Assembly (NCBI GenBank): GCA_043745015.1
Contig: JAYTUA010000096.1
Location: 3,304 to 67,303 of the forward strand
From: Opitutaceae bacterium
Lineage (GTDB): Bacteria > Verrucomicrobiota > Verrucomicrobiia > Opitutales > Opitutaceae
Direction: 5' to 3'
DNA: 64,000 bases
Translations under genes and position numbers: made by a program
The notes under the pieces: generated by a model
Seen by the model: the letters and a program-made list of their open reading frames with translations, nothing else
Databases searched by the model: none
What the model was told of the DNA's origin: nothing
In this document: piece by piece, positions 1-64,000 of the stretch
Numbering within the stretch: position 1 is the first letter of the stretch
Layout of the letters: every line of letters starts with the position of its first letter

Positions 1-316
1 ACGCGGCAAAGCCCGCCTGTCGGTGCGCGGATGCCACGCCGATCCACACCGCCGCCTCGCCAATCCGCAGGCGGCCGGTGCGGTGCACGCAGAGCACCTT
101 GGTGCCCGGGTAGATGCTTTCGGTCTCGTTGACAATGGCCTCGCCCTCGCTTTGGGCGAGTTCGTCGAAGGCCTCGTATTCGAGGAGGGTGACGGGCCGG
201 CCGAGGTGGTGGTTGCGCACGCGGCCCTCGAAGACGGTCAGGGCGCCCGCCGCGGGGGAGGTGAGCCGCGCCTGCAGGGTGGCGCTGTCGATCAGTTGGC
301 TGGTCAGCTCGAACAT
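1..316 (-). CDS. moaE: molybdopterin synthase catalytic subunit MoaE (3' end runs off window)
   Basis: Manual translation from ATG at 316: MFELTSQLIDS...GALTVFEGRVRNHH...LEYEAF...VHRTGRLRIGEAAVWIGVASAHRQAGF, typical MoaE motifs; follows moaD. Confidence 0.9.
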   Translation of the reverse strand, partial: MFELTSQLIDSATLQARLTSPAAGALTVFEGRVRNHHLGRPVTLLEYEAFDELAQSEGEAIVNETESIYPGTKVLCVHRTGRLRIGEAAVWIGVASAHRQAGFAA

Positions 317-319
317 CGG

Positions 320-574
320 TCAGCCTCCGGCGACGGGGGGGATGAACACCACGCGGTCGCCCGCGGTGAGCGGGGCGGAGAAGTCGGCAAAGCGTTCGTT
401 GAGGGAGACGCGCAGCAGCCGGGCCGGGAAGGTGAGGCCGGGAAAACGGTGCTGCAACTCGGTGTAGAGTCCGGCGGCGTCGCGGGCCGTGGTCTCCACC
501 TCGAGCGTGGAGCAGCCGGCCTGTTCGCGCAGGATCGCGAAGAAGCGGACTTGAAGCCGGTAAGGGGATGACAT
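320..574 (-). CDS. moaD: molybdopterin synthase sulfur carrier MoaD
   Basis: 84 aa, V.FFA.LRE N-terminus, C-terminal PPVAGG di-glycine. Confidence 0.93.
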   Translation of the reverse strand: MSSPYRLQVRFFAILREQAGCSTLEVETTARDAAGLYTELQHRFPGLTFPARLLRVSLNERFADFSAPLTAGDRVVFIPPVAGG

Positions 575-583
575 CGCTCAGGT

Positions 584-1564
584 TCAGCCGCCGATCTCGG
601 ACATGCCGCGGGCGGCGGGGATGAGATGCTGGGCGAGACCGTGGCCCCAGGGTTTCTCGTGCACCGCGCCGCGGATGCAGGCGGCGATGACCTCGTCGCT
701 CGCGCCGCCCCGGAGATGGTGGAGCAGGTTGATTTCGTTGTCGCGCAGCAGGCAGAGGCGCAGCACGCCGTCGGCGGTGAGGCGCATGCGGTTGCAGGCG
801 GCGCAGAACGGCTGCGAGACGGGGCTGATGAAGCCGACCGCGCCCCGGCCACCCGGCAGCCGGAAGAGGCGGGCCTCGCCGTCAAGCTTGCCGCCGTTGA
901 CGAGTTCGAGCGGACCGTAGGCACGGCCGAGCACGTCGAGCAGCTCGGCCTCGCTGACCATGCCCTTGGTTTGGAAATCGGCATTGTTGCCGAAGGGCAT
1001 CTGCTCGATGAACCGCACCTGCCAGGGATTCGTGAGCGTGAGGCGGGCGAGCTCGACGACATCGGTGCGGTCGTTCACGCCGCGGCAGACCACGGCGTTG
1101 AGCTTCACGCGCAGGCCGGCGGCGGCGGCGGCATCCAGTCCCGCGCGCACGTCGCGCAGGTTGCCCCAGCGGGTGAGCTTCCGGAAGGTGTCCTCGTCGA
1201 GGCTGTCGATGGAGATGTTGACGGACTTGAGGCCGGCGTCGCGCAGCGGCTGGGCGAGTTTGTCGAGCAGCACGCCATTGGTGGTCAGGCCGACTGCGGT
1301 GATGCCATGTGTGCTGGTCGCGTGCCGGACGAGATCCACCAGGCCGGGGCGGAGCGTTGGTTCGCCGCCCGTGAAACGGATTTTGCGGAAACCAATCGCC
1401 CCGAACAAAGTGATGAGGCGCCGCAGCTCGGCGTCGCTGAGCAGTTCGTCGCGCGGCCGGAAGGTCATGTGTTCCGGCATGCAGTAGACACAGCGGAGGT
1501 TGCAGGCATCCGTAAGCGAGATGCGCAGATAGTCGATGTCGCGGTAATATTGGTCGAGCGGCAT
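584..1564 (-). CDS. moaA: GTP 3',8-cyclase MoaA (radical SAM)
   Basis: YLRISLTDACNLRCVYCMP (CxxxCxxC), TGGEP, second cluster FCAACNRMRLTADG..CL, C-terminal MSEIGG. Confidence 0.96.
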   Translation of the reverse strand: MPLDQYYRDIDYLRISLTDACNLRCVYCMPEHMTFRPRDELLSDAELRRLITLFGAIGFRKIRFTGGEPTLRPGLVDLVRHATSTHGITAVGLTTNGVLLDKLAQPLRDAGLKSVNISIDSLDEDTFRKLTRWGNLRDVRAGLDAAAAAGLRVKLNAVVCRGVNDRTDVVELARLTLTNPWQVRFIEQMPFGNNADFQTKGMVSEAELLDVLGRAYGPLELVNGGKLDGEARLFRLPGGRGAVGFISPVSQPFCAACNRMRLTADGVLRLCLLRDNEINLLHHLRGGASDEVIAACIRGAVHEKPWGHGLAQHLIPAARGMSEIGG

Positions 1565-1567
1565 GGG

Positions 1568-2731
1568 TCAGCCGGGGATGATCCCCGGGTTGAACGCGAG
1601 CGCAGGTTGCCGGCGGGAGAGGAGATGGCAAAGGGTGCAGCCGACGATCATGCCGGTCAGGTAGCCTTGCGGGGCAAAAACGCAAATGACCGCCACCGTG
1701 GCGGCCAGCCCGAGGGTGACCGGAGTGCGGGCGACATCGCGCAGGAGCAGGAGCAGCACGCCGGCCTCGACCAGCAGCACGGCGCCCAGCACCGGCGCGG
1801 GAAAAGCGTGGAGCACCTCCTGGAAAGCGCCGCTGAAAAAGGCGCCAATGACCAGATAGAGCGAGCCGTAGAGGATGACAGAGCCGCCGGTGCGCGCGCC
1901 CAACGCGTAATAGCCCGCCAGGCCGCCGCAGCCGTGGCACATGGGGATTCCGCCCAGCCACGGCGAGATCAGGTTGATCAGGCCGTAGGTGCGGCCGATG
2001 CCGCGCAGCGTGGCCGGACGTTGCGGAAAGAGATCGGTGATCGTCCGCTGGGTGGCGATGACGGAATTGGAAAGTGAGAGCGGCACCTGCGGGAGCACTA
2101 GCAGGCCCAATGCCGTCAGCCACTGGTTCCACGGCATCACCGCCGGGGTGGGAGTAACCCAGCCAAAACCGTGCGCGAGGGCCGGCCAGTCCAGACGGTA
2201 ACAGGCCGCCCAGAGCACGCCTGTCCCGACCACCAGCAGGGCGCCGGGGATCTGCCGGTGTCCGCGCAGCCAGACCAGCCCGGCGACCGCGCCGCCCGCC
2301 GCGATCCAGCCCCAGGGTCCCTCGCGTCCGGCCAGGCCCAGCGCCGTGCGGGCCAGCGCGAGCCCGAGGCCCGCCTGCACGCCGCGCACCACCAGGAGGG
2401 GAATGAGTTTTTGCAGACGGTCGAGCAGGCCGCTGAACGAGAGCACCAGCATCAGCGCGCCGATCATCAGGCCGGCCAGTTGGAATTGTCCGCCCGTGGC
2501 CTGGCCGGCGATGACGGCCACCGCCATAGCCTTGAGCGGTTGCACCGGCATGGGCAGGCCGTAGAGCAGGCCGGACGCGATCTGGGCGAGCCCAAAGGCC
2601 AGGAACACCCCGGCCGGATCAAGTTTCGTGGCCAGCAGGATTCCGGCGATCAACGGCAGGTCGGTGCCGATGTCGCCGAAGGCCCCGGCCAGCTCGTGCC
2701 GGTCGAAGCGCGGCTTGTTCAGGAGCGGCAT
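1568..2731 (-). CDS. MOT1-family (plant-type) molybdate/sulfate transporter
   Basis: Start at MPLLNKPRFDRHELAGAFGDIGT; motifs GLPMPVQPLKAM and GGIPMCHGCGGLAG..ALGARTGG; multiple TM helices; lies inside the Moco operon. Confidence 0.85.
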   Translation of the reverse strand: MPLLNKPRFDRHELAGAFGDIGTDLPLIAGILLATKLDPAGVFLAFGLAQIASGLLYGLPMPVQPLKAMAVAVIAGQATGGQFQLAGLMIGALMLVLSFSGLLDRLQKLIPLLVVRGVQAGLGLALARTALGLAGREGPWGWIAAGGAVAGLVWLRGHRQIPGALLVVGTGVLWAACYRLDWPALAHGFGWVTPTPAVMPWNQWLTALGLLVLPQVPLSLSNSVIATQRTITDLFPQRPATLRGIGRTYGLINLISPWLGGIPMCHGCGGLAGYYALGARTGGSVILYGSLYLVIGAFFSGAFQEVLHAFPAPVLGAVLLVEAGVLLLLLRDVARTPVTLGLAATVAVICVFAPQGYLTGMIVGCTLCHLLSRRQPALAFNPGIIPG

Positions 2732-3237
2732 GGCGGCTTGGGTCCCTCGTTGGTGAGCCCGGGCCGGAAGCCGGCGATGTGGTCGAGGGCCTCGGCGATG
2801 GCGGGCACGAGGAGCGGCAGGCACTCGCCGATGGCGCGGGGCCGGCCGGGCAGGTTGATGATGAGCGAACGGCCGCGCACGCCAGCCGTGGCGCGGGAAA
2901 GGATGGCGGTCTTCACCTGCTCGTAGCTGTGCACCCGCATCACCTCGCCGAAACCGGGCAGCTCCCGTTCCAGCACGGCGCGCGTGGCCTCGGGGGTGAC
3001 GTCGCGCGGGCCCGGACCGGTCCCGCCGGTGGTGATGATCAGCGGGCATTGCTCGACGTCCGCGAGGCGGCGGAGGGTGGCCTCGATCTCCGCGCGGTCG
3101 TCCGGCAGCAGCACACGGATCCATTCGAGGGGCTCGGTGAAATGGCTGGCGGTGATCCGCTCGATCTCGGGACCGCTCTCGTCGGCATAGACGCCGGTGG
3201 CGGCGCGGTCGCTGAGGGTGACGCGGGCGATCTTCAT
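2719..3237 (-). CDS. mogA: molybdopterin adenylyltransferase MogA
   Basis: TLSDRA..G.Y.DESG, TTGGTGPGPRDVTPEA, ILSRATAG..IINLPG; ATG at 3237 overlaps the moaC stop. Confidence 0.92.
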   Translation of the reverse strand: MKIARVTLSDRAATGVYADESGPEIERITASHFTEPLEWIRVLLPDDRAEIEATLRRLADVEQCPLIITTGGTGPGPRDVTPEATRAVLERELPGFGEVMRVHSYEQVKTAILSRATAGVRGRSLIINLPGRPRAIGECLPLLVPAIAEALDHIAGFRPGLTNEGPKPPCRS

Positions 3238-3692
3238 TGCTTGGTTTTCCCGACGACGCGGATGCCGCCGATCGACATGGTTTTGTCCACGGCCTTGCAC
3301 ATGTCGTAGAGGGTGAGCGCGGCGACCGACACGGCGGTGAGCACCTCCATCTCGACGCCGGTCTTGCCGGTGAGCCGGGCGGTGGCGCGGATGCCGATGC
3401 CGTCATTCTCCACGGCAAACTCGACGTCCACATGGCTGAGCGCGAGCGGATGGCAGAGGGGGATCAACTGCGCTGTAGACTTGGCGGCCTGGATGCCCGC
3501 GATCTTGGCGACGGTCAGCACGTCGCCCTTGGGCAGGGCCTGGGCGCGGAGCAGCCCGATGGTTTTCGGTGAGCAGGTGAGCCGGCCCTCCGCCACGGCC
3601 GTGCGCTGTTGATCGGGCTTGGCACCGACGTCCACCATGCGCGCGCGGCCGGCCGGGTCGAGGTGGGAGAAGGATTCGGACGCGGGGGTCAT
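3234..3692 (-). CDS. moaC: cyclic pyranopterin monophosphate synthase MoaC
   Basis: FSHLD..G.ARMVDV, KGDVL..A..AGIQAAK, LIPLCHP, TGVEME, YDMCKAVD. Confidence 0.95.
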   Translation of the reverse strand: MTPASESFSHLDPAGRARMVDVGAKPDQQRTAVAEGRLTCSPKTIGLLRAQALPKGDVLTVAKIAGIQAAKSTAQLIPLCHPLALSHVDVEFAVENDGIGIRATARLTGKTGVEMEVLTAVSVAALTLYDMCKAVDKTMSIGGIRVVGKTKQ

Positions 3693-4870
3693 GAACAGGG
3701 AATGAATTCGACCGGCTGCGCCGGGTCGAGATTGTTTGCCGGCAGCGGGAGCAGGGCGTTGGCTCCAGCCAGTCCGCTGCTGTCGCCCGAACTGGCGAGG
3801 GGCAGTGGAGTGAGTTCGGGGATCCCGTTTACTATGTCGGCGCGGCATGGCCAGAAAGTCTGCCTCTGGTCGGGCGCCGGCCGCGTGGCGCCGGGGGCGA
3901 GCCGGCCGGTCAGCCGGGGCGGGATGGCGTCGATGCCGGTCTCCAGCTTTCGCAGCACCGGCGCGACAAAGAGCTGGAACGTGACCCAATGCGACACCGG
4001 GTTGCCCGGCAGGGCGAAGGCGAGCTGTTTGCCCCGGCTGGCGAAGACCAGCGGTCGGCCGGGCCGCAAGTTGACCTGCTCAAAATGCAGTTCGTAGCCC
4101 AGCGCCTTCAGCAGGGGGCGGGCGAAATCATGATCGCCCACGCTCGCGCCGCCGGAGATGAGCAGCACGTCGTGCGCCGGGAACGCTTCCACCGCGGCCC
4201 GAGCCGCGGCCAGATCATCGCGGGCGTGGGCGTGGCCGATGAGCTCGGCGCCGTGATGGGCCAGCAGGGCGGCGATCAGGGTGGAATTGCTGTCGCGAAT
4301 CTGGGCGCCGGCGGGAACCTGGTCGGGGGCGACGAGTTCGTTGCCGGTGATAAGGTGCGCGCAGCGGGGGACACGGCTGATTTCCGGCTGCGTGACGCCG
4401 GCGGCGGCCAAGGCCGCCAGCTCGGGCGGACCAAGCCGGGTGCCCGCGGGCACCACGATGTCACCGGTGCGGCGGTTCTCCCCACGCCGGCGGATGAACC
4501 CGGGGCCATCGGCGCGCAACACGCGGACGAGGTCCGCCTCGCGCACCGCGTCCTCCTGCTTGACGACACAATCGGCCCCGGCGGGCACCGGCGCGCCGGT
4601 GAAGATGCGCACGCATTCGCCGGCCTTGATCGGGCCGGAAAAGACAGCGCCGGCTTGCGACTCGCCGACAATCCGCAGTGGTTGGCTGAGGTCGGCGCGT
4701 CGCACGGCGTAGCCGTCCATGGCGGACGCATCGAACGGCGGAGAGTCGGCGTCGGCGCGTCCCACGGAGCGCAGCGTGCGCCCGAGCGCATCGGCCAGGG
4801 GCACGCGCATCGCCGCAAGCTGGGTCGTGCGGATCAGGATGATCGACCAGGCATCGACGGCGGGGATCAT
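3689..4870 (-). CDS. moeA: molybdopterin molybdotransferase MoeA
   Basis: SPPFDASAMDGYAV, IFTGAPVP.GADCVV.QE, TGNEL, SGGASVGDHD, LPGNPVS. Confidence 0.95.
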   Translation of the reverse strand: MIPAVDAWSIILIRTTQLAAMRVPLADALGRTLRSVGRADADSPPFDASAMDGYAVRRADLSQPLRIVGESQAGAVFSGPIKAGECVRIFTGAPVPAGADCVVKQEDAVREADLVRVLRADGPGFIRRRGENRRTGDIVVPAGTRLGPPELAALAAAGVTQPEISRVPRCAHLITGNELVAPDQVPAGAQIRDSNSTLIAALLAHHGAELIGHAHARDDLAAARAAVEAFPAHDVLLISGGASVGDHDFARPLLKALGYELHFEQVNLRPGRPLVFASRGKQLAFALPGNPVSHWVTFQLFVAPVLRKLETGIDAIPPRLTGRLAPGATRPAPDQRQTFWPCRADIVNGIPELTPLPLASSGDSSGLAGANALLPLPANNLDPAQPVEFIPCS

Positions 4871-6189
4871 TTTCGAGGAGAGCGTGGCTGCTTGGCGGCC
4901 GTTCGTTTGGCGACAACCGGGGCAAGGAACGGCGTGTAGATGGCCGCGAGCTTGCGCGGGAAACGGCCGGCGAGCTTCACGCCGTCGTCGAGCGATTCCT
5001 GCGACCGCACCTGCCCGGCGCCATGCAGCTTGGCGATGACATCGTAGCGGCTGTGCGGGATGAGCAGCTCGACCGACTCCTGATCGTCGATGGCCAATTC
5101 CTCGCAGCGGGCGAGCAGCCGGTCGAGACCCTGGCCGGTATGGACGCTGATGAAGAGCGCCTCGGGATGCTGGGCGCGGACGAGCGCAAGGGTCTTGGCA
5201 TCGGCGGCGTCCACTTTGTTGAAGACGATGATGGCGGGCTTGTCCGCCGCACCGAGTTCGCCGAGGACTTCCATCGTGGTGGCGAAGTGGTGCGCGACGT
5301 TGGGGTTGGCCACATCGAGCACGTGGATGATGAAGTCGGCGACGACGACTTCCTCAAGGGTGGCCTTGAACGCCTCGATCAGGCGGTGCGGGAGGCGGCG
5401 GATGAAACCCACGGTGTCGGTCGCGAGCAGCGTGCGACCGTCGGGCAGCTCGAACTGGCGGGTGGTCGGGTCGAGCGTGGCGAAGAGCTTGTCGGCCGCG
5501 AGCACCTGCGCGCCGGTAAGTTTGTTGAGCAGGGAGGACTTCCCGGCGTTGGTGTAGCCGACGATGGCGACGCCGGGGACGGGCGTGCGCTGGCGTTTGC
5601 GGCGCTGCGTGGCGCGCTGGGAGATGACCAGCGCGATCTCGGTTTTCAGGTGGGCGATGCGGTCGCGCACGAGACGGCGGTCCTGCTCAAGCTGGGTCTC
5701 ACCTTCGCCACCCATGGAGCCCTTGCCGCGCTGGCGGGAAAGGTGGGTCCACGCGCGCGTGAGGCGGGGCAGGGAATACTCCATGCGGGCCAGCGCGACC
5801 TGCAGCACGGCCTCGCGGGTTTGCGCGCGGTCGGCGAAGATTTCCAAGATGACTTCCTGCCGGTCGATGACCGCGAGGCCGGATTCCTCCTCCCAGTTGC
5901 GTTGCTGGGCGGGGGAGAGTTCCTCGTCGATCACGATGACATCGGCGCCATCCTCCTTGGCCAGGGCCATGAGCTCGGCGGCCTTGCCCGAGCCGATGAG
6001 GAACTTGGGTTGATGCCGGTCGCGCAGGGTGACGAGGATGGTGCGGGTGACGGCGAGGTTGAGGTTCTCAACCAGCTCCTGCAGTTCGCCGAGCAGTTCG
6101 GTGCCTTCGCCCGGGGCCATGTCGTGCGTCTGCACGCCGACGAGCAGGGCGCGGGTGGTGGGCTTTTTCGGATCGAGGAAATTTGCCAT
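4867..6189 (-). CDS. hflX: ribosome-splitting GTPase HflX
   Basis: LSPAQQRN, LSRQRG...GEGETQLEQDRR, GYTNAGKS (G1), LFATLDPT, DTVGF, NKVD. Confidence 0.96.
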   Translation of the reverse strand: MANFLDPKKPTTRALLVGVQTHDMAPGEGTELLGELQELVENLNLAVTRTILVTLRDRHQPKFLIGSGKAAELMALAKEDGADVIVIDEELSPAQQRNWEEESGLAVIDRQEVILEIFADRAQTREAVLQVALARMEYSLPRLTRAWTHLSRQRGKGSMGGEGETQLEQDRRLVRDRIAHLKTEIALVISQRATQRRKRQRTPVPGVAIVGYTNAGKSSLLNKLTGAQVLAADKLFATLDPTTRQFELPDGRTLLATDTVGFIRRLPHRLIEAFKATLEEVVVADFIIHVLDVANPNVAHHFATTMEVLGELGAADKPAIIVFNKVDAADAKTLALVRAQHPEALFISVHTGQGLDRLLARCEELAIDDQESVELLIPHSRYDVIAKLHGAGQVRSQESLDDGVKLAGRFPRKLAAIYTPFLAPVVAKRTAAKQPRSPRK

Positions 6190-6429
6190 GAGGGAACACT
6201 GTCGCCCGGCCCCGCAGGGGAGTCAACCGGGGCGTGACACAGAAAATCGTTGCGCCGCCGCATTCCGTGGCAATGTTTCCGGTGTCTGGCGCGAACTCGT
6301 GCGCGACCGGACCGCACAGTTCAACCACCGTCTCCGGACACCCCCAGGCCTGATCGCCATGCGACAAGCACTCCAGTCCAGCTCCCGCGCCCTGCAGGTT
6401 TTCCGTTCACGGACCACTGCCGGGGCGGA

Positions 6430-7221
6430 ATGAAAAGCATCCTCGACTTCGCCCGGTTTCGGCAGGAAGGCCGGCCCATCGCCCTCGTGACGGCCTATGA
6501 TGCCGCTCTGGCGCGCATCGTGGCGGCCTCGGCCGCCGATGCCATACTCGTCGGTGACAGCGCGGCCATGGTCGTGCACGGGCTGCCCTCCACCATCCAC
6601 GCCACGTTGGAAATGATGGTGCTGCACACGGCCGCCGTGCGGCGCGGTGCGCCCGCCGCCGTGGTGATTGCCGACCTGCCGTTTCTGACTTTCCGGCGCG
6701 GGCGCGACGAAGCTGTGCTCGCCGCCGGCGCATTGATGCAGGCCGGCGCGACGGCGGTGAAACTCGAGGGACTGACCGGCCACGAGGATGTCGTTTCGCA
6801 CCTTGTCGGCAGCGGCATTCCCGTGATGGGGCATCTCGGGCTCACGCCGCAGTCGGTTCACCAGCTCGGCGGCTACCGGTTGCAGGGCCGGTCGGAGGAG
6901 GAGGCCGTGCGGCTGCGGAGCGATGCGAAGCAGCTGGAGCAACTTGGCGTATTTTCCCTCGTGCTGGAATGTGTGCCGGCGGCGCTCGCGGCGGAGATCA
7001 CGGCGAGCCTGGGCATCCCGACCATCGGCATCGGCGCCGGCGGCGGCACGTCCGGTCAGATTCTCGTGCTGAACGACCTGCTGGGGCTCGACGCCACGTT
7101 CCGGCCGAAGTTCAGCCGGCGCTACCTTGACGGCCACCGGGAAATCCTGGCCGCGCTCAACCATTACGCGGACGACGTGCGCGCGGCGCGCTTCCCGGCG
7201 CGGGCGGAGGTGCTCGCATGA
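6430..7221 (+). CDS. panB: 3-methyl-2-oxobutanoate hydroxymethyltransferase
   Basis: LVTAYD, ILVGDS, ADLPF, VKLEG, MGHLGLTPQS, TIGIGAG; ATG at 6430. Confidence 0.96.
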   Translation: MKSILDFARFRQEGRPIALVTAYDAALARIVAASAADAILVGDSAAMVVHGLPSTIHATLEMMVLHTAAVRRGAPAAVVIADLPFLTFRRGRDEAVLAAGALMQAGATAVKLEGLTGHEDVVSHLVGSGIPVMGHLGLTPQSVHQLGGYRLQGRSEEEAVRLRSDAKQLEQLGVFSLVLECVPAALAAEITASLGIPTIGIGAGGGTSGQILVLNDLLGLDATFRPKFSRRYLDGHREILAALNHYADDVRAARFPARAEVLA

Positions 7222-7970
7222 GAACCTGGGTCAGCCTGCAGGAATGGCGCGTGGCGCGCGGCGAACTCACCGGCCGCTCGGTCGGCTTTGTGCCGACGAT
7301 GGGCGCGCTGCACGCGGGGCACCGGGCGCTGCTGGCGCGCGCGCGCGCCGAGAACGACGTCGTGGTGCTGAGCATTTTCGTCAACCCGACGCAGTTCAAT
7401 GATCCGACGGACCTCGCGCGGTATCCGCGCACGCTGGAGGCGGACCAGGCACTGGCGGCCGGGCTGGTTGATCACGTCATCGTGCCCGCCGCGGAGGAAC
7501 TCTACCCGGACAAATACACCTACCGGGTTACGGAGGAGATGCTCAGCCGCCGGTTGGAAGGGGCGCACCGGCCGGGGCATTTCGACGGGGTGCTGACCGT
7601 CGTGCTCAAGCTCTTCAATCTTGTGCAACCGACCCGCGCTTACTTTGGCGAGAAAGACTGGCAGCAGCTGCGGCTGGTGGAGCGCATGGCCCGAGCGCTT
7701 TTCCTGCCGGTGGAAATCATCGCCTGTCCGACGGAGCGCGACATCGACGGGCTGGCCCTCAGCTCGCGCAACCGGCGCCTGTCCCCGACGGCGCGGACCC
7801 AGGCCACCCAATTCCCGCGCATCCTGCACTCCGCCACCAGCCCGGCCGCCGCCGCCAACGCCCTGGTCACCGCTGGTTTTGAAGTGGATTACGTGGAGGA
7901 ACAGGAGGGCGTGCGCCTGGGCGCAATCCGCATCGAAGGAGTGCGGTTGATCGACAATGTCCGGCTCTAA
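7218..7970 (+). CDS. panC: pantoate--beta-alanine ligase
   Basis: GFVPTMGALHAGH, SIFVNPTQF, RPGHFDGV, FGEKDWQQ, LALSSRN, RLIDN. Confidence 0.96.
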   Translation: MRTWVSLQEWRVARGELTGRSVGFVPTMGALHAGHRALLARARAENDVVVLSIFVNPTQFNDPTDLARYPRTLEADQALAAGLVDHVIVPAAEELYPDKYTYRVTEEMLSRRLEGAHRPGHFDGVLTVVLKLFNLVQPTRAYFGEKDWQQLRLVERMARALFLPVEIIACPTERDIDGLALSSRNRRLSPTARTQATQFPRILHSATSPAAAANALVTAGFEVDYVEEQEGVRLGAIRIEGVRLIDNVRL

Positions 7971-9171
7971 CCTCCTCGTCATTTTCACCGGCTCGATCGC
8001 GGCCTACAAGGGCTGCGAGGTCGTGTCGCAACTCGTGCAGCGCGGCCACCACGTGCGCTGCGTGGCGACGCCTTCCGCCATGAAATTCATCGGCCCGGCG
8101 ACGCTGGAGGGACTGAGCGGTTCGCCGGTTCTGTGCGACCTGTTTGCAAACGGCCGCGCGCTGGACCACATCGCGCTCACGCGCTGGGCCGATGCCGTGC
8201 TGGTCTGCCCCGCCACGGCGAATACCATCAACCGGCTCGCGGCTGGACTTGCCGATGATCTGGTGGGTGCGATTTTTCTGGCGCATGATCGCGCCAAGCC
8301 CTGGCTGGTCGCCCCGGCGATGAATCCCGCGATGTGGTCGCATCCCGCGACGCTGGCGGCGGTGGAGAAGTTGCGCGGCTGGGGCGTGCGTTTCCTGCCG
8401 GTGGGCGAGGGGCCCACCGCGTGCGGCGAAACCGGTGAAGGCCGGCTGGCTGAGCCGGATGAAATTGTCGCGAGGGTGGAGGCGGCGATTTCGCTTCCGC
8501 CGTCGCGCAAACTGCGCGTGCTGGTGACAGCCGGCGGCACGGCCGAGCCCGTGGACGGCGTGCGCGTGCTGACCAACACCAGCACGGGCGCAACCGGAGC
8601 GGGCATTGCCACCCAGCTGGCCCGGAGCGGGCACGAGGTGGTGCTGCTTCGGGCGAGAAACGCTTTGCCGGCCGACGGTCCCTGCGAGGAGGAAACTTTT
8701 GTGACCTTTGCCGACCTTGAGGCCGCCCTGCCGCGCCTGCTCGGCTCGGGCCGGTTTGATGCGGTGATCCACGCCGCGGCCGTGAGCGATTTTGCCGTGG
8801 AGGCGGTTTTGGGCACGGCCGGACCGCCGGGGAAAATTGAATCCCGCGGTGCGCCGCTGCTGCGTCTGCGGCCCAATCCGAAACTCGTGGATCGCCTGCG
8901 CGGCCTGAGCCCCCGGCCGCTCACCGTCGTGGCCTTCAAGCTGACCCATGAGACTGGTCTGGACGAGTCGGCCGCAGCGGTGCGTCAGTTGTTCGGGCAC
9001 TCCGGCGCCGACTTTGTTGTCCATAACGACCTCGCGGCCCGCCGGTCCGATGGCATTTTCCCGGCGGACATTTACCGGCCCGACGGCACCGTGGCGGCGC
9101 ACTGTCCGGATCGCCGGGCCCTGGCCGTGGCCCTCGAACAACTGCTCGCCGCCTGCGCGGGCTCAACCTGA
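7957..9171 (+). CDS. coaBC: bifunctional phosphopantothenoylcysteine decarboxylase/ligase
   Basis: TGSIAAYK, PATANTI, APAMNPAMW, ACGETGEGRL, VTAGGT.EPVDGVR..TNTSTG, HAAAVSDF. Confidence 0.95.
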   Translation: MSGSNLLVIFTGSIAAYKGCEVVSQLVQRGHHVRCVATPSAMKFIGPATLEGLSGSPVLCDLFANGRALDHIALTRWADAVLVCPATANTINRLAAGLADDLVGAIFLAHDRAKPWLVAPAMNPAMWSHPATLAAVEKLRGWGVRFLPVGEGPTACGETGEGRLAEPDEIVARVEAAISLPPSRKLRVLVTAGGTAEPVDGVRVLTNTSTGATGAGIATQLARSGHEVVLLRARNALPADGPCEEETFVTFADLEAALPRLLGSGRFDAVIHAAAVSDFAVEAVLGTAGPPGKIESRGAPLLRLRPNPKLVDRLRGLSPRPLTVVAFKLTHETGLDESAAAVRQLFGHSGADFVVHNDLAARRSDGIFPADIYRPDGTVAAHCPDRRALAVALEQLLAACAGST

Positions 9172-9179
9172 TCCATCCC

Positions 9180-9965
9180 ATGCTCCTCACCCTCGATGTC
9201 GGCAATTCCCAGATTCACGGCGGCGTATTCGACGGCGATACGCTGCGTTTCCAGTTTCGCAAGACCACCCAGCCCATCGGCTCGTCGGATGAGTTCGGGG
9301 TGTTTCTCCGCGCGGTGCTGCGCGAGAACTCGCTCGATCCCTCGGGCGTGGACCGGGTGGCCATCTGCTCGGTCGTGCCGCCCGTCGCCTATCCGTTGCG
9401 CGCAGCGTGCGTGAAGTATTTCAATTGCGAGCCCTTCGTTTTGCAGGCCGGGGTGAAAACCGGGTTGAAGATCAAATACCGCAATCCCGCCGAGGTCGGC
9501 GCGGACCGCGTGGCCTGCGCCATCGGGGCGGCCCAGCGGCACCCGCAGCGCGACGTGCTGGTGGTGGATTGCGGCACCGCCACCACCTTGGAAGCGGTCA
9601 CGGCGACCGGCGACTATCTCGGCGGAGCCATCATGCCGGGCGTGGGCATCTCCGCGGAGACACTGGCCAGTCGCACAGCCAAGCTGCCCCGGGTGGAGAT
9701 CACCCGGCCCGAGACGGCGCTGGGCCGCACTTCGGCGGAAAGCATCCAGTCGGGGCTTTACCACGGCCATGTCGGCGCCATCCGCCACCTGCTCGCCGCG
9801 CTCACGGCAGAGGCCTTCAACGGCCGGCGTCCGCAGGTGATCGGAACGGGTGGGTTTGCGCGGATGTTCGAGACCGAGGGCCTGTTCGATGAGATCGTGC
9901 CCGAGCTGGTGCTCTTCGGCCTCAAACATGCCGAGCAACTCAACCGCGAGGCGGACGGGAAATAA
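9180..9965 (+). CDS. coaX: type III pantothenate kinase
   Basis: LDVGNS, SVVP, VGADR, VVDCGTATT, GGAIMPG, TGG. Confidence 0.95.
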   Translation: MLLTLDVGNSQIHGGVFDGDTLRFQFRKTTQPIGSSDEFGVFLRAVLRENSLDPSGVDRVAICSVVPPVAYPLRAACVKYFNCEPFVLQAGVKTGLKIKYRNPAEVGADRVACAIGAAQRHPQRDVLVVDCGTATTLEAVTATGDYLGGAIMPGVGISAETLASRTAKLPRVEITRPETALGRTSAESIQSGLYHGHVGAIRHLLAALTAEAFNGRRPQVIGTGGFARMFETEGLFDEIVPELVLFGLKHAEQLNREADGK

Positions 9966-9971
9966 ATATTT

Positions 9972-10325
9972 ATGCGCCTGACCCTGCTTAAGTCCAAACT
10001 ACACCGCGCAACCGTCACGGCGGCGGATCTGCATTACGAAGGCTCGGTGGCGATCGCGCCGGAGCTGCGCCGGGCGGCGGGCTTCCTCCTGCACGAGCGG
10101 GTGGAGATCTACAACTGCAACAACGGCGAACGCTTCGCGACCTACGTCATTGGTGGGCGGAAGCGCGGCGAGATCATGGTCAACGGCGCGGCGGCCCGGC
10201 TGGTGCAGCCGGGCGACGAGGTCATCATTGCGGCCTACGCTGATTTTGAACCGGCCGAGGCGGAACAGCACCAGCCCGTGGTGGTGTTGCTCGACAAGAA
10301 GAACCGGCCAAAGCGGAAACGCTGA
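9972..10325 (+). CDS. panD: aspartate 1-decarboxylase proenzyme
   Basis: KSKLHRATVT.ADLHYEGS (G|S cleavage site), NGERFATYVI, NGAAARL. Confidence 0.96.
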   Translation: MRLTLLKSKLHRATVTAADLHYEGSVAIAPELRRAAGFLLHERVEIYNCNNGERFATYVIGGRKRGEIMVNGAAARLVQPGDEVIIAAYADFEPAEAEQHQPVVVLLDKKNRPKRKR

Positions 10326-10337
10326 GGGTGGTTCGAT

Positions 10338-10419
10338 CTGTGGGAGCGAAGGGCGACGAACTGGTGCTAGGCTGAGTCCTTTGTAACGTATTATATTACA
10401 AACCCGCTTGGTCCCACAG
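10338..10419. repeat. GTGG-type REP-like inverted pair enclosing an AT-rich palindrome
   Basis: ctgtggga (10338-45) / tcccacag (10412-19), with internal tttgtaa-cgtattata-ttacaaa (10380-10402). Confidence 0.6.
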
Positions 10420-10479
10420 TCTGGACCGGCAGGCATTTCTCCTTTGCCTCAAGGCGGCTTTGCGTGAGTCTGCCCACGC

Positions 10480-11379
10480 ATGTCCGCCGAGCCCATCCGT
10501 TATTTCCACCGTGCCAAGCAGACCGTCGAGACCGAGCAGGTCTATGGCGAGGGCTGGCTGCGCTGGACCTATGGCAATCCGCTGGGCCGCCTGTCGCTGG
10601 AACTGCTCGTGAAGCGTTCGCTGGCTTCGGCCTATTACGGCTGGAAAATGAACTGGCGGGCGAGTGCGAACAAGGTCCTGCCCTTTATCACGGATTACGA
10701 CCTCGACGTGGATGAGTTCGCCAAGAGCCCGTTCGTTTTCAAAACCTTCAATGACTTCTTCTATCGCGCCCTGAAATCAGGCGCCCGGCCCGTCGCGGCG
10801 GGAGACCATGTCGCCGTGCTGCCGGCGGACGGACGGCACCTCGCCTTTCAGAACGTGGACGCAGCGGCGGGCTTCTACGCCAAGGGCCAACACTTCGATC
10901 TCGCCGCGTTCCTCGGTGACGCGGACTTGGCGGCGAAGTTTGCCGGTGGCTCGATGCTCATCTCGCGGCTGTGTCCGGTGGACTACCACCGGTTTCATTT
11001 CCCCGTGGCGGGCACGGCCGGCGAGCCGCGGCTGATCAACGGCTTCCTGTATTCGGTGTCGCCCATCGCGCTGCGCCGGAACCTCGGCTACCTGTGGCAG
11101 AACAAGCGGATGATAACCCTCGTGGACTCGCCGGCCTTTGGGCAGGTCGCGGTTTGCGAGATCGGGGCGACGATGGTGGGGAGCATATTCCAGACTTTCA
11201 TCCCCGGCCGGGCCGTGGCCAAAGGCGAGGAGAAGGGCCTGTTCAAGTTCGGCGGATCGTGCGTCGTGACGCTGTTCCAGCCCGGCAAGATCAAGCTCGA
11301 TGCCGACCTCGTGCAGCATAGCGCCGAGGGTCTCGAGGTTTACGCCCGGATGGGCGAACGGCTCGGTGTGGCCTCGTAA
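10480..11379 (+). CDS. psd: phosphatidylserine decarboxylase proenzyme
   Basis: FNDFFYRALK..ARP, PADG, RLCPVDYHRFHFP, KGEEKG.FKFGGS (self-cleavage GGS). Confidence 0.92.
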   Translation: MSAEPIRYFHRAKQTVETEQVYGEGWLRWTYGNPLGRLSLELLVKRSLASAYYGWKMNWRASANKVLPFITDYDLDVDEFAKSPFVFKTFNDFFYRALKSGARPVAAGDHVAVLPADGRHLAFQNVDAAAGFYAKGQHFDLAAFLGDADLAAKFAGGSMLISRLCPVDYHRFHFPVAGTAGEPRLINGFLYSVSPIALRRNLGYLWQNKRMITLVDSPAFGQVAVCEIGATMVGSIFQTFIPGRAVAKGEEKGLFKFGGSCVVTLFQPGKIKLDADLVQHSAEGLEVYARMGERLGVAS

Positions 11380-11406
11380 GGCTTTCCAATTCCTTAAGAC
11401 AACAAT

Positions 11407-11495
11407 CAACCACGGATTACACAGATGAGCACGGATAAATACCACCTGACTTGGTTTTGCATCTATCCGTGTCTATCCGTGCAATCCGTGGCAAA
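11407..11495. repeat. palindromic ccacggat/atccgtgg nonamer-array repeat
   Basis: aaccacggattacacagatgagcacggat ... atccgtgtctatccgtgcaatccgtgg; same family at 22216-22445, 29424-29525, 33484-33513 and 43025-43120. Confidence 0.75.
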
Positions 11496-13065
11496 ATTAT
11501 TCTGCCAAGTTATCCTCGTGGGCTATGCGAGTCTCGTGTTTGCGGGTGCGGCCGAGCCGGTGTTCAAATTTTCCGAAGCTACGATTGCCGACCTGCAGGA
11601 GCAGATGAAATCCGGCAAACTGACCTCCTCCGCCCTGACCGCCGCCTACCTCGCCCGCATTGCCGAGGTGGACCAGGCGGGACCGAAGCTCAACACCATC
11701 ATCGAGCTCAATCCCGAAGCACTCGCCATCGCCCGGCAACTAGATGCCGAGCGCAAGGCCGGCCACGTGCGCGGGCCGTTGCACGGCATCCCGGTCCTGA
11801 TCAAGGACAACATCGCCACGGCCGACCAGATGGAGACGACGGCCGGTTCGCTGGCGCTGGTCGGGGCACGGCCGCCGCGTGATGCGGCCATCGTCGCGCA
11901 GCTGCGGGCGGCGGGCGCCGTCATTCTGGGCAAGACCAACCTCAGCGAGTGGGCGAATTTCCGCGGGGAGAAATCCATCAGCGGCTGGAGCGGCCGGGGC
12001 GGGCAGACGCACAACCCCTACGCGCTCGACCGCAACACCTCGGGCTCGAGCTCCGGCTCGGCGGCGGCGGTAACAGCCAATCTCTGCGTCGTGGCGGTGG
12101 GCAGCGAGACCGACGGGTCGATCGTTTCGCCGGCCTCGGTCTGCGGGCTCGTGGGGATCAAGCCGACCGTCGGCCTCGTGGGCCGCACCGGCATCATTCC
12201 CATTTCCGTCTCGCAGGACACGGCCGGGCCGATGGCCCGTACCGTGCGCGATGCCGCGCTGTTGCTGGAGGCCATGGCGGGCAGCGATCCCATGGATGCG
12301 GCCTCGCTGACCCGTCCGGCGGGATTGGTCACCGAGTATGCCGCCCGCTTGAAAGCGGGGGCGCTGAAGGGTGCGCGGCTCGGCGTGATCCGCGGACCCT
12401 TTGGGTTGGATGCCCGGCTGAAGCCGATCCTTGACGCGGCCATTGAGAAAATGAAAGCGGCGGGCGCCGAGGTCGTGGACCTCGGGGACTTTCCCGATTT
12501 CAACAAGACCAATGATCCCGAGATGGAAGTGTTGCTCTATGAATACAAGGACGGGCTCAACGCCTACTTCGCGACCCTCGGGCCGGCGTCGCCGATCAAG
12601 TCGGTGGCGGATGTCATCGCCTTCAACCGGGCGCATGCGGCGCAGGAGCTGCCATACTTTGGTCAGGAGTTGCTTGAGCGCGCGCAGGCGAAGGGACCGC
12701 TGACGGAGCAGGCTTATCTGGAGGCCCGGGCCACCTGCCTGAAAGTCACCCGCACCGAGGGGATCGACGCCTTGCTGGCCAAGAACAAACTTGATGCGCT
12801 GGTGAGCCTCACCAACGGCACCGCGTGGTTGATCGACCCGGTGAACGGTGATGCCTACACGGGCGGCAGTTCGTCACCGGCCGCCGTGGCGGGCTACCCC
12901 AGTGTCACGGTGCCGGCGGGGGATTACCGCGGGTTACCCGTGGGGATCTCGTTCTATGGGGCCGCCTGGACTGAGGCGCGACTGCTGGCCTTGGCGGCCG
13001 ATTTCGAGGCACTCGCTCAGGCGCGCCGCGCGCCCGAGTTTCCCGTCACGGTCAATTTGAAGTAG
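11425..13065 (+). CDS. amidase signature (AS) family enzyme, probably exported; start uncertain
   Basis: GPLHGIPVLIKDNI, GKTNLSEW, GSSSGS, GSETDGSIVSPAS (Ser-cisSer-Lys triad); hydrophobic N-terminus ending AGA-AE. Confidence 0.9.
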   Translation: MSTDKYHLTWFCIYPCLSVQSVAKLFCQVILVGYASLVFAGAAEPVFKFSEATIADLQEQMKSGKLTSSALTAAYLARIAEVDQAGPKLNTIIELNPEALAIARQLDAERKAGHVRGPLHGIPVLIKDNIATADQMETTAGSLALVGARPPRDAAIVAQLRAAGAVILGKTNLSEWANFRGEKSISGWSGRGGQTHNPYALDRNTSGSSSGSAAAVTANLCVVAVGSETDGSIVSPASVCGLVGIKPTVGLVGRTGIIPISVSQDTAGPMARTVRDAALLLEAMAGSDPMDAASLTRPAGLVTEYAARLKAGALKGARLGVIRGPFGLDARLKPILDAAIEKMKAAGAEVVDLGDFPDFNKTNDPEMEVLLYEYKDGLNAYFATLGPASPIKSVADVIAFNRAHAAQELPYFGQELLERAQAKGPLTEQAYLEARATCLKVTRTEGIDALLAKNKLDALVSLTNGTAWLIDPVNGDAYTGGSSSPAAVAGYPSVTVPAGDYRGLPVGISFYGAAWTEARLLALAADFEALAQARRAPEFPVTVNLK

Positions 13066-13114
13066 CGCTTGCCCCCCAATCGAAAATCGGGAATCTGAAT
13101 TTGAAAATTCCTTC

Positions 13115-13199
13115 GCCCGGGTGGTGGAATTGGCAGACACAAGGGTCTTAGAAGCCCTCGCCGCAAGGCTTACAGGTTCGAGTCCTGTCCCGGGCACCA
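13115..13199 (+). tRNA. tRNA-Leu(TAG)
   Basis: Acceptor stem gcccggg/cccgggc, D-loop GGAATTGGCAGAC, anticodon arm agggt-CTTAGAA-gccct, long variable arm, T-loop GTTCGAGTC, encoded CCA. Confidence 0.96.
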
Positions 13200-13334
13200 G
13201 CCTCCGCCGAGCCTACGGCTGGCAGGTCAGCTACGCCGGAGAAAGGCGTATGGGTCAAATTACGGCTGGGTTGTGGAGGTAATGGTCGGCCTGTTTCTTG
13301 ACTCCAGTCGGCCAGAAACGACTGTAATCCCTGC

Positions 13335-14555
13335 ATGGGTGAAACGAGCAATGCTCCGACTGCAAAATCCACCGCCGAGACGACGGTGCTGAACATTCTG
13401 CTGGCGCTCAGCCTGTCGCATCTGCTCAACGACACGATCCAGTCGCTCATCCCGGCGATCTATCCGGTGCTGAAGGATTCGTTCCGGCTCAGCTACGCGC
13501 AGATCGGGCTGATCACCTTTGTCTTTCAGATGACGGGCTCGCTGCTCCAGCCGCTCGTCGGTTACTACACCGACCGGCGCCCCAAACCCTATTCACTGGC
13601 CGTGGGCATGGGCGTGACGCTCACCGGGCTGGTGCTGCTGTCGCGCGCCGGCAGTTTTCCCGCGATCCTCATGGCCGCAGCCATGGTGGGCATGGGCTCG
13701 GCGGTCTTTCACCCCGAGGCCTCGCGGGTGGCGCGGCTGGCCTCGGGCGGGCGGCACGGGTTTGCGCAGTCACTTTTCCAAGTGGGCGGCAACCTGGGCT
13801 CGTCGTTCGGACCGCTGCTGGCCGCACTCGTCGTGGTGCCGCACGGGCAGGGCTCGATCCTGTGGTTCTCGGTGATCGCGTTGCTGGGCATCTTCGTGCT
13901 CACCAAGGTGGGCAGCTGGTATCAGCAGCACCTCAATGACCGGGCGAAGAATGGCGCGAAGCACGACGCGCCCCACGTAGTGCTTTCGCGCGGCCGCGTG
14001 GTTGCCGCGCTGGCCGTCCTCGTCGTGCTCATCTTCTCGAAATACATCTACCTGGTCAGCCTGAGCAATTACTACACGTTCTACCTCATGAACCGGTTCG
14101 GGCTGACCGTGCAGGGGTCGCAGTATGCGCTGTTCGTATTCCTGTTCGCCGTGGCGGCGGGCACGATCATCGGTGGTCCGGTGGGGGACCGCATCGGCCG
14201 CAAGCGCGTGATCTGGATTTCCATCCTCGGGGTCGCGCCCTTCTCGCTGCTGCTGCCCCACGTGAACCTGCCGCTGGCGGTGGTGCTCACCGTCTTCATC
14301 GGCCTGATCATGGCGTCGGCTTTCTCCGCCATCATTGTCTATGCGCAGGAACTGGTGCCGGGCAACGTGGGCCTGATCGCCGGCCTGTTCTTTGGGCTGG
14401 CTTTTGGCGCGGCGGGCATCGGCTCGGCCCTGCTCGGCTGGCTGGCCGACCGCACGAGCATCGGGTTCGTGTTCCAAGTCTGTGCCTACCTGCCATTGAT
14501 CGGGCTGCTGACGGGATTATTGCCCGAGGTGGAGCCGCCCCGCCGCCGGGCCTAG
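13335..14555 (+). CDS. fsr: MFS transporter, fosmidomycin-resistance (Fsr) family
   Basis: SHLLNDTIQSLIPAIYP, FHPEASRVARLASGGRHG.AQSLFQVGGN, GG..GDRIGRK; about 12 TM helices. Confidence 0.88.
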   Translation: MGETSNAPTAKSTAETTVLNILLALSLSHLLNDTIQSLIPAIYPVLKDSFRLSYAQIGLITFVFQMTGSLLQPLVGYYTDRRPKPYSLAVGMGVTLTGLVLLSRAGSFPAILMAAAMVGMGSAVFHPEASRVARLASGGRHGFAQSLFQVGGNLGSSFGPLLAALVVVPHGQGSILWFSVIALLGIFVLTKVGSWYQQHLNDRAKNGAKHDAPHVVLSRGRVVAALAVLVVLIFSKYIYLVSLSNYYTFYLMNRFGLTVQGSQYALFVFLFAVAAGTIIGGPVGDRIGRKRVIWISILGVAPFSLLLPHVNLPLAVVLTVFIGLIMASAFSAIIVYAQELVPGNVGLIAGLFFGLAFGAAGIGSALLGWLADRTSIGFVFQVCAYLPLIGLLTGLLPEVEPPRRRA

Positions 14556-14713
14556 GCGGTTCTTGTCCGGGTGATGCAATCTTCGGGAGGCTAATGCCAA
14601 GATCTGCGCAGCCGCCCGGGCGGGTCTCTGCGATGATGGGGTGAGGCCGGTCCATGCCGGGCCGGGCTCCACGCCCCTGTTTGCCACGCCTTACGCCTGA
14701 ACCCCGCCGCCCC

Positions 14714-15706
14714 ATGAAACTCACGACAAATTACCTCGGTCTCGAACTCCGCAATCCCCTGGTGGTCGGCGCGTCGCCGTACTGCGACAACATTGATGCT
14801 GCCAGCCGGCTCGAGGACGCCGGGGCCGGCGCGATTGTCATGCGCTCGCTCTTCGAGGAACAGATCGACTATGAGCAGCGCGCCCGGTCGTTCCTGCTCG
14901 ACACGCCCGGGGAAAGCTTTCCCGCGGCCAAATCCTTTTTCCCCGGGTTCACCGAATACCAGCTGACGCCCGATCGCTACCTGCGCCAGCTCGTCCACCT
15001 GAAGAGCACCCTGAAGATACCCGTCATCGCCTCGCTCAACGGGCACCGGCCGGGCGGCTGGACCGATTACGCCCGGCGGCTCGAGCAGGCCGGCGCCGAT
15101 GCCATCGAGCTGAACCTCTACCAGCTGGCCACCGATCCACGGATCACCGGCCACGAGATCGAGCAGGGCATGCGCGACACGGTGCGGGATGTGGTGAGCA
15201 CGGTGCAGATCCCCGTGGCGGTGAAGATCTCGACGTTCCACACCGCGCCCGCGCAGTTTGCCCTTTCGCTGGAGGAGGCCGGGGCGAAGGGCGTGGTGCT
15301 GTTCAACCGTTTCTATCAGCCTGATTTCAACCTTGAGGACCTCGGGGTCACCCCGCACCTGCGCCTGTCCGATTCCAGCGAGCTGCTGCTGCGGCTCCGC
15401 TGGCTGGCCGTACTGTCGCCGCACCTGCGCGGCTCGCTGGCCTGCAGCGGCGGGGTGCACCACAAGGAGGATGTCATCAAGGCCTTGCTGGCCGGGGCGC
15501 ACACGGTGCAGCTGGTTTCCGTGCTGCTGAAGCAGGGCCCGCAGGTGCTGACGATGTTGCTGGAGGGCCTGCGGCGCTGGATGGACGAGCACGACTACAC
15601 TGACATCAATGAGCTGCGTGGCACCTTGAACCTGAAGCGTTGTCCCGACCCGGCGGCCCACGAGCGCGCCGACTACATCCGCATCTTGCAGAGCTGGCGG
15701 GCCTAG
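14714..15706 (+). CDS. dihydroorotate dehydrogenase-like FMN protein (DHOD_like)
   Basis: MKLTTNYLGLELRNPLVVGASP, SLFEEQI, PVIASLNG, ELNLY, LFNRFYQPD, SGGVH. Confidence 0.88.
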   Translation: MKLTTNYLGLELRNPLVVGASPYCDNIDAASRLEDAGAGAIVMRSLFEEQIDYEQRARSFLLDTPGESFPAAKSFFPGFTEYQLTPDRYLRQLVHLKSTLKIPVIASLNGHRPGGWTDYARRLEQAGADAIELNLYQLATDPRITGHEIEQGMRDTVRDVVSTVQIPVAVKISTFHTAPAQFALSLEEAGAKGVVLFNRFYQPDFNLEDLGVTPHLRLSDSSELLLRLRWLAVLSPHLRGSLACSGGVHHKEDVIKALLAGAHTVQLVSVLLKQGPQVLTMLLEGLRRWMDEHDYTDINELRGTLNLKRCPDPAAHERADYIRILQSWRA

Positions 15707-17166
15707 AACAGTCCCAGCAGCAACGAGGGCATCAAACCGAGCAGCACAATCAGGCCGGCGGTGATGAGCAGGGCGATCGCCGCGGGGGCGGGCACCCGGA
15801 CCGGAGCCGCACCGGCCGCCTGAGCGGCGACCAGCGCCTGCTTCAGGATGAGCAGATAGTAATAGAGCGCCACGGCGCTGAGGGCGATCGCGGCCAGGGC
15901 CAGCCAGCCGGCCGGGCCGGCTAGGCCGCCCAGTTGCAGCACGGAGGCGAAGACGGCGAATTTGCCGAAGAATCCCGCGAGCGGCGGAATGCCCGCCAGC
16001 GAAAGGACAAAGACGGCGAGACAGCCGGCCAGCAGCGGCGAGCGCCGGTGCAATCCGGCCAAGTCAGTGAGCTGCTGGACCGGACCGACAGACTCCAGCG
16101 CGGCGATGACGCCGAACGCGCCAACGGTTGCGAGCCCGTAGGTGGCCGCGTAGTAGAACAACGGGCCCGGGCCGACGCGGCCGGCGGTGATGACCCCGAG
16201 CAGCAGCGCACCGGCGTGCGCGATGGCGGAGTAGGCGAGCAGACGCCGCACATTGGACTGGGCCAGCGCGCCGATATTGCCGAGGAGCAGCGAGGCGCCG
16301 GCGAGGAGGGCGACGACCGGGGCCCAGCCGACGGTCACCGGCAGGTGGGCGATCGTGCCGGCGGCCCCGCCGAGGCCGGGCCAGAGCAGACGCGTGAAGA
16401 GCACGAGGCCGGCGAGCTTGGAAGCCGAGGCGATGAGCGCGGCGGCCGGGGCCGGTGCGCCTTGGTAGACGTCGGGGGCCCAGAGATGGAAGGGGGCGGC
16501 GGCGGCCTTGAAACCGAACGCCACCAGCACCATCACCAGCGCGACGATCAGCAACGGGGACTGGCCCTGCACCGAGAGGTGCGTCGCGATCTGCCCGAGG
16601 TTGATCGAGCCGGTGAGCCCGTAGAGCAGACTGAAGCCGAAAAGCAAAAAGGCGGCGGCCATGCCGCCGAAGAGAAAATACTTCAGGCCCGCCTCGGCCG
16701 ACTCGGGGTTGGTTTTGTCAAAGCCCGCCAGCACGTAGAGCGACAGGCTGGCCAGCTCCAGCGCGAGAAAGGCGATCAGGAGATTGTTGGCGGCGGCCAT
16801 CAGGGTGAACCCCGTGGTGGCGAACAGGAGAATGGCGGTGAACTCGGCGGGATGGCGCAGTCGCGCGGAATTTGGCAGCAGGGCCAGCGCGAGGGCCGCG
16901 AGCAGAATGACGGCGGCCCGCGTGGCGACGGCGAGCTGGTCGAGCATGAACATCCCGTCGTAAATCCGGCCGGTCGCGCCGAACTTGACGGCTTCGTATC
17001 CCGCCATGCCGAGGGCGATGGTCCCGAGCAGGAGGGCGACATGATGGCGGTTGGCCGGCCGGTGCCGCGCCCAGACCATGTCGAAAATGAGCACGAGCAA
17101 GGCGCCGATCACCAGATGCGTCTCGGGGCGCAGCGCGCGGAAAAGTCCGGCATAGTCGGCGTTCAT
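15703..17166 (-). CDS. nuoN: NADH-quinone oxidoreductase subunit N
   Basis: ALELASLSLY, EAGLKYF, FKAAAAPFHLWAPDVYQGAP, RLLAYSAIAHAG, SLAGIPPLAGFFGKF. Confidence 0.93.
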   Translation of the reverse strand: MNADYAGLFRALRPETHLVIGALLVLIFDMVWARHRPANRHHVALLLGTIALGMAGYEAVKFGATGRIYDGMFMLDQLAVATRAAVILLAALALALLPNSARLRHPAEFTAILLFATTGFTLMAAANNLLIAFLALELASLSLYVLAGFDKTNPESAEAGLKYFLFGGMAAAFLLFGFSLLYGLTGSINLGQIATHLSVQGQSPLLIVALVMVLVAFGFKAAAAPFHLWAPDVYQGAPAPAAALIASASKLAGLVLFTRLLWPGLGGAAGTIAHLPVTVGWAPVVALLAGASLLLGNIGALAQSNVRRLLAYSAIAHAGALLLGVITAGRVGPGPLFYYAATYGLATVGAFGVIAALESVGPVQQLTDLAGLHRRSPLLAGCLAVFVLSLAGIPPLAGFFGKFAVFASVLQLGGLAGPAGWLALAAIALSAVALYYYLLILKQALVAAQAAGAAPVRVPAPAAIALLITAGLIVLLGLMPSLLLGLF

Positions 17167-18662
17167 GAGGCACCTCCGTTGAGGATGGCGTGGAAGTAGG
17201 GCGATTGCAGTGCGGGCCGGATCCAGTCCAGCAGCGTGTCGGGGCTCAGCCCGAGGTAGATGGTCGCACCCAGCAGCAGCAGGGCGCCGGCCTTTTCCGG
17301 CCAGGTGATTGGGGCCAGCGGCTCCAGCGGGGTGACGCAGATGTCGGGTCCGGTCCGGCCGAAGAACGAGACCTGGATGGCGCGCAACGTGAAGGCGGCG
17401 GCGACGAGCACGCCGGTGGCGGCGGCGAGGGCCCAGAGCGGGCGGGTCTGCCAGGTGCCGATGAGGATCGTCAGCTCGGCCGGGAAACCGCTGAAGCCGG
17501 GCAGGCCCATCGACGCCAGGCCGGCGAGAACGAAGACGACGGCGGGAAACGGCAGCAACCGGTGCAGCGGCAGGGCGCGCAGGTCGGCCAGCTGCCGGGT
17601 GTGCGTGCGTTCATAGACCATGCGGCCGACCACGGCGAAGAGCAGGCTGGCGATGACGCCGTGCGAGAACATCTGGAACACCGCGCCGCTGACGGCGGTG
17701 GCGTTGGCCGCCGCGAGGCCGAGCAGGATAAAGCCCATGTGGCTCACGCTGGAGTAGCCGATCACGAACTTGAAGTCCGCCTGCACGAGAGCGACCAGGC
17801 CGGCATAGATGATGCCGATGACGGCGAGCCACGCGATGCCCGGCTGCAGCAGGGCGAAAGCGGCGGGTGACAGCGGCAGGGCCACGCGCAGGCAGCCATA
17901 GGCGCCGAGCTTCATCACCACGCCCGCCAGCAGCATCGAGGCGGCGGTGGGCGCGGCGACGTGTCCGGTCGGCGCCCAGGTGTGGAGCGGGAACATGCCC
18001 GCCAGCGTCGCGAAGCCGAGGAAGACGAGCGCGAAGATGCCGGTCTGCTGGGTCAGGTCGAGCCGGCCGGTGGCGGCGACCAGCTCGGGCAGGCCGAAGC
18101 CGGCGGCATGGCCCGCGGCGTAGGCCCAGAGCAGGCCCGCCAGCACGAGGGCGCTGCCGGCGAAGGAATAAAGCACGAGTTTCATCGCCCCGTATTCGCG
18201 GTTGGTGGAGCCCCAGTTCGCGATGAGGAAATACTTCGGGACGATCGCGATCTCGTAGAAGACGAAGAACAGGAACGCATCGGCGCTGAGGAACACACCA
18301 TAGACGCCGCCGATCAGCGTGAGGTAGAGCGCGAAGAATTCGCCCGTGCGCTCGGTGATGTTCCAGGAGAACAGCACGCCCGCCGTCGCGGCGAGGCCGG
18401 TGAGGACGAGGAGGGTCAAGCTGATGCCGTCGACCGCGAGATGGTAGCGGATGCCGAACTCGGGGATCCAGGGCGCGTTGACGAGTTCCTGCAGTCCGGC
18501 AGCAGGGACAAAGTCCGCGGCGGCGGAAAGAGTGAGGCCCCAGGCCGTCAGGGCCGTGAGCAGCGCCACGTTCCGGGCCGCCCGGGCCGAGCGTGATCCG
18601 ACCGCCAGCGCGAGGAGGGCGCCGGTGAACGACACGTAGATGGTGCAGGACAGGGCGTTCAT
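17163..18662 (-). CDS. nuoM: NADH-quinone oxidoreductase subunit M, second (divergent) copy
   Basis: YHLAVDGIS, FFVFYEI, FPLHTWAPTGH..APTAASMLLAGVVMKLGAYG, YSSVSHMG, ASMGLPGFSGFPAE; ATG at 18662 overlaps the upstream stop. Confidence 0.9.
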   Translation of the reverse strand: MNALSCTIYVSFTGALLALAVGSRSARAARNVALLTALTAWGLTLSAAADFVPAAGLQELVNAPWIPEFGIRYHLAVDGISLTLLVLTGLAATAGVLFSWNITERTGEFFALYLTLIGGVYGVFLSADAFLFFVFYEIAIVPKYFLIANWGSTNREYGAMKLVLYSFAGSALVLAGLLWAYAAGHAAGFGLPELVAATGRLDLTQQTGIFALVFLGFATLAGMFPLHTWAPTGHVAAPTAASMLLAGVVMKLGAYGCLRVALPLSPAAFALLQPGIAWLAVIGIIYAGLVALVQADFKFVIGYSSVSHMGFILLGLAAANATAVSGAVFQMFSHGVIASLLFAVVGRMVYERTHTRQLADLRALPLHRLLPFPAVVFVLAGLASMGLPGFSGFPAELTILIGTWQTRPLWALAAATGVLVAAAFTLRAIQVSFFGRTGPDICVTPLEPLAPITWPEKAGALLLLGATIYLGLSPDTLLDWIRPALQSPYFHAILNGGAS

Positions 18663-20185
18663 GGCAGAGTGGTTGCCCACGCGGTGACCAGCGGGTTGAT
18701 AAGGCCGGCGAGCAACTGCGGGCAAAGGCCGAGGAGAAACATGAGGGCGATGAGCGGCAGCAGGGTGGCGAGTTCAACCGTGTCGAGGTCGCGAAAATTC
18801 AGGCCCGCCCCGGTGGCGGGGCCATGGAAGGCCCGTTGCCAGAACGTCAGCAGGAAAATCGCGGTGGCCAGCAAGCCGAGCGTCGCGACGGTTGCGGCCC
18901 ACGGCGCGAGGCCGAAGACCCCGCGGAAGATCAGGAACTCGCCGACAAAGCCGTTCAGGCCGGGCAGGCCGAGCGAGGAGAACATCGCGATGCCGCAGAG
19001 CCCCGCGAAGACGGGGGCCGCGGTGCGCACCCCGCCGAAATCATGCAGGCCGCGCAAGCCGCCGGAACGTGACTCGAGGACGCCGACGCAGAAGAAGAGC
19101 GCGGCAGCGGACAGGCCGTGGTTGAAAAGCTGGAGAATGGTGCCGCTGAGGGCCGCAGTGCTGGCTGCCGGGTTGGTCGGTCCGGCGGCGGCGACGGCGA
19201 AGAGGGCAAGCAGACAGTAGCTGAGGTGGTTGACCGACGAGTACGCGACCATGCGCTTGAGGTCGGTCTGCTTCATGGCGGCAAAGGCGCCGAGCACCAC
19301 GCCGCCAAGGGCGAGCCAGAGGAGCGGGCCGGCCGCGGCGTGCAGCGGCGCCGGGAACAGCGGCCAGAGGATGCGGAGGAAACCGTAGACGCCCATCTTG
19401 GACATCACGCCGGTGAGGAACATCGAGGTGCCGGTCGGGGCCTCGGCGTAGGCCGGCGGCAACCAGGCGTGGAAGGGATACAGCGGCACCTTCACCGCGA
19501 GGCCGAGGAGGACACCGAGAAAAACCGCCTGCGGCCAGATGCCACCGACGGCACCGAGCTTCGCGCCGAGCGTGCCGGCGCGGGCGAGCGCGGCGAGCTC
19601 GACGAAGTCGAAGGTTCCCGCCGCGGCGTAGAGGGCGGCGAAGCCCAGCAGCATGAAGGCGCTGCCGCCGATGGTATAGATCACGAACTGGTAGGCCGCG
19701 CGGGCGGCGTGCGGGCCGCCCCACAGCTTGATGAGGAAAAAGGCCGGCACGAGGCTCAGTTCCCAGAAGACAAACCACGGGAAGAAATCCAGCGCGAGGA
19801 AGACACCGAGCGCGCTGCCCTGGAGCAGGAGGAAGAGCGCGCCGTGGATGGCCGGGCAGCGCACCTGCCGGGTCGGGCCGAAGAGCGCGAGGGGGGAGAT
19901 GATCCCGGTGAGCAGCACGAGCACGAGGCTGAGTCCGTCGAGCCCGAGGTGATAGTGGACGTTCAGCGCCGCAATCCACGCATGCTTCTCGCCCAATTGC
20001 ATGCCCGTGACCGCGAGATCAAACCGGCCGAGCACCAGACCGCCGAGGATCAGCGTGGAGAGGCTGAACAGGATCGGGAGGGCGCGGCCCCAGCCGGGGG
20101 AGAGTTGCCGGCGCAGGACAAAGACCAGCAGCGCACCGGCCCACGGAGTAAAGATCAGGAGGGACAGGAGGGGCCAGGCATTCAT
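18659..20185 (-). CDS. nuoM: NADH-quinone oxidoreductase subunit M, first copy
   Basis: YHLGLDGLS, FVFWEL, AVKVPLYPFHAWLP.AY.EAP, KMGVYG, KRMVAYSSVNH, SLGLPGLNGFVGEF. Confidence 0.93.
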   Translation of the reverse strand: MNAWPLLSLLIFTPWAGALLVFVLRRQLSPGWGRALPILFSLSTLILGGLVLGRFDLAVTGMQLGEKHAWIAALNVHYHLGLDGLSLVLVLLTGIISPLALFGPTRQVRCPAIHGALFLLLQGSALGVFLALDFFPWFVFWELSLVPAFFLIKLWGGPHAARAAYQFVIYTIGGSAFMLLGFAALYAAAGTFDFVELAALARAGTLGAKLGAVGGIWPQAVFLGVLLGLAVKVPLYPFHAWLPPAYAEAPTGTSMFLTGVMSKMGVYGFLRILWPLFPAPLHAAAGPLLWLALGGVVLGAFAAMKQTDLKRMVAYSSVNHLSYCLLALFAVAAAGPTNPAASTAALSGTILQLFNHGLSAAALFFCVGVLESRSGGLRGLHDFGGVRTAAPVFAGLCGIAMFSSLGLPGLNGFVGEFLIFRGVFGLAPWAATVATLGLLATAIFLLTFWQRAFHGPATGAGLNFRDLDTVELATLLPLIALMFLLGLCPQLLAGLINPLVTAWATTLP

Positions 20186-22206
20186 CGGGCACCCCCCAGA
20201 ATCACCAGGACCAGCAACAGCACGAAGCCGAGGGCGAGCGTGCGCAGGTAGCCATGGGTGTCGCCGGTCTGCGCCTTGGAGTAGGCCACGCCGGCGCCGC
20301 GGAGTTTCCGGCTGGTGGCGTCGAAGCCGCCGTTGAAGGTCTCCTCATCGTTCTCGCGGCTGACCAGGCCGGCGAACTCGCCCAGTCGTGCCAGCAAGCG
20401 GACGGCGCCGTCCCAGGCGAAGATTTCAAGGAAGGCGGAGAACGTCGCGCAACCGGAATTCAGACGGCCGACGGTGGCGGCGTAGAGTTCATCGAAGCCG
20501 AGACGATTCGCCAGCGCGGCGATCAACCCCGGCGCACGGGTGGCGAGGGGATCGGGTGAGGTCTCGCTCACGCGCGAGCGACGGCCGTAGAGCGCCCAGC
20601 CGGCGCCGAGGCCCAGGGCGACCAGCACGATCGAGAGTAGCATAAGCCCTCCGCTTTCGAACAGGGAGTGACCGTGAACTTCCGCCTCGCCAAGAAGTTT
20701 TGCCTGGAGCCAAGGGTAGGCCGGCGTGCCGAGGAAACCAAGGGCGACCGCACCAACGGCGAGGAGGACGAGCGGCATCGTCATGGCCGGGCCATTCTCG
20801 TGCACATGGCCGGCCTCCGCAGACCGCGGGGTGCCGAAGAAAACCTCGGCGACGAGGCGCGTCATGTAGAAAGCCGTGAGCACGACGCCGGCGAGACCGG
20901 CATAAAGCGGCAGGTGCGAAACCTCCCAGGCGTGCGCGGCGTGGAGGATCGCCTCCTTGGACCAGAAGCCGGAGAAGAGGAACGGCACGCCGGAGAGCGC
21001 CATCATGCCGACGGCGAAAGTGGCGAACGTCATCTTCATCGGCCCGCGCAGGCCGCCGAGCCGGCGGATGTCCTGCTCGTGGTGTGCGGCGTGGATGACG
21101 GAGCCGGCACCGAGGAAGAGCAGGGCCTTGAAGAAAGCGTGGGTCAGCAGATGGAAGATGGCGGCGACCCACGAGCCAACGCCGAGGGCCAGCATCATGT
21201 AGCCGAGCTGCGAAACGGTGGAAAAGGCGAGGACACGCTTGAGGTCGTTTTGCGCGACGGCGATCAGTGCGCCCATCAGTGCCGTGATGGCACCGATGAA
21301 GGCGACGACGGTCAGGGCGTGGACCGGCACGCCGGCCAGCACCTGGTCGGCGGCCATGAGCGGGTAGACGCGAGCGATAAGGAAGACGCCGGCGGCGACC
21401 ATCGTGGCCGCGTGGATGAGCGCGGAGACGGGCGTCGGGCCCTCCATCGCGTCGGGCAGCCAGACGTGCAGCGGGAATTGCCCGGACTTGCCGACGGCGC
21501 CGCAGAAGAGGAGCAGGCCGATGGCCGTCGAGGTAGCGAGGCCGCAGGGCAGGAGCACGGCGAGATGGGCCAGCGCAGCAGATTCGAGCAGGCCGGCGCC
21601 GCCGTCGTAGAACAGGAGAGTCCCCTGCGCATCCTGCAGCCAGAGCAGGCCGAGGAGGAAGCCGAGGTCGCCGATGCGGGTCGTAATGAAGGCCTTCTTG
21701 GCCGCGGCCGCGGCGGACGGTTTGTGGAACCAGAAGCCGATGAGCAGATACGACGCGAGGCCGACGAGTTCCCAGCAGACGAAGAGCAGCAGGAGACTGT
21801 TGGCGACGAGCAGGCCGAGCATCGCGGCGGCGAAGAAACTGAGGAAGCAGAAGAACTGCTTGTAGTTGGCGTCGGCCTTCATGTAGCCCGTGCTGAAGAT
21901 GAAGATCAACAGGCTGACGAAGGTGACCATCACGGCCATGAAGGCGGTCAGCGGATCAAGCAGCAGGCCGAGGCGGATCGCGCCATGACCGAGATCGAAC
22001 CACGCGAAGTTGCTGACCTGATGTGCGGCGGGATCGGCCAGCGCGCCGGTGAGGGCGAGGCAGGACAAGAGGGAAGCCCCGGCCATGGCTCCGATGGCCG
22101 TGCCGGCGGCAAGCGCCCGGCCGGTCCGCGGGGTCAGTGCCCCGATGGCCGCCGCGGCGAGCGGCAGCGCGGGGATGAGCCAGAGGTGCTGGACGGGAAG
22201 GGTCAT
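20182..22206 (-). CDS. nuoL: NADH-quinone oxidoreductase subunit L (674 aa, extended lateral helix)
   Basis: Start MTLPVQHLWLIP; WELVGLASYLLIGFW, KAFITTRIGD, GKSGQFPLHVWLPDAMEGPTPVSALIHAATMV, HLLTHAFFKALLFL. Confidence 0.94.
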   Translation of the reverse strand: MTLPVQHLWLIPALPLAAAAIGALTPRTGRALAAGTAIGAMAGASLLSCLALTGALADPAAHQVSNFAWFDLGHGAIRLGLLLDPLTAFMAVMVTFVSLLIFIFSTGYMKADANYKQFFCFLSFFAAAMLGLLVANSLLLLFVCWELVGLASYLLIGFWFHKPSAAAAAKKAFITTRIGDLGFLLGLLWLQDAQGTLLFYDGGAGLLESAALAHLAVLLPCGLATSTAIGLLLFCGAVGKSGQFPLHVWLPDAMEGPTPVSALIHAATMVAAGVFLIARVYPLMAADQVLAGVPVHALTVVAFIGAITALMGALIAVAQNDLKRVLAFSTVSQLGYMMLALGVGSWVAAIFHLLTHAFFKALLFLGAGSVIHAAHHEQDIRRLGGLRGPMKMTFATFAVGMMALSGVPFLFSGFWSKEAILHAAHAWEVSHLPLYAGLAGVVLTAFYMTRLVAEVFFGTPRSAEAGHVHENGPAMTMPLVLLAVGAVALGFLGTPAYPWLQAKLLGEAEVHGHSLFESGGLMLLSIVLVALGLGAGWALYGRRSRVSETSPDPLATRAPGLIAALANRLGFDELYAATVGRLNSGCATFSAFLEIFAWDGAVRLLARLGEFAGLVSRENDEETFNGGFDATSRKLRGAGVAYSKAQTGDTHGYLRTLALGFVLLLVLVILGGAR

Positions 22207-22215
22207 GAGGGATTC

Positions 22216-22445
22216 TCCGCGGAAGACGCGGATTGACGCGGATAAATACTCCAAGACATCAACCTGCCTGTCATGCTGAGCGCAGCGAAGAATCCAGAAG
22301 TATTGCGCAGATCTCGCGGGGTGAGGGCACCCCGCCCACAAAGACTGGATGAGGATGTCGCTGCACTCGGAACTTCGCTGCGCTCAGCATGACAGCTTTC
22401 GGTGATATTGATTATATCTGTGTTCATCCGTGTGATCCGTGGTTG
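22216..22445. repeat. nested composite of three palindromic repeat families between nuoK and nuoL
   Basis: Outer cgcggat/atccgtg arms; 23-bp perfect inverted repeat 22268-22290/22373-22395; inner 26-bp REP 22315-22340. Confidence 0.8.
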
Positions 22446-22446
22446 T

Positions 22447-22758
22447 TCACCCTTTGAGGGTGTTAGCCTCCTGGAGGCGGACGGTCTTGCGATGGCGGTG
22501 GATCGCGATGACGAGGGCGAGACCGACGGCGGCCTCGGCGGCCGCGACCGCAATAGTGAAGAGAACAAAGAGGACGCCGGTGCCCGTGGCCGGATGCGGG
22601 CCATAGCGCCAGAAGGCGATGAAGTTCAGGTTTGCCGCATTGAGCATCAGCTCGATGCCGAGCAGCACGAGGATGGTGTTGCTCCGGGCCAGGGCCCCGA
22701 CGAGCCCGAGACAGAAGAGCAGGCTGGAGAGCAGGAGACAGAGCTGCAGCGGGCTCAT
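22447..22758 (-). CDS. nuoK: NADH-quinone oxidoreductase subunit K
   Basis: LFCLGL.G...R.N...[24 protein letters not shown], ends LKG. Confidence 0.94.
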
Positions 22759-23261
22759 GGCGTGTCCTCCGGCTGGTCAACCGCGGCGATGACGATGGCG
22801 CCCAGCAAGGCGACGGTGAGCAGCACCCCGACGATGAGCAGGGCCGGGGCATAGGGCCCCATCAACAACACGCCGAGCTGCTTCACGCTGAGGCTGGCGG
22901 GAGGCGAAGGCAGGCGCACGTCGAGCGGGCTGCCAAAAATGGCGCCGAGAAGAGTGCCGGCTACGCCGCCGGCCACCACCAGGCCGAGGACGGCGCGCCG
23001 CCAGGAATCAAATTCAACCGGCGCGCTGGTGGCACCCTGACGGGTCAGGAGCACGGCGAAGAGGACAACCATCGAGACCGCGCCGACGTAGATGAGCACC
23101 TGGGCAAAGGCGATGAACTCAGCGCCAGCCCAAAGGTAGAAGGCGGCAATGCCGGCCCAGCTGCCCACGAGCAGGAGGGCACTGTGGATGAGGTTGCGCG
23201 ACAGCATCGCCGCCGCGGCGGCGCCGAGGATAAGGAGGGCGATGAGGATGAGCGGGATCAT
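22755..23261 (-). CDS. nuoJ: NADH-quinone oxidoreductase subunit J
   Basis: [47 protein letters not shown]; start MIPLIL. Confidence 0.92.
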
Positions 23262-24595
23262 CAGGACGGGGCGTAGCCGTAGGTGCGCGGGGCCTGGCCG
23301 GTGGTGAGCCGGCGGCCGAGCAGCATGAAGGGCCCGGCGATAATGAGGGCGGAGATGGCCCACCGGGCGAGGCCCAGGGGCCCGGTCCAGTCCGGCGTGA
23401 GGGCCCAGAAGGCGGCGTTGCCGAGGTTGAGCAGCGCGAGCGGGACGAGAAATTTCCACGACAGGCGGGTGAGCTGGTCGATGCGCAGGCGGAGCAGCGT
23501 GCCGCGGACCCAGATGAAGAACACGATCATCGCGGCGAGCTTGCCCATGAACCAGAGCCACGAAGGAATGAACTCAAGGAAGGCGCAGGGCGCCTGCCAG
23601 CCACCGAGGAAGAGGGTGACGCCGAGGCCGCTGAGCGCGGTGAGGCCGAAATACTCGGCCATGAAGAAAAGCGCGTACTTGAAGCCCGAGTATTCGGTGA
23701 GGTGGCCGGCGATGAGTTCGCTTTCGGCCTCGGGCAGATCGAAGGGCGAGCGGTTGCTTTCGGCGAGGGCGGCGACGAGGAAAATCAAAAAGGCCGCCAG
23801 ACCCCACGGGGTGAAGACATACCAGTGCGGCACGAGGCCGAAGGTCCAGCCGCCCTGGGCGAGCACGATATCTTGGGTGGAGAGGGTGCTGGCGACCAGC
23901 ACGACCGGCACGACCGAGAGCAGGAGCGGCAGCTCATAGCTGATGAGCTGGGCGAGCGCGCGCATGGCGGCGAGGAGGGAATATTTGTTCCGGCTGGCCC
24001 AGCCGGCCATGAAGATGGCCAGCTCGGTGGCGGCGCCGGCGGCAAAGAAGTAGAGCAGTGCGGCGTCGAGTTCGACCGGGATGAGGTGGCGGCCGAAGGG
24101 CAGGACCGCGAAACCCAGCAGCGAGAAGGCGACGATGACGACCGGGGCGAGGAAGTGCAGGACCTTGTCGGCCGCGGCGGGAACGATGTCCTCCTTGGTG
24201 AGGGTCTTGACCGCGTCGGCGAAGGGCTGGGTGAGGCCCCAGAGTTTCAGGCGGCGGAAAAAAGGCAGGCCGCTGCGGTTGGGGCCGAGGCGATTCTGGA
24301 GGCGGGCGAGGAGCTTGCGCTCGGCGATGGTGGTGAAGGCGAAGAACGTGCCGAAGACCGTCAGGATGACCGTGATCGAGATCAGGTGGTGGACGAACCA
24401 CTGGAGTGCGGTCGGGAACAGCTGTACGATCGCGTCACGCAGGAGCAACGGCGCGCTTTCAAGGAAAGAGGAAGATGGGCCGCTCTGGTTGGCAGTGTAG
24501 GAGCCTGCTTGCAGGCGATTCACCAATTCATCGGCCGGTGGAAGTTTAAGATCGCCTGCAAGCAGGCTGCTACAAAACGAGAGGACCGGATTCAT
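23261..24595 (-). CDS. nuoH: NADH-quinone oxidoreductase subunit H (N-terminally extended)
   Basis: ERKLLARLQNRLGPNR, QPFADAVK...KED, SRNKYSLL, ISYE, AESNRSPFDLPEAESEL..G..TEYSG. Confidence 0.93.
   Translation of the reverse strand: MNPVLSFCSSLLAGDLKLPPADELVNRLQAGSYTANQSGPSSSFLESAPLLLRDAIVQLFPTALQWFVHHLISITVILTVFGTFFAFTTIAERKLLARLQNRLGPNRSGLPFFRRLKLWGLTQPFADAVKTLTKEDIVPAAADKVLHFLAPVVIVAFSLLGFAVLPFGRHLIPVELDAALLYFFAAGAATELAIFMAGWASRNKYSLLAAMRALAQLISYELPLLLSVVPVVLVASTLSTQDIVLAQGGWTFGLVPHWYVFTPWGLAAFLIFLVAALAESNRSPFDLPEAESELIAGHLTEYSGFKYALFFMAEYFGLTALSGLGVTLFLGGWQAPCAFLEFIPSWLWFMGKLAAMIVFFIWVRGTLLRLRIDQLTRLSWKFLVPLALLNLGNAAFWALTPDWTGPLGLARWAISALIIAGPFMLLGRRLTTGQAPRTYGYAPS
24496..24574. repeat. 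GTAG-type REP doublet inside the nuoH 5' region
   Basis: tgtaggagcctgcttgcaggcgat (24496-24519) / atcgcctgcaagcaggctgctaca (24551-24574), one mismatch. Confidence 0.85.
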
Positions 24596-25203
24596 GGCGT
24601 GGGTGCGCTCCCCGTTGCGGGTTTGGCCGCAGGTGCCGCGGCTTTGGCGGCGGCCGCCGCCCTGGCTTTCTCCTCGGCGGCCTTGCGCTCGGCGGCGAGG
24701 CGGCCGTCCACCTCGGCGGCCTCGACCGGGTGGATCTGGTGGTAGTAGCTGTTGGGCTTGGCGAGTTGCGCGCGGTGCAGCAGGAGATCGTCAAAGCGGT
24801 CGGTCACGGCAATCTCGAAGACCTTGTCCATCTTGATCGCGTCGAAGGGACAGACCTCGACGCAGATCTGGCAACTCATGCAGACGGAGGTGTCGATGCC
24901 GAAGACGGCCGGGTAGAGCTGCATCTTGCCCGTGGCGTCGGGCTTCTTGTCCTTGCTTTTCTCAATGATGATGCACTGCGGCGGGCACTCCTTCTCGCAG
25001 ATCTGGCAGGCGACACAGCGCAGCGTGCCCATCGGGTCGGTGGCGTTTTCGCTGATGAGGAAGGGAAAATTGCGGTAGTTCTCCGGCAGGACCGTCGGCT
25101 GCTCGGGATACTCGACCGTGACCATCCGTTTGGGATCATAATAGCTTCCCACGAAATTCTTCGCGGTGACGGCGAGACCTTTGATGATGCCGGAGCCGAG
25201 CAT
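24592..25203 (-). CDS. nuoI: NADH-quinone oxidoreductase subunit I (2x[4Fe-4S])
   Basis: VTVEYPE, CVACQICEKECP and CMSCQICVEVCPFDAI; Ala-rich tail. Confidence 0.92.
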   Translation of the reverse strand: MLGSGIIKGLAVTAKNFVGSYYDPKRMVTVEYPEQPTVLPENYRNFPFLISENATDPMGTLRCVACQICEKECPPQCIIIEKSKDKKPDATGKMQLYPAVFGIDTSVCMSCQICVEVCPFDAIKMDKVFEIAVTDRFDDLLLHRAQLAKPNSYYHQIHPVEAAEVDGRLAAERKAAEEKARAAAAAKAAAPAAKPATGSAPTP

Positions 25204-25255
25204 GGGGGAAGTGAAAGTGAGAGTGAGAGGGAAAGCGGCCGGAACGCAGTCAGTC

Positions 25256-25339
25256 TGTCATTCTGAGCGGAGCGAAGAATCCAGAATGATGGACGCATGC
25301 GATCGTGCTGCTGGATTCTTCGCTCCGCTCAGAATGACA
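25256..25339. repeat. TGTC/CGTC-type palindromic repeat (29-bp perfect inverted repeat)
   Basis: tgtcattctgagcggagcgaagaatccag ... ctggattcttcgctccgctcagaatgaca between nuoD and nuoI; relatives at 22268, 32945 and 53463. Confidence 0.85.
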
Positions 25340-25374
25340 TGGGAGAGGAAATAGAAATGGGGTGCTCATGTGAT

Positions 25375-26547
25375 TCAGCGGTCGACCTCCCCGAGGACGA
25401 TGTCGATGGAGCCGAGGATGACGACGGAGTCGGCGATGGTGTGCCCGAGGCACATTTCCTCGAGCAGCGTGAGGTTGATGAGGGAGGGCGGGCGGACGCG
25501 GTAGCGGTAGGGATTGGGGCTGCCGTCGCTGATGAGGTAGAAACCGAGCTCGCCCTTCGGGCCCTCGATGCGGCCGTAGGCTTCGCCGGGCTTGGGGCGG
25601 AAGCTGCGGAGCTTGGCCTTCGGGTCCATGATGGGGCCGGCGGGGAGATCCTTGAAGGCCTGCGCGAGGATCTTCACCGACTCGCGCATTTCGAGGATGC
25701 GCATCATGTAGCGGTCATAGGTGTCGCCGTGCGCGCCGAGCGGCACGCGGAAATCGAAGCGCGGGTAGAAGCCGTAGCCGTCCACCTTGCGGATGTCGTA
25801 GTCGACGCCGCAGGCGCGAAGCACGGGGCCGGTGATACCGGCGTTGACGGCGTGCGCCGGATCGAGCCGGCCGACGCCCTGGGTGCGGGCGAGCATGATC
25901 TCGTTGCCCGTGAGCATCGTCTCATACTCATCCAGGAAGCGTGGGAAGTTTTCGGCGAGGGTCCGGGCGGTCGCGAGCCACTCGGGCGAGGGATCGACGC
26001 GGCAGCCGCCGAAGCGCTGGTAGTTGCACATCATGCGCGAGCCGCTGAGCGACTCGAACAGGTCGAGGATTTTCTCCCGCTCACGGAAGGCGTAGAGGAG
26101 CGGCGTGAAGGAGGTGCCGAGGTCGTTGAAGAGGAAGCCGACGAGGCAGCTGTGGTTCATCAGGCGGGTGAGCTCGGCCATGATGATGCGCAGGTACTGG
26201 GCGCGGTCGGGGACGGGCTGGCCGGCGAGTTTTTCCACGGCGAGCGCGTAGGCCCAGTTGGTGGACATCGAGCAGAGGTAGTCGAGCCGGTCGGTGTAGG
26301 GCATCGAGCCGAGGTAACTGGTGTTCTCGGCGATCTTCTCGTGATTGCGGTGCAGGTAACCGAAGACGGGCTTGAGCTTGACGATCTGCTCGCCGTCGAG
26401 CGTGGCCACCATGCGGAAAACGCCGTGGGTGGACGGGTGCTGCGGCCCCATCGAGACCTCGAGCAGATCGCCGTGGAACTGGTCGTGCACGGCGCGGACC
26501 GTCGGGCCGGGCAGGGAAGTGAAGGAGGAGAGATCGGAGACGCTCAT
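25375..26547 (-). CDS. nuoD: NADH-quinone oxidoreductase subunit D
   Basis: MGPQHPSTHGVFR, GYLHRNHEK, DRLDY, EGPKGELG, ends DIVLGEVDR; no NiFe CxxC motifs. Confidence 0.94.
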   Translation of the reverse strand: MSVSDLSSFTSLPGPTVRAVHDQFHGDLLEVSMGPQHPSTHGVFRMVATLDGEQIVKLKPVFGYLHRNHEKIAENTSYLGSMPYTDRLDYLCSMSTNWAYALAVEKLAGQPVPDRAQYLRIIMAELTRLMNHSCLVGFLFNDLGTSFTPLLYAFREREKILDLFESLSGSRMMCNYQRFGGCRVDPSPEWLATARTLAENFPRFLDEYETMLTGNEIMLARTQGVGRLDPAHAVNAGITGPVLRACGVDYDIRKVDGYGFYPRFDFRVPLGAHGDTYDRYMMRILEMRESVKILAQAFKDLPAGPIMDPKAKLRSFRPKPGEAYGRIEGPKGELGFYLISDGSPNPYRYRVRPPSLINLTLLEEMCLGHTIADSVVILGSIDIVLGEVDR

Positions 26548-27203
26548 GGCTTGGCCTCCGGGGTTGGTGCTGTTGGCGAGGCAGCATGAGCTTTGTTCTT
26601 CTCAAGAACCGCGCCGTGGGCGGTGGGCTCCCACTCGTAGTCGTCGGGCTCCACGTAGTCCTTGCGCATCGGGTGGTCCTTGAACTCGTCCCACATGAGG
26701 ATGCGCCTCAGGTCGGGGTGGCGTTCGAAGATGATGCCGTAGAGGTCGAAGATTTCGCGTTCCTGAAAATCGCACGAGCGCCAGACCGGGGTGAGCGAGG
26801 GCAGCGTGACCTGATCGGTGCGGTTGAGGGTGCGCAGGCGGAGGATGACCGGCCCGTGCTTCAGCGCCATGGAGTAAAGATGATAGACGGCCTCAAGACA
26901 GCCGGGCTGCTGGCGGGTGGTTTTTTGCTCCACCACCTTGTCCGGCCCGCCGGCGGGATCGGGCGCGGTGGTCTTGGTGACATCGGTGATCTCCTTGTCC
27001 GGCCAGTCGATGCCGGTGGCGTTGGAGCAATAGTCGAGGCGCAGCACGGGATCATCGCGCAGGAACAAGGCGAGATCGTGGGCGTGCGCGGCGTCGAGGA
27101 GCAGCGAGTGTTCGGCGGCCGGGCCGGGATTCGGCACGAGCGTGACGTGCGCCATGGGGAAGCGGGCGAGGAGGCGGTCGCGAATTTGCTCGACGGTTTC
27201 CAT
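26544..27203 (-). CDS. nuoC: NADH-quinone oxidoreductase subunit C
   Basis: PSLTPVW...DFQEREIFDLYGI.F..HPDLRRILM...F..HPMRKDY. Confidence 0.93.
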   Translation of the reverse strand: METVEQIRDRLLARFPMAHVTLVPNPGPAAEHSLLLDAAHAHDLALFLRDDPVLRLDYCSNATGIDWPDKEITDVTKTTAPDPAGGPDKVVEQKTTRQQPGCLEAVYHLYSMALKHGPVILRLRTLNRTDQVTLPSLTPVWRSCDFQEREIFDLYGIIFERHPDLRRILMWDEFKDHPMRKDYVEPDDYEWEPTAHGAVLEKNKAHAASPTAPTPEAKP

Positions 27204-27204
27204 G

Positions 27205-27855
27205 TCAGGCGGAGGGTGGCGACCAGACGGCCGGGTTCTGGGGCGGCACGAGGTCGTGCGCGCCGTATTCGGGCACGGGAAACTCGCTGGGTTCCTCGGG
27301 GCGGGTGTGGCGGGCGGCGGCGGGGCCGGTGAGTTTCTCGCCCCTGATTTTCGCCTGGAGCTGGATCAGGCCGTGCAGCAGCGCCTCGGGGCGCGGCGGG
27401 CAACCGGGGATGTAGATGTCGACGGGGATGAAGCGGTCGATGCCCTTGAGGACGTTGTAGCCCTGCTTGAAGGGGCCGCCGGAGATGGCACAGGCGCCCA
27501 TGGCGATGCAGTATTTCGGCTCGGGCATCTGGTTCCAGAGGCGGACGACCTGCGGGGCCATCTTCTTGGTGACGGTGCCCGAGACGATCATGAGATCGGC
27601 CTGGCGGGGCGACGGGCGGAAAATCTCGGCGCCGAAGCGCGCGATGTCGAAGCGGGCCGTGGCGGCAGCGATCATCTCGATGGCGCAGCAGGCGAGACCG
27701 AACTGGAGCGGCCAGATGGAGTTGCTGCGGCCCCAGTTGTAGAGCTCCTCGAGGCTGGTGAGCAGAATGCCGTGGCGGCGCAGCTCCTCGCGTTCCGCAT
27801 CCGAGATGTTGCCGGCAGCAGGGAAGGGAGTAGGAATTGCCGGAGTGTTGTTCAT
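27205..27855 (-). CDS. nuoB: NADH-quinone oxidoreductase subunit B
   Basis: [57 protein letters not shown]. Confidence 0.95.
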
Positions 27856-27856
27856 G

Positions 27857-28228
27857 TCATTTCCATTCGAGGTGGCCGCGCTGCCAGGCCCAGACGAGGC
27901 CTTCGGCCAGCAGGAGGATGAAGGCCAGCATGGCGAGCAGTGCGCCCGTGGGCAGGCTGGTGAACGTGACGGCGAAAGGCAGGAGGAACAGCACCTCGAC
28001 GTCGAAGATCAGAAAGAGAATGGCGTAGAGATAATAGTGGGCCTTGAACTGGATCCAGGAGTCGCCACTCGGGGGCAGGCCGCATTCATAGGTGGCGTTT
28101 TTGCCCGCGCCGGGCTTGGCCGGTTGGAAAAATCTCGCCCACAGCCCGGCGACTGCCAGCAGGAGCAGGGGGAAGGCGAGGGCGACGCCGAGGAAGAGGA
28201 TCAGAAAAGCGTGGGGGTGTTCACTCAT
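27857..28228 (-). CDS. nuoA: NADH-quinone oxidoreductase subunit A
   Basis: [33 protein letters not shown]; start MSEHPH. Confidence 0.93.
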
Positions 28229-28443
28229 GCTTCCAGTGGGATTACACAGGGTCGGAACATTGCGCAAGGGTCTCAACGACGAACCTGCCCTGTCCGTTGT
28301 CAGAAGCTACTCATCTTTTGCGCTCCACCGGCAATAATTCGTTTTCATTTTCCGGATCGGTCCGCTATTCCCCCACAGGGTCGTTGGCCGCGGAGACCGG
28401 CGGGCGGGGTAGAGTCTGCCCCGGGAACCAGGCGGCAAGCGAC

Positions 28444-29406
28444 TCAGGCCGGTTTCATCCACGGTAACAGGTCGAGGTCGACGTTGCCGCCCGTGACGAT
28501 CAGGCCGACGCGCCGGCCCTGAACAGGCAGATTGCCTTCCATAATGGCGGCATAGGGCACGGCGGCGGAGGGCTCGATGACAAGGTGGAGGGTCTCCCAG
28601 ATCGCGCGCATGGCGGCCACGATGCCCGCCTCGGAAACGGTGACCACGTCGTCCACATAGCGCTGGATGATAGGGAAGTTTTTCTCGCCCGTGCAGTTGG
28701 TACGCAGGCCGTCGGCGATGGTAGAGGGGGTGGGGATGGAGATGCGGCGGCCGGCGCGGAAGGACTGCGCGACGTCGTCGGCGAGGGCGGGCTCGACGCC
28801 GATGATCTTGATGCCAGGACGCACGGCCTTGGCCGCCACGGCCGTGCCGCACAGCAGGCCGCCACCGCCGACGGGACAGAGGATCACGTCAAGGTCCGGT
28901 TCATCCTCCAGCAATTCCAGCGCGGCCGTGCCCTGGCCGGCGGCGACCCGGAGGTCGTCAAACGGATGCACGATCGTCGCGCCGGTGCGTTTCGCGACCT
29001 GGGCGCAGGCGGCCTCGCGGGCGGTAAGGTTGGCCTCGCAAAACGTGATCCAGCCGCCGTAGGAGCCGACGTTGCGCACCTTGGATTCGGGCGCCCCGGC
29101 CGGCATGATGATATGGGCGGTGATGCCGCGCAGTTGCGCGGCGCGGGCGAGGGCCGCCGCATGGTTGCCCGAGGAATGCGTGACCACCCCCGTCGCGGCC
29201 TCGGAGTCGGTCAGGGAAAACACGGCGTTGCAGGCCCCGCGGGATTTGAAGGCCCCGGTTTCCTGGAAATTCTCGCACTTGAAGAGGAGGTGCCCGCCGC
29301 AGGCGGCATCGAGCCGTGCACTGGCGAGAACAGGGGTGCGCTTGATGAACGGGCGGATGCGCTCGTGGGCGGTGCGGATGGCGGCGAGGTCGAGAGTGGA
29401 GGACAT
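28444..29406 (-). CDS. PLP-dependent serine/threonine dehydratase (serine racemase-like)
   Basis: KCENFQETGAFKSRGA (PLP Lys), HSSGNHA, PVGGGGL, TIADGL, TGGNVD; no ACT domain. Confidence 0.9.
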   Translation of the reverse strand: MSSTLDLAAIRTAHERIRPFIKRTPVLASARLDAACGGHLLFKCENFQETGAFKSRGACNAVFSLTDSEAATGVVTHSSGNHAAALARAAQLRGITAHIIMPAGAPESKVRNVGSYGGWITFCEANLTAREAACAQVAKRTGATIVHPFDDLRVAAGQGTAALELLEDEPDLDVILCPVGGGGLLCGTAVAAKAVRPGIKIIGVEPALADDVAQSFRAGRRISIPTPSTIADGLRTNCTGEKNFPIIQRYVDDVVTVSEAGIVAAMRAIWETLHLVIEPSAAVPYAAIMEGNLPVQGRRVGLIVTGGNVDLDLLPWMKPA

Positions 29407-29423
29407 GAACAATTCAGGAGAAT

Positions 29424-29525
29424 TAACCACGAAACACACGAATGACACGAAAAGAAAGAGGGTACATTCAGTCGGGATTTTAATCCGGGCTGATTATTTC
29501 GTGTGTTTGGTGTATTTCGTGGTGC
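29424..29525. repeat. accacgaaacacacgaa / ttcgtgtgttt..cgtggt palindromic array repeat
   Basis: Imperfect inverted nonamer arrays in a divergent intergenic region. Confidence 0.7.
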
Positions 29526-29603
29526 TCTCCGATGCTCTGAATGGAGTTGGCCATGACTGGGATGGGATTTGATTTCGGATTGGACGGGGCTAGCCTTGCT
29601 CCC

Positions 29604-29990
29604 ATGACAGTCAAAAAGCTTCTCCACACCCGCATGCGGGTAAACGACATCGAGCGCTCGGTTAAGTTCTACGAGCAGGCGCTCGGTCTGACCGTGACGC
29701 GGCGGCATACGTCGCCGCGCGGCGCCCAGCTGGTGTTTCTCGCCACGCCGAATAGCGACGAGGAGATCGAGCTCTGTCAGATGCCGGACGGTACGCGTCC
29801 CGTGCAGGTGCAGCCGGACCTGATGCACCTCGCGTTTGCGGTGGATGACCTTGTGGCCTTCGCGGCCGCCGCGAAGAAAAAGGGCTACGCGCTCAGCGAC
29901 GGCCCGACCAAGACGGGTAGCGGTTCCATGATCGCCTTCATCGACGCCCCCGAGGGCTACGAGGTGGAGCTGATCCAGAAAGCGAAGTGA
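29604..29990 (+). CDS. VOC family / lactoylglutathione lyase
   Basis: LLHTRMRVNDIERSVKFY..ALG, EIEL, HLAF.VDD, AFIDAPEGYEVELI. Confidence 0.88.
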   Translation: MTVKKLLHTRMRVNDIERSVKFYEQALGLTVTRRHTSPRGAQLVFLATPNSDEEIELCQMPDGTRPVQVQPDLMHLAFAVDDLVAFAAAAKKKGYALSDGPTKTGSGSMIAFIDAPEGYEVELIQKAK

Positions 29991-30149
29991 GTCACTTCAC
30001 GGCCAACGCCTCCGGCAACGAGCTGCTGGCCCGGGTCGGACGCGCACGGTCTGTTTTCTGAGGAGCGGATGGAATGCGGTGATTTTGCGGGTGAAGGCCG
30101 TGGTCGGCGCAGAGCACACACCGGATAAGTATCACCGGCAGCGCACAGG

Positions 30150-30911
30150 CTAAAAGGTAAGCCCGAGGGTGAAGCCAAGCGTGTTGTCCGGACTGGCGTC
30201 GGTGAACCCGCGCATAAAGAATACTTGGATATGGCTGCTCTCGGTGAGCTTATGCTGGGCAAAAACCATCGCCTCGATGGCCTGCTTGCCTTGGTCGATG
30301 GTTCGTTCGCGCCAGTTTGCGGCCAAGCCCAGCGTATTAGAGGTCGACACTTTTGAGACAATTCCGGTCGTGGCAAAAAAGCCGCTCTTCATCGGGTAGC
30401 TGACACTGTGCCCGAGAAATTGGTACCCGAAAGTGGCGAAGGGCGTGATGCCGCCACCGGACTTGAGGACATCCACTTGGACGGACTCATCGAACTCGCC
30501 GGTCCCAAGCCCCTTGTTTTTATCCGCGGTTGGGAATTTCACCTTGGCGCCAATCGAAGTGGTCCAGCCAGGCAAATCGCTAGCCAGCTTGCGGAAAACG
30601 GAGAGAGAGGCGTCACCGACGCCGGAGGCCGAGCGCGACACCGTTGAAGGACCCGTATTGCCAACGACGGTGGCAGGTCCCTTGAGATGCACGTAAGGCA
30701 GCGATGCTTGCAGTCGCCAGTCACCGCTCTCGTAAGTCGGGCTGACCAGGGCGATGAACACGTCGGTGTCGGTGGCGAGCCCGTATCTGCCCTGCGCAAA
30801 GATGAAACTGCTATCGAGCTTGGTCGATGGCGCGGCGGTTTGAGCAAGCCCAGTCGTTACCGCGGCGAGTGTCAGAATGCAGAGCAAGGGTTTGAGCATT
30901 TTGGAATTCAT
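30150..30911 (-). CDS. exported outer-membrane beta-barrel, COG4313/Phenol_MetA_deg-like
   Basis: Signal peptide; SGVGD and KVKFPTAD..KGLGTGEFD motifs; alternating amphipathic strands; C-terminal Phe. Confidence 0.7.
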   Translation of the reverse strand: MNSKMLKPLLCILTLAAVTTGLAQTAAPSTKLDSSFIFAQGRYGLATDTDVFIALVSPTYESGDWRLQASLPYVHLKGPATVVGNTGPSTVSRSASGVGDASLSVFRKLASDLPGWTTSIGAKVKFPTADKNKGLGTGEFDESVQVDVLKSGGGITPFATFGYQFLGHSVSYPMKSGFFATTGIVSKVSTSNTLGLAANWRERTIDQGKQAIEAMVFAQHKLTESSHIQVFFMRGFTDASPDNTLGFTLGLTF

Positions 30912-30925
30912 GTTGGTGTATGGGG

Positions 30926-30964
30926 AAAGGGGAGCCGCCCGGGGGAACCGTGGCGCTCCCCTTT
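30926..30964. other. intergenic stem-loop between the repeat protein and barrel genes
   Basis: aaaggggag...ctccccttt 9-bp stem extended by an inner cgcc/ggcg stem. Confidence 0.5.
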
Positions 30965-31009
30965 AGGGTGAGGGATTGTGCAGAAACCAGGATCAGGATT
31001 TGTCGGCTT

Positions 31010-31792
31010 TCACTTCTGGTTGTCCGTCGCCTCGGCCAGACCTTTTGCGGCATGCGGGTTGGCGACCTGTTTAGCCCTGTTGAGGCCGGTGGTGGTCTTA
31101 GCACTCGCATCGTCCGCCTTCTTCAGGCCCTTTTTTGCATCAGGGCTGGCGACCTTATTGACCTTATCATTGTCAACATCAGTGGTCTTGTCACTCGCAT
31201 CATCAACTTTATCGTCAACCCCTTCAGCCTTATCGTCAACCCCTTCAGCCTTGTCGTCAACCCGTTCGGCCTTGTCGCTAACACGTTCGGCCTTGTCGCT
31301 GACCCGTTCAGCTTTGGCTAGAGCGTTTGCGGCGTGGGGATTGGCAACTTTTATGGCCTTGTCGACGCCAGTGCTGGAGTGATCGGTCGCTGCCGCGGCC
31401 TTGGCCAGGCCCTGCTCGGCATTGGCATTGGCGACCGTGCCCGCTTTGGCCAAGCCTGTTTGAGCCCCCGTGGCGGCGTTGCCCGCCCGGGCGGCATTTG
31501 CCGCAGCCTCGGTCGTGTTAGCCGCATGGTTGGCAGAGTTGGCCGCATGGGAAGCTTGGGCCGCCGCATTGGATGCGTTGGATGCGGCTTTGGAGGCATC
31601 GGCGGCAGCGTGTGACGCGTTTGCGGCGGAGTTCGCCGCATTCGCCGCCATGGTGGTTGCGTCAGAGGCATGTGACGCAGCCGAAGCGGCGTTGCTCGCG
31701 GCGGCGGCAGCGTGTGAAGATTGGGCAGAGGCGATGTGCGGAAGGAGTGAAAAGATTCCGGCCGCAGTGGCGAGATAGAGACGATATTTCAT
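31010..31792 (-). CDS. secreted Ala/Asn/Asp/Lys-rich repeat protein
   Basis: Signal peptide MKYRLYLATAAGIFSLLPHIASA; heptad Ala repeats; 3-4 copies of G[LV].[KR]A..VAN.[HN]A..[GA]LA; 5x AE[RG]V[SD]DK. Confidence 0.8.
   Translation of the reverse strand: MKYRLYLATAAGIFSLLPHIASAQSSHAAAAASNAASAASHASDATTMAANAANSAANASHAAADASKAASNASNAAAQASHAANSANHAANTTEAAANAARAGNAATGAQTGLAKAGTVANANAEQGLAKAAAATDHSSTGVDKAIKVANPHAANALAKAERVSDKAERVSDKAERVDDKAEGVDDKAEGVDDKVDDASDKTTDVDNDKVNKVASPDAKKGLKKADDASAKTTTGLNRAKQVANPHAAKGLAEATDNQK
31209..31313. repeat. 5 x 21-bp coding tandem repeat
   Basis: ttatcgtcaaccccttcagcc twice, then three degenerate copies. Confidence 0.9.
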
Positions 31793-32047
31793 GGTAGTTG
31801 TTGTTTTTGAGGTTGTTTCGATATTTCTAGGCGGGCCACCGATCAGAATCGGCAAAGTCTCACCTTGAACGATGTCTTAGTGAGGCGTTCATCAGTCGAA
31901 GTTCCAGACAAGACCCCTAACTTCCAAATATGGCATCCATTTTACGCCATAGGACCATTTGGTTTACTTTCAGAGCCATTTGCCGGCTGCGCAGGAAATT
32001 GCCTGTGCGTAGATGCTCAATTTTAAGCGGAGCGCAGATGACCCAGC

Positions 32048-32950
32048 CTAACGCCCGCCATGTTTTCGTTCCCACGCAAACAAGTATTGCTGGGCGAGGC
32101 CGGCGAGCGGACCGAAATGGGCCCGCCCGAAATGGGCGACTTGGGCGGGCTTCCAGCCGTCGAGGCCGTAGCGCCGGGCGAGGGATTTGAGCACCCACGT
32201 GTCGACGGGGAAGGCCTCGAGTCTGCCCGCCCCGAAAAGCAGGACGCAGTCGGCGACTTTCTCCCCGACTCCAGGCAGCTCGATCAGGCGGGCCTTGGCC
32301 TCGGCGTAGGGCAGACGTTCGGTCTCGGCGAGCCAGCCGGGCCGGGTGGCGAGGAATTTTGCCGTGCCGTGAATATATTTGGCGCGGAAGCCGAGCAGGC
32401 AGGTGCGCAGTTCCTTCTCGGGAATCCGAGCGAGCACGTTCCATGTCGGCAATCCGTGATGACCCGGCGCCACGATCGTGCCATGACGCTCGGCCAGCAG
32501 GGCGACCATCTGCTTGATCTGGACGATCTGCTTGGTGGCGCTGCACAGGAAGCCCAAGAGCGTTTCGCCAAAAGGCTGGTGCAAAATGCGGAGCCCGGGA
32601 AAGGCGGCGATGCACTGCGCGAGATGCGCATCGCTGCGCCAGGGCAGCGTGTCGGCGAGTGCGGACCAATCACGATCCTGACCAAGGTAATGGTTAACGG
32701 CGGATTCATCCGTTCGGCCGGCGCCGCGCCATTCGAGTGAATCGCGGCCAGCCCGGATTTGGGCAACGTGATCGAGCCATTGGCCGGTCCAGACGCGGGG
32801 TGAGGGCACCCCGCCCACAATTTGCCCGGACGGTGACCAACGAAAGCTCTGTCCGCCGTCGAGGGTCTCGGCAAGGACGGCGGGCGACGGATGCCATCCG
32901 GCGAGCGGCCGCCAGTCAGTCCAATAGATCTGCTTTCCGATGTGTGTCAT
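32048..32950 (-). CDS. HhH-GPD DNA glycosylase, 8-oxoguanine glycosylase (OGG1)-like
   Basis: ETLDGGQSFRW (OGG N-domain), GLRILHQ, LGFRAKYI, LPGVGEKVADCVLLF...FPVDTW, AGLAQQYLF. Confidence 0.88.
   Translation of the reverse strand: MTHIGKQIYWTDWRPLAGWHPSPAVLAETLDGGQSFRWSPSGQIVGGVPSPRVWTGQWLDHVAQIRAGRDSLEWRGAGRTDESAVNHYLGQDRDWSALADTLPWRSDAHLAQCIAAFPGLRILHQPFGETLLGFLCSATKQIVQIKQMVALLAERHGTIVAPGHHGLPTWNVLARIPEKELRTCLLGFRAKYIHGTAKFLATRPGWLAETERLPYAEAKARLIELPGVGEKVADCVLLFGAGRLEAFPVDTWVLKSLARRYGLDGWKPAQVAHFGRAHFGPLAGLAQQYLFAWERKHGGR
32794..32819. repeat. 26-bp GTGG-type REP inside the glycosylase CDS
   Basis: cgcggggtgagggcaccccgcccaca, identical to 22315-22340 and 55291-55316. Confidence 0.9.
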
Positions 32951-33021
32951 CCTGAGTGCAACGAAGGATCCATTCTGTCAGGGGCAGTCCAACTGGATTC
33001 TTCGCTATGCTCAGAATGACA
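32945..33021. repeat. TGTC-type palindromic repeat
   Basis: tgtcatcctgagtgcaacgaaggatcc ... ggattcttcgctatgctcagaatgaca. Confidence 0.8.
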
Positions 33022-33028
33022 GGGAACG

Positions 33029-33523
33029 CTATTTTGTCGTAGGTTTTTCCCAGAGGTAACTCTTCTCGGTGACGAGCACATGTCCGTCGGCGTCGAGGAG
33101 TTCGAGTTTCCAGGCGACGGGATTCAATTTGGGGTCGGGCCAATCGGCCCCGGTCAGGCCGAGTTGGAACATCGTGTCGCCGGACTTGAGTTCCGGGGAG
33201 AAAGCATAGCTCAACGGCTTGGCGTTGGCGGCAGTGATGACGTCCAGGCTGGCCTTGATGGATTTGAGCGAGCCGGAGTTGGTGGCGCGGATAAGAAAAT
33301 AATAGCCGGCGCGCTGGTCGGGATGAGTGCGCAGGATAATCTCGCCCCCGGTGTTCTCCTTGCCGTCGAAGTATTCGGAGATGCGCTTGAAGGACGCGGC
33401 GTCGCGCCAGCCGGTGAAGATGTGGGCGATGGTCACCTCGGAGGCATTCGTGGACAATGCTCCGAGGAGCAGGAGGAGAAAACCACCACGGAGGGCACGG
33501 ATAGACACGGATGAGTTTTTCAT
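33029..33523 (-). CDS. exported hypothetical protein
   Basis: Start MKNSSVSIRALRGGFLLLLLGALSTNA (signal-like); soluble domain FKRISEYF.GKE...RAGYYF; same strand as its neighbours. Confidence 0.7.
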   Translation of the reverse strand: MKNSSVSIRALRGGFLLLLLGALSTNASEVTIAHIFTGWRDAASFKRISEYFDGKENTGGEIILRTHPDQRAGYYFLIRATNSGSLKSIKASLDVITAANAKPLSYAFSPELKSGDTMFQLGLTGADWPDPKLNPVAWKLELLDADGHVLVTEKSYLWEKPTTK

Positions 33524-33551
33524 GACGGAGGGAATGACACGCAAGAGCGGA

Positions 33552-35168
33552 CTAAGGTGCCAGGTAAACCTTTTTGTAGAGATGATAGCCCACCGGGGAT
33601 GGATCCCAGTTCCTGACCGCCGGATGGATCAGGTAAGTGCGGGCGCTGAAAACGACCGGCGCGACGGGCGCGGCGGCGAGCCATAACGATTCGGCCTGCT
33701 GGAAATAGTCAAAGCGCGTGCGTTCATCGGCGGTGTTGGCGGCGGCGGCGATGAGGTGATCGAAGGTTGGACTCGACCAGCCGGTCCAGTTGTTGCCGTT
33801 GCCCGTCAGTCCGAGCTGGAGGAAGGTGATCGGGTCGGCGAAATCAGCCGACCAGCCCAACAGGCCGATCGTATGACTGAGGGTCTGCTGGTTTTGCACC
33901 CAGGTTTTCTGCTCGAAAGGTTCGATGGTGATGTTGACGCCAAGTTCGCGGTGCCACATCGCCTGAATGGCCTCAGCCATCTTGGGCAGCTTGTCATTGT
34001 TCAGCACCTGCAGGGGGAAAACGGGCAGGCCGCGGCCGCCGGGGTAACCGGCCTCGGCCAGCAACCGGCGCGCCTCCGCGAAGTCGTCCTCGGCCCGCGC
34101 CGGTGGCGTGTAGTCGCCGCAACCCGGCGGGGTGAATGAATGGGCCGGCAAAAAGGCGTTGTTGAACACACTGCGCGATATCGCCTGGCGGTCGATAGCC
34201 AGGGCCAGGGCCCGGCGCAGCTTGGCGTTGTCCAGCGGCGGCTTGGTGACGTTGAAGTTGACATACCACACCATGAGGAAGGGATCCAAACGCAACTGGC
34301 CGGGCGTCTGTTGCCGGTAGACGGGGATCTTGGATGAGGGCACGTCGTAGGTGAGGTGCAACTGGCCGGCGCGGAAAGCACGCTCCTCAACATCGGGATT
34401 CTCAGTGGGGGAAAACACGATGCGATTCAGGCGCACGACCGCCGCTGCCCAATAGTGGGGATTTTTCTCCACCGTGATGCGGGCGTTGGGCGTCCATTCG
34501 GTGAGGACGAAGGGGCCGTTGCCCACCAGATTGCCGGGGCGGGTCCAGACCGTGCCGCGTTGGTCGATGCGGCCGAATTTTTCGATGGTCAGCCGGTGCA
34601 CGGGATACCAGGTCGGGTGGGCGGCGAGAGCCGGCAGGTAGGGCGTCGGGCGCTCCAAGGTCAGGCGCAGGGTCGTGTCGTCCGGCGTGGCGATTCCCAC
34701 GGCGGAGAAATCGCCGAGCTTGCCGGAGTTGAACGCTTCGGCGTTCTTGATGGGCCAAAGCATGTAGGAATATTCTGCGCCGAGCGCGGGCGTGAGGATA
34801 CGCCGAAAAGCGTAGGCAAAATCTTGCGAAGTCACGCGGTCGCCGTTAGACCAACCGGCATCAGGCCGGAGGTGGAAGGTCCAGACCAGGCCATCGGTCG
34901 AGGCCTCCCAGCGCGTGGCGACGCCCGGCAGAGCGCGGGAAGATTTTTCATCCAGCACCGTGAGCCCTTCAAAAAGCGTGGTGGCGATATTCTGGTCCGT
35001 GTAGGCCGAGATCAGCGGCGGATCCAGGTCGCGTGGCTCGGCGAGGTTGCCAATGAGCAAGGTCTGGGAGCGGAGGCCGGCCTCCGCCGGGGTCTCACGC
35101 TTGGCGCAGCTGGCGGTCAGTAAACAGAGGACCGGGGACAGAAAACAGGGCAGAAACCGGAGGCGCAT
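33552..35168 (-). CDS. peptide ABC transporter substrate-binding lipoprotein (OppA-like)
   Basis: Lipobox LTASC, EP.DLDP, FEGL, WSNGD.VT..DF, GNGPF.L..W, LRRAL.LAIDR; no permease genes adjacent. Confidence 0.9.
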   Translation of the reverse strand: MRLRFLPCFLSPVLCLLTASCAKRETPAEAGLRSQTLLIGNLAEPRDLDPPLISAYTDQNIATTLFEGLTVLDEKSSRALPGVATRWEASTDGLVWTFHLRPDAGWSNGDRVTSQDFAYAFRRILTPALGAEYSYMLWPIKNAEAFNSGKLGDFSAVGIATPDDTTLRLTLERPTPYLPALAAHPTWYPVHRLTIEKFGRIDQRGTVWTRPGNLVGNGPFVLTEWTPNARITVEKNPHYWAAAVVRLNRIVFSPTENPDVEERAFRAGQLHLTYDVPSSKIPVYRQQTPGQLRLDPFLMVWYVNFNVTKPPLDNAKLRRALALAIDRQAISRSVFNNAFLPAHSFTPPGCGDYTPPARAEDDFAEARRLLAEAGYPGGRGLPVFPLQVLNNDKLPKMAEAIQAMWHRELGVNITIEPFEQKTWVQNQQTLSHTIGLLGWSADFADPITFLQLGLTGNGNNWTGWSSPTFDHLIAAAANTADERTRFDYFQQAESLWLAAAPVAPVVFSARTYLIHPAVRNWDPSPVGYHLYKKVYLAP

Positions 35169-35274
35169 GGGGGGATACAAGCTGAATTGAGTCAGCAGGC
35201 AAGGAGCGGGCGGAAGAATTCTGTGTCCAAGGTCTAATAAACCCCGCCATCATCCGTGTAAGGAGCACGGTCGC

Positions 35275-35814
35275 TTGAATAACGAACCAGAAACAACCCA
35301 TGACAGTCCTGCTGCCAGCTCCTTTGTGCAAGCGGCGGTCGTGCGCCATCAGGCGCCCCTGCTGCGCTACGCCACCCGCCTCCTCCACGGCGACGCCGAC
35401 CGGGCGCGCGATGTGGTGCAGGACACCTTCGTCCGCCTCATGGCCCAGCCGCCGGAACAGGTGGACGGGCACGTGGCGGAGTGGCTCTTCACGGTCTGCC
35501 GCAACCGCACCCACGATGTGCAGCGCAAGGAGGGCCGTATGAGCCAGTTTGCCGAGGGCCAGGCCGAGCGCATCGTCGCCGTCGAACCGAGACCCGGCGC
35601 GACACTGGAACGCGCCGAGCAGCACGCGGCCGTGCTCAAGCTCATCAGCCAGCTGCCGCACAACCAGCAGGAGGTCGTGCGGTTGAAATTCCAAAACGGG
35701 TTCAGTTACCAGGAAATCAGCCGCATCACGTCGCTGTCCGTCGGCAACGTCGGTTTCATCCTGCACACCGCGCTCAAGGCCCTGCGGCAAACCCTGGCCG
35801 CCCAGCCGGAATGA
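35275..35814 (+). CDS. ECF sigma-70 factor (start uncertain)
   Basis: Region 2 LLRYA..L....A.DVVQDTFVRL...WLFTVCRNR; region 4 LP.NQQEVVRLKF..GFSYQEIS. Confidence 0.9.
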   Translation: MNNEPETTHDSPAASSFVQAAVVRHQAPLLRYATRLLHGDADRARDVVQDTFVRLMAQPPEQVDGHVAEWLFTVCRNRTHDVQRKEGRMSQFAEGQAERIVAVEPRPGATLERAEQHAAVLKLISQLPHNQQEVVRLKFQNGFSYQEISRITSLSVGNVGFILHTALKALRQTLAAQPE

Positions 35815-35872
35815 TCCGCCTACGCCAAGGCTACGGCGCGACAAGCCGAGAACAAAACACAGATAAACTAAC

Positions 35873-38077
35873 ATGAACCAGAATCACATTTCCCCCGACG
35901 ATCCCCGCCTGACCCTCTACGCCCTCCACGAGATGGAGCCGGCCGAACGCGCGGGATTTGAAAAACTGCTGCAGCAGGACGCCGCCGCCCGTCTAGCCGT
36001 GGAAGAGATCCAGGCCATGGCGGCGACGGTCACGACCGCACTCGAACAGGAACCCTGCTCCGCCGAGGCTTCCGCCGTCGCTGAAGCTATGGCGGACAAG
36101 CCTGAGGGCAGGCCCACGACTCAGATGGCCGGCAAGGTCCTGCGGTTTCCGCAGGTCTACTTCTTGATCAGCGGCCTGGCCGCGGCGTGCTTCGCCGTGT
36201 TCTTCGTCTACTGGCAGCAAAACCAGCCGATTCATACCGCGCATAATTACATCGCGGTGGATGTGGCCAAGGTGGCCTCGGCCGAATCGCAGAAAAAGGA
36301 GCAGGAGAAGGCCGTGACTGTGGACCTGCCCGTGGTTCCCTCGCCAACGCCGGCTGTCACCATGGGGTTGGCGGATTCGTTGCAGCCCGTATCCGGTAAC
36401 AGCAGTGCTCGGTCGGCCGTGCCCGTGGCACGGCAGGACGAGGTTATCGCATTGAGTCCCTTTGTGGTCGCCAGCCCGGCTGAAGGTTACACCGCCAGCT
36501 CGACGGTCGCGGGTTCCCGGTTGTCAACTGAGTTGAAGGATATCGGTTCGTCGGTCACGGTCGTGACTTCAAACTTCTCGGGGACAATCGCGCGTTCATC
36601 GGCGTCTCCCGTGATGTTGAGCGCGGGTTCTGCGGAACACGAATTCAACACCGAGGCCTACGGTTTCCGGAAGGACAACGACTACCTGCGCGTGGCGGAC
36701 CATCCGCTTTCCACCTTCTCGGTGAATGTGGACACGGCGTCCTATGCCAATGTGCGGCGTTTCCTGACCCAGGGGCAGCGTCCGCCGGCCGATGCCGTGC
36801 GGATCGAGGAGCTGGTGAATTATTTTCCCTACCGCTATGCCCCGCCGACGGGCAACGTGCCGTTTGCGGCGCACCTCGAGGTGGCGTCGGCGCCGTGGGC
36901 GCCGGAACACCGGCTCGTGCGGATCGGACTGAAGGGCCGCGAGGTCAGCGATGCGCAGCGGCCGGCCGCCAATCTGGTCTTCCTGCTCGATGTGTCGGGC
37001 TCGATGAACCAGCCGAACAAGCTCCCACTGGTGAAGCAGTCGCTGCGTCTCCTCGTGAACAAACTCCGGGCGGACGACCGCGTGGCCATCGCCGTCTATG
37101 CCGGGGCCTCGGGCCTGGCGCTGCCTTCCACGAGTGCCAGCCGGAAGTCCGAGATCCTGGACGCCATCGACCGGTTGCAGGCCGCGGGTTCGACGAACGG
37201 GGCCATGGGCATCCACCTGGCCTATGATATCGCCAAGGCCAATTTCATCACCGGCGGCGTGAATCGCGTGATCCTCGCCACCGACGGTGACTTCAATGTC
37301 GGCACGACGAGCGAGGGCGAGCTGGTGCGCCTGATCGAGGAGAAGGCCAAGAGCGGCGTCTTCCTCAGCGTGCTCGGTTTCGGCATGGGCAACTACAAGG
37401 ACAGCACCCTCGAGCAGCTGGCCGACAAGGGCAACGGCAACTACGCCTACATCGACACCCTGGCCGAAGCGAAGAAGTCGCTCGTCGACCAGGCGGGCGG
37501 CACGCTCGTGACCATCGCCAAGGACGTGAAGATCCAGGTGGAGTTCAATCCGGCCCAGGTGCAGGCCTACCGGCTGATCGGCTACGAGAACCGGCTGCTG
37601 GCCAAGGAAGATTTCAAGAACGACAAGATTGATGCCGGCGAGATCGGCGCGGGCCACACGGTGACGGCCTTGTATGAAGTGGTGCCGGTCGGGGCGGAGT
37701 TGCCGGGCGAGTCGCCTGCCGTCGATGCTTTGAAGTATCAGGTGCCGGCAAATCCAAAATCCAAAATCCAAAATCCAAAATCAGGTGAGCTGCTGACCGT
37801 GAAGATCCGCTACAAGGAACCCACCAGCGACGTGAGCAACCCGCTGGAGTTCCCGCTGCGCGACACCGGGGCGCGGTTTGAGGACGCGAGTGCGGACTTC
37901 AAGTTTGCCGCGGCGGTCGCGGGCTTCGGCATGGCGCTGCGGGATTCACCGCACAAGGGCACGCTGACTTTGGCCGATATCACGGCCTGGGGCTTGGCCG
38001 GAACGGGCGATGATCCCGGCGGCTATCGCAGCGAGTTCCTCGGCCTGGTGAAGCAGGCGGAGGCCCTTCTTCGCTGA
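35873..38077 (+). CDS. YfbK-like VWA-domain protein with anti-sigma-like N-terminus and TM helix
   Basis: LTLYAL.EM...E...FE N-terminus, TM segment, STFSVNVDTASY, MIDAS LDVSGSM, ILATDGDFNVG, YRLIGYENR, DAGEIGAGHTVTALYE. Confidence 0.9.
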   Translation: MNQNHISPDDPRLTLYALHEMEPAERAGFEKLLQQDAAARLAVEEIQAMAATVTTALEQEPCSAEASAVAEAMADKPEGRPTTQMAGKVLRFPQVYFLISGLAAACFAVFFVYWQQNQPIHTAHNYIAVDVAKVASAESQKKEQEKAVTVDLPVVPSPTPAVTMGLADSLQPVSGNSSARSAVPVARQDEVIALSPFVVASPAEGYTASSTVAGSRLSTELKDIGSSVTVVTSNFSGTIARSSASPVMLSAGSAEHEFNTEAYGFRKDNDYLRVADHPLSTFSVNVDTASYANVRRFLTQGQRPPADAVRIEELVNYFPYRYAPPTGNVPFAAHLEVASAPWAPEHRLVRIGLKGREVSDAQRPAANLVFLLDVSGSMNQPNKLPLVKQSLRLLVNKLRADDRVAIAVYAGASGLALPSTSASRKSEILDAIDRLQAAGSTNGAMGIHLAYDIAKANFITGGVNRVILATDGDFNVGTTSEGELVRLIEEKAKSGVFLSVLGFGMGNYKDSTLEQLADKGNGNYAYIDTLAEAKKSLVDQAGGTLVTIAKDVKIQVEFNPAQVQAYRLIGYENRLLAKEDFKNDKIDAGEIGAGHTVTALYEVVPVGAELPGESPAVDALKYQVPANPKSKIQNPKSGELLTVKIRYKEPTSDVSNPLEFPLRDTGARFEDASADFKFAAAVAGFGMALRDSPHKGTLTLADITAWGLAGTGDDPGGYRSEFLGLVKQAEALLR

Positions 38078-38171
38078 AGCTACGCAGGGCAGGCCGTTGG
38101 GGCAGTGAAACCAACGGCCCCGCCTTGCTGCGGGCTTGCTATCGCGAAAACGGCTCAATCTGCTCGGGGTC

Positions 38172-38663
38172 ATGGCACTATTCGGCTCCCTGTCCACGGT
38201 TCGCGCCCAACTGGCGCATGATCCGCGATTCGCTTCCGCGCTGGCCTACGTGGCCGAGGCGCTGGCCGACGGCTCCGCGGTGCGCGCGCGCATCGACACC
38301 GTGGCGGTCGGCGTCACCGAGAAAATCCCGCTGGCCGGCGGCGCCTTCGCCCTCGAGCAGGCTTACCGGTCCAAGCCGCGGGCCGAGGCCTTCCTCGAAT
38401 CCCACCGCAACTACATCGACGTGCAGGCGGTGATCACGGGCGGGGAAGTGCAGGAGGTGATCGATACCGGGCGGTTGGCGGTAGACGCAGCCTACGACGC
38501 CGAGCGCGACCTGATCAAATACCGCGACAACCGTGAAACCTCGGCGTTGCGGGCGGAGCACGGCCTGGTGGCCGTGTTCTTTCCCAGCGACGGCCATCTC
38601 TCCCGTGCCAGCGGTGAGCCCGTGCTGGTGCGCAAGGTCGTCGTGAAGGTGCCCGTGGCGTGA
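38172..38663 (+). CDS. YhcH/YjgK/YiaL family protein
   Basis: ESHRNYIDVQ, YDAERD, FFPSDGH, VRKVVVKVPV. Confidence 0.88.
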   Translation: MALFGSLSTVRAQLAHDPRFASALAYVAEALADGSAVRARIDTVAVGVTEKIPLAGGAFALEQAYRSKPRAEAFLESHRNYIDVQAVITGGEVQEVIDTGRLAVDAAYDAERDLIKYRDNRETSALRAEHGLVAVFFPSDGHLSRASGEPVLVRKVVVKVPVA

Positions 38664-38676
38664 GTCCGGTCGCGGC

Positions 38677-39576
38677 ATGAACTACCGCCATCATTACCAC
38701 GCGGGGAATTACGCGGATGTGTTCAAGCATGTGCTGCTGCTGCTGCTCGTCCGCGCGATGCAGCGGAAGGAGAAGGGCTTTCTCTATCTCGACACGCATG
38801 CCGGGCGCGGCGGTTACGATCTGGCGGTACCCTCGATTTTGCCGGACGGCCGCACACGCGAACCCGAGCATCCGGCCGGCATCGGCCGGCTGTGGGGCGC
38901 GGCGGACCTGCCCGCCGCGTTGAACGACTACCTGGCGCTGGTGCGGCGGTTCAACGACCGCCGGGGCTCCTCCTTCGCCGAGGCTTCGGAGGACAAGGAG
39001 ACGGGGGTGGAGCTGAAATTTTATCCCGGCTCACCGTGGATCGCGAAACTGCTGCTACGGCCGCAGGACCGGATGGTGCTATGCGAGCTGCGGCCGGACG
39101 ACGCCGAGGCGCTGGACTTTGACTTTGCCCGCGAGGCGGGGGTGAAGGTGCTGACGATGGACGGCTACACCGGGTTGAAGGCACAACTGCCGCCGCCCGA
39201 GAAGCGCGCGCTGGTGCTGATCGATCCGCCTTTTGAAAGCAAAGCGGAGTTCGCCGACATCCAGCGCGGCCTGGCCGATACCCTGCGGCGCCTGCCCGGG
39301 GCGGTCTGTGCGGTCTGGTATCCGATCACGGAGCGGGCCCGGACGGAGGATTTCCATCACGCGCTGCTCGAGCTGGCGGTGCCCACGCTGTTTGCCGAGC
39401 TGGCCATCGCTGGCGAGAACTCGCTGCTGCGCATGAAAGGCTGCGGGCTGCTCATCTTGAATCCGCCGTGGCGGATCGAGGAGGAAATCCGGGCCGTGCT
39501 GCCGGTGCTGGCCGGGCGGCTCGGGGTCGAGGCCGGCGCCGCGGCCGTTTGCAACTGGCTGGTGCCGGAGCGGTGA
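38677..39576 (+). CDS. rlmJ: 23S rRNA m6A2030 methyltransferase
   Basis: MNYRHHYHAGNYADVFKH, YLDTHAGRG.Y, YPGSP, LIDPPFE, WYPI, NPPW. Confidence 0.94.
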   Translation: MNYRHHYHAGNYADVFKHVLLLLLVRAMQRKEKGFLYLDTHAGRGGYDLAVPSILPDGRTREPEHPAGIGRLWGAADLPAALNDYLALVRRFNDRRGSSFAEASEDKETGVELKFYPGSPWIAKLLLRPQDRMVLCELRPDDAEALDFDFAREAGVKVLTMDGYTGLKAQLPPPEKRALVLIDPPFESKAEFADIQRGLADTLRRLPGAVCAVWYPITERARTEDFHHALLELAVPTLFAELAIAGENSLLRMKGCGLLILNPPWRIEEEIRAVLPVLAGRLGVEAGAAAVCNWLVPER

Positions 39577-39587
39577 GCCGCCCCGGG

Positions 39588-39791
39588 TCAGCGCTGCGTT
39601 GAGCGCTGCGTGATGCGCGTGGCAGTGAACGGCAGCGGATCGAGGGCGACGCGGGGATTGGCCAGTACCGGCGCCTTGAAGACGGGCTGGTTCCACAGGA
39701 TGTCTCGATTGAGCGACTGCCGCACGCCTGCAAACGCCTTGGCCAACGGGAGGTCGGCACGCTTGGGGTGATTGTAGGGGAAGTAGGTCAT
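39588..39791 (-). CDS. small hypothetical protein (67 aa)
   Basis: ATG ORF with GC3-biased codons that fills the gap convergent to rlmJ. Confidence 0.5.
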   Translation of the reverse strand: MTYFPYNHPKRADLPLAKAFAGVRQSLNRDILWNQPVFKAPVLANPRVALDPLPFTATRITQRSTQR

Positions 39792-39869
39792 GTTGCTTGG
39801 GCGGCCTGGTCAGGGCCGACTCGTTCTAAGAACCCGGAAGGAGCCGAATAGTTCCAAGAAAAACGGGAA

Positions 39870-39905
39870 AATCCGGGCGCGCCACGGGGTGGGCGCGCCC
39901 GGATT
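39870..39905 (-). terminator. putative intrinsic terminator after hsp20
   Basis: 14-bp perfect stem aatccgggcgcgcc/ggcgcgcccggatt followed on the minus strand by ttcccgttttt. Confidence 0.55.
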
Positions 39906-39917
39906 CCGGTCAGGGGG

Positions 39918-40313
39918 TCAGGCCACCCGGCGTTGCGGGGTGGCGGGCCCGGCCGCTGGCGGCCGGCGCTTGGGCAGCACGATGGTGAGCACGCCCCGGG
40001 CCAGGGAGGCACTGAGGGTGTCGAAGTCGTAGCCCGCGCCAAGGCGCAGCTTGAGCTGGTAATCGCGCTGCGCTGACTCGAGGTGCAGGGCCTGCCAGTT
40101 CACGCGGACGTGGTGCGGCTTGCGGGCCGTGAGGTGCAAGTCCGTGCCCTGCGTGGTGAGTTCCACGCCGGTGGCCTCCACCCCGGGCACATAGACGTCA
40201 AGCTGGAGGGCCTGCGCCTGATCCCGGCACTCATAGTGCGGCGAACGGAAGTCGGGCGGGAACTTCGCGGCGGGGAATCTTTGGTGTTGGTGGCGGTGGA
40301 TGATCGTATGCAT
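39918..40313 (-). CDS. Hsp20/alpha-crystallin family protein
   Basis: L.V.VPGV....VEL, L.LTARK, A.L..GVLTIVLPK. Confidence 0.85.
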   Translation of the reverse strand: MHTIIHRHQHQRFPAAKFPPDFRSPHYECRDQAQALQLDVYVPGVEATGVELTTQGTDLHLTARKPHHVRVNWQALHLESAQRDYQLKLRLGAGYDFDTLSASLARGVLTIVLPKRRPPAAGPATPQRRVA

Positions 40314-40401
40314 GGACGGAAAAATGAAAAAATGCCGGAGGCGTCGGTGGGCACCGGCGGGGTCTCCTGGGAGGGGCGATTACCTTTCTAGCGGTATCGC
40401 G

Positions 40402-40551
40402 TCAGGCCAGGCAGCCCGCGGCGGTGTGTCGATTGACCCAGATGGACAGACGGGCACACTGCTGCTGCGACTGGCGCAGGCCAAAGCCCATGGCGGCCTT
40501 CGTAAGCGAAGTGCCGGCAGCGGTGCGTTTGACTGGAGTGGCGTTGGCCAT
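40402..40551 (-). CDS. small hypothetical protein (49 aa)
   Basis: MANATPVKRTAAG...; pyrimidine-rich leader; lies between the sigma54 motif and hsp20. Confidence 0.4.
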   Translation of the reverse strand: MANATPVKRTAAGTSLTKAAMGFGLRQSQQQCARLSIWVNRHTAAGCLA

Positions 40552-40603
40552 TGGTTCGAGAGGGGAAGATGCCCAAGGGCATCCGGTCCACAAGTGACAA
40601 TTA

Positions 40604-40619
40604 AGCCGGAAGCGTGCCA
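40604..40619 (-). promoter_or_regulatory. putative sigma54 (-24/-12) promoter
   Basis: Minus strand TGGCACGCTTCCGGCT: perfect -24 TGGCACG and GC at the canonical spacing; TT before the GC is absent. Confidence 0.55.
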
Positions 40620-40678
40620 AACCATGGCATCACGCCGAATCTTGCACCGGCACAGTTTTGTCGGCAAGGTGACGGGAT

Positions 40679-41053
40679 ATGAAACCGATGACCGATGCGA
40701 CCACCCCGGTGGCGGAGTTGCGTGAACGCGTGCTGGCCTTTGCCCGCGCGCGGGACTGGGAGCAGTTCCACTCGCCCAAGAACCTCAGCATGGCGCTGGC
40801 CGCCGAGGCCGGGGAGCTGATGGAGCATTTCCTGTGGACCGAAGCCAAAGCCTCCGCGGCGACCCTCGCCGATCCGAAAAAGCGGGAGAAGATCGAGGAC
40901 GAGCTCGCCGACGTGGTGATCTACGCGCTGGAGTTCGCCAACATCGGCGGCATCGACCTGGCGCGGGCGATCGGGGCCAAGCTGGCCAAGAACGCCGTGA
41001 AGTATCCCGTGGAGAAGTCGCGCGGCCGGTCGGACAAATACACCGAGCTTTAG
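40679..41053 (+). CDS. MazG-like nucleotide pyrophosphohydrolase (dCTPase-like)
   Basis: F...RDWEQFHSPKNLSMALAAEAGEL.E.F.W, DELADV.IY, K..KN..KYP. Confidence 0.9.
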   Translation: MKPMTDATTPVAELRERVLAFARARDWEQFHSPKNLSMALAAEAGELMEHFLWTEAKASAATLADPKKREKIEDELADVVIYALEFANIGGIDLARAIGAKLAKNAVKYPVEKSRGRSDKYTEL

Positions 41054-41502
41054 GAAAACCCACCAAAGGACACGAAGTCCTCGAGGTCGAGCAGCTCGAA
41101 CCACGAGCCCACATCCTCGCGGCGCGGGCCCACGGCGGTGTGCAGCTGGTTGAAGTAGGCCCGGCCCTCGACGGCGGTCGGCGGACGCTGCTCAAACCAG
41201 GCGGACCAGGCGATGATCTCGCTCAGGCTGCGCTTGGGCTGCAGGCGGCTCATGACGTAGGTGAGCAGGTCGTAGTCACATTTGCCGGTCTTCACTTCCG
41301 CGAGGAAGGCCTCGGCAGTGATGCCGGTGTAGGCCCAGAAATGGGCGTCCACCGGACAGTCGTAGTTATACTCACCGTTGGTGCCGGCGAGGGTGGCGCG
41401 GGCCTTGTCGATCAGGCGGGGCAGATGGGCAAAACCACCGAGGCGCACGCGCGGACTGCGCGGCGGATGCTGGGTCAGGTCGGGTTTGTGGAAATTTATC
41501 AT
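41050..41502 (-). CDS. DUF5069 domain protein
   Basis: DLT..PPRSPRVRLGG..HLPRLIDKARA...G..GEY.Y.CP.D; C-terminal WF..LDL.D. Confidence 0.8.
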   Translation of the reverse strand: MINFHKPDLTQHPPRSPRVRLGGFAHLPRLIDKARATLAGTNGEYNYDCPVDAHFWAYTGITAEAFLAEVKTGKCDYDLLTYVMSRLQPKRSLSEIIAWSAWFEQRPPTAVEGRAYFNQLHTAVGPRREDVGSWFELLDLEDFVSFGGFS

Positions 41503-41516
41503 GGCGGTGTTGGGGT

Positions 41517-41768
41517 TCAGGGAGAAGGTAAACGGGGGCTGGTGTGGCAGGCGCAGCCGGGGGCGCAGGGGGCCGGGGCGGCCACGGGGGTGGATTTTTG
41601 GCCGGCCTTCGCCATGAGGCCGTAACCACCGCTGATGACGCGGCGCACGGGCTCGCCCGTGTCGGGATGGCGGATGAGCGAGGCATCCTTCATGCCTTGG
41701 ATGACCTCAAAGCGGCGCGGCGTCTCGCCGTCCTGCCGGGGGATGGTCTCATATACATAGGTTGCCAT
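41517..41768 (-). CDS. FmdB-like zinc-ribbon protein (Cys-less core)
   Basis: MATYVYE...FEVIQ.M.D..L..HPDTGEPVRRVISGG; Cys-rich tail CAPGCACH. Confidence 0.75.
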   Translation of the reverse strand: MATYVYETIPRQDGETPRRFEVIQGMKDASLIRHPDTGEPVRRVISGGYGLMAKAGQKSTPVAAPAPCAPGCACHTSPRLPSP

Positions 41769-41837
41769 GTGCTCCTGCTTGGGAACGCAGATTTTAGCTT
41801 TTGGCAAGTGGCGAACTTTCCATCATCGGGGAAACCC

Positions 41838-42200
41838 ATGAAAGCCTCCGCCACGCTGGAACGATACTATGTGCTGCCGTGCTGCCTGCTCCTGCTCAAC
41901 CTGGGCAACGAGATCATTTCCTACAAGGCCCGGCTGATCGACGACCCGCTGCTGCGCACGCTCTTCATCATGGGCATGGTGCTCTTCGGGGCCTCGCTGG
42001 TGGCGTTCGCGGTCGCGCCCGGCCTCATCTGGCTGGTGCAATCCCTCCGCCGGACGAGCCGTTCGGCGGCGGGCAGCCTGGGGGAGCTCATGTTCCTGTT
42101 CGGCCTCGGCGGGCTGATCTTCTGGCTGTACTACCGCAATTACGTTCACGGCACGGGCACGATCCTGCCGGCCGTATGGCGGAATCCGCTCATTCACTAG
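41838..42200 (+). CDS. small membrane protein
   Basis: 120 aa with about 3 hydrophobic helices; GC3 bias. Confidence 0.7.
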   Translation: MKASATLERYYVLPCCLLLLNLGNEIISYKARLIDDPLLRTLFIMGMVLFGASLVAFAVAPGLIWLVQSLRRTSRSAAGSLGELMFLFGLGGLIFWLYYRNYVHGTGTILPAVWRNPLIH

Positions 42201-43038
42201 TCCAGTCCGCCCGGATCGCCACCGGGTCGCGGCCCGACTGCCGCAAGGTGCGCAGGGCGAGGGCGTCGTGGCGCTTGGCCAGGCGGACACCCTTTTCATC
42301 GGTCACCAGCGGACAGTGATAAAAGGCCGGTGCCGTAAGCCCGAGTGCGCGGTAGAGCAGCAACTGACGGAAGGTGGATTTTAGCAGGTCCGCCCCGCGC
42401 ACGACCTCGGTGATGCCCATCGCGGCGTCATCCACGACGCAGGCAAGCTGGTAACTCGGGGCATCGTCCTTCCGCCAGACGAGGAAGTCGCCGAAATCGC
42501 GGCCGGCGGTCGCGCGTTGTTGGCCGAAATGGCCGTCGGAGAAAACCAACATCTCGCCGTCAGGTACTCGGAAACGCCAGTTGAACGTGATAGGGTCGGT
42601 AAGCGGCGGCAGTGGCGAGTTGGCGGTGGGCCGAAATTCCGGTGGGTAGAGCGGCTCGTCGGTTTCGTCACCGTCATGCGGGGCACTGGCGGCTGCGAGC
42701 ACGTCGCGACGCGAGCGGTGGCAGGGGTAGATACAGCCGGCGGCGTGCAGCCGGGCCAGGGCCGCGCGGTAAAACGGGAGACGTTCGCTTTGAGTCACCA
42801 TCGGCTCATCCCACTGGAGACCGAACCAGCGCAGGTCCTCCAACAGGGCGGTGACAAACTCCGGCTGGCAGCGTGCCGTGTCGAGGTCGTCGTTGCGCAG
42901 CAGCAGCGTGCCGCCCGCGGCCCGGGCCCGTTCCTGAGCGGTCCAGAAGGTCCGGACATGGCCGAGATGGAGCAGGCCGGTGGGCGAAGGCGCGAGCCGG
43001 CCGCGGTAGACTGGAAAGAGGTGGGCCACGGATGACAC
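42190..43038 (-). CDS. gluQ: glutamyl-Q tRNA(Asp) synthetase (start uncertain)
   Basis: YRGRLAPSPTGLLHLGH (HIGH-like), GDFLVWRKD..PSYQLA.VVDD, VRGADL, RLAKR; no anticodon-binding domain. Confidence 0.9.
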   Translation of the reverse strand: MSSVAHLFPVYRGRLAPSPTGLLHLGHVRTFWTAQERARAAGGTLLLRNDDLDTARCQPEFVTALLEDLRWFGLQWDEPMVTQSERLPFYRAALARLHAAGCIYPCHRSRRDVLAAASAPHDGDETDEPLYPPEFRPTANSPLPPLTDPITFNWRFRVPDGEMLVFSDGHFGQQRATAGRDFGDFLVWRKDDAPSYQLACVVDDAAMGITEVVRGADLLKSTFRQLLLYRALGLTAPAFYHCPLVTDEKGVRLAKRHDALALRTLRQSGRDPVAIRADWTSE

Positions 43039-43120
43039 TGATGAACACGGATGGAGCCCGAGGCGATTTCAGAAATCCCGCGATGAATTTATCCGTGCCA
43101 ATCCGTGGAATCCGTGGTTT
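43025..43120. repeat. ccacggat/atccgtgg palindromic array repeat
   Basis: gccacggatgacactgatgaacacggat ... atccgtgccaatccgtggaatccgtggtt; fills the gluQ/LOG gap. Confidence 0.8.
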
Positions 43121-43130
43121 CAAAAGCCTG

Positions 43131-43709
43131 ATGAAGTCCCTCTGCGTCTACTGCGCCTCCAGCGACCGGCTCGATCCCAAGTATTACGCCGTGGGCACAC
43201 AGGTCGGCGAGGAGATCGCCCGCCGGCACTGGACGCTGGTCTATGGCGGGGGCAAGACCGGCATCATGGGCGCCGTGGCGCGGGGTGTGAAGGCGGGCGG
43301 AGGCCGGGTGGTGGGCGTGATTCCCGAATTCATGAAGGACCGGGAGCTGGAATTCACCGAGGCCGACGAGCTCATCTCGGTCCTGACGATGCGGGAGCGC
43401 AAGATGCTCATGGAGACGCGCGCCGACGCCTTCCTCGCTTTGCCGGGAGGCTGGGGCACGCTGGAGGAGTTGCTGGAAATTCTCACGCTCGCGCATCTCG
43501 AGGTGCTGCGGAAACCCGTCGTGCTCCTCAACCAGGACGGTTTCTACGACGACCTGCTCCGGTTCAACGAGAAGATTGTCGCGGAGAAATTCATGCACGC
43601 GACGATCCAGGGCAAATTTGCCGTGGCACGCTCGGTGGAGGAGATTTTCCCCCTGATCGAGAACTGGAGCCACCAGCCCGGCGACGCCAAGTGGTTCCAG
43701 ACGCGCTAG
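43131..43709 (+). CDS. LOG family (TIGR00730) nucleotide phosphoribohydrolase
   Basis: CVYCASS, LVYGGG..GIMG, MRERK, LPGGWGTLEE. Confidence 0.92.
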   Translation: MKSLCVYCASSDRLDPKYYAVGTQVGEEIARRHWTLVYGGGKTGIMGAVARGVKAGGGRVVGVIPEFMKDRELEFTEADELISVLTMRERKMLMETRADAFLALPGGWGTLEELLEILTLAHLEVLRKPVVLLNQDGFYDDLLRFNEKIVAEKFMHATIQGKFAVARSVEEIFPLIENWSHQPGDAKWFQTR

Positions 43710-46342
43710 CGATACAGGGCGATCAGGTCCTCGGTGCGGACCCAGCCGGTCTGGCCGCCGGGGAAGGCGAGTTTGGTCCAGCCGAGGAAGGATTTCTCGG
43801 CCACGGCGATGGAACCGGCGGAGAGGGGCGAGGTTTTCTGCGTGGTGTCGGCCTCGGTCGGGATGCTGCGGAGCGTTGACGCCTTCCAGACAAAGACCAC
43901 CGCGGGATCCGCCAGCGGGCCGTAGGTGCGGAGGCTGAAGGTGGCGGCGGCGGCCAGCAGCATGGCCAGCAGGATGGTGGTCAGGGCGGTGGGTTTGCCC
44001 CAGCCACCGATACGCCGGTAGCCCTGCAACAGGAGCAAAATCAGCGCGACCGCCAGCAGCAGCGCAGCGCCGACCAACGCCAACTGCCATTCGCCGGGGG
44101 TGGCGAGACGGGCGAGTTTACCGCGCCCTTCACCGCGGGAAAGTTCGACGAGGAGGGGCTCGGCCAGGCCGGAGCGCTGCAGGCCAAGCGCGAGGTCCCA
44201 GCGAGTGAGGTCGGCGCGGGAGTTGAGCAGAAAGGCACTGGTCCAGTGGGCCGTGGCTTCAGCGGAGCGGTCCTGCTGGGCGAGGGCGAGGGCGAGATTG
44301 TGGCGCGCGGTCCAGTCGGTGGGGGAAGTGGCAACATTTTTTGCCCAGGCCGACTCCGCGGCGGCGAAATCGCCCCGCTTGTAGGCGTCGGTGGCACTGT
44401 CCGCCTGCGCGGCGACGGGGGCGAGCAGGACCGCGAGCGTGAAGAGGAACGGCAGCAGGTTGCGGCCGGCGAGCAGGGTGAAGGGATTCCAGCCGGGGAC
44501 TTGTACCGACCGAAGCGCGGTTTCCGCGCGCGACAGCCAATCCGCCGGCAGGGTGGTGTCGCGACTGTGGAGGGCGCGGTCGGCCTCGGACCAGAGGCGG
44601 GCCCAGCCGGTGGCGGCATCCGGCGAACGGCGGCCGATGCAGCCATGCACCAATGGCGTGCCGGGGGCGGCGTGCGGGATTTCCCAGAGCGCGGTCGTGT
44701 GCTGTTGCCAGAGGCGGAGGGCTGCCGGGTTGGCCTTGCCTGAAAGGTCGCCCAAGGCGGTGACGAGAGCGCGGCGGGCCTCGCGGCGGCGGCGCTGCGG
44801 GTCGAGTTCGCGCGAACGCAAGGCGGCGAGGGCAAGCCAGAGGAGCAGAGGACAGAGAACAGCGGACAGAACACAGGTCAGAACCAGCGGCGGGAGCGAC
44901 TGCGGGGCGAAACCGGTGGCGTTTTCGGCAATGGGGTCGCGCGGGAGATTCTCGGGCGGGACCGGGGCGACGGCGGCCGGCAGCATGGGTGAGGCCGGGG
45001 AAGTCGCGGCGGGAGCGAGGGAGAATTGCACCGGGGCACCGGAGCTGGCGGGAGGAACGAGGGGAGCAGAGGCGCCGGTGATCGTCACGGTGACGGGTTC
45101 GGTGGTGACGGACTTGTAGTTGCCAGTCTTCGGGTCGAAGTAGCTGAAGCGCACGGGGGCGAGCCGGTAGGTGCCGGGCTTGGTCGGCACTAGGACCACG
45201 TCCTCGGTCAGGCTGCCCTCGAAGAGCGTGGCGTCCTTCATGGTGCGCTTGGACTTGGGCTGGACGACCTGAAAATCGTTGGAGACCTCGCGCTGGGGCA
45301 GGCCGGTGACGTCGGGCCAGTTGCCCGTGCCACTCAGCTCAAGGGTCCAGGTGATGGGCTCGCCGACGCCGGAGGTCAGGGGCACGACCTTGGAAACGAA
45401 GGCGAATTCGCCGACGGCGCCGCTGAAGTCGAGCGGGGCGATCGGCAGAGTCTTGACGGTAAGTTCCAGGGGGTTCGATTCGAGCTGGCGCTGCTCGACA
45501 TTGGGCTGCGTGAACAGGCCGAACCCGGTGGAGCCGACCATGAGGTTCACCATCTGGGAGGCGGGCTTGAGGGTGTAGATGCCGGGCTGCTTGACGTAGG
45601 CCCGGGTGTCCTGGGTGGAGACGACGCGGCGCTCGCCCCGGATGAGCACCTCGCTGGGGTCGGGCTTGCTCCAGTCCTCGGCGACGACCGGCGTGCCCGG
45701 CCAGTCGAGGTTGCTGCCGAGCGAATGGAAGTAGCGGCGCACGACGTCGAGGGTGTAGGAAACGGGAAACACCTCGCCGGCCCAGACCGATTTGCGCGGG
45801 ACGGCCAACTTGGCGGAGGCAATGTCATTCACGGCCAGGCCGGAGCTGCCGACCGTGGCATCGCCGACGGTGAAGCTCGCGGCCGGCACCTTGATGGCGC
45901 CCTTGTCGGTCTTGATCTCAAAGGCGGGGATGGTGAGGCTGCTGCGCTTGGCCGGGCGGACGGGAAACACGAAGGAGAAAGTCCGCGACATCTTGAAGTT
46001 CACGATGCTGGTCTGGCTGCTCTGCGAGGGCCGCCCGAACTGCAGGCCGTCCACCGTGGGAATCCGCGGGTCGCCATCGGGCTCGCAGTCCTCGAAGATC
46101 AGGGCCAGCTGGCTGACCTGGTTGAAACCGAGCTGGCCGCCCGGCGGATCCCAGCGCACGGACTGGGCGAGGGCGGCGAGTGGGGAAATGGCGGCGATAA
46201 TTAGCGCAAGCAACACACCCCGGCGCGATGCGCCACCCCTCTTGATAGAGGGGATCAAAGCAATGCCTGTCAGAGAATCCCCTCTGGAGAGGGGTGCCCG
46301 AAGGGCGGGGTGTGTAATCAGAGACATGAAATATGAAAGCAT
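43706..46342 (-). CDS. batD: BatD-family protein with C-terminal TPR/SH3 (BatE-like) region; start uncertain
   Basis: SSQTSIVN, FSGAVG.F, VGEPIT..L...GTGN, FSYFDP.TG.Y; TPR AY..GDF..A...HNLA; C-terminal G.TGWV. Confidence 0.8.
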   Translation of the reverse strand: MLSYFMSLITHPALRAPLSRGDSLTGIALIPSIKRGGASRRGVLLALIIAAISPLAALAQSVRWDPPGGQLGFNQVSQLALIFEDCEPDGDPRIPTVDGLQFGRPSQSSQTSIVNFKMSRTFSFVFPVRPAKRSSLTIPAFEIKTDKGAIKVPAASFTVGDATVGSSGLAVNDIASAKLAVPRKSVWAGEVFPVSYTLDVVRRYFHSLGSNLDWPGTPVVAEDWSKPDPSEVLIRGERRVVSTQDTRAYVKQPGIYTLKPASQMVNLMVGSTGFGLFTQPNVEQRQLESNPLELTVKTLPIAPLDFSGAVGEFAFVSKVVPLTSGVGEPITWTLELSGTGNWPDVTGLPQREVSNDFQVVQPKSKRTMKDATLFEGSLTEDVVLVPTKPGTYRLAPVRFSYFDPKTGNYKSVTTEPVTVTITGASAPLVPPASSGAPVQFSLAPAATSPASPMLPAAVAPVPPENLPRDPIAENATGFAPQSLPPLVLTCVLSAVLCPLLLWLALAALRSRELDPQRRRREARRALVTALGDLSGKANPAALRLWQQHTTALWEIPHAAPGTPLVHGCIGRRSPDAATGWARLWSEADRALHSRDTTLPADWLSRAETALRSVQVPGWNPFTLLAGRNLLPFLFTLAVLLAPVAAQADSATDAYKRGDFAAAESAWAKNVATSPTDWTARHNLALALAQQDRSAEATAHWTSAFLLNSRADLTRWDLALGLQRSGLAEPLLVELSRGEGRGKLARLATPGEWQLALVGAALLLAVALILLLLQGYRRIGGWGKPTALTTILLAMLLAAAATFSLRTYGPLADPAVVFVWKASTLRSIPTEADTTQKTSPLSAGSIAVAEKSFLGWTKLAFPGGQTGWVRTEDLIALYR

Positions 46343-46347
46343 GGTCG

Positions 46348-48147
46348 CTACCAGTCCTTGCCGTTGGCTTTCGGCTGTTTTTGCGGCTGCCCCTGCATGA
46401 GTTGCTGGAGCTTGGCGGGTGAATCCTGGTTGCGGACCTGCTCGAGTTTCTGGAGCGGCATGGCGAGCTCGGGATCGACCTGCTCGGTCGTCTTCTTGTC
46501 CTGCTGGCCGCCGACTTTCTGGGTGCCGGGCTTGGGCGGCGGCGGCTTCTGCTCCGGCTTTTTTTCCGGCTGGTCCTTCATGTCGCCAAAGGCGTCCTGG
46601 TTTTTCTTCTGTTGCGGTTCTTTCTGCTGCGGTGGTTCGTCCTGCTTTTGCTGTTCGTCCTTCTTCTGGTCCTGCTTCTGTTCCTGGTTTTGATCCTGTT
46701 TCTGCTGCTGGTCCTGATGCTTCTGCTCCTGCTTTGGCTCGTCCTTTTTCTGCTCCTCGCGCTTGAGCAGCTCCTCGAGGTCCGCGCGGAGCTTGGGCCA
46801 GTCGGCGGCCCTGGCGTCGAGCTTTTCACCGAGATCCACCCCCTGCAGGGCGTCGCGGATCACGCCTTCCTGCGGTTGTTGCTGGGCGGATTTGATGCGC
46901 TGGCCGTAGGTGAGCGTAGTCGAGGCCAGTTCGGCACAGTCCTTGGCGCTGAGACCGGGTTGTTCGGCGAGGCGGGCCACGGTTTTGCTCAGGGGCGCGG
47001 CGAGAGTGTCGGCGCCGTTCTCGGCGCCACGTACAGAGGACGGAGGACAGAGGACAGAGAACAGTATCACCAAGACCGCAGCCGACCCCCCCCGCCCTGC
47101 GGGCACCCCTCTCAAGAGGGGATTTTTGGCTGGCGCGAGCGGCAAAGCCCGTTCCCGTGGACGGACGGGGAACTCGGCCCAGAAGCTGAACAACAAAAAG
47201 AGCAGGCCGGGTGCGAGGAACCACTGGTAGCGTTCCATGAGGCGCGCGGTGTTCTTTTCGGCGAACTCGCCCTTCTTGCCCGCCTCGACGGTCTTCTGCA
47301 GCAGGGCGGGTAGGTCGACCCACGCGCTGGCGTCGGCATAGGCGCCGCCGGTCACCTGCGCGAGTTCCTGCAGGGTCGAGCTGTTGAGGCGCGACATCAC
47401 CACGGCGCCACGCTCGTCCTTCACCAGGCCGCCGGCGGCATCGGGGATGAACGAGCCCTGCGCGGTGCCGACGCCCAGGCCGATGACGCGAATGCCCTTG
47501 GCCTTGAGCGAGTCGTTGAGGCCCTTCCAGTCGTCCACCGTGCTCTCGCCGTCGCTGAGGAGGATGAGGTAGCGGTCGGCGGTCGAGGTGCCGAAGGCCT
47601 GCATCGAGGCCTCGAGCATGGCCTTGTAGTTGGAGCCGCCCTCCGGGAGGTAGTCGGGGTTCAGCGCGGGCAGGAATTCCCGCAGCACCTCGTAGTCGGC
47701 GCTGAGCGGGCTCTGCAGGAAGGCGGTGCCGGCGAAGAGCACGAGGCCGACGCGCTCGCCCTTGAGGCCGTCGAGCAACGACTGGATGAGGAGTTTGCTG
47801 CGGTCGAGGCGCGAGGGTTTCACGTCCTGCGCCAGCATGGAGCGCGAAAGATCCACCGCGATGATGACCTCGCGCGACTGGTCGAAGACCTGTTCCTCAA
47901 TCACGCCCCACTGCGGGCGGGCGAGGGCAATGATGCACAGGGCCAGACCGAACCACAGCCAGAGGCGCGGCCGGGTCTCGGCCGTGGTATGTTGGGTACC
48001 GAGGGAAACATCGAAGGCCCCGGCCCAGGCCCGGGCGATTTTCGGCCAGTTGGTCGCGGCGCGCACGGTGTGCCGGGCCAGCTCCCAGGAGAAGAGGAGC
48101 ACGAGCGGCACGAGCAGCCAGAGAATGTGCGGGGAGTGGAAGCTCAT
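46348..48147 (-). CDS. batB: VWA-domain protein BatB with Gln/Lys-rich C-terminus
   Basis: ALARPQWG, AVDLSRSMLAQDVKPSRL, PLSADY, LSDGE, GVGT..G..IP; ends KDW. Confidence 0.85.
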   Translation of the reverse strand: MSFHSPHILWLLVPLVLLFSWELARHTVRAATNWPKIARAWAGAFDVSLGTQHTTAETRPRLWLWFGLALCIIALARPQWGVIEEQVFDQSREVIIAVDLSRSMLAQDVKPSRLDRSKLLIQSLLDGLKGERVGLVLFAGTAFLQSPLSADYEVLREFLPALNPDYLPEGGSNYKAMLEASMQAFGTSTADRYLILLSDGESTVDDWKGLNDSLKAKGIRVIGLGVGTAQGSFIPDAAGGLVKDERGAVVMSRLNSSTLQELAQVTGGAYADASAWVDLPALLQKTVEAGKKGEFAEKNTARLMERYQWFLAPGLLFLLFSFWAEFPVRPRERALPLAPAKNPLLRGVPAGRGGSAAVLVILFSVLCPPSSVRGAENGADTLAAPLSKTVARLAEQPGLSAKDCAELASTTLTYGQRIKSAQQQPQEGVIRDALQGVDLGEKLDARAADWPKLRADLEELLKREEQKKDEPKQEQKHQDQQQKQDQNQEQKQDQKKDEQQKQDEPPQQKEPQQKKNQDAFGDMKDQPEKKPEQKPPPPKPGTQKVGGQQDKKTTEQVDPELAMPLQKLEQVRNQDSPAKLQQLMQGQPQKQPKANGKDW

Positions 48148-49232
48148 GGTTTGGCGGGTAGGGCGCCGAGTCCCTTCGGCGCCGTGGTCTCGGCGCGGAG
48201 CGGAGTCCGCGCCCTACCCCAAGGCAATCTGGGCGGCACGGCCGCCAGCGCGCCGAGGAAGAGCAGCGCGGCGCCGGGAATCGCAAACCAGTGGAAAAGC
48301 TCGGTCGTGAGCAGGTAGGACTTGGCCTGGAACTCGATCTTCTGGGCCGCGTCGATCGCGGCGAAGGACTTCTCGGCGGTGTCGAGGTCGAAGGCGCGGA
48401 AGAATTTCCCCCCGGTGGCGTCGGCCATGGCGCGGAGCTGTCCCTCATCGAGGTCGGAGATGGCGCGGCGGTAGCCGATCTTGTTGCCGTTGTCGTCGAA
48501 CACGGGCATCGGCACCAAGCCGTCGCGCCCGGCGCCGATGGTGTAGACGGGGATGCCGCGGGATTTCGCAATGCCGGTGGCCTGGTCGGGCGTGAGCAGG
48601 CCGCGGTTATTGGCACCGTCGGTCATGAGCACGACAAACGCGCCCTTGCGTTTGCTGTTATCCGTGCGCTTGGCCTGCTCGAGGCGGGTGAGCGCAATCC
48701 CAAGGCCGTCGCCGATGGCGGTGCCGTCCTCAATCATGCCGATCTTGAGGCGCGCCACCTGGCGGCCGAGCCACTCGTGGTCGAAGGTGAGCGGGGCGAG
48801 GGTGTAGGCGCGGCCCGAGAAAACAACCATGCCGATACGGTCGCTGGTGCGCTGGCTGATGAAGGCCTGGATGATGGGCTTGATGGCTTGCAGGCGGTTG
48901 ATGCGCTCGCCGTCGCGCTCGTAATCCTCGGCCAGCATCGAGCCGGAAAGATCAATGGCGAGCATCAGGTCGTAGCCCTGCTGCTTCACCTCGCGCTTGT
49001 CCTCGACAATCTGCGGGCGGGCGAGGCCGATGATCAGCAGCACGAGCCCGACCACGGCAAAGATGGCCGGCCAGCGTGAGCTGGGGATCAGCGTGGGCCG
49101 GTGCCAGGCTGCGGCAAACGGCACCACCAGCACCGGGGCGCCGCGGCGGCCGCGCACCCACATGAGCAGGGGCAGGGCCAGCAGGGCCAGCAGCCACCAC
49201 GGATCATGGAAAGTGTAGCTTGTGAGCGGCAT
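48144..49232 (-). CDS. batA: VWA-domain protein BatA
   Basis: F..PWWLL, LARPQ, AIDLSGSMLAED, DRIG.VVF, PLT.D, GTAIGDGL, TDGANN, TGGKFFRA. Confidence 0.88.
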   Translation of the reverse strand: MPLTSYTFHDPWWLLALLALPLLMWVRGRRGAPVLVVPFAAAWHRPTLIPSSRWPAIFAVVGLVLLIIGLARPQIVEDKREVKQQGYDLMLAIDLSGSMLAEDYERDGERINRLQAIKPIIQAFISQRTSDRIGMVVFSGRAYTLAPLTFDHEWLGRQVARLKIGMIEDGTAIGDGLGIALTRLEQAKRTDNSKRKGAFVVLMTDGANNRGLLTPDQATGIAKSRGIPVYTIGAGRDGLVPMPVFDDNGNKIGYRRAISDLDEGQLRAMADATGGKFFRAFDLDTAEKSFAAIDAAQKIEFQAKSYLLTTELFHWFAIPGAALLFLGALAAVPPRLPWGRARTPLRAETTAPKGLGALPAKP

Positions 49233-50164
49233 CAGCGGCGGTTGCCTGCGGCCATGCGGGCGTGAAAAAAGCGGACTAGGGCGGCCAGCCGTTCCTGGTC
49301 GGTGCGGACGGTGAGGCGGCTGAGCGGGGCGGGGAAGAGGGCGCGATAGGAAGTGTCGCGCTGCGCGACCCATGCGGCGTGGGCCTCGCGCTGGGCGGAG
49401 GAGGCACCGTTCAGATTCACAATGCGACCGGCGACCGGATCGTAGGTGGTGAGCACGCGCTCGGTGGGCAGCTCGCGCTCCCACGGGTCGTCCACCCGGA
49501 AGCCCATCGTCTGGTAGCGGCGGGAGAGCACGTTCCAGCCCTCGGGTTCAAGGCGCGGCGGAAAATCCCCCAGCCAGATCAGGATGCTGTGCCGGGGCGC
49601 AGCCTTGGCGAGGAGCCGCCAGGGGATGAAGGAAGCGGAGGCGTGAGGCGTGGGGCTGGAGGCGAGAGAGGGGAGAGGCTGGCCGAGGAGCTGGGCGGCG
49701 GCGTGGAGGATCTGCCCGCGGCCGCGGACCGGTTCCTTCAGGGTGTAGCCTTGTTCGGACGCGTGGAGGAAGCCGACGCGGTCGCGGTTGACCGCACCGA
49801 GCATCATGACGAGTCCGGCGAGTTCGAGGAGGGCTTCGCGCTTAGACTGGGCGCCGGAGCCGAACTGCAGGCTGACGCTGTCTTCGAACAGGAGCAGCAG
49901 GGAGACTTCGCGTTCCTCGATGAACTTCTTGCGGTAGGGCTCGCCGAGCCGGGCGGTGACATTCCAGTCGATATCGCGGATGTCGTCGCCGTAAGTGTAT
50001 TTGACGACCTGGTCGAATTCCATGCCGCGGCCGCGGAAGGCGGAACGGTATTCGCCGCTGAGCACGTTCTCCACCGCATGGCGCACGCGCCACTCGAGCT
50101 GCTTGAGCAGCGCGAGCTGGGAGGTGACCAGCGAGGGTTGCGCGGTGGCGGACGACGGCGGCAT
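49232..50164 (-). CDS. DUF58 domain protein
   Basis: GEYRSAFRGRGMEF....Y..GDDIRDIDWNVTAR....KKFIEERE. Confidence 0.9.
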   Translation of the reverse strand: MPPSSATAQPSLVTSQLALLKQLEWRVRHAVENVLSGEYRSAFRGRGMEFDQVVKYTYGDDIRDIDWNVTARLGEPYRKKFIEEREVSLLLLFEDSVSLQFGSGAQSKREALLELAGLVMMLGAVNRDRVGFLHASEQGYTLKEPVRGRGQILHAAAQLLGQPLPSLASSPTPHASASFIPWRLLAKAAPRHSILIWLGDFPPRLEPEGWNVLSRRYQTMGFRVDDPWERELPTERVLTTYDPVAGRIVNLNGASSAQREAHAAWVAQRDTSYRALFPAPLSRLTVRTDQERLAALVRFFHARMAAGNRR

Positions 50165-50178
50165 GGGCGCGGGCGGCG

Positions 50179-51156
50179 TCAGACCTTGGCCGGGACAGGG
50201 GTGCGGATGAGGACCTGGTCGAGCACCTTGTCGGTGGAGAGACCCTCGGCCTCCGCCTCATAGGTGAGGCCGACGCGGTGGCGCAGGGCGTCGTGGAAAA
50301 TCTCCTGCACGAGGGAAGGTGAGAGATAGTCGGTGCCGCGGAGCCAGGCGAGGGCGCGGCCGGCCTGGAAGAGGGCGAGCGAGGCGCGGGGCGAGGCGCC
50401 GAAGTTGAGGAGGCGCTTGGCGCCGCCGCCGGTGCCCTCGGCCTGCGCGGCGAGTTCGCGGGAAGTGCGGACGAGGGCGAGGATGTAGGCCTGGACGGCC
50501 GGCGAGACATGGATGGCGTCCACCTGCACGCGGAGTTCGAGAAGTTCCGCGCCGCTGGAGACGGCCTTGAGTTCGGGCTGCTGGGTGACCTGGCCCCAGC
50601 GTTCCATCATCAGCGATTCCTCGGGGGCGGACGGGTAGTCCACGAGGAGCTTGAAGAGGAAGCGGTCGGTCTGGGCCTCGGGGAGCGGGTAGGTGCCTTC
50701 CTGTTCGATGGGGTTTTGCGTGGCCATCACGAAGAAGGGCTTGGGCAGAATGTGCGAGGTGCCGCCGATGGTGACCTGCCGCTCCTGCATGGCCTCAAGG
50801 AGGGACGACTGGACCTTGGCGGGGGCGCGGTTGATTTCGTCGGCGAGGACGAGGTTGGCGAAGATCGGGCCCTTGTGGGTGGTGAAGCTGCCGTCCTTGG
50901 GCGAGAAGATCATCGTGCCGACAACGTCGCTGGGCAGCAGGTCGGGGGTGAACTGGATGCGCTCGAACTGGACGCCGAGGGCGGTGCCGAGCGATTTGAT
51001 GAGGAGGGTCTTGGCCAGGCCGGGCATGCCCTCAAGGAGGACATGGCCGTTGGCCAGCAGGGCGACGAGCATGCGCTCGATGACGGCATCCTGGCCGATG
51101 ACGGCGTGACCGATTTCAGTGCGGAGTTTTTGGGACCAAGTAGGACCGTTGATCAT
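50179..51156 (-). CDS. moxR: MoxR family AAA+ ATPase
   Basis: HVLLEGMPGLAKT (Walker A), RIQFTPDLLPSD, LADEINRAPAKVQS, ATQNPIEQEGTYPLPEAQ.DRF, GASPR. Confidence 0.95.
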   Translation of the reverse strand: MINGPTWSQKLRTEIGHAVIGQDAVIERMLVALLANGHVLLEGMPGLAKTLLIKSLGTALGVQFERIQFTPDLLPSDVVGTMIFSPKDGSFTTHKGPIFANLVLADEINRAPAKVQSSLLEAMQERQVTIGGTSHILPKPFFVMATQNPIEQEGTYPLPEAQTDRFLFKLLVDYPSAPEESLMMERWGQVTQQPELKAVSSGAELLELRVQVDAIHVSPAVQAYILALVRTSRELAAQAEGTGGGAKRLLNFGASPRASLALFQAGRALAWLRGTDYLSPSLVQEIFHDALRHRVGLTYEAEAEGLSTDKVLDQVLIRTPVPAKV

Positions 51157-51300
51157 GGGTAAGCAGGAGTGAAAGTGAGAGGGAAAGTGAAGGGGCTGGG
51201 CTCGCCTGTGACAAGAGCTGATCCAGCTTCGCGCCAGAGCGAAGGACGGGCGGACATTTGACTCCATGAAGGGAAGGTGGTTTCCCTAAACAACAGCGAA

Positions 51301-51711
51301 ATGGCCGATTTTCCCGACATCGTGGAAGCGTCACTGCGGGCGCGATTTGTCTCCCTGGGCGTCCAGCCGGGGGAGGTGGAGGAGGATTTTATCCGCGGGA
51401 CCGGGGCGGGCGGGCAGAAGATCAACAAAACCTCCTCCACGGTGCGCTTGCGGCACCGGCCGACCGGCGTGGAGGTGCGCTGCCAGCGCGAGCGCAACCA
51501 GTCGGTCAACCGCCTGCTCGCCTGGGTCGAGCTGGCGGACAAGCTGGAGTGGCGCAAACAGGAGTCAGCCAACCAGGCCCAGTCCGCCCGCGAACTGGCC
51601 CGCCGGCAGAAACGTCAGAAATCCCGCGGCCAGAAGGCCCGGATGATCGAGGGCAAGAAGCACCGGGCGAAGCACAAGGCCCGCCGCGGTCGCGTGGGCG
51701 GCGAGGAGTGA
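51301..51711 (+). CDS. peptide chain release factor-like peptidyl-tRNA hydrolase (ArfB/C12orf65-like)
   Basis: E.FIRG.GAGGQKINKTSS.V.L.H.PTG..V.CQ.ER.Q..NR; basic C-terminal tail. Confidence 0.88.
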   Translation: MADFPDIVEASLRARFVSLGVQPGEVEEDFIRGTGAGGQKINKTSSTVRLRHRPTGVEVRCQRERNQSVNRLLAWVELADKLEWRKQESANQAQSARELARRQKRQKSRGQKARMIEGKKHRAKHKARRGRVGGEE

Positions 51712-51714
51712 ACC

Positions 51715-52203
51715 TCAGGCGCCGGCGACCGGGGGCGGTACCAGTTCCGGTTGCGGTTCGGCCGCGGCCTTGAGGGCGGTCCGCAGCTGCAGGGCGCCCC
51801 GGCCCATGTAGAACAGGGCGAGGCCGTGAAAGGCGACGGACATCCAGTCCTGCAGGACCAAGTAGATCCCGGCGTCCAGCGTGTAGAGCACGATGCCGAT
51901 GACGAACGCCCAGAGATGACCCTTGCGCGCGAAGAAGCCGAAGCCGGCGATGATACCCAGGGCGACCACATCAATGGCCAGCGCGATGAGCAGGTAGTCT
52001 TTGAAAATGGCGTCGGCCATCAGCGTGAAACCCAGGCCGATGACGAAGCTCCGGTCCGAGCCGGAGTGGATCATGATGCTGTTGACGACGGAGAGGCCGG
52101 CGATCCACCAGAACCAGTTGGCGCCGCGCATGACTTCAGGCTCGGATTGGGCGACAAGCGCGCGATTGATGGAGGTGGCTTGAGTGAAGGGATTTTCGGC
52201 CAT
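51715..52203 (-). CDS. hypothetical membrane protein
   Basis: GANWFWWIAGLS.VNS, 4-5 TM helices; start MAENPF. Confidence 0.75.
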   Translation of the reverse strand: MAENPFTQATSINRALVAQSEPEVMRGANWFWWIAGLSVVNSIMIHSGSDRSFVIGLGFTLMADAIFKDYLLIALAIDVVALGIIAGFGFFARKGHLWAFVIGIVLYTLDAGIYLVLQDWMSVAFHGLALFYMGRGALQLRTALKAAAEPQPELVPPPVAGA

Positions 52204-52280
52204 GTTGGGGTGGGGGTGGGGTGCGGCCCGCACTTTGCCGTATTCCACTCCAAGGGCGAGCGGGGAGTGTGTCACGGACC

Positions 52281-52541
52281 TCAGTTGTGCCAGAGCGCGG
52301 CGAGGGCGGTGAGCACCCCGGCGACGAGCACGAGGTTGGCGAGCAGGCCGAGGTTTTTCTCCAACCAGCCGGGCGGTTGCTCCAACTGGGCGCTGAGGCC
52401 GGCATCGCCGGATTTGCGTTCGTCGCGCCAATGCTCTTTGCGCCGGGCGGAATCGCGGCGGAAATTGCGGGCGAAACCGCGCAGCACCAGACCCAGCATG
52501 GCAAGGCAGACGCCGAGACCCAGCAAAGCGTCGCGGCTCAT
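52281..52541 (-). CDS. small membrane protein
   Basis: Two hydrophobic helices flanking a basic loop; ATGA overlap with the MOSC gene. Confidence 0.7.
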   Translation of the reverse strand: MSRDALLGLGVCLAMLGLVLRGFARNFRRDSARRKEHWRDERKSGDAGLSAQLEQPPGWLEKNLGLLANLVLVAGVLTALAALWHN

Positions 52542-53374
52542 GGGATCAGGACGACCTCGTCGCCCACGCGGATAGCCCCGTGCTTGGTCTCGTGGATGAG
52601 GTTCACGCCGTAGAAGATCTCGGTGGGATCAGCGGGATTGCGGCGGAAGGTGGCGAGGGTCTTCAGCGGTTCCTTGCCGCGCTCGCCGGTGAGCTGGTCG
52701 GTGGTGGTGATGATGCAGCGGACGGATTTTCCCGCGCTGCGGAAGATGCCGTCACCGATTTTGAACCGCGACCAGGTATCCTCGGCGAAGGCGTCGCAGC
52801 CATCGATGACGAAATTGGGGCGAAAGCGGTTCATCGGGACGGGCTCGCCCTGGTTGGCCTGGATGCGGTCGTTGAGGTGGGCGAGCGAGGCTTCGCTGAT
52901 GATCAGGAACGGACAGGCGTCGGCGAAAGTGAAAAGATCGCCCGGCTGTGCGGCGGATTTGAGGATCGGGCGGGAGAATTCCCGGCCGACGCGCACCAAG
53001 TGGCAGGTGATGCCGAGAAAATCGCTGAGCCAGACAGCGGCCACTGCACCGCAATCATCGGCGACGACCGTGTCTTTCCAGATCGAGACGATTAATGTAG
53101 GTTGGGGTTTATCCCCGACTGTCTGGCGTAAAGCCCGACCTACAGTCACCGAGCCGTGGTTAGGTGCGGTGAGGATCAGCGATTCGTTGGTCAGTTCGGT
53201 CGCGATCAGGGCCATGCGGGGGGCGGTGCGCTGCGTCAGGAATTTGCCCGTGGCGTCCACGACGAGGAAGCGGCGGTCGCCAACGAAGCCCAAAGCGTCG
53301 AGTTCCGCCGCGGGCACGGCATGGCCGCGCAGGGATTTCACGGGGTAGAGAAACAGGCCGGTGACGCGGGGCAT
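52538..53374 (-). CDS. MOSC-domain protein (YcbX/mARC-like)
   Basis: LYPVKSLRG, GDRRFLVVD..GKFLTQR..P.MA, FAD..P, NRFRPN.VIDG..AFAEDTW, RC..TT.D..TG. Confidence 0.9.
   Translation of the reverse strand: MPRVTGLFLYPVKSLRGHAVPAAELDALGFVGDRRFLVVDATGKFLTQRTAPRMALIATELTNESLILTAPNHGSVTVGRALRQTVGDKPQPTLIVSIWKDTVVADDCGAVAAVWLSDFLGITCHLVRVGREFSRPILKSAAQPGDLFTFADACPFLIISEASLAHLNDRIQANQGEPVPMNRFRPNFVIDGCDAFAEDTWSRFKIGDGIFRSAGKSVRCIITTTDQLTGERGKEPLKTLATFRRNPADPTEIFYGVNLIHETKHGAIRVGDEVVLIP
53096..53144. repeat. GTAG-type REP doublet inside the MOSC CDS
   Basis: tgtaggttggggtttatccccgac-t-gtctggcgtaaagcccgacctaca. Confidence 0.85.
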
Positions 53375-53383
53375 GGGAGGATT

Positions 53384-53573
53384 GGCCACAAAAAGCACAA
53401 AAGACGCAAAGAGAAACGCCGGAATGGTGGAGGGCCCGCGTCCCTGCGGGCCGGGTTCGGTCTGTCATTGCGAGGAGCGAAACGACGAAGCAATCCAGCT
53501 GGATCGCCACGGCACGCTTCCGCGTGCCTCGCGATGACAATACATTACGGTCCGCAGGGACGCGGACCCTCCA
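53384..53573. repeat. nested composite repeat upstream of the MOSC gene
   Basis: GGAG-type REP arms 53428-53453/53548-53573 enclose a TGTC-type element 53463-53539; ccacaaaaagcacaaaa array at 53384. Confidence 0.8.
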
Positions 53574-53577
53574 GCGA

Positions 53578-53931
53578 TCAACCTGACTTCCGTTGGTAAT
53601 TGACGAGGTAGAGCTGCGGGTCCTGGCCGGTGTGGAATTTTTCCGGGCGGGTGCCGCCGAGGCCGTAGCAGATCGAGAGCGCGCCGCCGGCAAACTTGAA
53701 AAGCCCCGGGATGCTGCGGCCGGCGTTGGGGCCGGTGACGCCAGTGAGCGTGAGATGGCCGTCGGCATCGACCGCATAGGTGCCGTGGTCGGCGGCGACG
53801 CCGCCGAAGCGCACGGTGTATTTCCCGTCGGCCAGTTCGACCTCCATTTTTTCGAGCGCCATCTTCGGCGCCTCCTCGCCCCCGAGCTCGGCGTAAAGCG
53901 GCTGCCAGATGCCTTCCAGTGAAGCGCCCAT
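53578..53931 (-). CDS. TIGR03067-like domain protein
   Basis: LEG.W....E.GG, G.Y.VD, G...G..IPG.F...G..L.ICY...G.RP..F. Confidence 0.75.
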   Translation of the reverse strand: MGASLEGIWQPLYAELGGEEAPKMALEKMEVELADGKYTVRFGGVAADHGTYAVDADGHLTLTGVTGPNAGRSIPGLFKFAGGALSICYGLGGTRPEKFHTGQDPQLYLVNYQRKSG

Positions 53932-53938
53932 AGTCTGC

Positions 53939-55231
53939 TCAGGCGCGCTTCAGCACGTCGCGCGGGGTGGTCTCGGTGGGCGCGGGGTCGGTGAGCTCCT
54001 TGGCCCCCTTGGCGCCGAGCTCGGAGAATTTGCGGGCACCGGGCAGCAGGGTCTGCTCGAAGGAGCCGACGGCGGAATTGTAGGCCTTGCTGGCGGTCTC
54101 GAGGCCGCGGCCGACCTTGTCGAGGTTGTCGGCGAAGTTGGCGATGCGGTCGTAGAGCGCGCGGCCAAGGTCGGCGATGATCTGCGCGTTCTTGGACACA
54201 TCCTCCTGGCGCCAGCCGTAGGCGGCGGCCTTGAGCAGGGCGATGAGCGTGGCGGGCGTGGCGAGCAGGACTTTCTTCGCGATGGCGCGGTCGATGAGCG
54301 TCGGGTCGCCCTGCAACGCGCCGGAGAGGAACTGGTCGCCGGGGAGAAAGAGCACGACGAACTCGGGCGAGGGCTGGAACTGCTCCCAGTAATTCTTGGC
54401 GCCGAGGGCGTCGATATGGCCGCGGACCTTGGCGGCGTGCTCGGCGAGCTTGGCGGAGCGGACGGTCTCGTCGGAGGCGTTGGCCGCCTCGCGGTAGGCG
54501 TCGTTGGGGGCCTTGGCGTCGATGACGATCTGCTGGCCGCCGGGCAGGCGGACAATGAGGTCGGGCCGGAAGCCGCCGGACGACTGCTGCTCGACGAAAT
54601 CGCAGTAGGAGCTCATGCCCGACATCTCGACGACGCGGCGCAGCTGGAGTTCGCCCCAGGTGCCGGCAGTGGTGGTGGAGCGCAGGGCGGTGGTGAGCTT
54701 GGAGGCCTCGGCCTGCAGGGAGACCTGCGCGGTGCCGAGCGACTTCAACTGTTCGGAGAGCTGGCCGTAGGCGGAGGCGCGGGCCTTCTCGATCTCGCCG
54801 ATCTTGGCATCAACTTTCTCGAGCGACTCCTTGAGCGGTTTGACCATCGAGTCGATGGCCTGCTGGCGTTTGCCGAGTTCGTCGGCGGACTGCTGGTGGA
54901 GCTTGCCGAAGCTCTCGCGGGCGAGGTCGAGGAAGGACTGGTTGTTGGAGCGGAGAGCGTCGGCGGAGAGGGCCTTGAAGGACGAGGTCAGGCGGTCGTG
55001 GGCGTCGGTGAGGGCTTGGATTCTTTCCGCCGCGGTGGCACGTTCCGTGGCGAGGGCATTTTCGATTTTGGATTTTAGATTTTCGATTTCCACCAAGCGG
55101 GCGCGGGCGGCGGCGAGTTCCGCCTCCATGAGGCGGGCGCGCTCGGCGGTGGCGGCGGAACGGGACTGGGCGATGAACCAGCCGAGGGCAGCGCCGACCA
55201 GTACGCCGATGATGAGAAAGAGAAAATCCAT
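53939..55231 (-). CDS. rmuC: DNA recombination protein RmuC
   Basis: N-terminal TM and coiled coil, G.WGELQL.RVVEMSGM...CDF.EQ, RPDLIVRLPG...IVIDAKAP, PEFVVLFLP, ATPATLIALL. Confidence 0.93.
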   Translation of the reverse strand: MDFLFLIIGVLVGAALGWFIAQSRSAATAERARLMEAELAAARARLVEIENLKSKIENALATERATAAERIQALTDAHDRLTSSFKALSADALRSNNQSFLDLARESFGKLHQQSADELGKRQQAIDSMVKPLKESLEKVDAKIGEIEKARASAYGQLSEQLKSLGTAQVSLQAEASKLTTALRSTTTAGTWGELQLRRVVEMSGMSSYCDFVEQQSSGGFRPDLIVRLPGGQQIVIDAKAPNDAYREAANASDETVRSAKLAEHAAKVRGHIDALGAKNYWEQFQPSPEFVVLFLPGDQFLSGALQGDPTLIDRAIAKKVLLATPATLIALLKAAAYGWRQEDVSKNAQIIADLGRALYDRIANFADNLDKVGRGLETASKAYNSAVGSFEQTLLPGARKFSELGAKGAKELTDPAPTETTPRDVLKRA

Positions 55232-55245
55232 CGGAGGGAAGTGAA

Positions 55246-55351
55246 GTAGGGCGGTCGGCTGGGCGCAAGCGCGCAACCGGCTCCTGGTAACGCGGGGTGA
55301 GGGCACCCCGCCCACACAGACCGAGCGGCCCGTAGGGACGCGGGCCCTCCA
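55246..55351. repeat. cluster of REP-like elements
   Basis: 26-bp REP 55291-55316 plus GGAG-type half cggcccgtagggacgcgggccctcca 55326-55351. Confidence 0.75.
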
Positions 55352-55356
55352 GCGAA

Positions 55357-57162
55357 TCAAGCGCGCAGGGTGCCGAGGGAGATCTGGATGTCGGTGCCCT
55401 TCATGCCGGGGCCGGCCTGGAGGGTGCCGCCGTGCAGGCGGAGGATTTCGCGGGCGAGGAAGACGGAGAGGCGGCCCTGGTTGGGCGTGGCCCCGGCGAC
55501 GGGCAGGGGCAGGGTGCCGTCGAGTTCCAGGCGCTTGCCCTCAATGGTGATGACGGCGGTGGTCTGGGCCCCGGTGCCGACGCCTCGGAGCGTGAGGATA
55601 AGATGCTGCAAGCCCTCGTCGGGGCGGTTGGCGGAGATCGCATCAAGGATCGAGCAGAAGGCGAATTTCACCAAAACCGGGTCGAGCGACAGCACCAGCT
55701 GTTCATCGACGAAGCGGGTGGTGAGGTTGCGGGCCGTGGCGATCTCGGTGAGGAGGGCGCTGAGGTCGGTGGCCTTGGCCACCGGCAGGGCGATCTCGCC
55801 GAGCAGAGTGGCGTGCTCGTTGAGCAGCTTGAGCTTGGCGACCTCGGTGGTGAGGACGGTTTCCTGGGCGAGAGCGGCGCTGCCCACGGGGGAAGTGCTG
55901 CCGCGGGTCAGGAGATGGGCAAAGGTGACGAGGGAGACGAGGGGATTGGACAGCTCGTGACTGAGCGTGAGGCCGAGATTGCGGAAAAGTTCGCGGCGGT
56001 TCTGCTCGAGGATGACGTTGACGCGCTCGATCTCGGGGGCGGCATCCTCCCAGATGGCCCAGACGCCGTCGATCTCGGGCACGGGACCGGCTTGGACGCG
56101 ATAGCGGTAGGGGACCCGGGCCGGTTGCAGGACCATCTGCTGTGTGTGGAGGGCCTCGCTGGCGACGGCGCGCACCTCGACGGGCAGCTCGGAGGTGGCC
56201 AGCTCGGCGCGGGTGATCAGGCGGGCCCCGGGAAGATATCTGGCGTGCAGGGCGGTGGTCTGCCCGGCCTGGTGGTAGTCGCGCAACTGGGTCGAGCGCT
56301 CCAGGCAGCGCTCCAGCAGGCGGCCGTGGAGGACGGCGCGGAAACGGTCGGATTCGCGGTAAGGGGCGCCATCGGCGCGCGGGCCCAGGGCCATCCAACC
56401 CAGGAGCTGGCCGTGGGTATGGAGCGGGACCAGGATGCGGGCGCCCCAAGTGACAAGTTGCTGGCGGATGGGGGCGTCGAGCGCGGGATCGTCGATGCCG
56501 GTCCAATGGCTGAGATCGACGGCGGCGGGATGCTCCTCGAGCCAGAGCACCAGGGGGTGGCTGTTTTCGCAGCGGTGGGCCTCGTCGTCCGAGACGAAGG
56601 CGTCGAGCTGGCGGAAAAAATAGAGCACCTTGCCGGACTTCAAAATGTAGCGGGCGGCGCGGCGGAATTCGTCCAGCAGTCGAGGCTGGTCATCGAGGTG
56701 GGCGAGGGCGCTCTCCAGAAAATCCCAGGACTCGACCGGCTCGGCCGCGGCGGGGGCGGTCTCGCGCGGAAACGGCGGCTCACTGCGGCGGCTGCGCTCG
56801 AGGGCGGATTGCAGCTGGGAATTCTTGTCGGCGATTTCCTCGAGGAGATTCACGCATTCGCCGAGGCGTTCGCGGCTCTCGCTGTAGCTGAGGAACAGCC
56901 GGGCGGAACGGTTCTGCTTGGCCTGCTCGAAGGGATGGCTGTGGGGCTCGCCGACGAGGATGACGAGGGTGCCGTGGCCGGTGGAAAGGCGGGTGCGGGG
57001 ATCGTTGACGTCAGAGATCCAGACGCGGGCGCCGGGGCGGAGCAATTCGCGCTGCAGGTCGGCGGGGCGGGCGAAGACGGCGGGTTCGCGGGGGTGGAGG
57101 ATTTTTTTCCATGCAGCCTCGAGGCTGGGGTCGGTGGTGGTCAGGATGATGGTGGCGGGCAT
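55357..57162 (-). CDS. histidine-kinase-like protein: degenerate receiver-like + GAF-like + DHp + degenerate ATPase domain
   Basis: H-box LSHELSNPL retained; GAF-like ILVPL...GQLLGWMALGPRADGAPY; N, G1 and G2 boxes not recognisable; ends ILRLHGGTL...GT.I.I.L. Confidence 0.75.
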   Translation of the reverse strand: MPATIILTTTDPSLEAAWKKILHPREPAVFARPADLQRELLRPGARVWISDVNDPRTRLSTGHGTLVILVGEPHSHPFEQAKQNRSARLFLSYSESRERLGECVNLLEEIADKNSQLQSALERSRRSEPPFPRETAPAAAEPVESWDFLESALAHLDDQPRLLDEFRRAARYILKSGKVLYFFRQLDAFVSDDEAHRCENSHPLVLWLEEHPAAVDLSHWTGIDDPALDAPIRQQLVTWGARILVPLHTHGQLLGWMALGPRADGAPYRESDRFRAVLHGRLLERCLERSTQLRDYHQAGQTTALHARYLPGARLITRAELATSELPVEVRAVASEALHTQQMVLQPARVPYRYRVQAGPVPEIDGVWAIWEDAAPEIERVNVILEQNRRELFRNLGLTLSHELSNPLVSLVTFAHLLTRGSTSPVGSAALAQETVLTTEVAKLKLLNEHATLLGEIALPVAKATDLSALLTEIATARNLTTRFVDEQLVLSLDPVLVKFAFCSILDAISANRPDEGLQHLILTLRGVGTGAQTTAVITIEGKRLELDGTLPLPVAGATPNQGRLSVFLAREILRLHGGTLQAGPGMKGTDIQISLGTLRA

Positions 57163-59171
57163 GGAAAAGTAATGCGGAAGGTGGCTCCGGGCCTTCCGAC
57201 ATCGGGGACGATGATGGTGGCACGGTGTTCGTGCAAGATATCTGCGCAGACAGCAAGTCCCAGGCCCATACCTTTGGTTTTCGTGGAGACAAAGGGATGG
57301 AAGAGCCGGGCGCGTTGCTCGGTGGGGATGCCCGGACCATTGTCGGATACCTCGAGAATGATGCTGCCGTTGGGGGAATTACGGGACCGGAGCTGCACGC
57401 GGCGCTCGCCTTCCTGGGACTCGAGGGCCTGAAAGGCATTTATTAAAAGATTTATCAAAACTTGCCGCATCGCACTGGCGTCGGCCCAAATGGTGTCGCT
57501 CGCGGCATTCAACTGCGTGGTGAGGGCGACCTTGGCTTCCTGGGCGCGGGTAAGCATCAGGTCGGTGGTCTCCTGCATGATGGTATGCAGTGAGACGCGC
57601 TCCAGATGGTGGCGGCGGGGGTTGGAGAGGTCGAGCAACTGCTGGGTGAGGTTGTCGATGCGCTCCACCTCGGCCGGGATCAAGAGACTGAACCGGCGGC
57701 GGAAATCAGGGTCGTCAAAACGCGTGGGCAGCAGATGGGAGAAGGTCTTGATTGACACGAGGGGGTTGCGGATCTCGTGGGCGAGGCTGGCCCCGATGAG
57801 GCCGATGGTGGCGAGCTGCTCGGACTGCCGGGCCTGCATGGACAGGCGGGAGCGCGCGAGGATGTTGTCCATGAACTCGGCGATTTCCTGTGCCTGCTGC
57901 ACCTTGGGGTAGGTGAAGGGCCGGTGATTGGTCTTGATGCCGAGGGCGAGCAGGAGCGAGGGTGTCGCGCTGCCGCGCGGGGCGGTGACCACCAGGCCGA
58001 GGTTGAACTCGGTGACAAACTGCCGGAGGTCGACGAGACCGGGCTCGGGCCGGAGGCGTTGCAGGCTCTCGGGGGTGCTCCAGCCCTGTTTGCAGAGTGC
58101 GGCGTAAGCCGGGCGGTCCTTGGTCAGCTCAATATTGCCCGAGACAAAAACCTCGCCACTGTCAAAGAGCAAGGCGGCGTAGCCGGTCTGGCCCCAGGAG
58201 CGGAGGAGCGCCTCGAATTCCGCGATGAGCTTGGCGGGATCGGTTTCGCGGCGGGCCAGCTCGAGGGCGGTCTGGCGGGTGGCGGCCGTGTTTTGCCACG
58301 GGCTGAGGCTGAACCATTCGCGGGATTTGCCCTCCAGCCAGAAGGCGAGGGTGCTGCAGAGCGCGATGCTCAGAATCAGATCCCCCGGCGGAGGCATCAC
58401 CAAGGCGAGCAGCCGCCAGAAAAAGTAGGTGCCGGTGCTGAGCAGAAAAATCAGACCCACCCGTTGCGCGACGCTGAGAAAGACCTGCCGGGCGTCGAAG
58501 ACGCGGTGGACGGTGACGGACCAGGCGGTGAGCCCGTAGAAAACCAGGATGATCAGCGGAGTAAGCCGGGAGAGAAAACGCAGGTCGAAGAAGATGCCCA
58601 ACGCGTTAACGATGATGGCGACGAAGCAAGCGATGCCGGCGTTCAGAATCAGAAACTGCAGCTCGAGCCGGCGGATGCCTGTTTGCGTTCGCCACTGCCG
58701 GTAGGTCTCGATGATCAGGTGCAGGTAAAGCACCAAGCTGACCCCGGTATAAATATAATAGCCTGGTCCACGAAGTTCGGCGCCCGGACGCGACTCCGGG
58801 GGAATATAGTATTTTGTATAGCAAAGGCCGGCCAAGGCGCAGCCGATTACTGACCAGGCTAACACTTGATAGTTTATCCGTCCGCCCCGTCTTTCTACGT
58901 TAAGGATCGATTCCTTCATGTCCCAGATCAACAGGGGGAAAAATGCGCCCACAGCTGAAGCAGCTCTCACCCAAGGAATCGGGTTGGCCGCCTGACCAGC
59001 ATTGAGCAGGACGCCCGCTCGCATGGCCATATATACACAATAGAGCCAGCTGGCATTGATCAGGGAGAAGGCGAGAAAGGCCTTGTTGGTCAACCGATGG
59101 GGGTTGGCCCAGTAAACAGTCAGGCCAATCGCGAACGTTATCAGCGCAGCGATGAGGATCAGCAGGGACAT
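57141..59171 (-). CDS. membrane sensor histidine kinase (HisKA_7TM-like + GAF-like + HisKA + HATPase), PrsK-like architecture
   Basis: About 9 hydrophobic helices; LAHEIRNPL, QVLINLLINA, DNGPGI, LFHPFVSTKTKGMGLGL. Confidence 0.92.
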   Translation of the reverse strand: MSLLILIAALITFAIGLTVYWANPHRLTNKAFLAFSLINASWLYCVYMAMRAGVLLNAGQAANPIPWVRAASAVGAFFPLLIWDMKESILNVERRGGRINYQVLAWSVIGCALAGLCYTKYYIPPESRPGAELRGPGYYIYTGVSLVLYLHLIIETYRQWRTQTGIRRLELQFLILNAGIACFVAIIVNALGIFFDLRFLSRLTPLIILVFYGLTAWSVTVHRVFDARQVFLSVAQRVGLIFLLSTGTYFFWRLLALVMPPPGDLILSIALCSTLAFWLEGKSREWFSLSPWQNTAATRQTALELARRETDPAKLIAEFEALLRSWGQTGYAALLFDSGEVFVSGNIELTKDRPAYAALCKQGWSTPESLQRLRPEPGLVDLRQFVTEFNLGLVVTAPRGSATPSLLLALGIKTNHRPFTYPKVQQAQEIAEFMDNILARSRLSMQARQSEQLATIGLIGASLAHEIRNPLVSIKTFSHLLPTRFDDPDFRRRFSLLIPAEVERIDNLTQQLLDLSNPRRHHLERVSLHTIMQETTDLMLTRAQEAKVALTTQLNAASDTIWADASAMRQVLINLLINAFQALESQEGERRVQLRSRNSPNGSIILEVSDNGPGIPTEQRARLFHPFVSTKTKGMGLGLAVCADILHEHRATIIVPDVGRPGATFRITFPCPPPSS

Positions 59172-60370
59172 GATTTTTCCACCACGAGAATAGCGTTACT
59201 GCCGGACAAACCGTGGGCATTCACCATCGCCACATGGGGGCTAAGATAGCGCGACTGGGAATTCAGGTTCAACGGGCACTGAGGATCACGGGTTTCCCAG
59301 TTTACGGTCGGGGGTATCTGGCCATGCCGCAGGCTCAGGGCGACGCTCGCCACTTCAATAGCCCCGGCGGCGGCCAAGGCGGTCCCGATCGCCCCCTTGA
59401 TGGAGGTAACGGGAATATTAGCCAGCAGGTCGCCAAAAATTTGCCGTAGGGCGGTGGATTCATTGGTGTCAATGGCCCGGTGTCCCGGGCCCCAGGCGCA
59501 GATGTAGTCCACCTCATCGGCGCGCCGGGAGGCATTGGCCAACGCGATGCGGGCGGCATCGGCGATGCCTTCGCCCGCGAGTTTGTTGCCGTCGCTGGCA
59601 TAGCCGTAGCCGGTGATCCAGGCATAGGCCGGGCGCGGGCTTTCCTCGGGTTCAAGGATGAGCATGGCGGCGCCTTCGCCGAGCACGCCGGTGGAGCGCC
59701 AGAGATCGAAGGGCCGGCAGGAGCGGGAAATTTCGCTATCGTTGGTCGGGCTCAGTTCCGCGGCATTAAACTCGAGCAAGGGGTGAAAGGAGAGCGGGGC
59801 CTCGCTGCCGCCGGCAATAGCCAGATCACACTGTCCTTCGGCCACCAGATCCGCGGCCTGGCCAATGGCATCGAGGCCCGAGCAGCAGGAAGTCTGCACC
59901 GCGATCATCCGCGCGGGAATGCCCAGATAACTGGCAATTTTCCCGGGTACGCTCACGACGGATGATTCATAGATGGTGCTGGCCATGGAGTAACGCGGGC
60001 CTTTCTGGGCCACGACCTGAACCCCACGACTGATGCGGTCGATATCCATGATGGAAGTGCCGGTGATCACCGACGGGTTCAACTTGCAGATTTCCTCGAT
60101 CGTCAGACCTGCGTCCTTGATCGCCAGCAAGGCGGCCACCAAGCCCAATTGGGTATGGCGGGACAGGCGGCGGGGATTTTCCTCCGGAGCATATTCCTTG
60201 AGATTAAAATCGGTAACCTCGGCCCCCATGAAGATGCCCGCGGCGGGATCAAAACGCGTGATGGCATGCACGCGGCTGACGGACTCGTTGATGCCGCGGA
60301 AGAAGGCCTCGCGGCCGATGCCCGCCGGGGTGACCGGGCCGATGCCGGTGATTTTAACGCGACGGCGCAT
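59159..60370 (-). CDS. atypical FabF-like beta-ketoacyl synthase (Cys kept, both His replaced)
   Basis: RRVKITGIG.VTP.GIG, TSCCSG.DAIG, AGGSEAP, CRPFD..R...VLGEGAA, IPPTVN...DP.C.L; CAWGPGH and KGAIGT at the His positions. Confidence 0.9.
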   Translation of the reverse strand: MRRRVKITGIGPVTPAGIGREAFFRGINESVSRVHAITRFDPAAGIFMGAEVTDFNLKEYAPEENPRRLSRHTQLGLVAALLAIKDAGLTIEEICKLNPSVITGTSIMDIDRISRGVQVVAQKGPRYSMASTIYESSVVSVPGKIASYLGIPARMIAVQTSCCSGLDAIGQAADLVAEGQCDLAIAGGSEAPLSFHPLLEFNAAELSPTNDSEISRSCRPFDLWRSTGVLGEGAAMLILEPEESPRPAYAWITGYGYASDGNKLAGEGIADAARIALANASRRADEVDYICAWGPGHRAIDTNESTALRQIFGDLLANIPVTSIKGAIGTALAAAGAIEVASVALSLRHGQIPPTVNWETRDPQCPLNLNSQSRYLSPHVAMVNAHGLSGSNAILVVEKSCPC

Positions 60371-60599
60371 GGGCGGATAGCGGAGCGGGGTCGGTCGGGG
60401 ACATGGGCATCACGGGGATGAGATGATTGGCGGCCGGGTGATGAACAAGGCCGGCAGGAGACCGATCCGGGATTGGAGTCGTGCCCTCGCCATCACAAAC
60501 CGCGACTGGCACGTTAGGTGGACAACGGGGATGACAGCAAGCCCCGGGTGCAAAAGAGATTTGCCCCCCGGTGCCGGTGCAAGCAAAACAGCGGAGCAC

Positions 60600-61490
60600 A
60601 TGACTCCGCTCGAATTTGAAGCCTCCATTGCCGCCTGGGCCCGGCGGCAACCCGATGTGGAAGCCCTCATGCAAATCGGGTCCAGGGTTCAGGCCGGAGC
60701 GGAGGTCGATGCCTGGTCAGACTGGGACTACCATTTGATCACGAGCAATCCGGCGCGCTACCAGAACAGCGAGTGGCCGAAGCAGATCGGGCCAACCTGG
60801 TGCGTCCACTTGGAACGGACGGAGCGCGGGGTCACCAAGCTGAGCGCCGTATTTGAGGGCGGCCGGGAAGCCGACTTTGTGCCCCTTGCCGCGTGGCAGA
60901 TGAAGTTGGTCTATTGGGCGATGGCCCGGCCGGGCATGCGTGGGATTTTCCCCCAGGCACTGGTGCGCGGGATTGCCAATACGCAGCTCATTGTCCGCCC
61001 GGGCTGCAAGGTATTGGTGGGTGGTCCGGCCTGGGAGAAACGACTGGACGCGCTCAAGGTTGCCTGGCCGGACAGCAGGCTGACGAGCGAGGAATATCAA
61101 TTTCATGCGGCCGGTTTCTGGCGGCATGCTGTCTGGGTGCAGAAGAAAATCATGCGGGGCGAGACGCGCGCGGCCCTGCGCTGGTCTCAAGTCGAACTGG
61201 GAAAACACCGCTGGGCGCTGCTGGAAGAGGAGGCGCGGCTGGCGGGCCGCCCGGCGCGGCCCGAGGCGCGCAAGGCCGAGCAATGGCTCGAGGCCCGGAG
61301 GCGGGAGCAGACCGCGATTACCACCAGCACCGACCAGCGGGTGCTGGCCCGGGCGTTATTGGCGGAGCTGGCCTTGTTTGAGGAGGTTTGCCGGAGCGTG
61401 GCCGGGAGCCGGGGCTTTGCCGTGCCAGATTACTCGGCCGTAGCCGCCTGGTTGCGGGCCGAACTCGCGAAACTGACGGGCCCGGCCTAG
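60600..61490 (+). CDS. Pol-beta-superfamily nucleotidyltransferase, AadK/ANT(6)-like fold
   Basis: W.......V.A..QIGSR......D.WSDWD, F.GG.EADF, FW......KKI.RGE, ARKAEQW. Confidence 0.75.
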   Translation: MTPLEFEASIAAWARRQPDVEALMQIGSRVQAGAEVDAWSDWDYHLITSNPARYQNSEWPKQIGPTWCVHLERTERGVTKLSAVFEGGREADFVPLAAWQMKLVYWAMARPGMRGIFPQALVRGIANTQLIVRPGCKVLVGGPAWEKRLDALKVAWPDSRLTSEEYQFHAAGFWRHAVWVQKKIMRGETRAALRWSQVELGKHRWALLEEEARLAGRPARPEARKAEQWLEARRREQTAITTSTDQRVLARALLAELALFEEVCRSVAGSRGFAVPDYSAVAAWLRAELAKLTGPA

Positions 61491-62659
61491 CTGCCGGGCT
61501 GGGCGGCGGGAAACGACATCGTGAAGACCGTGCCGCCGCCGGCGCGGGCCGCGACTTGCATCTCCCCCTGGTGGGCTGAGACGATGTGCCGGCAGATGGT
61601 CATCCCGAGGCCGGTCCCGTGCGCCTTGGTGGACTCGACGGGCTTCTTGAGGATGCTCTCCATCATGGCCGGGGGCAGGCCGCTGCCATTGTCGGCGACG
61701 GCCAGCACGATGCGGCCATCCCGGCGCGCGACCGTGACGCCCACCTGGGTGGCGCCGGACTCCAGGGCATTCTTCACGAGATTCTGCAACAGGCGCACAA
61801 TTTCGAAGCGGATGCCATTGATCAACGCGCCCTGGTCCCCGGCTACTTCCACGCGATTGGTGCCAAAAAAGAGCACGGTCTTGGTGTCCACGGCCGTGGC
61901 ATGGAGATCCACCGTGTCCACTTCGCCGGAGTGACGGGTGGTCTGCCGCCAGGATTCGGCCAGGTGCAGGCAGAAGGAGGAGCATTTCTCGAGGGTCTCG
62001 GCGTAATGGAGAATCCGTTCCACGCTGCGGCCGCCGGACGGCAACTGGCGCACCTCATCGAGCAGCATGTTGGTGTAGCCGATGGCGACGACCAGCGGGT
62101 TGCAGATGTCGTGGATCATCTCGGCCGCGGCCTGGCTGAAGCCGGCGGTCATCTGCTGCTTCTTCTGGTCGATTTTGACCGACTCATACATGCCCTCGAG
62201 CTGTTTGAGCATCGACGTGCGCTTCTTGCGCTCGATACCCTCGCTGGCATGACGGCGCACGGACTGCTGGAGCACATCGACGTCGAAGGGTTTCTTCAGA
62301 TATTCGTTGGCGCCGAGGCTGATCGCCGCCTGGGCGGTGGCGAGGGCGCCATAACCGGTCATCATGATGATGGAGACCTCGGGATCGATCTTGCGCATGG
62401 CCTCCAGGCCCTGGATGCCGTTTTTCTGCGGCATGCGGATGTCCATCACGACCACGGCAAAAGACTCGCGGGTGAGCAATTCGAGCCCGCGGTCCACGCG
62501 ATCCACCGCCTGCACCTCGAACTCGTCCTGCAGCAGGTAGCTGATGCTTTCCCGGGGGCCGAGCTCATCGTCCACGATCAATACCTTGGGCCGGCCGGCG
62601 ACGGGCGGGGTGGATTGGACGGGCGGGGTGGATTGGACGGGCGAGACGGCTTCAGGCAT
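61487..62659 (-). CDS. hybrid receiver-histidine kinase (REC-HisKA-HATPase), cytoplasmic
   Basis: VLIVDDE, MDIRMP, MTGY, YLKKPF; HDICNPL, NLVKNA, DNGSG, GTGLGM. Confidence 0.92.
   Translation of the reverse strand: MPEAVSPVQSTPPVQSTPPVAGRPKVLIVDDELGPRESISYLLQDEFEVQAVDRVDRGLELLTRESFAVVVMDIRMPQKNGIQGLEAMRKIDPEVSIIMMTGYGALATAQAAISLGANEYLKKPFDVDVLQQSVRRHASEGIERKKRTSMLKQLEGMYESVKIDQKKQQMTAGFSQAAAEMIHDICNPLVVAIGYTNMLLDEVRQLPSGGRSVERILHYAETLEKCSSFCLHLAESWRQTTRHSGEVDTVDLHATAVDTKTVLFFGTNRVEVAGDQGALINGIRFEIVRLLQNLVKNALESGATQVGVTVARRDGRIVLAVADNGSGLPPAMMESILKKPVESTKAHGTGLGMTICRHIVSAHQGEMQVAARAGGGTVFTMSFPAAQPGS
62600..62643. repeat. 18-bp tandem duplication
   Basis: gacgggcggggtggattg x2.4, encoding PVQSTP-PVQSTP. 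Confidence 0.85.
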
Positions 62660-62722
62660 GGGTGGGTTGGCGGCACGCTGCACCCTGCCCGCGGCTTTGG
62701 CAATCCGAAGCTTGGGCGGCGT

Positions 62723-63709
62723 TCAGCGGGCGGCGGTGGCGCCGCGGGAGAAAATCTCGCTGATGATGTCTTCGAGCGGTACGTCCTGGATGGTGATATC
62801 ATCCACCGCACCTTGCGCCAGGATCTGCGAGCAGACCGTGGTCACGTGCTCGCTGGGCACATGGAGCAGGATTTCGCCGTCCTCACCCACCTTGGAGACA
62901 CCGTGGGCGGGCTGCCAGTCGGCGGGGAAGGCGCCGTCGCGGGGCTTGAACTTGATGATGCGCTGGCGGGCGCCGGCGCCGGCGATGCGGTCGAGGTCGC
63001 CGTCGTAGATTTTCTTGCCGTGGTCGATGACGATCACCCGGGCGCAGAGCGATGAGATGTCGGCCATGTAGTGGCTGGTGAGGAGAATGGTCGTGCGGTA
63101 GCGGCGGTTGTAGTCGCGCAGGAACTCGCGCACGGCTTTCTGCGACACGACATCGAGGCCGATCGTGGGCTCGTCGAGGAAGAGCACGCGCGGCCGGTGC
63201 AGGAGCGCGGCGATGAGCTCCATCTTCATCCGTTCGCCGAGGGAGAGCTCGCGGACCATGACGTTGAGCTTGGGCCCGATCCCGAGCAGCTGGACCAGTT
63301 CGTCGAGCGTGGCCTTGAACTGGTCGGCGGGCAGGCCGTAGATGGCGCGGAGCAGATGAAAGGACTCGATGGCGGGCAGGTCCCACCAGAGCTGGTTTTT
63401 CTGGCCGAGCACGAGGGCGAAGAGCCGGCGGTAGGCGTTCTCGCGCTTCGACGGGTCGAAGCCGGCCACCCGCGCCGAGCCACTGGTCGGGTAGATGAGG
63501 CCGGAGAGCATCTTGAGGGTGGTGGTCTTGCCCGCGCCGTTCGGCCCGAGAAAGCCCACCAGTTCACCCTCCTTGATGGAGAAGCTGACGCCGTCGGCGG
63601 CGCGCGTCTCCTCGAACTCACGCTTGAACAGGCCTTTCACCCCGCCCCAGAAGCCGGGTTGCTTTTTGTAGGTGCGGAAGACGCGGGTCAGGTTTTCAAC
63701 TTCAATCAT
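62723..63709 (-). CDS. ABC-2 type transporter ATP-binding protein (COG4586-like)
   Basis: GPNGAGKTT, GQKNQLWWDLP, LSLGERMK, FLDEPTIGLD, LTSHYM. Confidence 0.93.
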   Translation of the reverse strand: MIEVENLTRVFRTYKKQPGFWGGVKGLFKREFEETRAADGVSFSIKEGELVGFLGPNGAGKTTTLKMLSGLIYPTSGSARVAGFDPSKRENAYRRLFALVLGQKNQLWWDLPAIESFHLLRAIYGLPADQFKATLDELVQLLGIGPKLNVMVRELSLGERMKMELIAALLHRPRVLFLDEPTIGLDVVSQKAVREFLRDYNRRYRTTILLTSHYMADISSLCARVIVIDHGKKIYDGDLDRIAGAGARQRIIKFKPRDGAFPADWQPAHGVSKVGEDGEILLHVPSEHVTTVCSQILAQGAVDDITIQDVPLEDIISEIFSRGATAAR

Positions 63710-63755
63710 GCGAGCGCGTCAGTGAACACGGGTTGGCGACGAACGCAATCGCGAC

Positions 63756-64000
63756 CTAGGCGTGCCCGAGCCGGCGGTAGTCGAGGACGGAGTGGCTGAT
63801 GAAACCAGACTCGACGCACGTGAGGTCGGTGAGCGGTCCGGCCGGCGACACGTCCTCCCCCTCGGTCCAGATCAGCTGGTGGCGGCCCTGGTCATCAGCG
63901 GCAGTGAACAGGCCGGGCACGAAGAAATGCGCTGGCACGGTCCGCTTCAGCGCCGTGTCGGGCCGGCAAGGCTGGGGAAAATTCAGGTTGTGCACGGTGA
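63756..64000 (-). CDS. hypothetical protein, 5' end outside window
   Basis: Frame is open to the window edge with GC3-biased codons. Confidence 0.5.
   Translation of the reverse strand, partial: TVHNLNFPQPCRPDTALKRTVPAHFFVPGLFTAADDQGRHQLIWTEGEDVSPAGPLTDLTCVESGFISHSVLDYRRLGHA

Follow-up and report, generated by a model that had tools for sequence, protein, structure and literature searches.

A ketosynthase-like gene (KS) heads a conserved cassette of signalling genes in Opitutaceae, and in 77 of 78 loci it is followed directly by the gene for a multi-pass sensor histidine kinase (7TM kinase). We give about an even chance to the reading that this is a lipid-linked multikinase signalling cassette, in which the KS-like protein would supply the input to the HisKA_7TM kinase. 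The example studied here (Table 1) lies in the window, that is, the whole stretch of 64,000 nucleotides of Opitutaceae DNA that was analysed. The original prediction, made from the sequence alone, held that the KS and the kinase are a dedicated unit and not a stray gene of fatty-acid (FAS) or polyketide (PKS) synthesis, and it named as contrary evidence KS genes of this signature that usually lie away from sensor kinases or within FAS/PKS clusters. The neighbourhoods support the dedicated unit: the KS adjoined the kinase in all but one of these loci and never an ACP gene, whereas canonical Cys-His-His FabFs adjoin acpP and are without kinases.

Table 1. Cassette genes in the window, with positions counted from its first nucleotide.
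Gene	Positions	Strand	Length	Remarks
KAS I/II-fold ketosynthase-like gene (KS)	59159-60370	minus	403 aa	
Multi-pass sensor histidine kinase gene (7TM kinase)	57141-59171	minus	676 aa	
Degenerate kinase paralogue gene	55357-57162	minus	601 aa	
REC-HisKA-HATPase gene (REC-kinase)	61487-62683	minus		Upstream conserved cassette member; PhcR-like architecture
ANT(6)/Adenyl_transf-like nucleotidyltransferase gene (NTase)	60423-61490	plus		Conserved accessory; here inverted between REC-kinase and KS

Three overlapping genes had been predicted, and the same ORFs were recovered on the minus strand, with overlaps of 13 bp (KS and 7TM kinase) and 22 bp (7TM kinase and degenerate kinase). Both start sites are backed by conserved N-termini in orthologues. 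Within about 5 kb of the KS are genes for RmuC, a MOSC protein, MoxR, the NTase-like protein, the REC-HisKA-HATPase protein and an ABC ATPase. As expected from the prediction, no acyltransferase, reductase or dehydratase is encoded among these neighbours, and no PP-binding (ACP) gene occurs on the contig. The genome as a whole has four PP-binding genes, each of which adjoins one of its four other KS paralogues. The locus itself carries no thioesterase, exporter or ACP gene, and the NTase is the only tailoring-type enzyme in the window's own sublineage. The prediction also stated that the window encodes no DNA-binding response regulator; since the contig's only receiver domain belongs to the REC-kinase, there is indeed no such regulator nearby.

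The downstream ORF at 53939-55360 was considered as an NtrC-type regulator and rejected, as it encodes RmuC. A KS locus on another contig (C221) was rejected as a second cassette: there the KS is clustered with ACP and amine-oxidase genes, an NtrC-type regulator is nearby, and the 7TM kinase is absent. Between positions 53500 and 63000, a sigma-70 scan gave no promoter-like site and terminator-like sites were no commoner than in shuffles. Matches to the sigma-54 -24/-12 pattern were rarer than in shuffles, with none upstream of the operon. A search of sequencing runs recovered the stretch in four DNA runs of one sediment study, with no RNA run among the matches.

We compared 80 Opitutaceae loci; the genome scan used a 6-sequence alignment (a 15-sequence alignment was too diverse). 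The KS and 7TM kinase frames overlap in most loci, with conserved overlaps of 4-13 bp, and the degenerate kinase is the next gene after the 7TM kinase in 65 of 68. Of 65 loci, 60 have the REC-kinase upstream on the same strand, and in 25 it is directly adjacent to the KS. The NTase is present in 65 of the 80, either on the opposite strand between the REC-kinase and the KS (34 loci) or on the same strand downstream of the degenerate kinase (31 loci). A VAO/PCMH-like (VAO-type) flavoenzyme gene abuts the KS in 13 of the 80, and in L014 and L016 it overlaps by 4 bp the start of a Trp-type KS (with Trp at the position of the first catalytic His, see below). The unit is therefore larger than the three genes first proposed: the REC-kinase and the NTase are conserved members, and the VAO-type flavoenzyme is added in relatives. 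Carriers comprise 77 of 201 Opitutaceae genomes and 25 of 60 genera, and the cassette is single-copy; this distribution fits an accessory signalling system and not housekeeping lipid synthesis. Cultured carriers are Oleiharenicola lentus, Oleiharenicola sp. Vm1 and a Horticoccus sp.

The KS contains both domains of a KAS I/II thiolase-fold condensing enzyme, namely the N- and C-terminal ketoacyl-synt domains (PF00109, 2.6e-32; PF02801, 2.3e-22), and its nucleophilic Cys, C162, is invariant. Its score against the fabF equivalog TIGR03150 is 266.7 bits, half of the 493.75 cut-off, and the cut-offs of the other NCBIfam KS models are not reached either. The protein aligns end to end with the FabF/KAS II of T. 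thermophilus (1j3n; E = 2.4e-57), sharing the two-domain thiolase fold and retaining the nucleophilic Cys, the Lys and the Asp/Glu scaffold. In contrast, the Cys-His-His triad of FabF is broken, with W293 in place of the first His and T330 in place of the second, GLSG takes the place of the GFGG gate, and the loop with the DAxHxT motif is shorter. There is no ACP encoded alongside as in acpP-fabF, unlike the case of the genome's four other KS paralogues, and a sensor kinase consistently follows. Nor does the KS belong to a type II PKS KS-alpha/CLF pair, as the window holds neither a second KS (a KS-beta partner with Cys changed to Gln) nor a dedicated ACP; the KS/CLF pairs of Streptomyces group apart, on a branch that lacks kinases. 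In trans-AT polyketide synthases, non-elongating KS0 domains are taken to receive an acyl chain and hand it on with no decarboxylative condensation. They resemble the KS in fold, in the presence of the Cys and in the absence of the catalytic His, but they are embedded in megasynthases with ACPs, whereas the KS described here is free-standing, carries a W-G-P-G-H replacement loop and is tied to kinases.

The altered site consists of C162-C163, W293-G-P-G-H297, K325, T330 and H386. Among eight diverse orthologues with 40-76% overall identity, C162, C163, W293-G-P-G-H297, D301, E304, K325 and H386 are invariant. The first-His position is occupied by Trp in 83 of 88 sequences from the Opitutaceae scan and by Cys in four, the remaining one being canonical His-His. 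Elsewhere it is replaced by Tyr in Chthoniobacterales and by Asn in some Kiritimatiellales and Lentisphaerae. Judged from these alignments, the active site of the KS is remodelled and not decayed. The replacements of the first His appear to be repeated and independent with the Cys invariant, a pattern as compatible with acyl binding as with catalysis. With W293 and T330 in place of the decarboxylation dyad, and with gating-loop motifs unlike those of FabF, the KS is unlikely to carry out an ordinary Claisen condensation with malonyl-ACP.

The 7TM kinase is a class I histidine kinase by its motifs. Pfam identified HisKA (1.3e-9) and HATPase_c (1.3e-20) in an AtoS/ZraS-like core, and 65 orthologues share its H, N, G1, F and G2 boxes. 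A putative, divergent HisKA_7TM domain of about nine helices (residues 1-290) and a GAF-like linker precede the intact HisKA and HATPase_c domains. There was no direct match to Pfam HisKA_7TM (PF16927) for the window's kinase or any Opitutaceae orthologue, and neither the 7TM region nor pieces of the degenerate kinase gave a significant hit when scanned against Pfam. Compared by hhalign with Pfam-positive HisKA_7TM domains, the Opitutaceae N-terminal profile gave 99.9% probability (E = 2.7e-32, 247 columns). The AF2 model (pLDDT 86) has about nine helices, and a Foldseek search of the PDB with it returned GPCR-type bundles with a similarity too weak to be significant (best E 0.0095, TM about 0.5). 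The label “7TM” given in the original prediction has the profile-profile match in its favour, but neither a direct Pfam match nor the number of helices modelled.

For the degenerate kinase, Pfam returned nothing at E<0.01, a weak HisKA signal (0.0023) and no HATPase_c. The protein is laid out as a REC-like N-terminal domain, GAF-like and PAS-like domains, a DHp domain with an invariant His402 and a CA-like domain without G-boxes. The consensus of 60 orthologues lacks G1 (DxGxG) and G2, and with them an ATP-binding CA domain that has N, G1 and G2 boxes, while H402 is invariant. In the AF2 model (pLDDT 83) a CA-like fold is predicted, with lid residues 549-562 disordered. This protein had been called a pseudokinase, which is apt for its degenerate ATP-binding G-boxes and lid but not for its H-box His. 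Its equivalent in Chthoniobacterales and Kiritimatiellia is an intact GAF-PAS-HisKA-HATPase kinase. The REC-kinase matches Response_reg (4.2e-25) and HATPase_c (5.3e-22), and 64 orthologues retain its phospho-acceptor Asp together with the H-box, N-box and G-boxes.

The idea of a module confined to Opitutaceae did not hold. Related KSs (Cys-His-Asn/Gln, or with Tyr, Asn or Cys) are followed by HisKA_7TM kinases in other PVC lineages, Planctomycetota and Bacillota, as well as in Armatimonadota, Thermodesulfobacteriota and Rokubacteria. All Cys-bearing, non-Cys-His-His KSs that were recovered with enough flanking sequence have a kinase downstream, and they span at least six phyla as labelled in the records. 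As far as the sequences go, the Trp-type KS is derived within a family that spans several phyla. Relatives outside Opitutaceae often have radical-SAM or methyltransferase genes together with NtrC or HD-GYP regulators. A B12-radical SAM gene lies beside the KS in Brocadia and Thermodesulfobacteriota, and methyltransferase genes do so in Dethiobacter and in one Nitrospirota locus, where the KS is canonical. The NtrC-type or HD-GYP regulators are encoded inside the operon in relatives, the NtrC type in the Kiritimatiellia and Thermodesulfobacteriota versions. In Chthoniobacterales and Lentisphaerae the REC-kinase and the KS are divergently oriented.

Among the parts of the cassette, the 7TM region evolves fastest, with a mean p-distance of 0.66 as compared to 0.45-0.52 for the other parts. 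A check of the KS and sensor trees for congruence had been proposed, and we ran it as a distance test with the REC-kinase and the kinase core as controls. This gave a 7TM-specific signal for the KS (partial Mantel r = 0.50, 0 of 3000 permutations), although such values are inflated by shared ancestry and joint exchange of the KS with the adjacent 5' half of the kinase gene would give the same signal. In contrast, r between the KS and the degenerate kinase was 0.02, while the degenerate kinase followed the cytoplasmic half of the 7TM kinase (r = 0.90). The KS co-diverges with the sensor domain and not with the kinase core, the degenerate kinase or the REC-kinase.

In the mechanism that we propose for a KS-derived input, the KS would be loaded at Cys162 with an acyl group from a housekeeping acyl-ACP or acyl-CoA. 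The remodelled pocket, with Trp293, His297 and His386 replacing the His-His dyad, would make or process a hydrophobic acyl-derived small molecule, which in relatives might be tailored further by the VAO-type flavoenzyme, a B12-radical-SAM enzyme or a methyltransferase. We favor a small-molecule substrate because the recurrence of flavoenzyme, radical-SAM, methyltransferase and NTase genes by the KS is hard to explain otherwise. The molecule would then enter the membrane and be read by the fast-evolving 7TM bundle encoded by the next gene. The 7TM kinase would autophosphorylate and work with its ATPase-dead paralogue, which keeps the phospho-acceptor His, co-evolves with the cytoplasmic half and could be a trans-phosphorylated partner or a modulator. 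The phosphoryl group would probably pass to the receiver of the REC-kinase and from there to a regulator encoded elsewhere. As in systems of the Phc, Cqs/Lqs and Rpf type, the putative signal enzyme and the multi-pass kinase are encoded and inherited together.

Another possibility, which we hold to be real but improbable, is that the KS is an acyl-thioester sensor or regulatory subunit and not a synthase. Cys162 would be acylated by acyl-ACP or acyl-CoA, or the pocket would simply bind an acyl chain, the loaded or unloaded state would reach the 7TM kinase by direct contact, and the cassette would report fatty-acid or lipid status to the phosphorelay. The invariance of Cys162 and of the K325/D301/E304 scaffold, with the malonyl-decarboxylation His residues lost or swapped repeatedly and independently, is consistent with such a role, as are the missing ACP, thioesterase and exporter genes and the overlapping frames, which suggest matched expression. 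KS divergence also tracks the sensor domain specifically, as for an interface. However, a sensor of lipid homeostasis would not be expected to have a patchy accessory distribution, tailoring-type genes (flavoenzyme, radical-SAM, methyltransferase and NTase) recur even beside the Trp-type KS, and the invariance of the W-G-P-G-H loop suggests that new chemistry has been selected for. If the KS is in truth a receptor that makes nothing, it would couple fatty-acid-synthesis flux directly to a phosphorelay, and it would be the first condensing-enzyme pseudoenzyme to serve as the sensory subunit of a two-component system.

It is doubtful that the KS is instead an output, or merely a co-regulated lipid-modifying enzyme, with the kinases sensing something unrelated and the operon ensuring joint production. 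One sensor family (HisKA_7TM), and not kinases generally, accompanies the KS across at least six phyla, and both the co-divergence with the sensor domain in particular and the overlap of the KS and kinase frames at most loci speak against this explanation. On the other hand, regulated enzymes are commonly first in autoregulated operons, the evidence for a link from the KS to the kinase input is indirect, and the NtrC-type regulator of relatives could drive the same operon. We consider it very improbable that the KS is no more than a dead relic, a FabF paralogue in decay whose position beside kinases is due to chance, as the loss of both catalytic His residues and a score far under the fabF cut-off might suggest. 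The KS frame is intact and single-copy in 77 genomes, identity is held at 40-92% with invariant active-site loops, and adjacency is kept in 77 of 78 loci and across phyla. The orthologues are without neutral substitution patterns, and the conservation data contradict a relic.

In the CqsA/CqsS system of Vibrio and the LqsA/LqsS system of Legionella, an acyl-thioester-using enzyme makes a lipid ketone that a multi-pass histidine kinase reads within the membrane. The Vibrio relay ends in LuxO, a regulator of the NtrC type like those in the Kiritimatiellia and Thermodesulfobacteriota versions of the cassette. In contrast to the KS and the 7TM kinase, CqsA and LqsA are PLP-dependent acyl-CoA transferases and CqsS and LqsS are six-helix kinases from a different family; these systems have no second or third kinase. 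To our knowledge, no two-component system has been described that has a KAS I/II-type enzyme as its partner. In Ralstonia quorum sensing, phcBSRQ encodes the synthase PhcB, the sensor kinase PhcS, PhcR (REC plus kinase) and the receiver PhcQ (PMC8578825). Like the cassette, with its KS, 7TM kinase and REC-HisKA-HATPase protein, this operon unites an enzyme for a fatty-acid-derived signal, a membrane histidine kinase and a soluble receiver-kinase protein without a DNA-binding domain (PMC8578825). However, PhcB is a methyltransferase where the cassette has a ketosynthase-like protein, the sensor domains show no relationship in the tests made, and the cassette, whose signal molecule is putative, adds an ATPase-dead kinase and the NTase. 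The earlier statement that no characterised system has this composition therefore holds only for the ketosynthase fold, because lipid signalling by a synthase and a membrane kinase was already known from phcBSRQ (PMC8578825).

No description of a ketosynthase/HisKA_7TM module was found in the literature searched, which mostly excludes subscription journals. No ligand is known for HisKA_7TM, and the two papers naming the domain go no further than listing it. We offer for both these kinases and the KS the hypothesis that the neighboring ketosynthase defines the cue. The cassette occurs in about 40% of the sampled Opitutaceae and in several poorly studied phyla, anammox bacteria included, and because it is so widespread a single example, once characterised, would allow hundreds of orphan kinases to be annotated. 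Either a novel type of lipid-derived signal or an unrecognised means of sensing acyl-thioester pools could come to light, and the cultured carriers make the question of the KS and its kinase directly testable.

The NTase matches PF04439 (1.5e-8) in its N-terminal part only, and it scores far under the cut-off of the NCBIfam AadS model. Its atlas neighbours are clusters of the ANT(6) family (score 0.96). In one genome the NTase and the 7TM kinase have been relocated together.

The cassette in the window is a real, strongly conserved signalling unit. The three genes that the original prediction joined in one module are overlapping minus-strand open reading frames, with overlaps of 13 and 22 bp as it stated, and its observation was correct in every particular. 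The module itself was confirmed, but its size was not: it comprises five genes, with a REC-HisKA-HATPase protein (REC-kinase) and a nucleotidyltransferase added to the ketosynthase-like protein (KS), the 7TM kinase and the degenerate kinase, and it belongs to a multi-phylum family. The absence of a nearby ACP gene was also borne out. The window's genome (3.05 Mb, 84% complete) has four PP-binding genes, none on this contig, and each of its four other KS paralogues (26-29% identity) adjoins one of them. The sole receiver domain on the contig is that of the REC-kinase, in which the phospho-acceptor Asp and every kinase box are conserved.

Genes of the cassette and its flank in the window, with the domains of the degenerate kinase (aa, residue positions)
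Feature	Position	Strand	Remarks
RmuC	53939-55360	-	downstream of cassette
Degenerate kinase, 601 aa	55357-57162	-	weak HisKA match around H-box
REC-like alpha/beta domain	aa 1-92		AF2 model
GAF-like domain	aa 147-308		AF2 model
PAS-like domain	aa 314-373		AF2 model
DHp hairpin	aa 375-458		AF2 model
7TM kinase, 676 aa	57141-59171	-	hydrophobic N-terminal third; intact HisKA/HATPase_c core, AtoS/ZraS type
KS, 403 aa	59159-60370	-	KAS I/II fold; PF00109 + PF02801
ANT(6)-like nucleotidyltransferase	60423-61490	+	upstream of KS, opposite strand to KS
REC-HisKA-HATPase protein	61487-62683	-	upstream of KS, same strand as KS

To assess conservation, we scanned one genome per species and obtained 208 loci with a relative of the KS, the best 80 of which were analysed in detail; by title all 80 are Opitutaceae/Opitutales except one MAG labelled Gemmatimonadota. 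The kinase adjacency of KS homologues, a check set out with the original prediction, held: in 77 of 78 loci with room, the start of the 7TM kinase is at most a few bases from the KS stop. Next to it comes the degenerate kinase, in 65 of 68, and the REC-kinase lies upstream on the KS strand in 60 of 65, abutting the KS in 25. Of the 80 loci, 65 have the nucleotidyltransferase, either on the opposite strand between REC-kinase and KS, as in the window (34 loci), or after the degenerate kinase (31 loci). On the complete 6.5-Mb Opitutaceae chromosome (L052/L176) with the sole locus lacking the 7TM kinase, this kinase is found with the nucleotidyltransferase about 1.9 Mb from the REC-kinase, KS and degenerate-kinase genes. 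Because both genes were relocated together, this suggests a functional link between the nucleotidyltransferase and the 7TM kinase. In 13 of the 80 loci a VAO/PCMH-like flavoenzyme abuts the KS; it overlaps Trp-type KS genes by 4 bp (L014, L016). Among 201 sampled Opitutaceae genomes, 77 (25 of 60 genera) carried a single-copy KS orthologue at E <= 1e-90; the cassette is accessory rather than housekeeping.

The KS aligned with Thermus thermophilus FabF (1j3n) at E 2.4e-57. It scored 266.7 bits against the fabF equivalog (cut-off 493.75), and no other curated KS model reached its cut-off. The nucleophilic Cys is kept (C162), while the first catalytic His is replaced by Trp293 and the second by Thr330; the gate is GLSG instead of GFGG, and the DAxHxT-motif loop is 5 residues shorter than in 1j3n. 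Identity as FabF was ruled out by score, triad and ACP context, and half of a KS/CLF pair was likewise rejected. C162, C163, W293-G-P-G-H297, D301, E304, K325 and H386 are invariant in 8 diverse orthologues, and since they persist at as little as 40% identity the active site is selected rather than decaying. Across kinase-linked KSs the first-His position varies by lineage (Trp, Tyr, Asn or Cys) and the Cys nucleophile is constant. Judging from these residues, malonyl decarboxylation of the canonical type would be dispensable to the KS and acyl-Cys chemistry would not. Four Opitutaceae orthologues (L074, L089 and two more loci) have Cys in place of Trp, which gives them a thiolase-like flavour (Cys-Cys...Cys).

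Pfam HisKA_7TM did not match the window's 7TM kinase directly. A profile of 22 Opitutaceae N-termini, however, matched six Pfam-positive HisKA_7TM domains with 99.9% probability (E 2.7e-32), and the sensor is predicted to be a divergent member of that family. The AF2 model (pLDDT 86) places about nine helices in the first 300 residues; Foldseek found at most a weak GPCR-like resemblance. The degenerate kinase had no Pfam match at E < 0.01, and its AF2 model (pLDDT 83) includes a CA-like domain with a disordered lid. "Pseudokinase", the term in the original prediction, is right for ATP binding, because the G1 and G2 boxes are missing from 60 orthologues, but not as to the H-box His402, which is invariant in the same set; the protein may still serve as phospho-acceptor or dimer partner.

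We compared divergence across 33 complete Opitutaceae cassettes, in which the fastest-evolving part is the 7TM region (mean p-distance 0.66 vs 0.45-0.52 elsewhere). The KS/sensor congruence check set out with the original prediction showed KS distances tracking this region specifically: with the REC-kinase and the kinase's cytoplasmic half controlled for, the partial Mantel r was 0.50 (0/3000 permutations), in tests that are exploratory and inflated by shared ancestry. KS and degenerate kinase gave r 0.02, and the degenerate kinase and the cytoplasmic half of the 7TM kinase gave r 0.90. If the KS and the neighbouring 5' half of the kinase gene were exchanged jointly, the same signal would be expected. 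On either explanation, the KS goes with the sensor domain as one unit, and the two kinase bodies make up a second.

We favor, at about even confidence, a reading in which the KS provides the input to the 7TM kinase. The KS would make or process an acyl-derived hydrophobic molecule, the 7TM bundle would read it, the ATPase-dead paralogue would act as partner of the kinase, and the signal would exit via the REC-kinase. Enzymes with small-molecule substrates recur beside the KS (VAO-type flavoenzyme, radical SAM, methyltransferases, ANT(6)-like transferase). The main rival, which we consider rather doubtful, is that the sensor is the KS, acting as an acyl-loaded kinase subunit; a categorically new case, in which a condensing-enzyme fold serves as a receptor, is similarly doubtful. 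It could also be speculated that the KS is merely a co-regulated enzyme. This is quite improbable, as it fits poorly with the sensor-specific co-divergence. That the KS is a relic gene is contradicted by its conservation and is scarcely credible.

Relatives of the cassette occur well beyond Opitutaceae. Among the 150 closest representatives in a protein-cluster search of 1.8 billion proteins, most stand-alone matches were other than canonical FabFs and share the signature C / H or W / GP(G,S)(H,D) / K / N / H. One relative at 37% identity is preceded by a FadL-type porin and followed by a HisKA_7TM protein; beside a Cys-His-Asn relative (catalytic Cys, first and second His positions), a gene for a FadL/Toluene_X outer-membrane channel (L018:379-1638) is transcribed divergently to the KS. 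In a second genome scan, the clade of these relatives had Tyr at the first His in Chthoniobacterales, with Arg where H386 sits, and His or Asn in Lentisphaerae and Kiritimatiellales. Its genes are ordered as a divergent REC-kinase, the KS, a HisKA_7TM-GAF-PAS kinase and a GAF-PAS kinase. A related Cys-His-Gln group spans Brocadia and other Planctomycetota, Armatimonadota, Thermodesulfobacteriota and Rokubacteria, the last keeping both His, and the Cys-His-Asn/Ser forms of Dethiobacter (Bacillota) fall with the PVC group. In these lineages, B12-radical-SAM or methyltransferase genes lie upstream of the KS, and the downstream regulators are NtrC-type (REC-sigma54-HTH) or REC-HD-GYP. Every Cys-bearing KS without the His-His dyad and with enough flank had a kinase downstream. 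Among 37 Cys-His-His KSs with enough flank, acpP adjoined 17 and a kinase lay within 3 kb of four, two of them in the kinase-linked clade. FastTree placed the Trp-type Opitutaceae clade as sister to the remaining PVC kinase-linked KSs and left unsettled whether the PVC and Cys-His-Gln groups form one clade.

We found no description of a KS/HisKA_7TM module in the literature searched, and the cassette is apparently undescribed. Functionally, the nearest described kind is the pair of lipid-signal synthase and membrane kinase. The cassette would have the ketone-lipid logic of Vibrio and Legionella Cqs/Lqs in common with those systems, and its relatives share their NtrC-type endpoint. Like the cassette, Ralstonia phcBSRQ encodes a soluble protein that has a receiver and a kinase part but lacks a DNA-binding domain (PMC8578825). 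The KAS I/II fold, HisKA_7TM sensor and ATPase-dead second kinase, in contrast, are known from none of Phc, Cqs or Lqs. The Opitutaceae form is distinctive in its Cys-Cys/Trp-Gly-Pro-Gly-His site, a second kinase without ATP binding, the nucleotidyltransferase as a fixed member and the absence of an output regulator from the cluster.

In most Opitutaceae loci RmuC lies beside the cassette, on a side that depends on subclade, probably through plain synteny. Its listed TTG start, 4 bp into the degenerate kinase, is unlikely to be the real one, since its matches to orthologues start at residues 35-60. The Gemmatimonadota-labelled MAG (L056) carries an Opitutaceae-type cassette with a Trp-type KS (53% identity) and with RmuC and REC-kinase arranged as usual; a binning error is the probable cause, transfer being less likely. 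In an Oleiharenicola lentus isolate (L026, 10233-14141) about 3.9 kb is inserted at the junction of the 7TM and degenerate kinases. Loci L008-L010 (= L039, L044, L050) have a full-length 7TM kinase paralogue (about 1300-3330, ~30% identity) that has no KS beside it and is located about 5 kb upstream of the cassette, so HisKA_7TM kinases also occur without a KS partner. A second KS paralogue of the window's genome lies in a KS-ACP cluster on another contig (C221:4000-17000, L177, about 205-8654), with no 7TM kinase there and an NtrC-type REC-sigma54 regulator 1.6 kb upstream. Two amine-oxidase/phytoene-desaturase-like flavoproteins and a TIM-barrel protein follow the KS-ACP genes, and the cluster looks like an unsaturated-lipid or polyene-type one.
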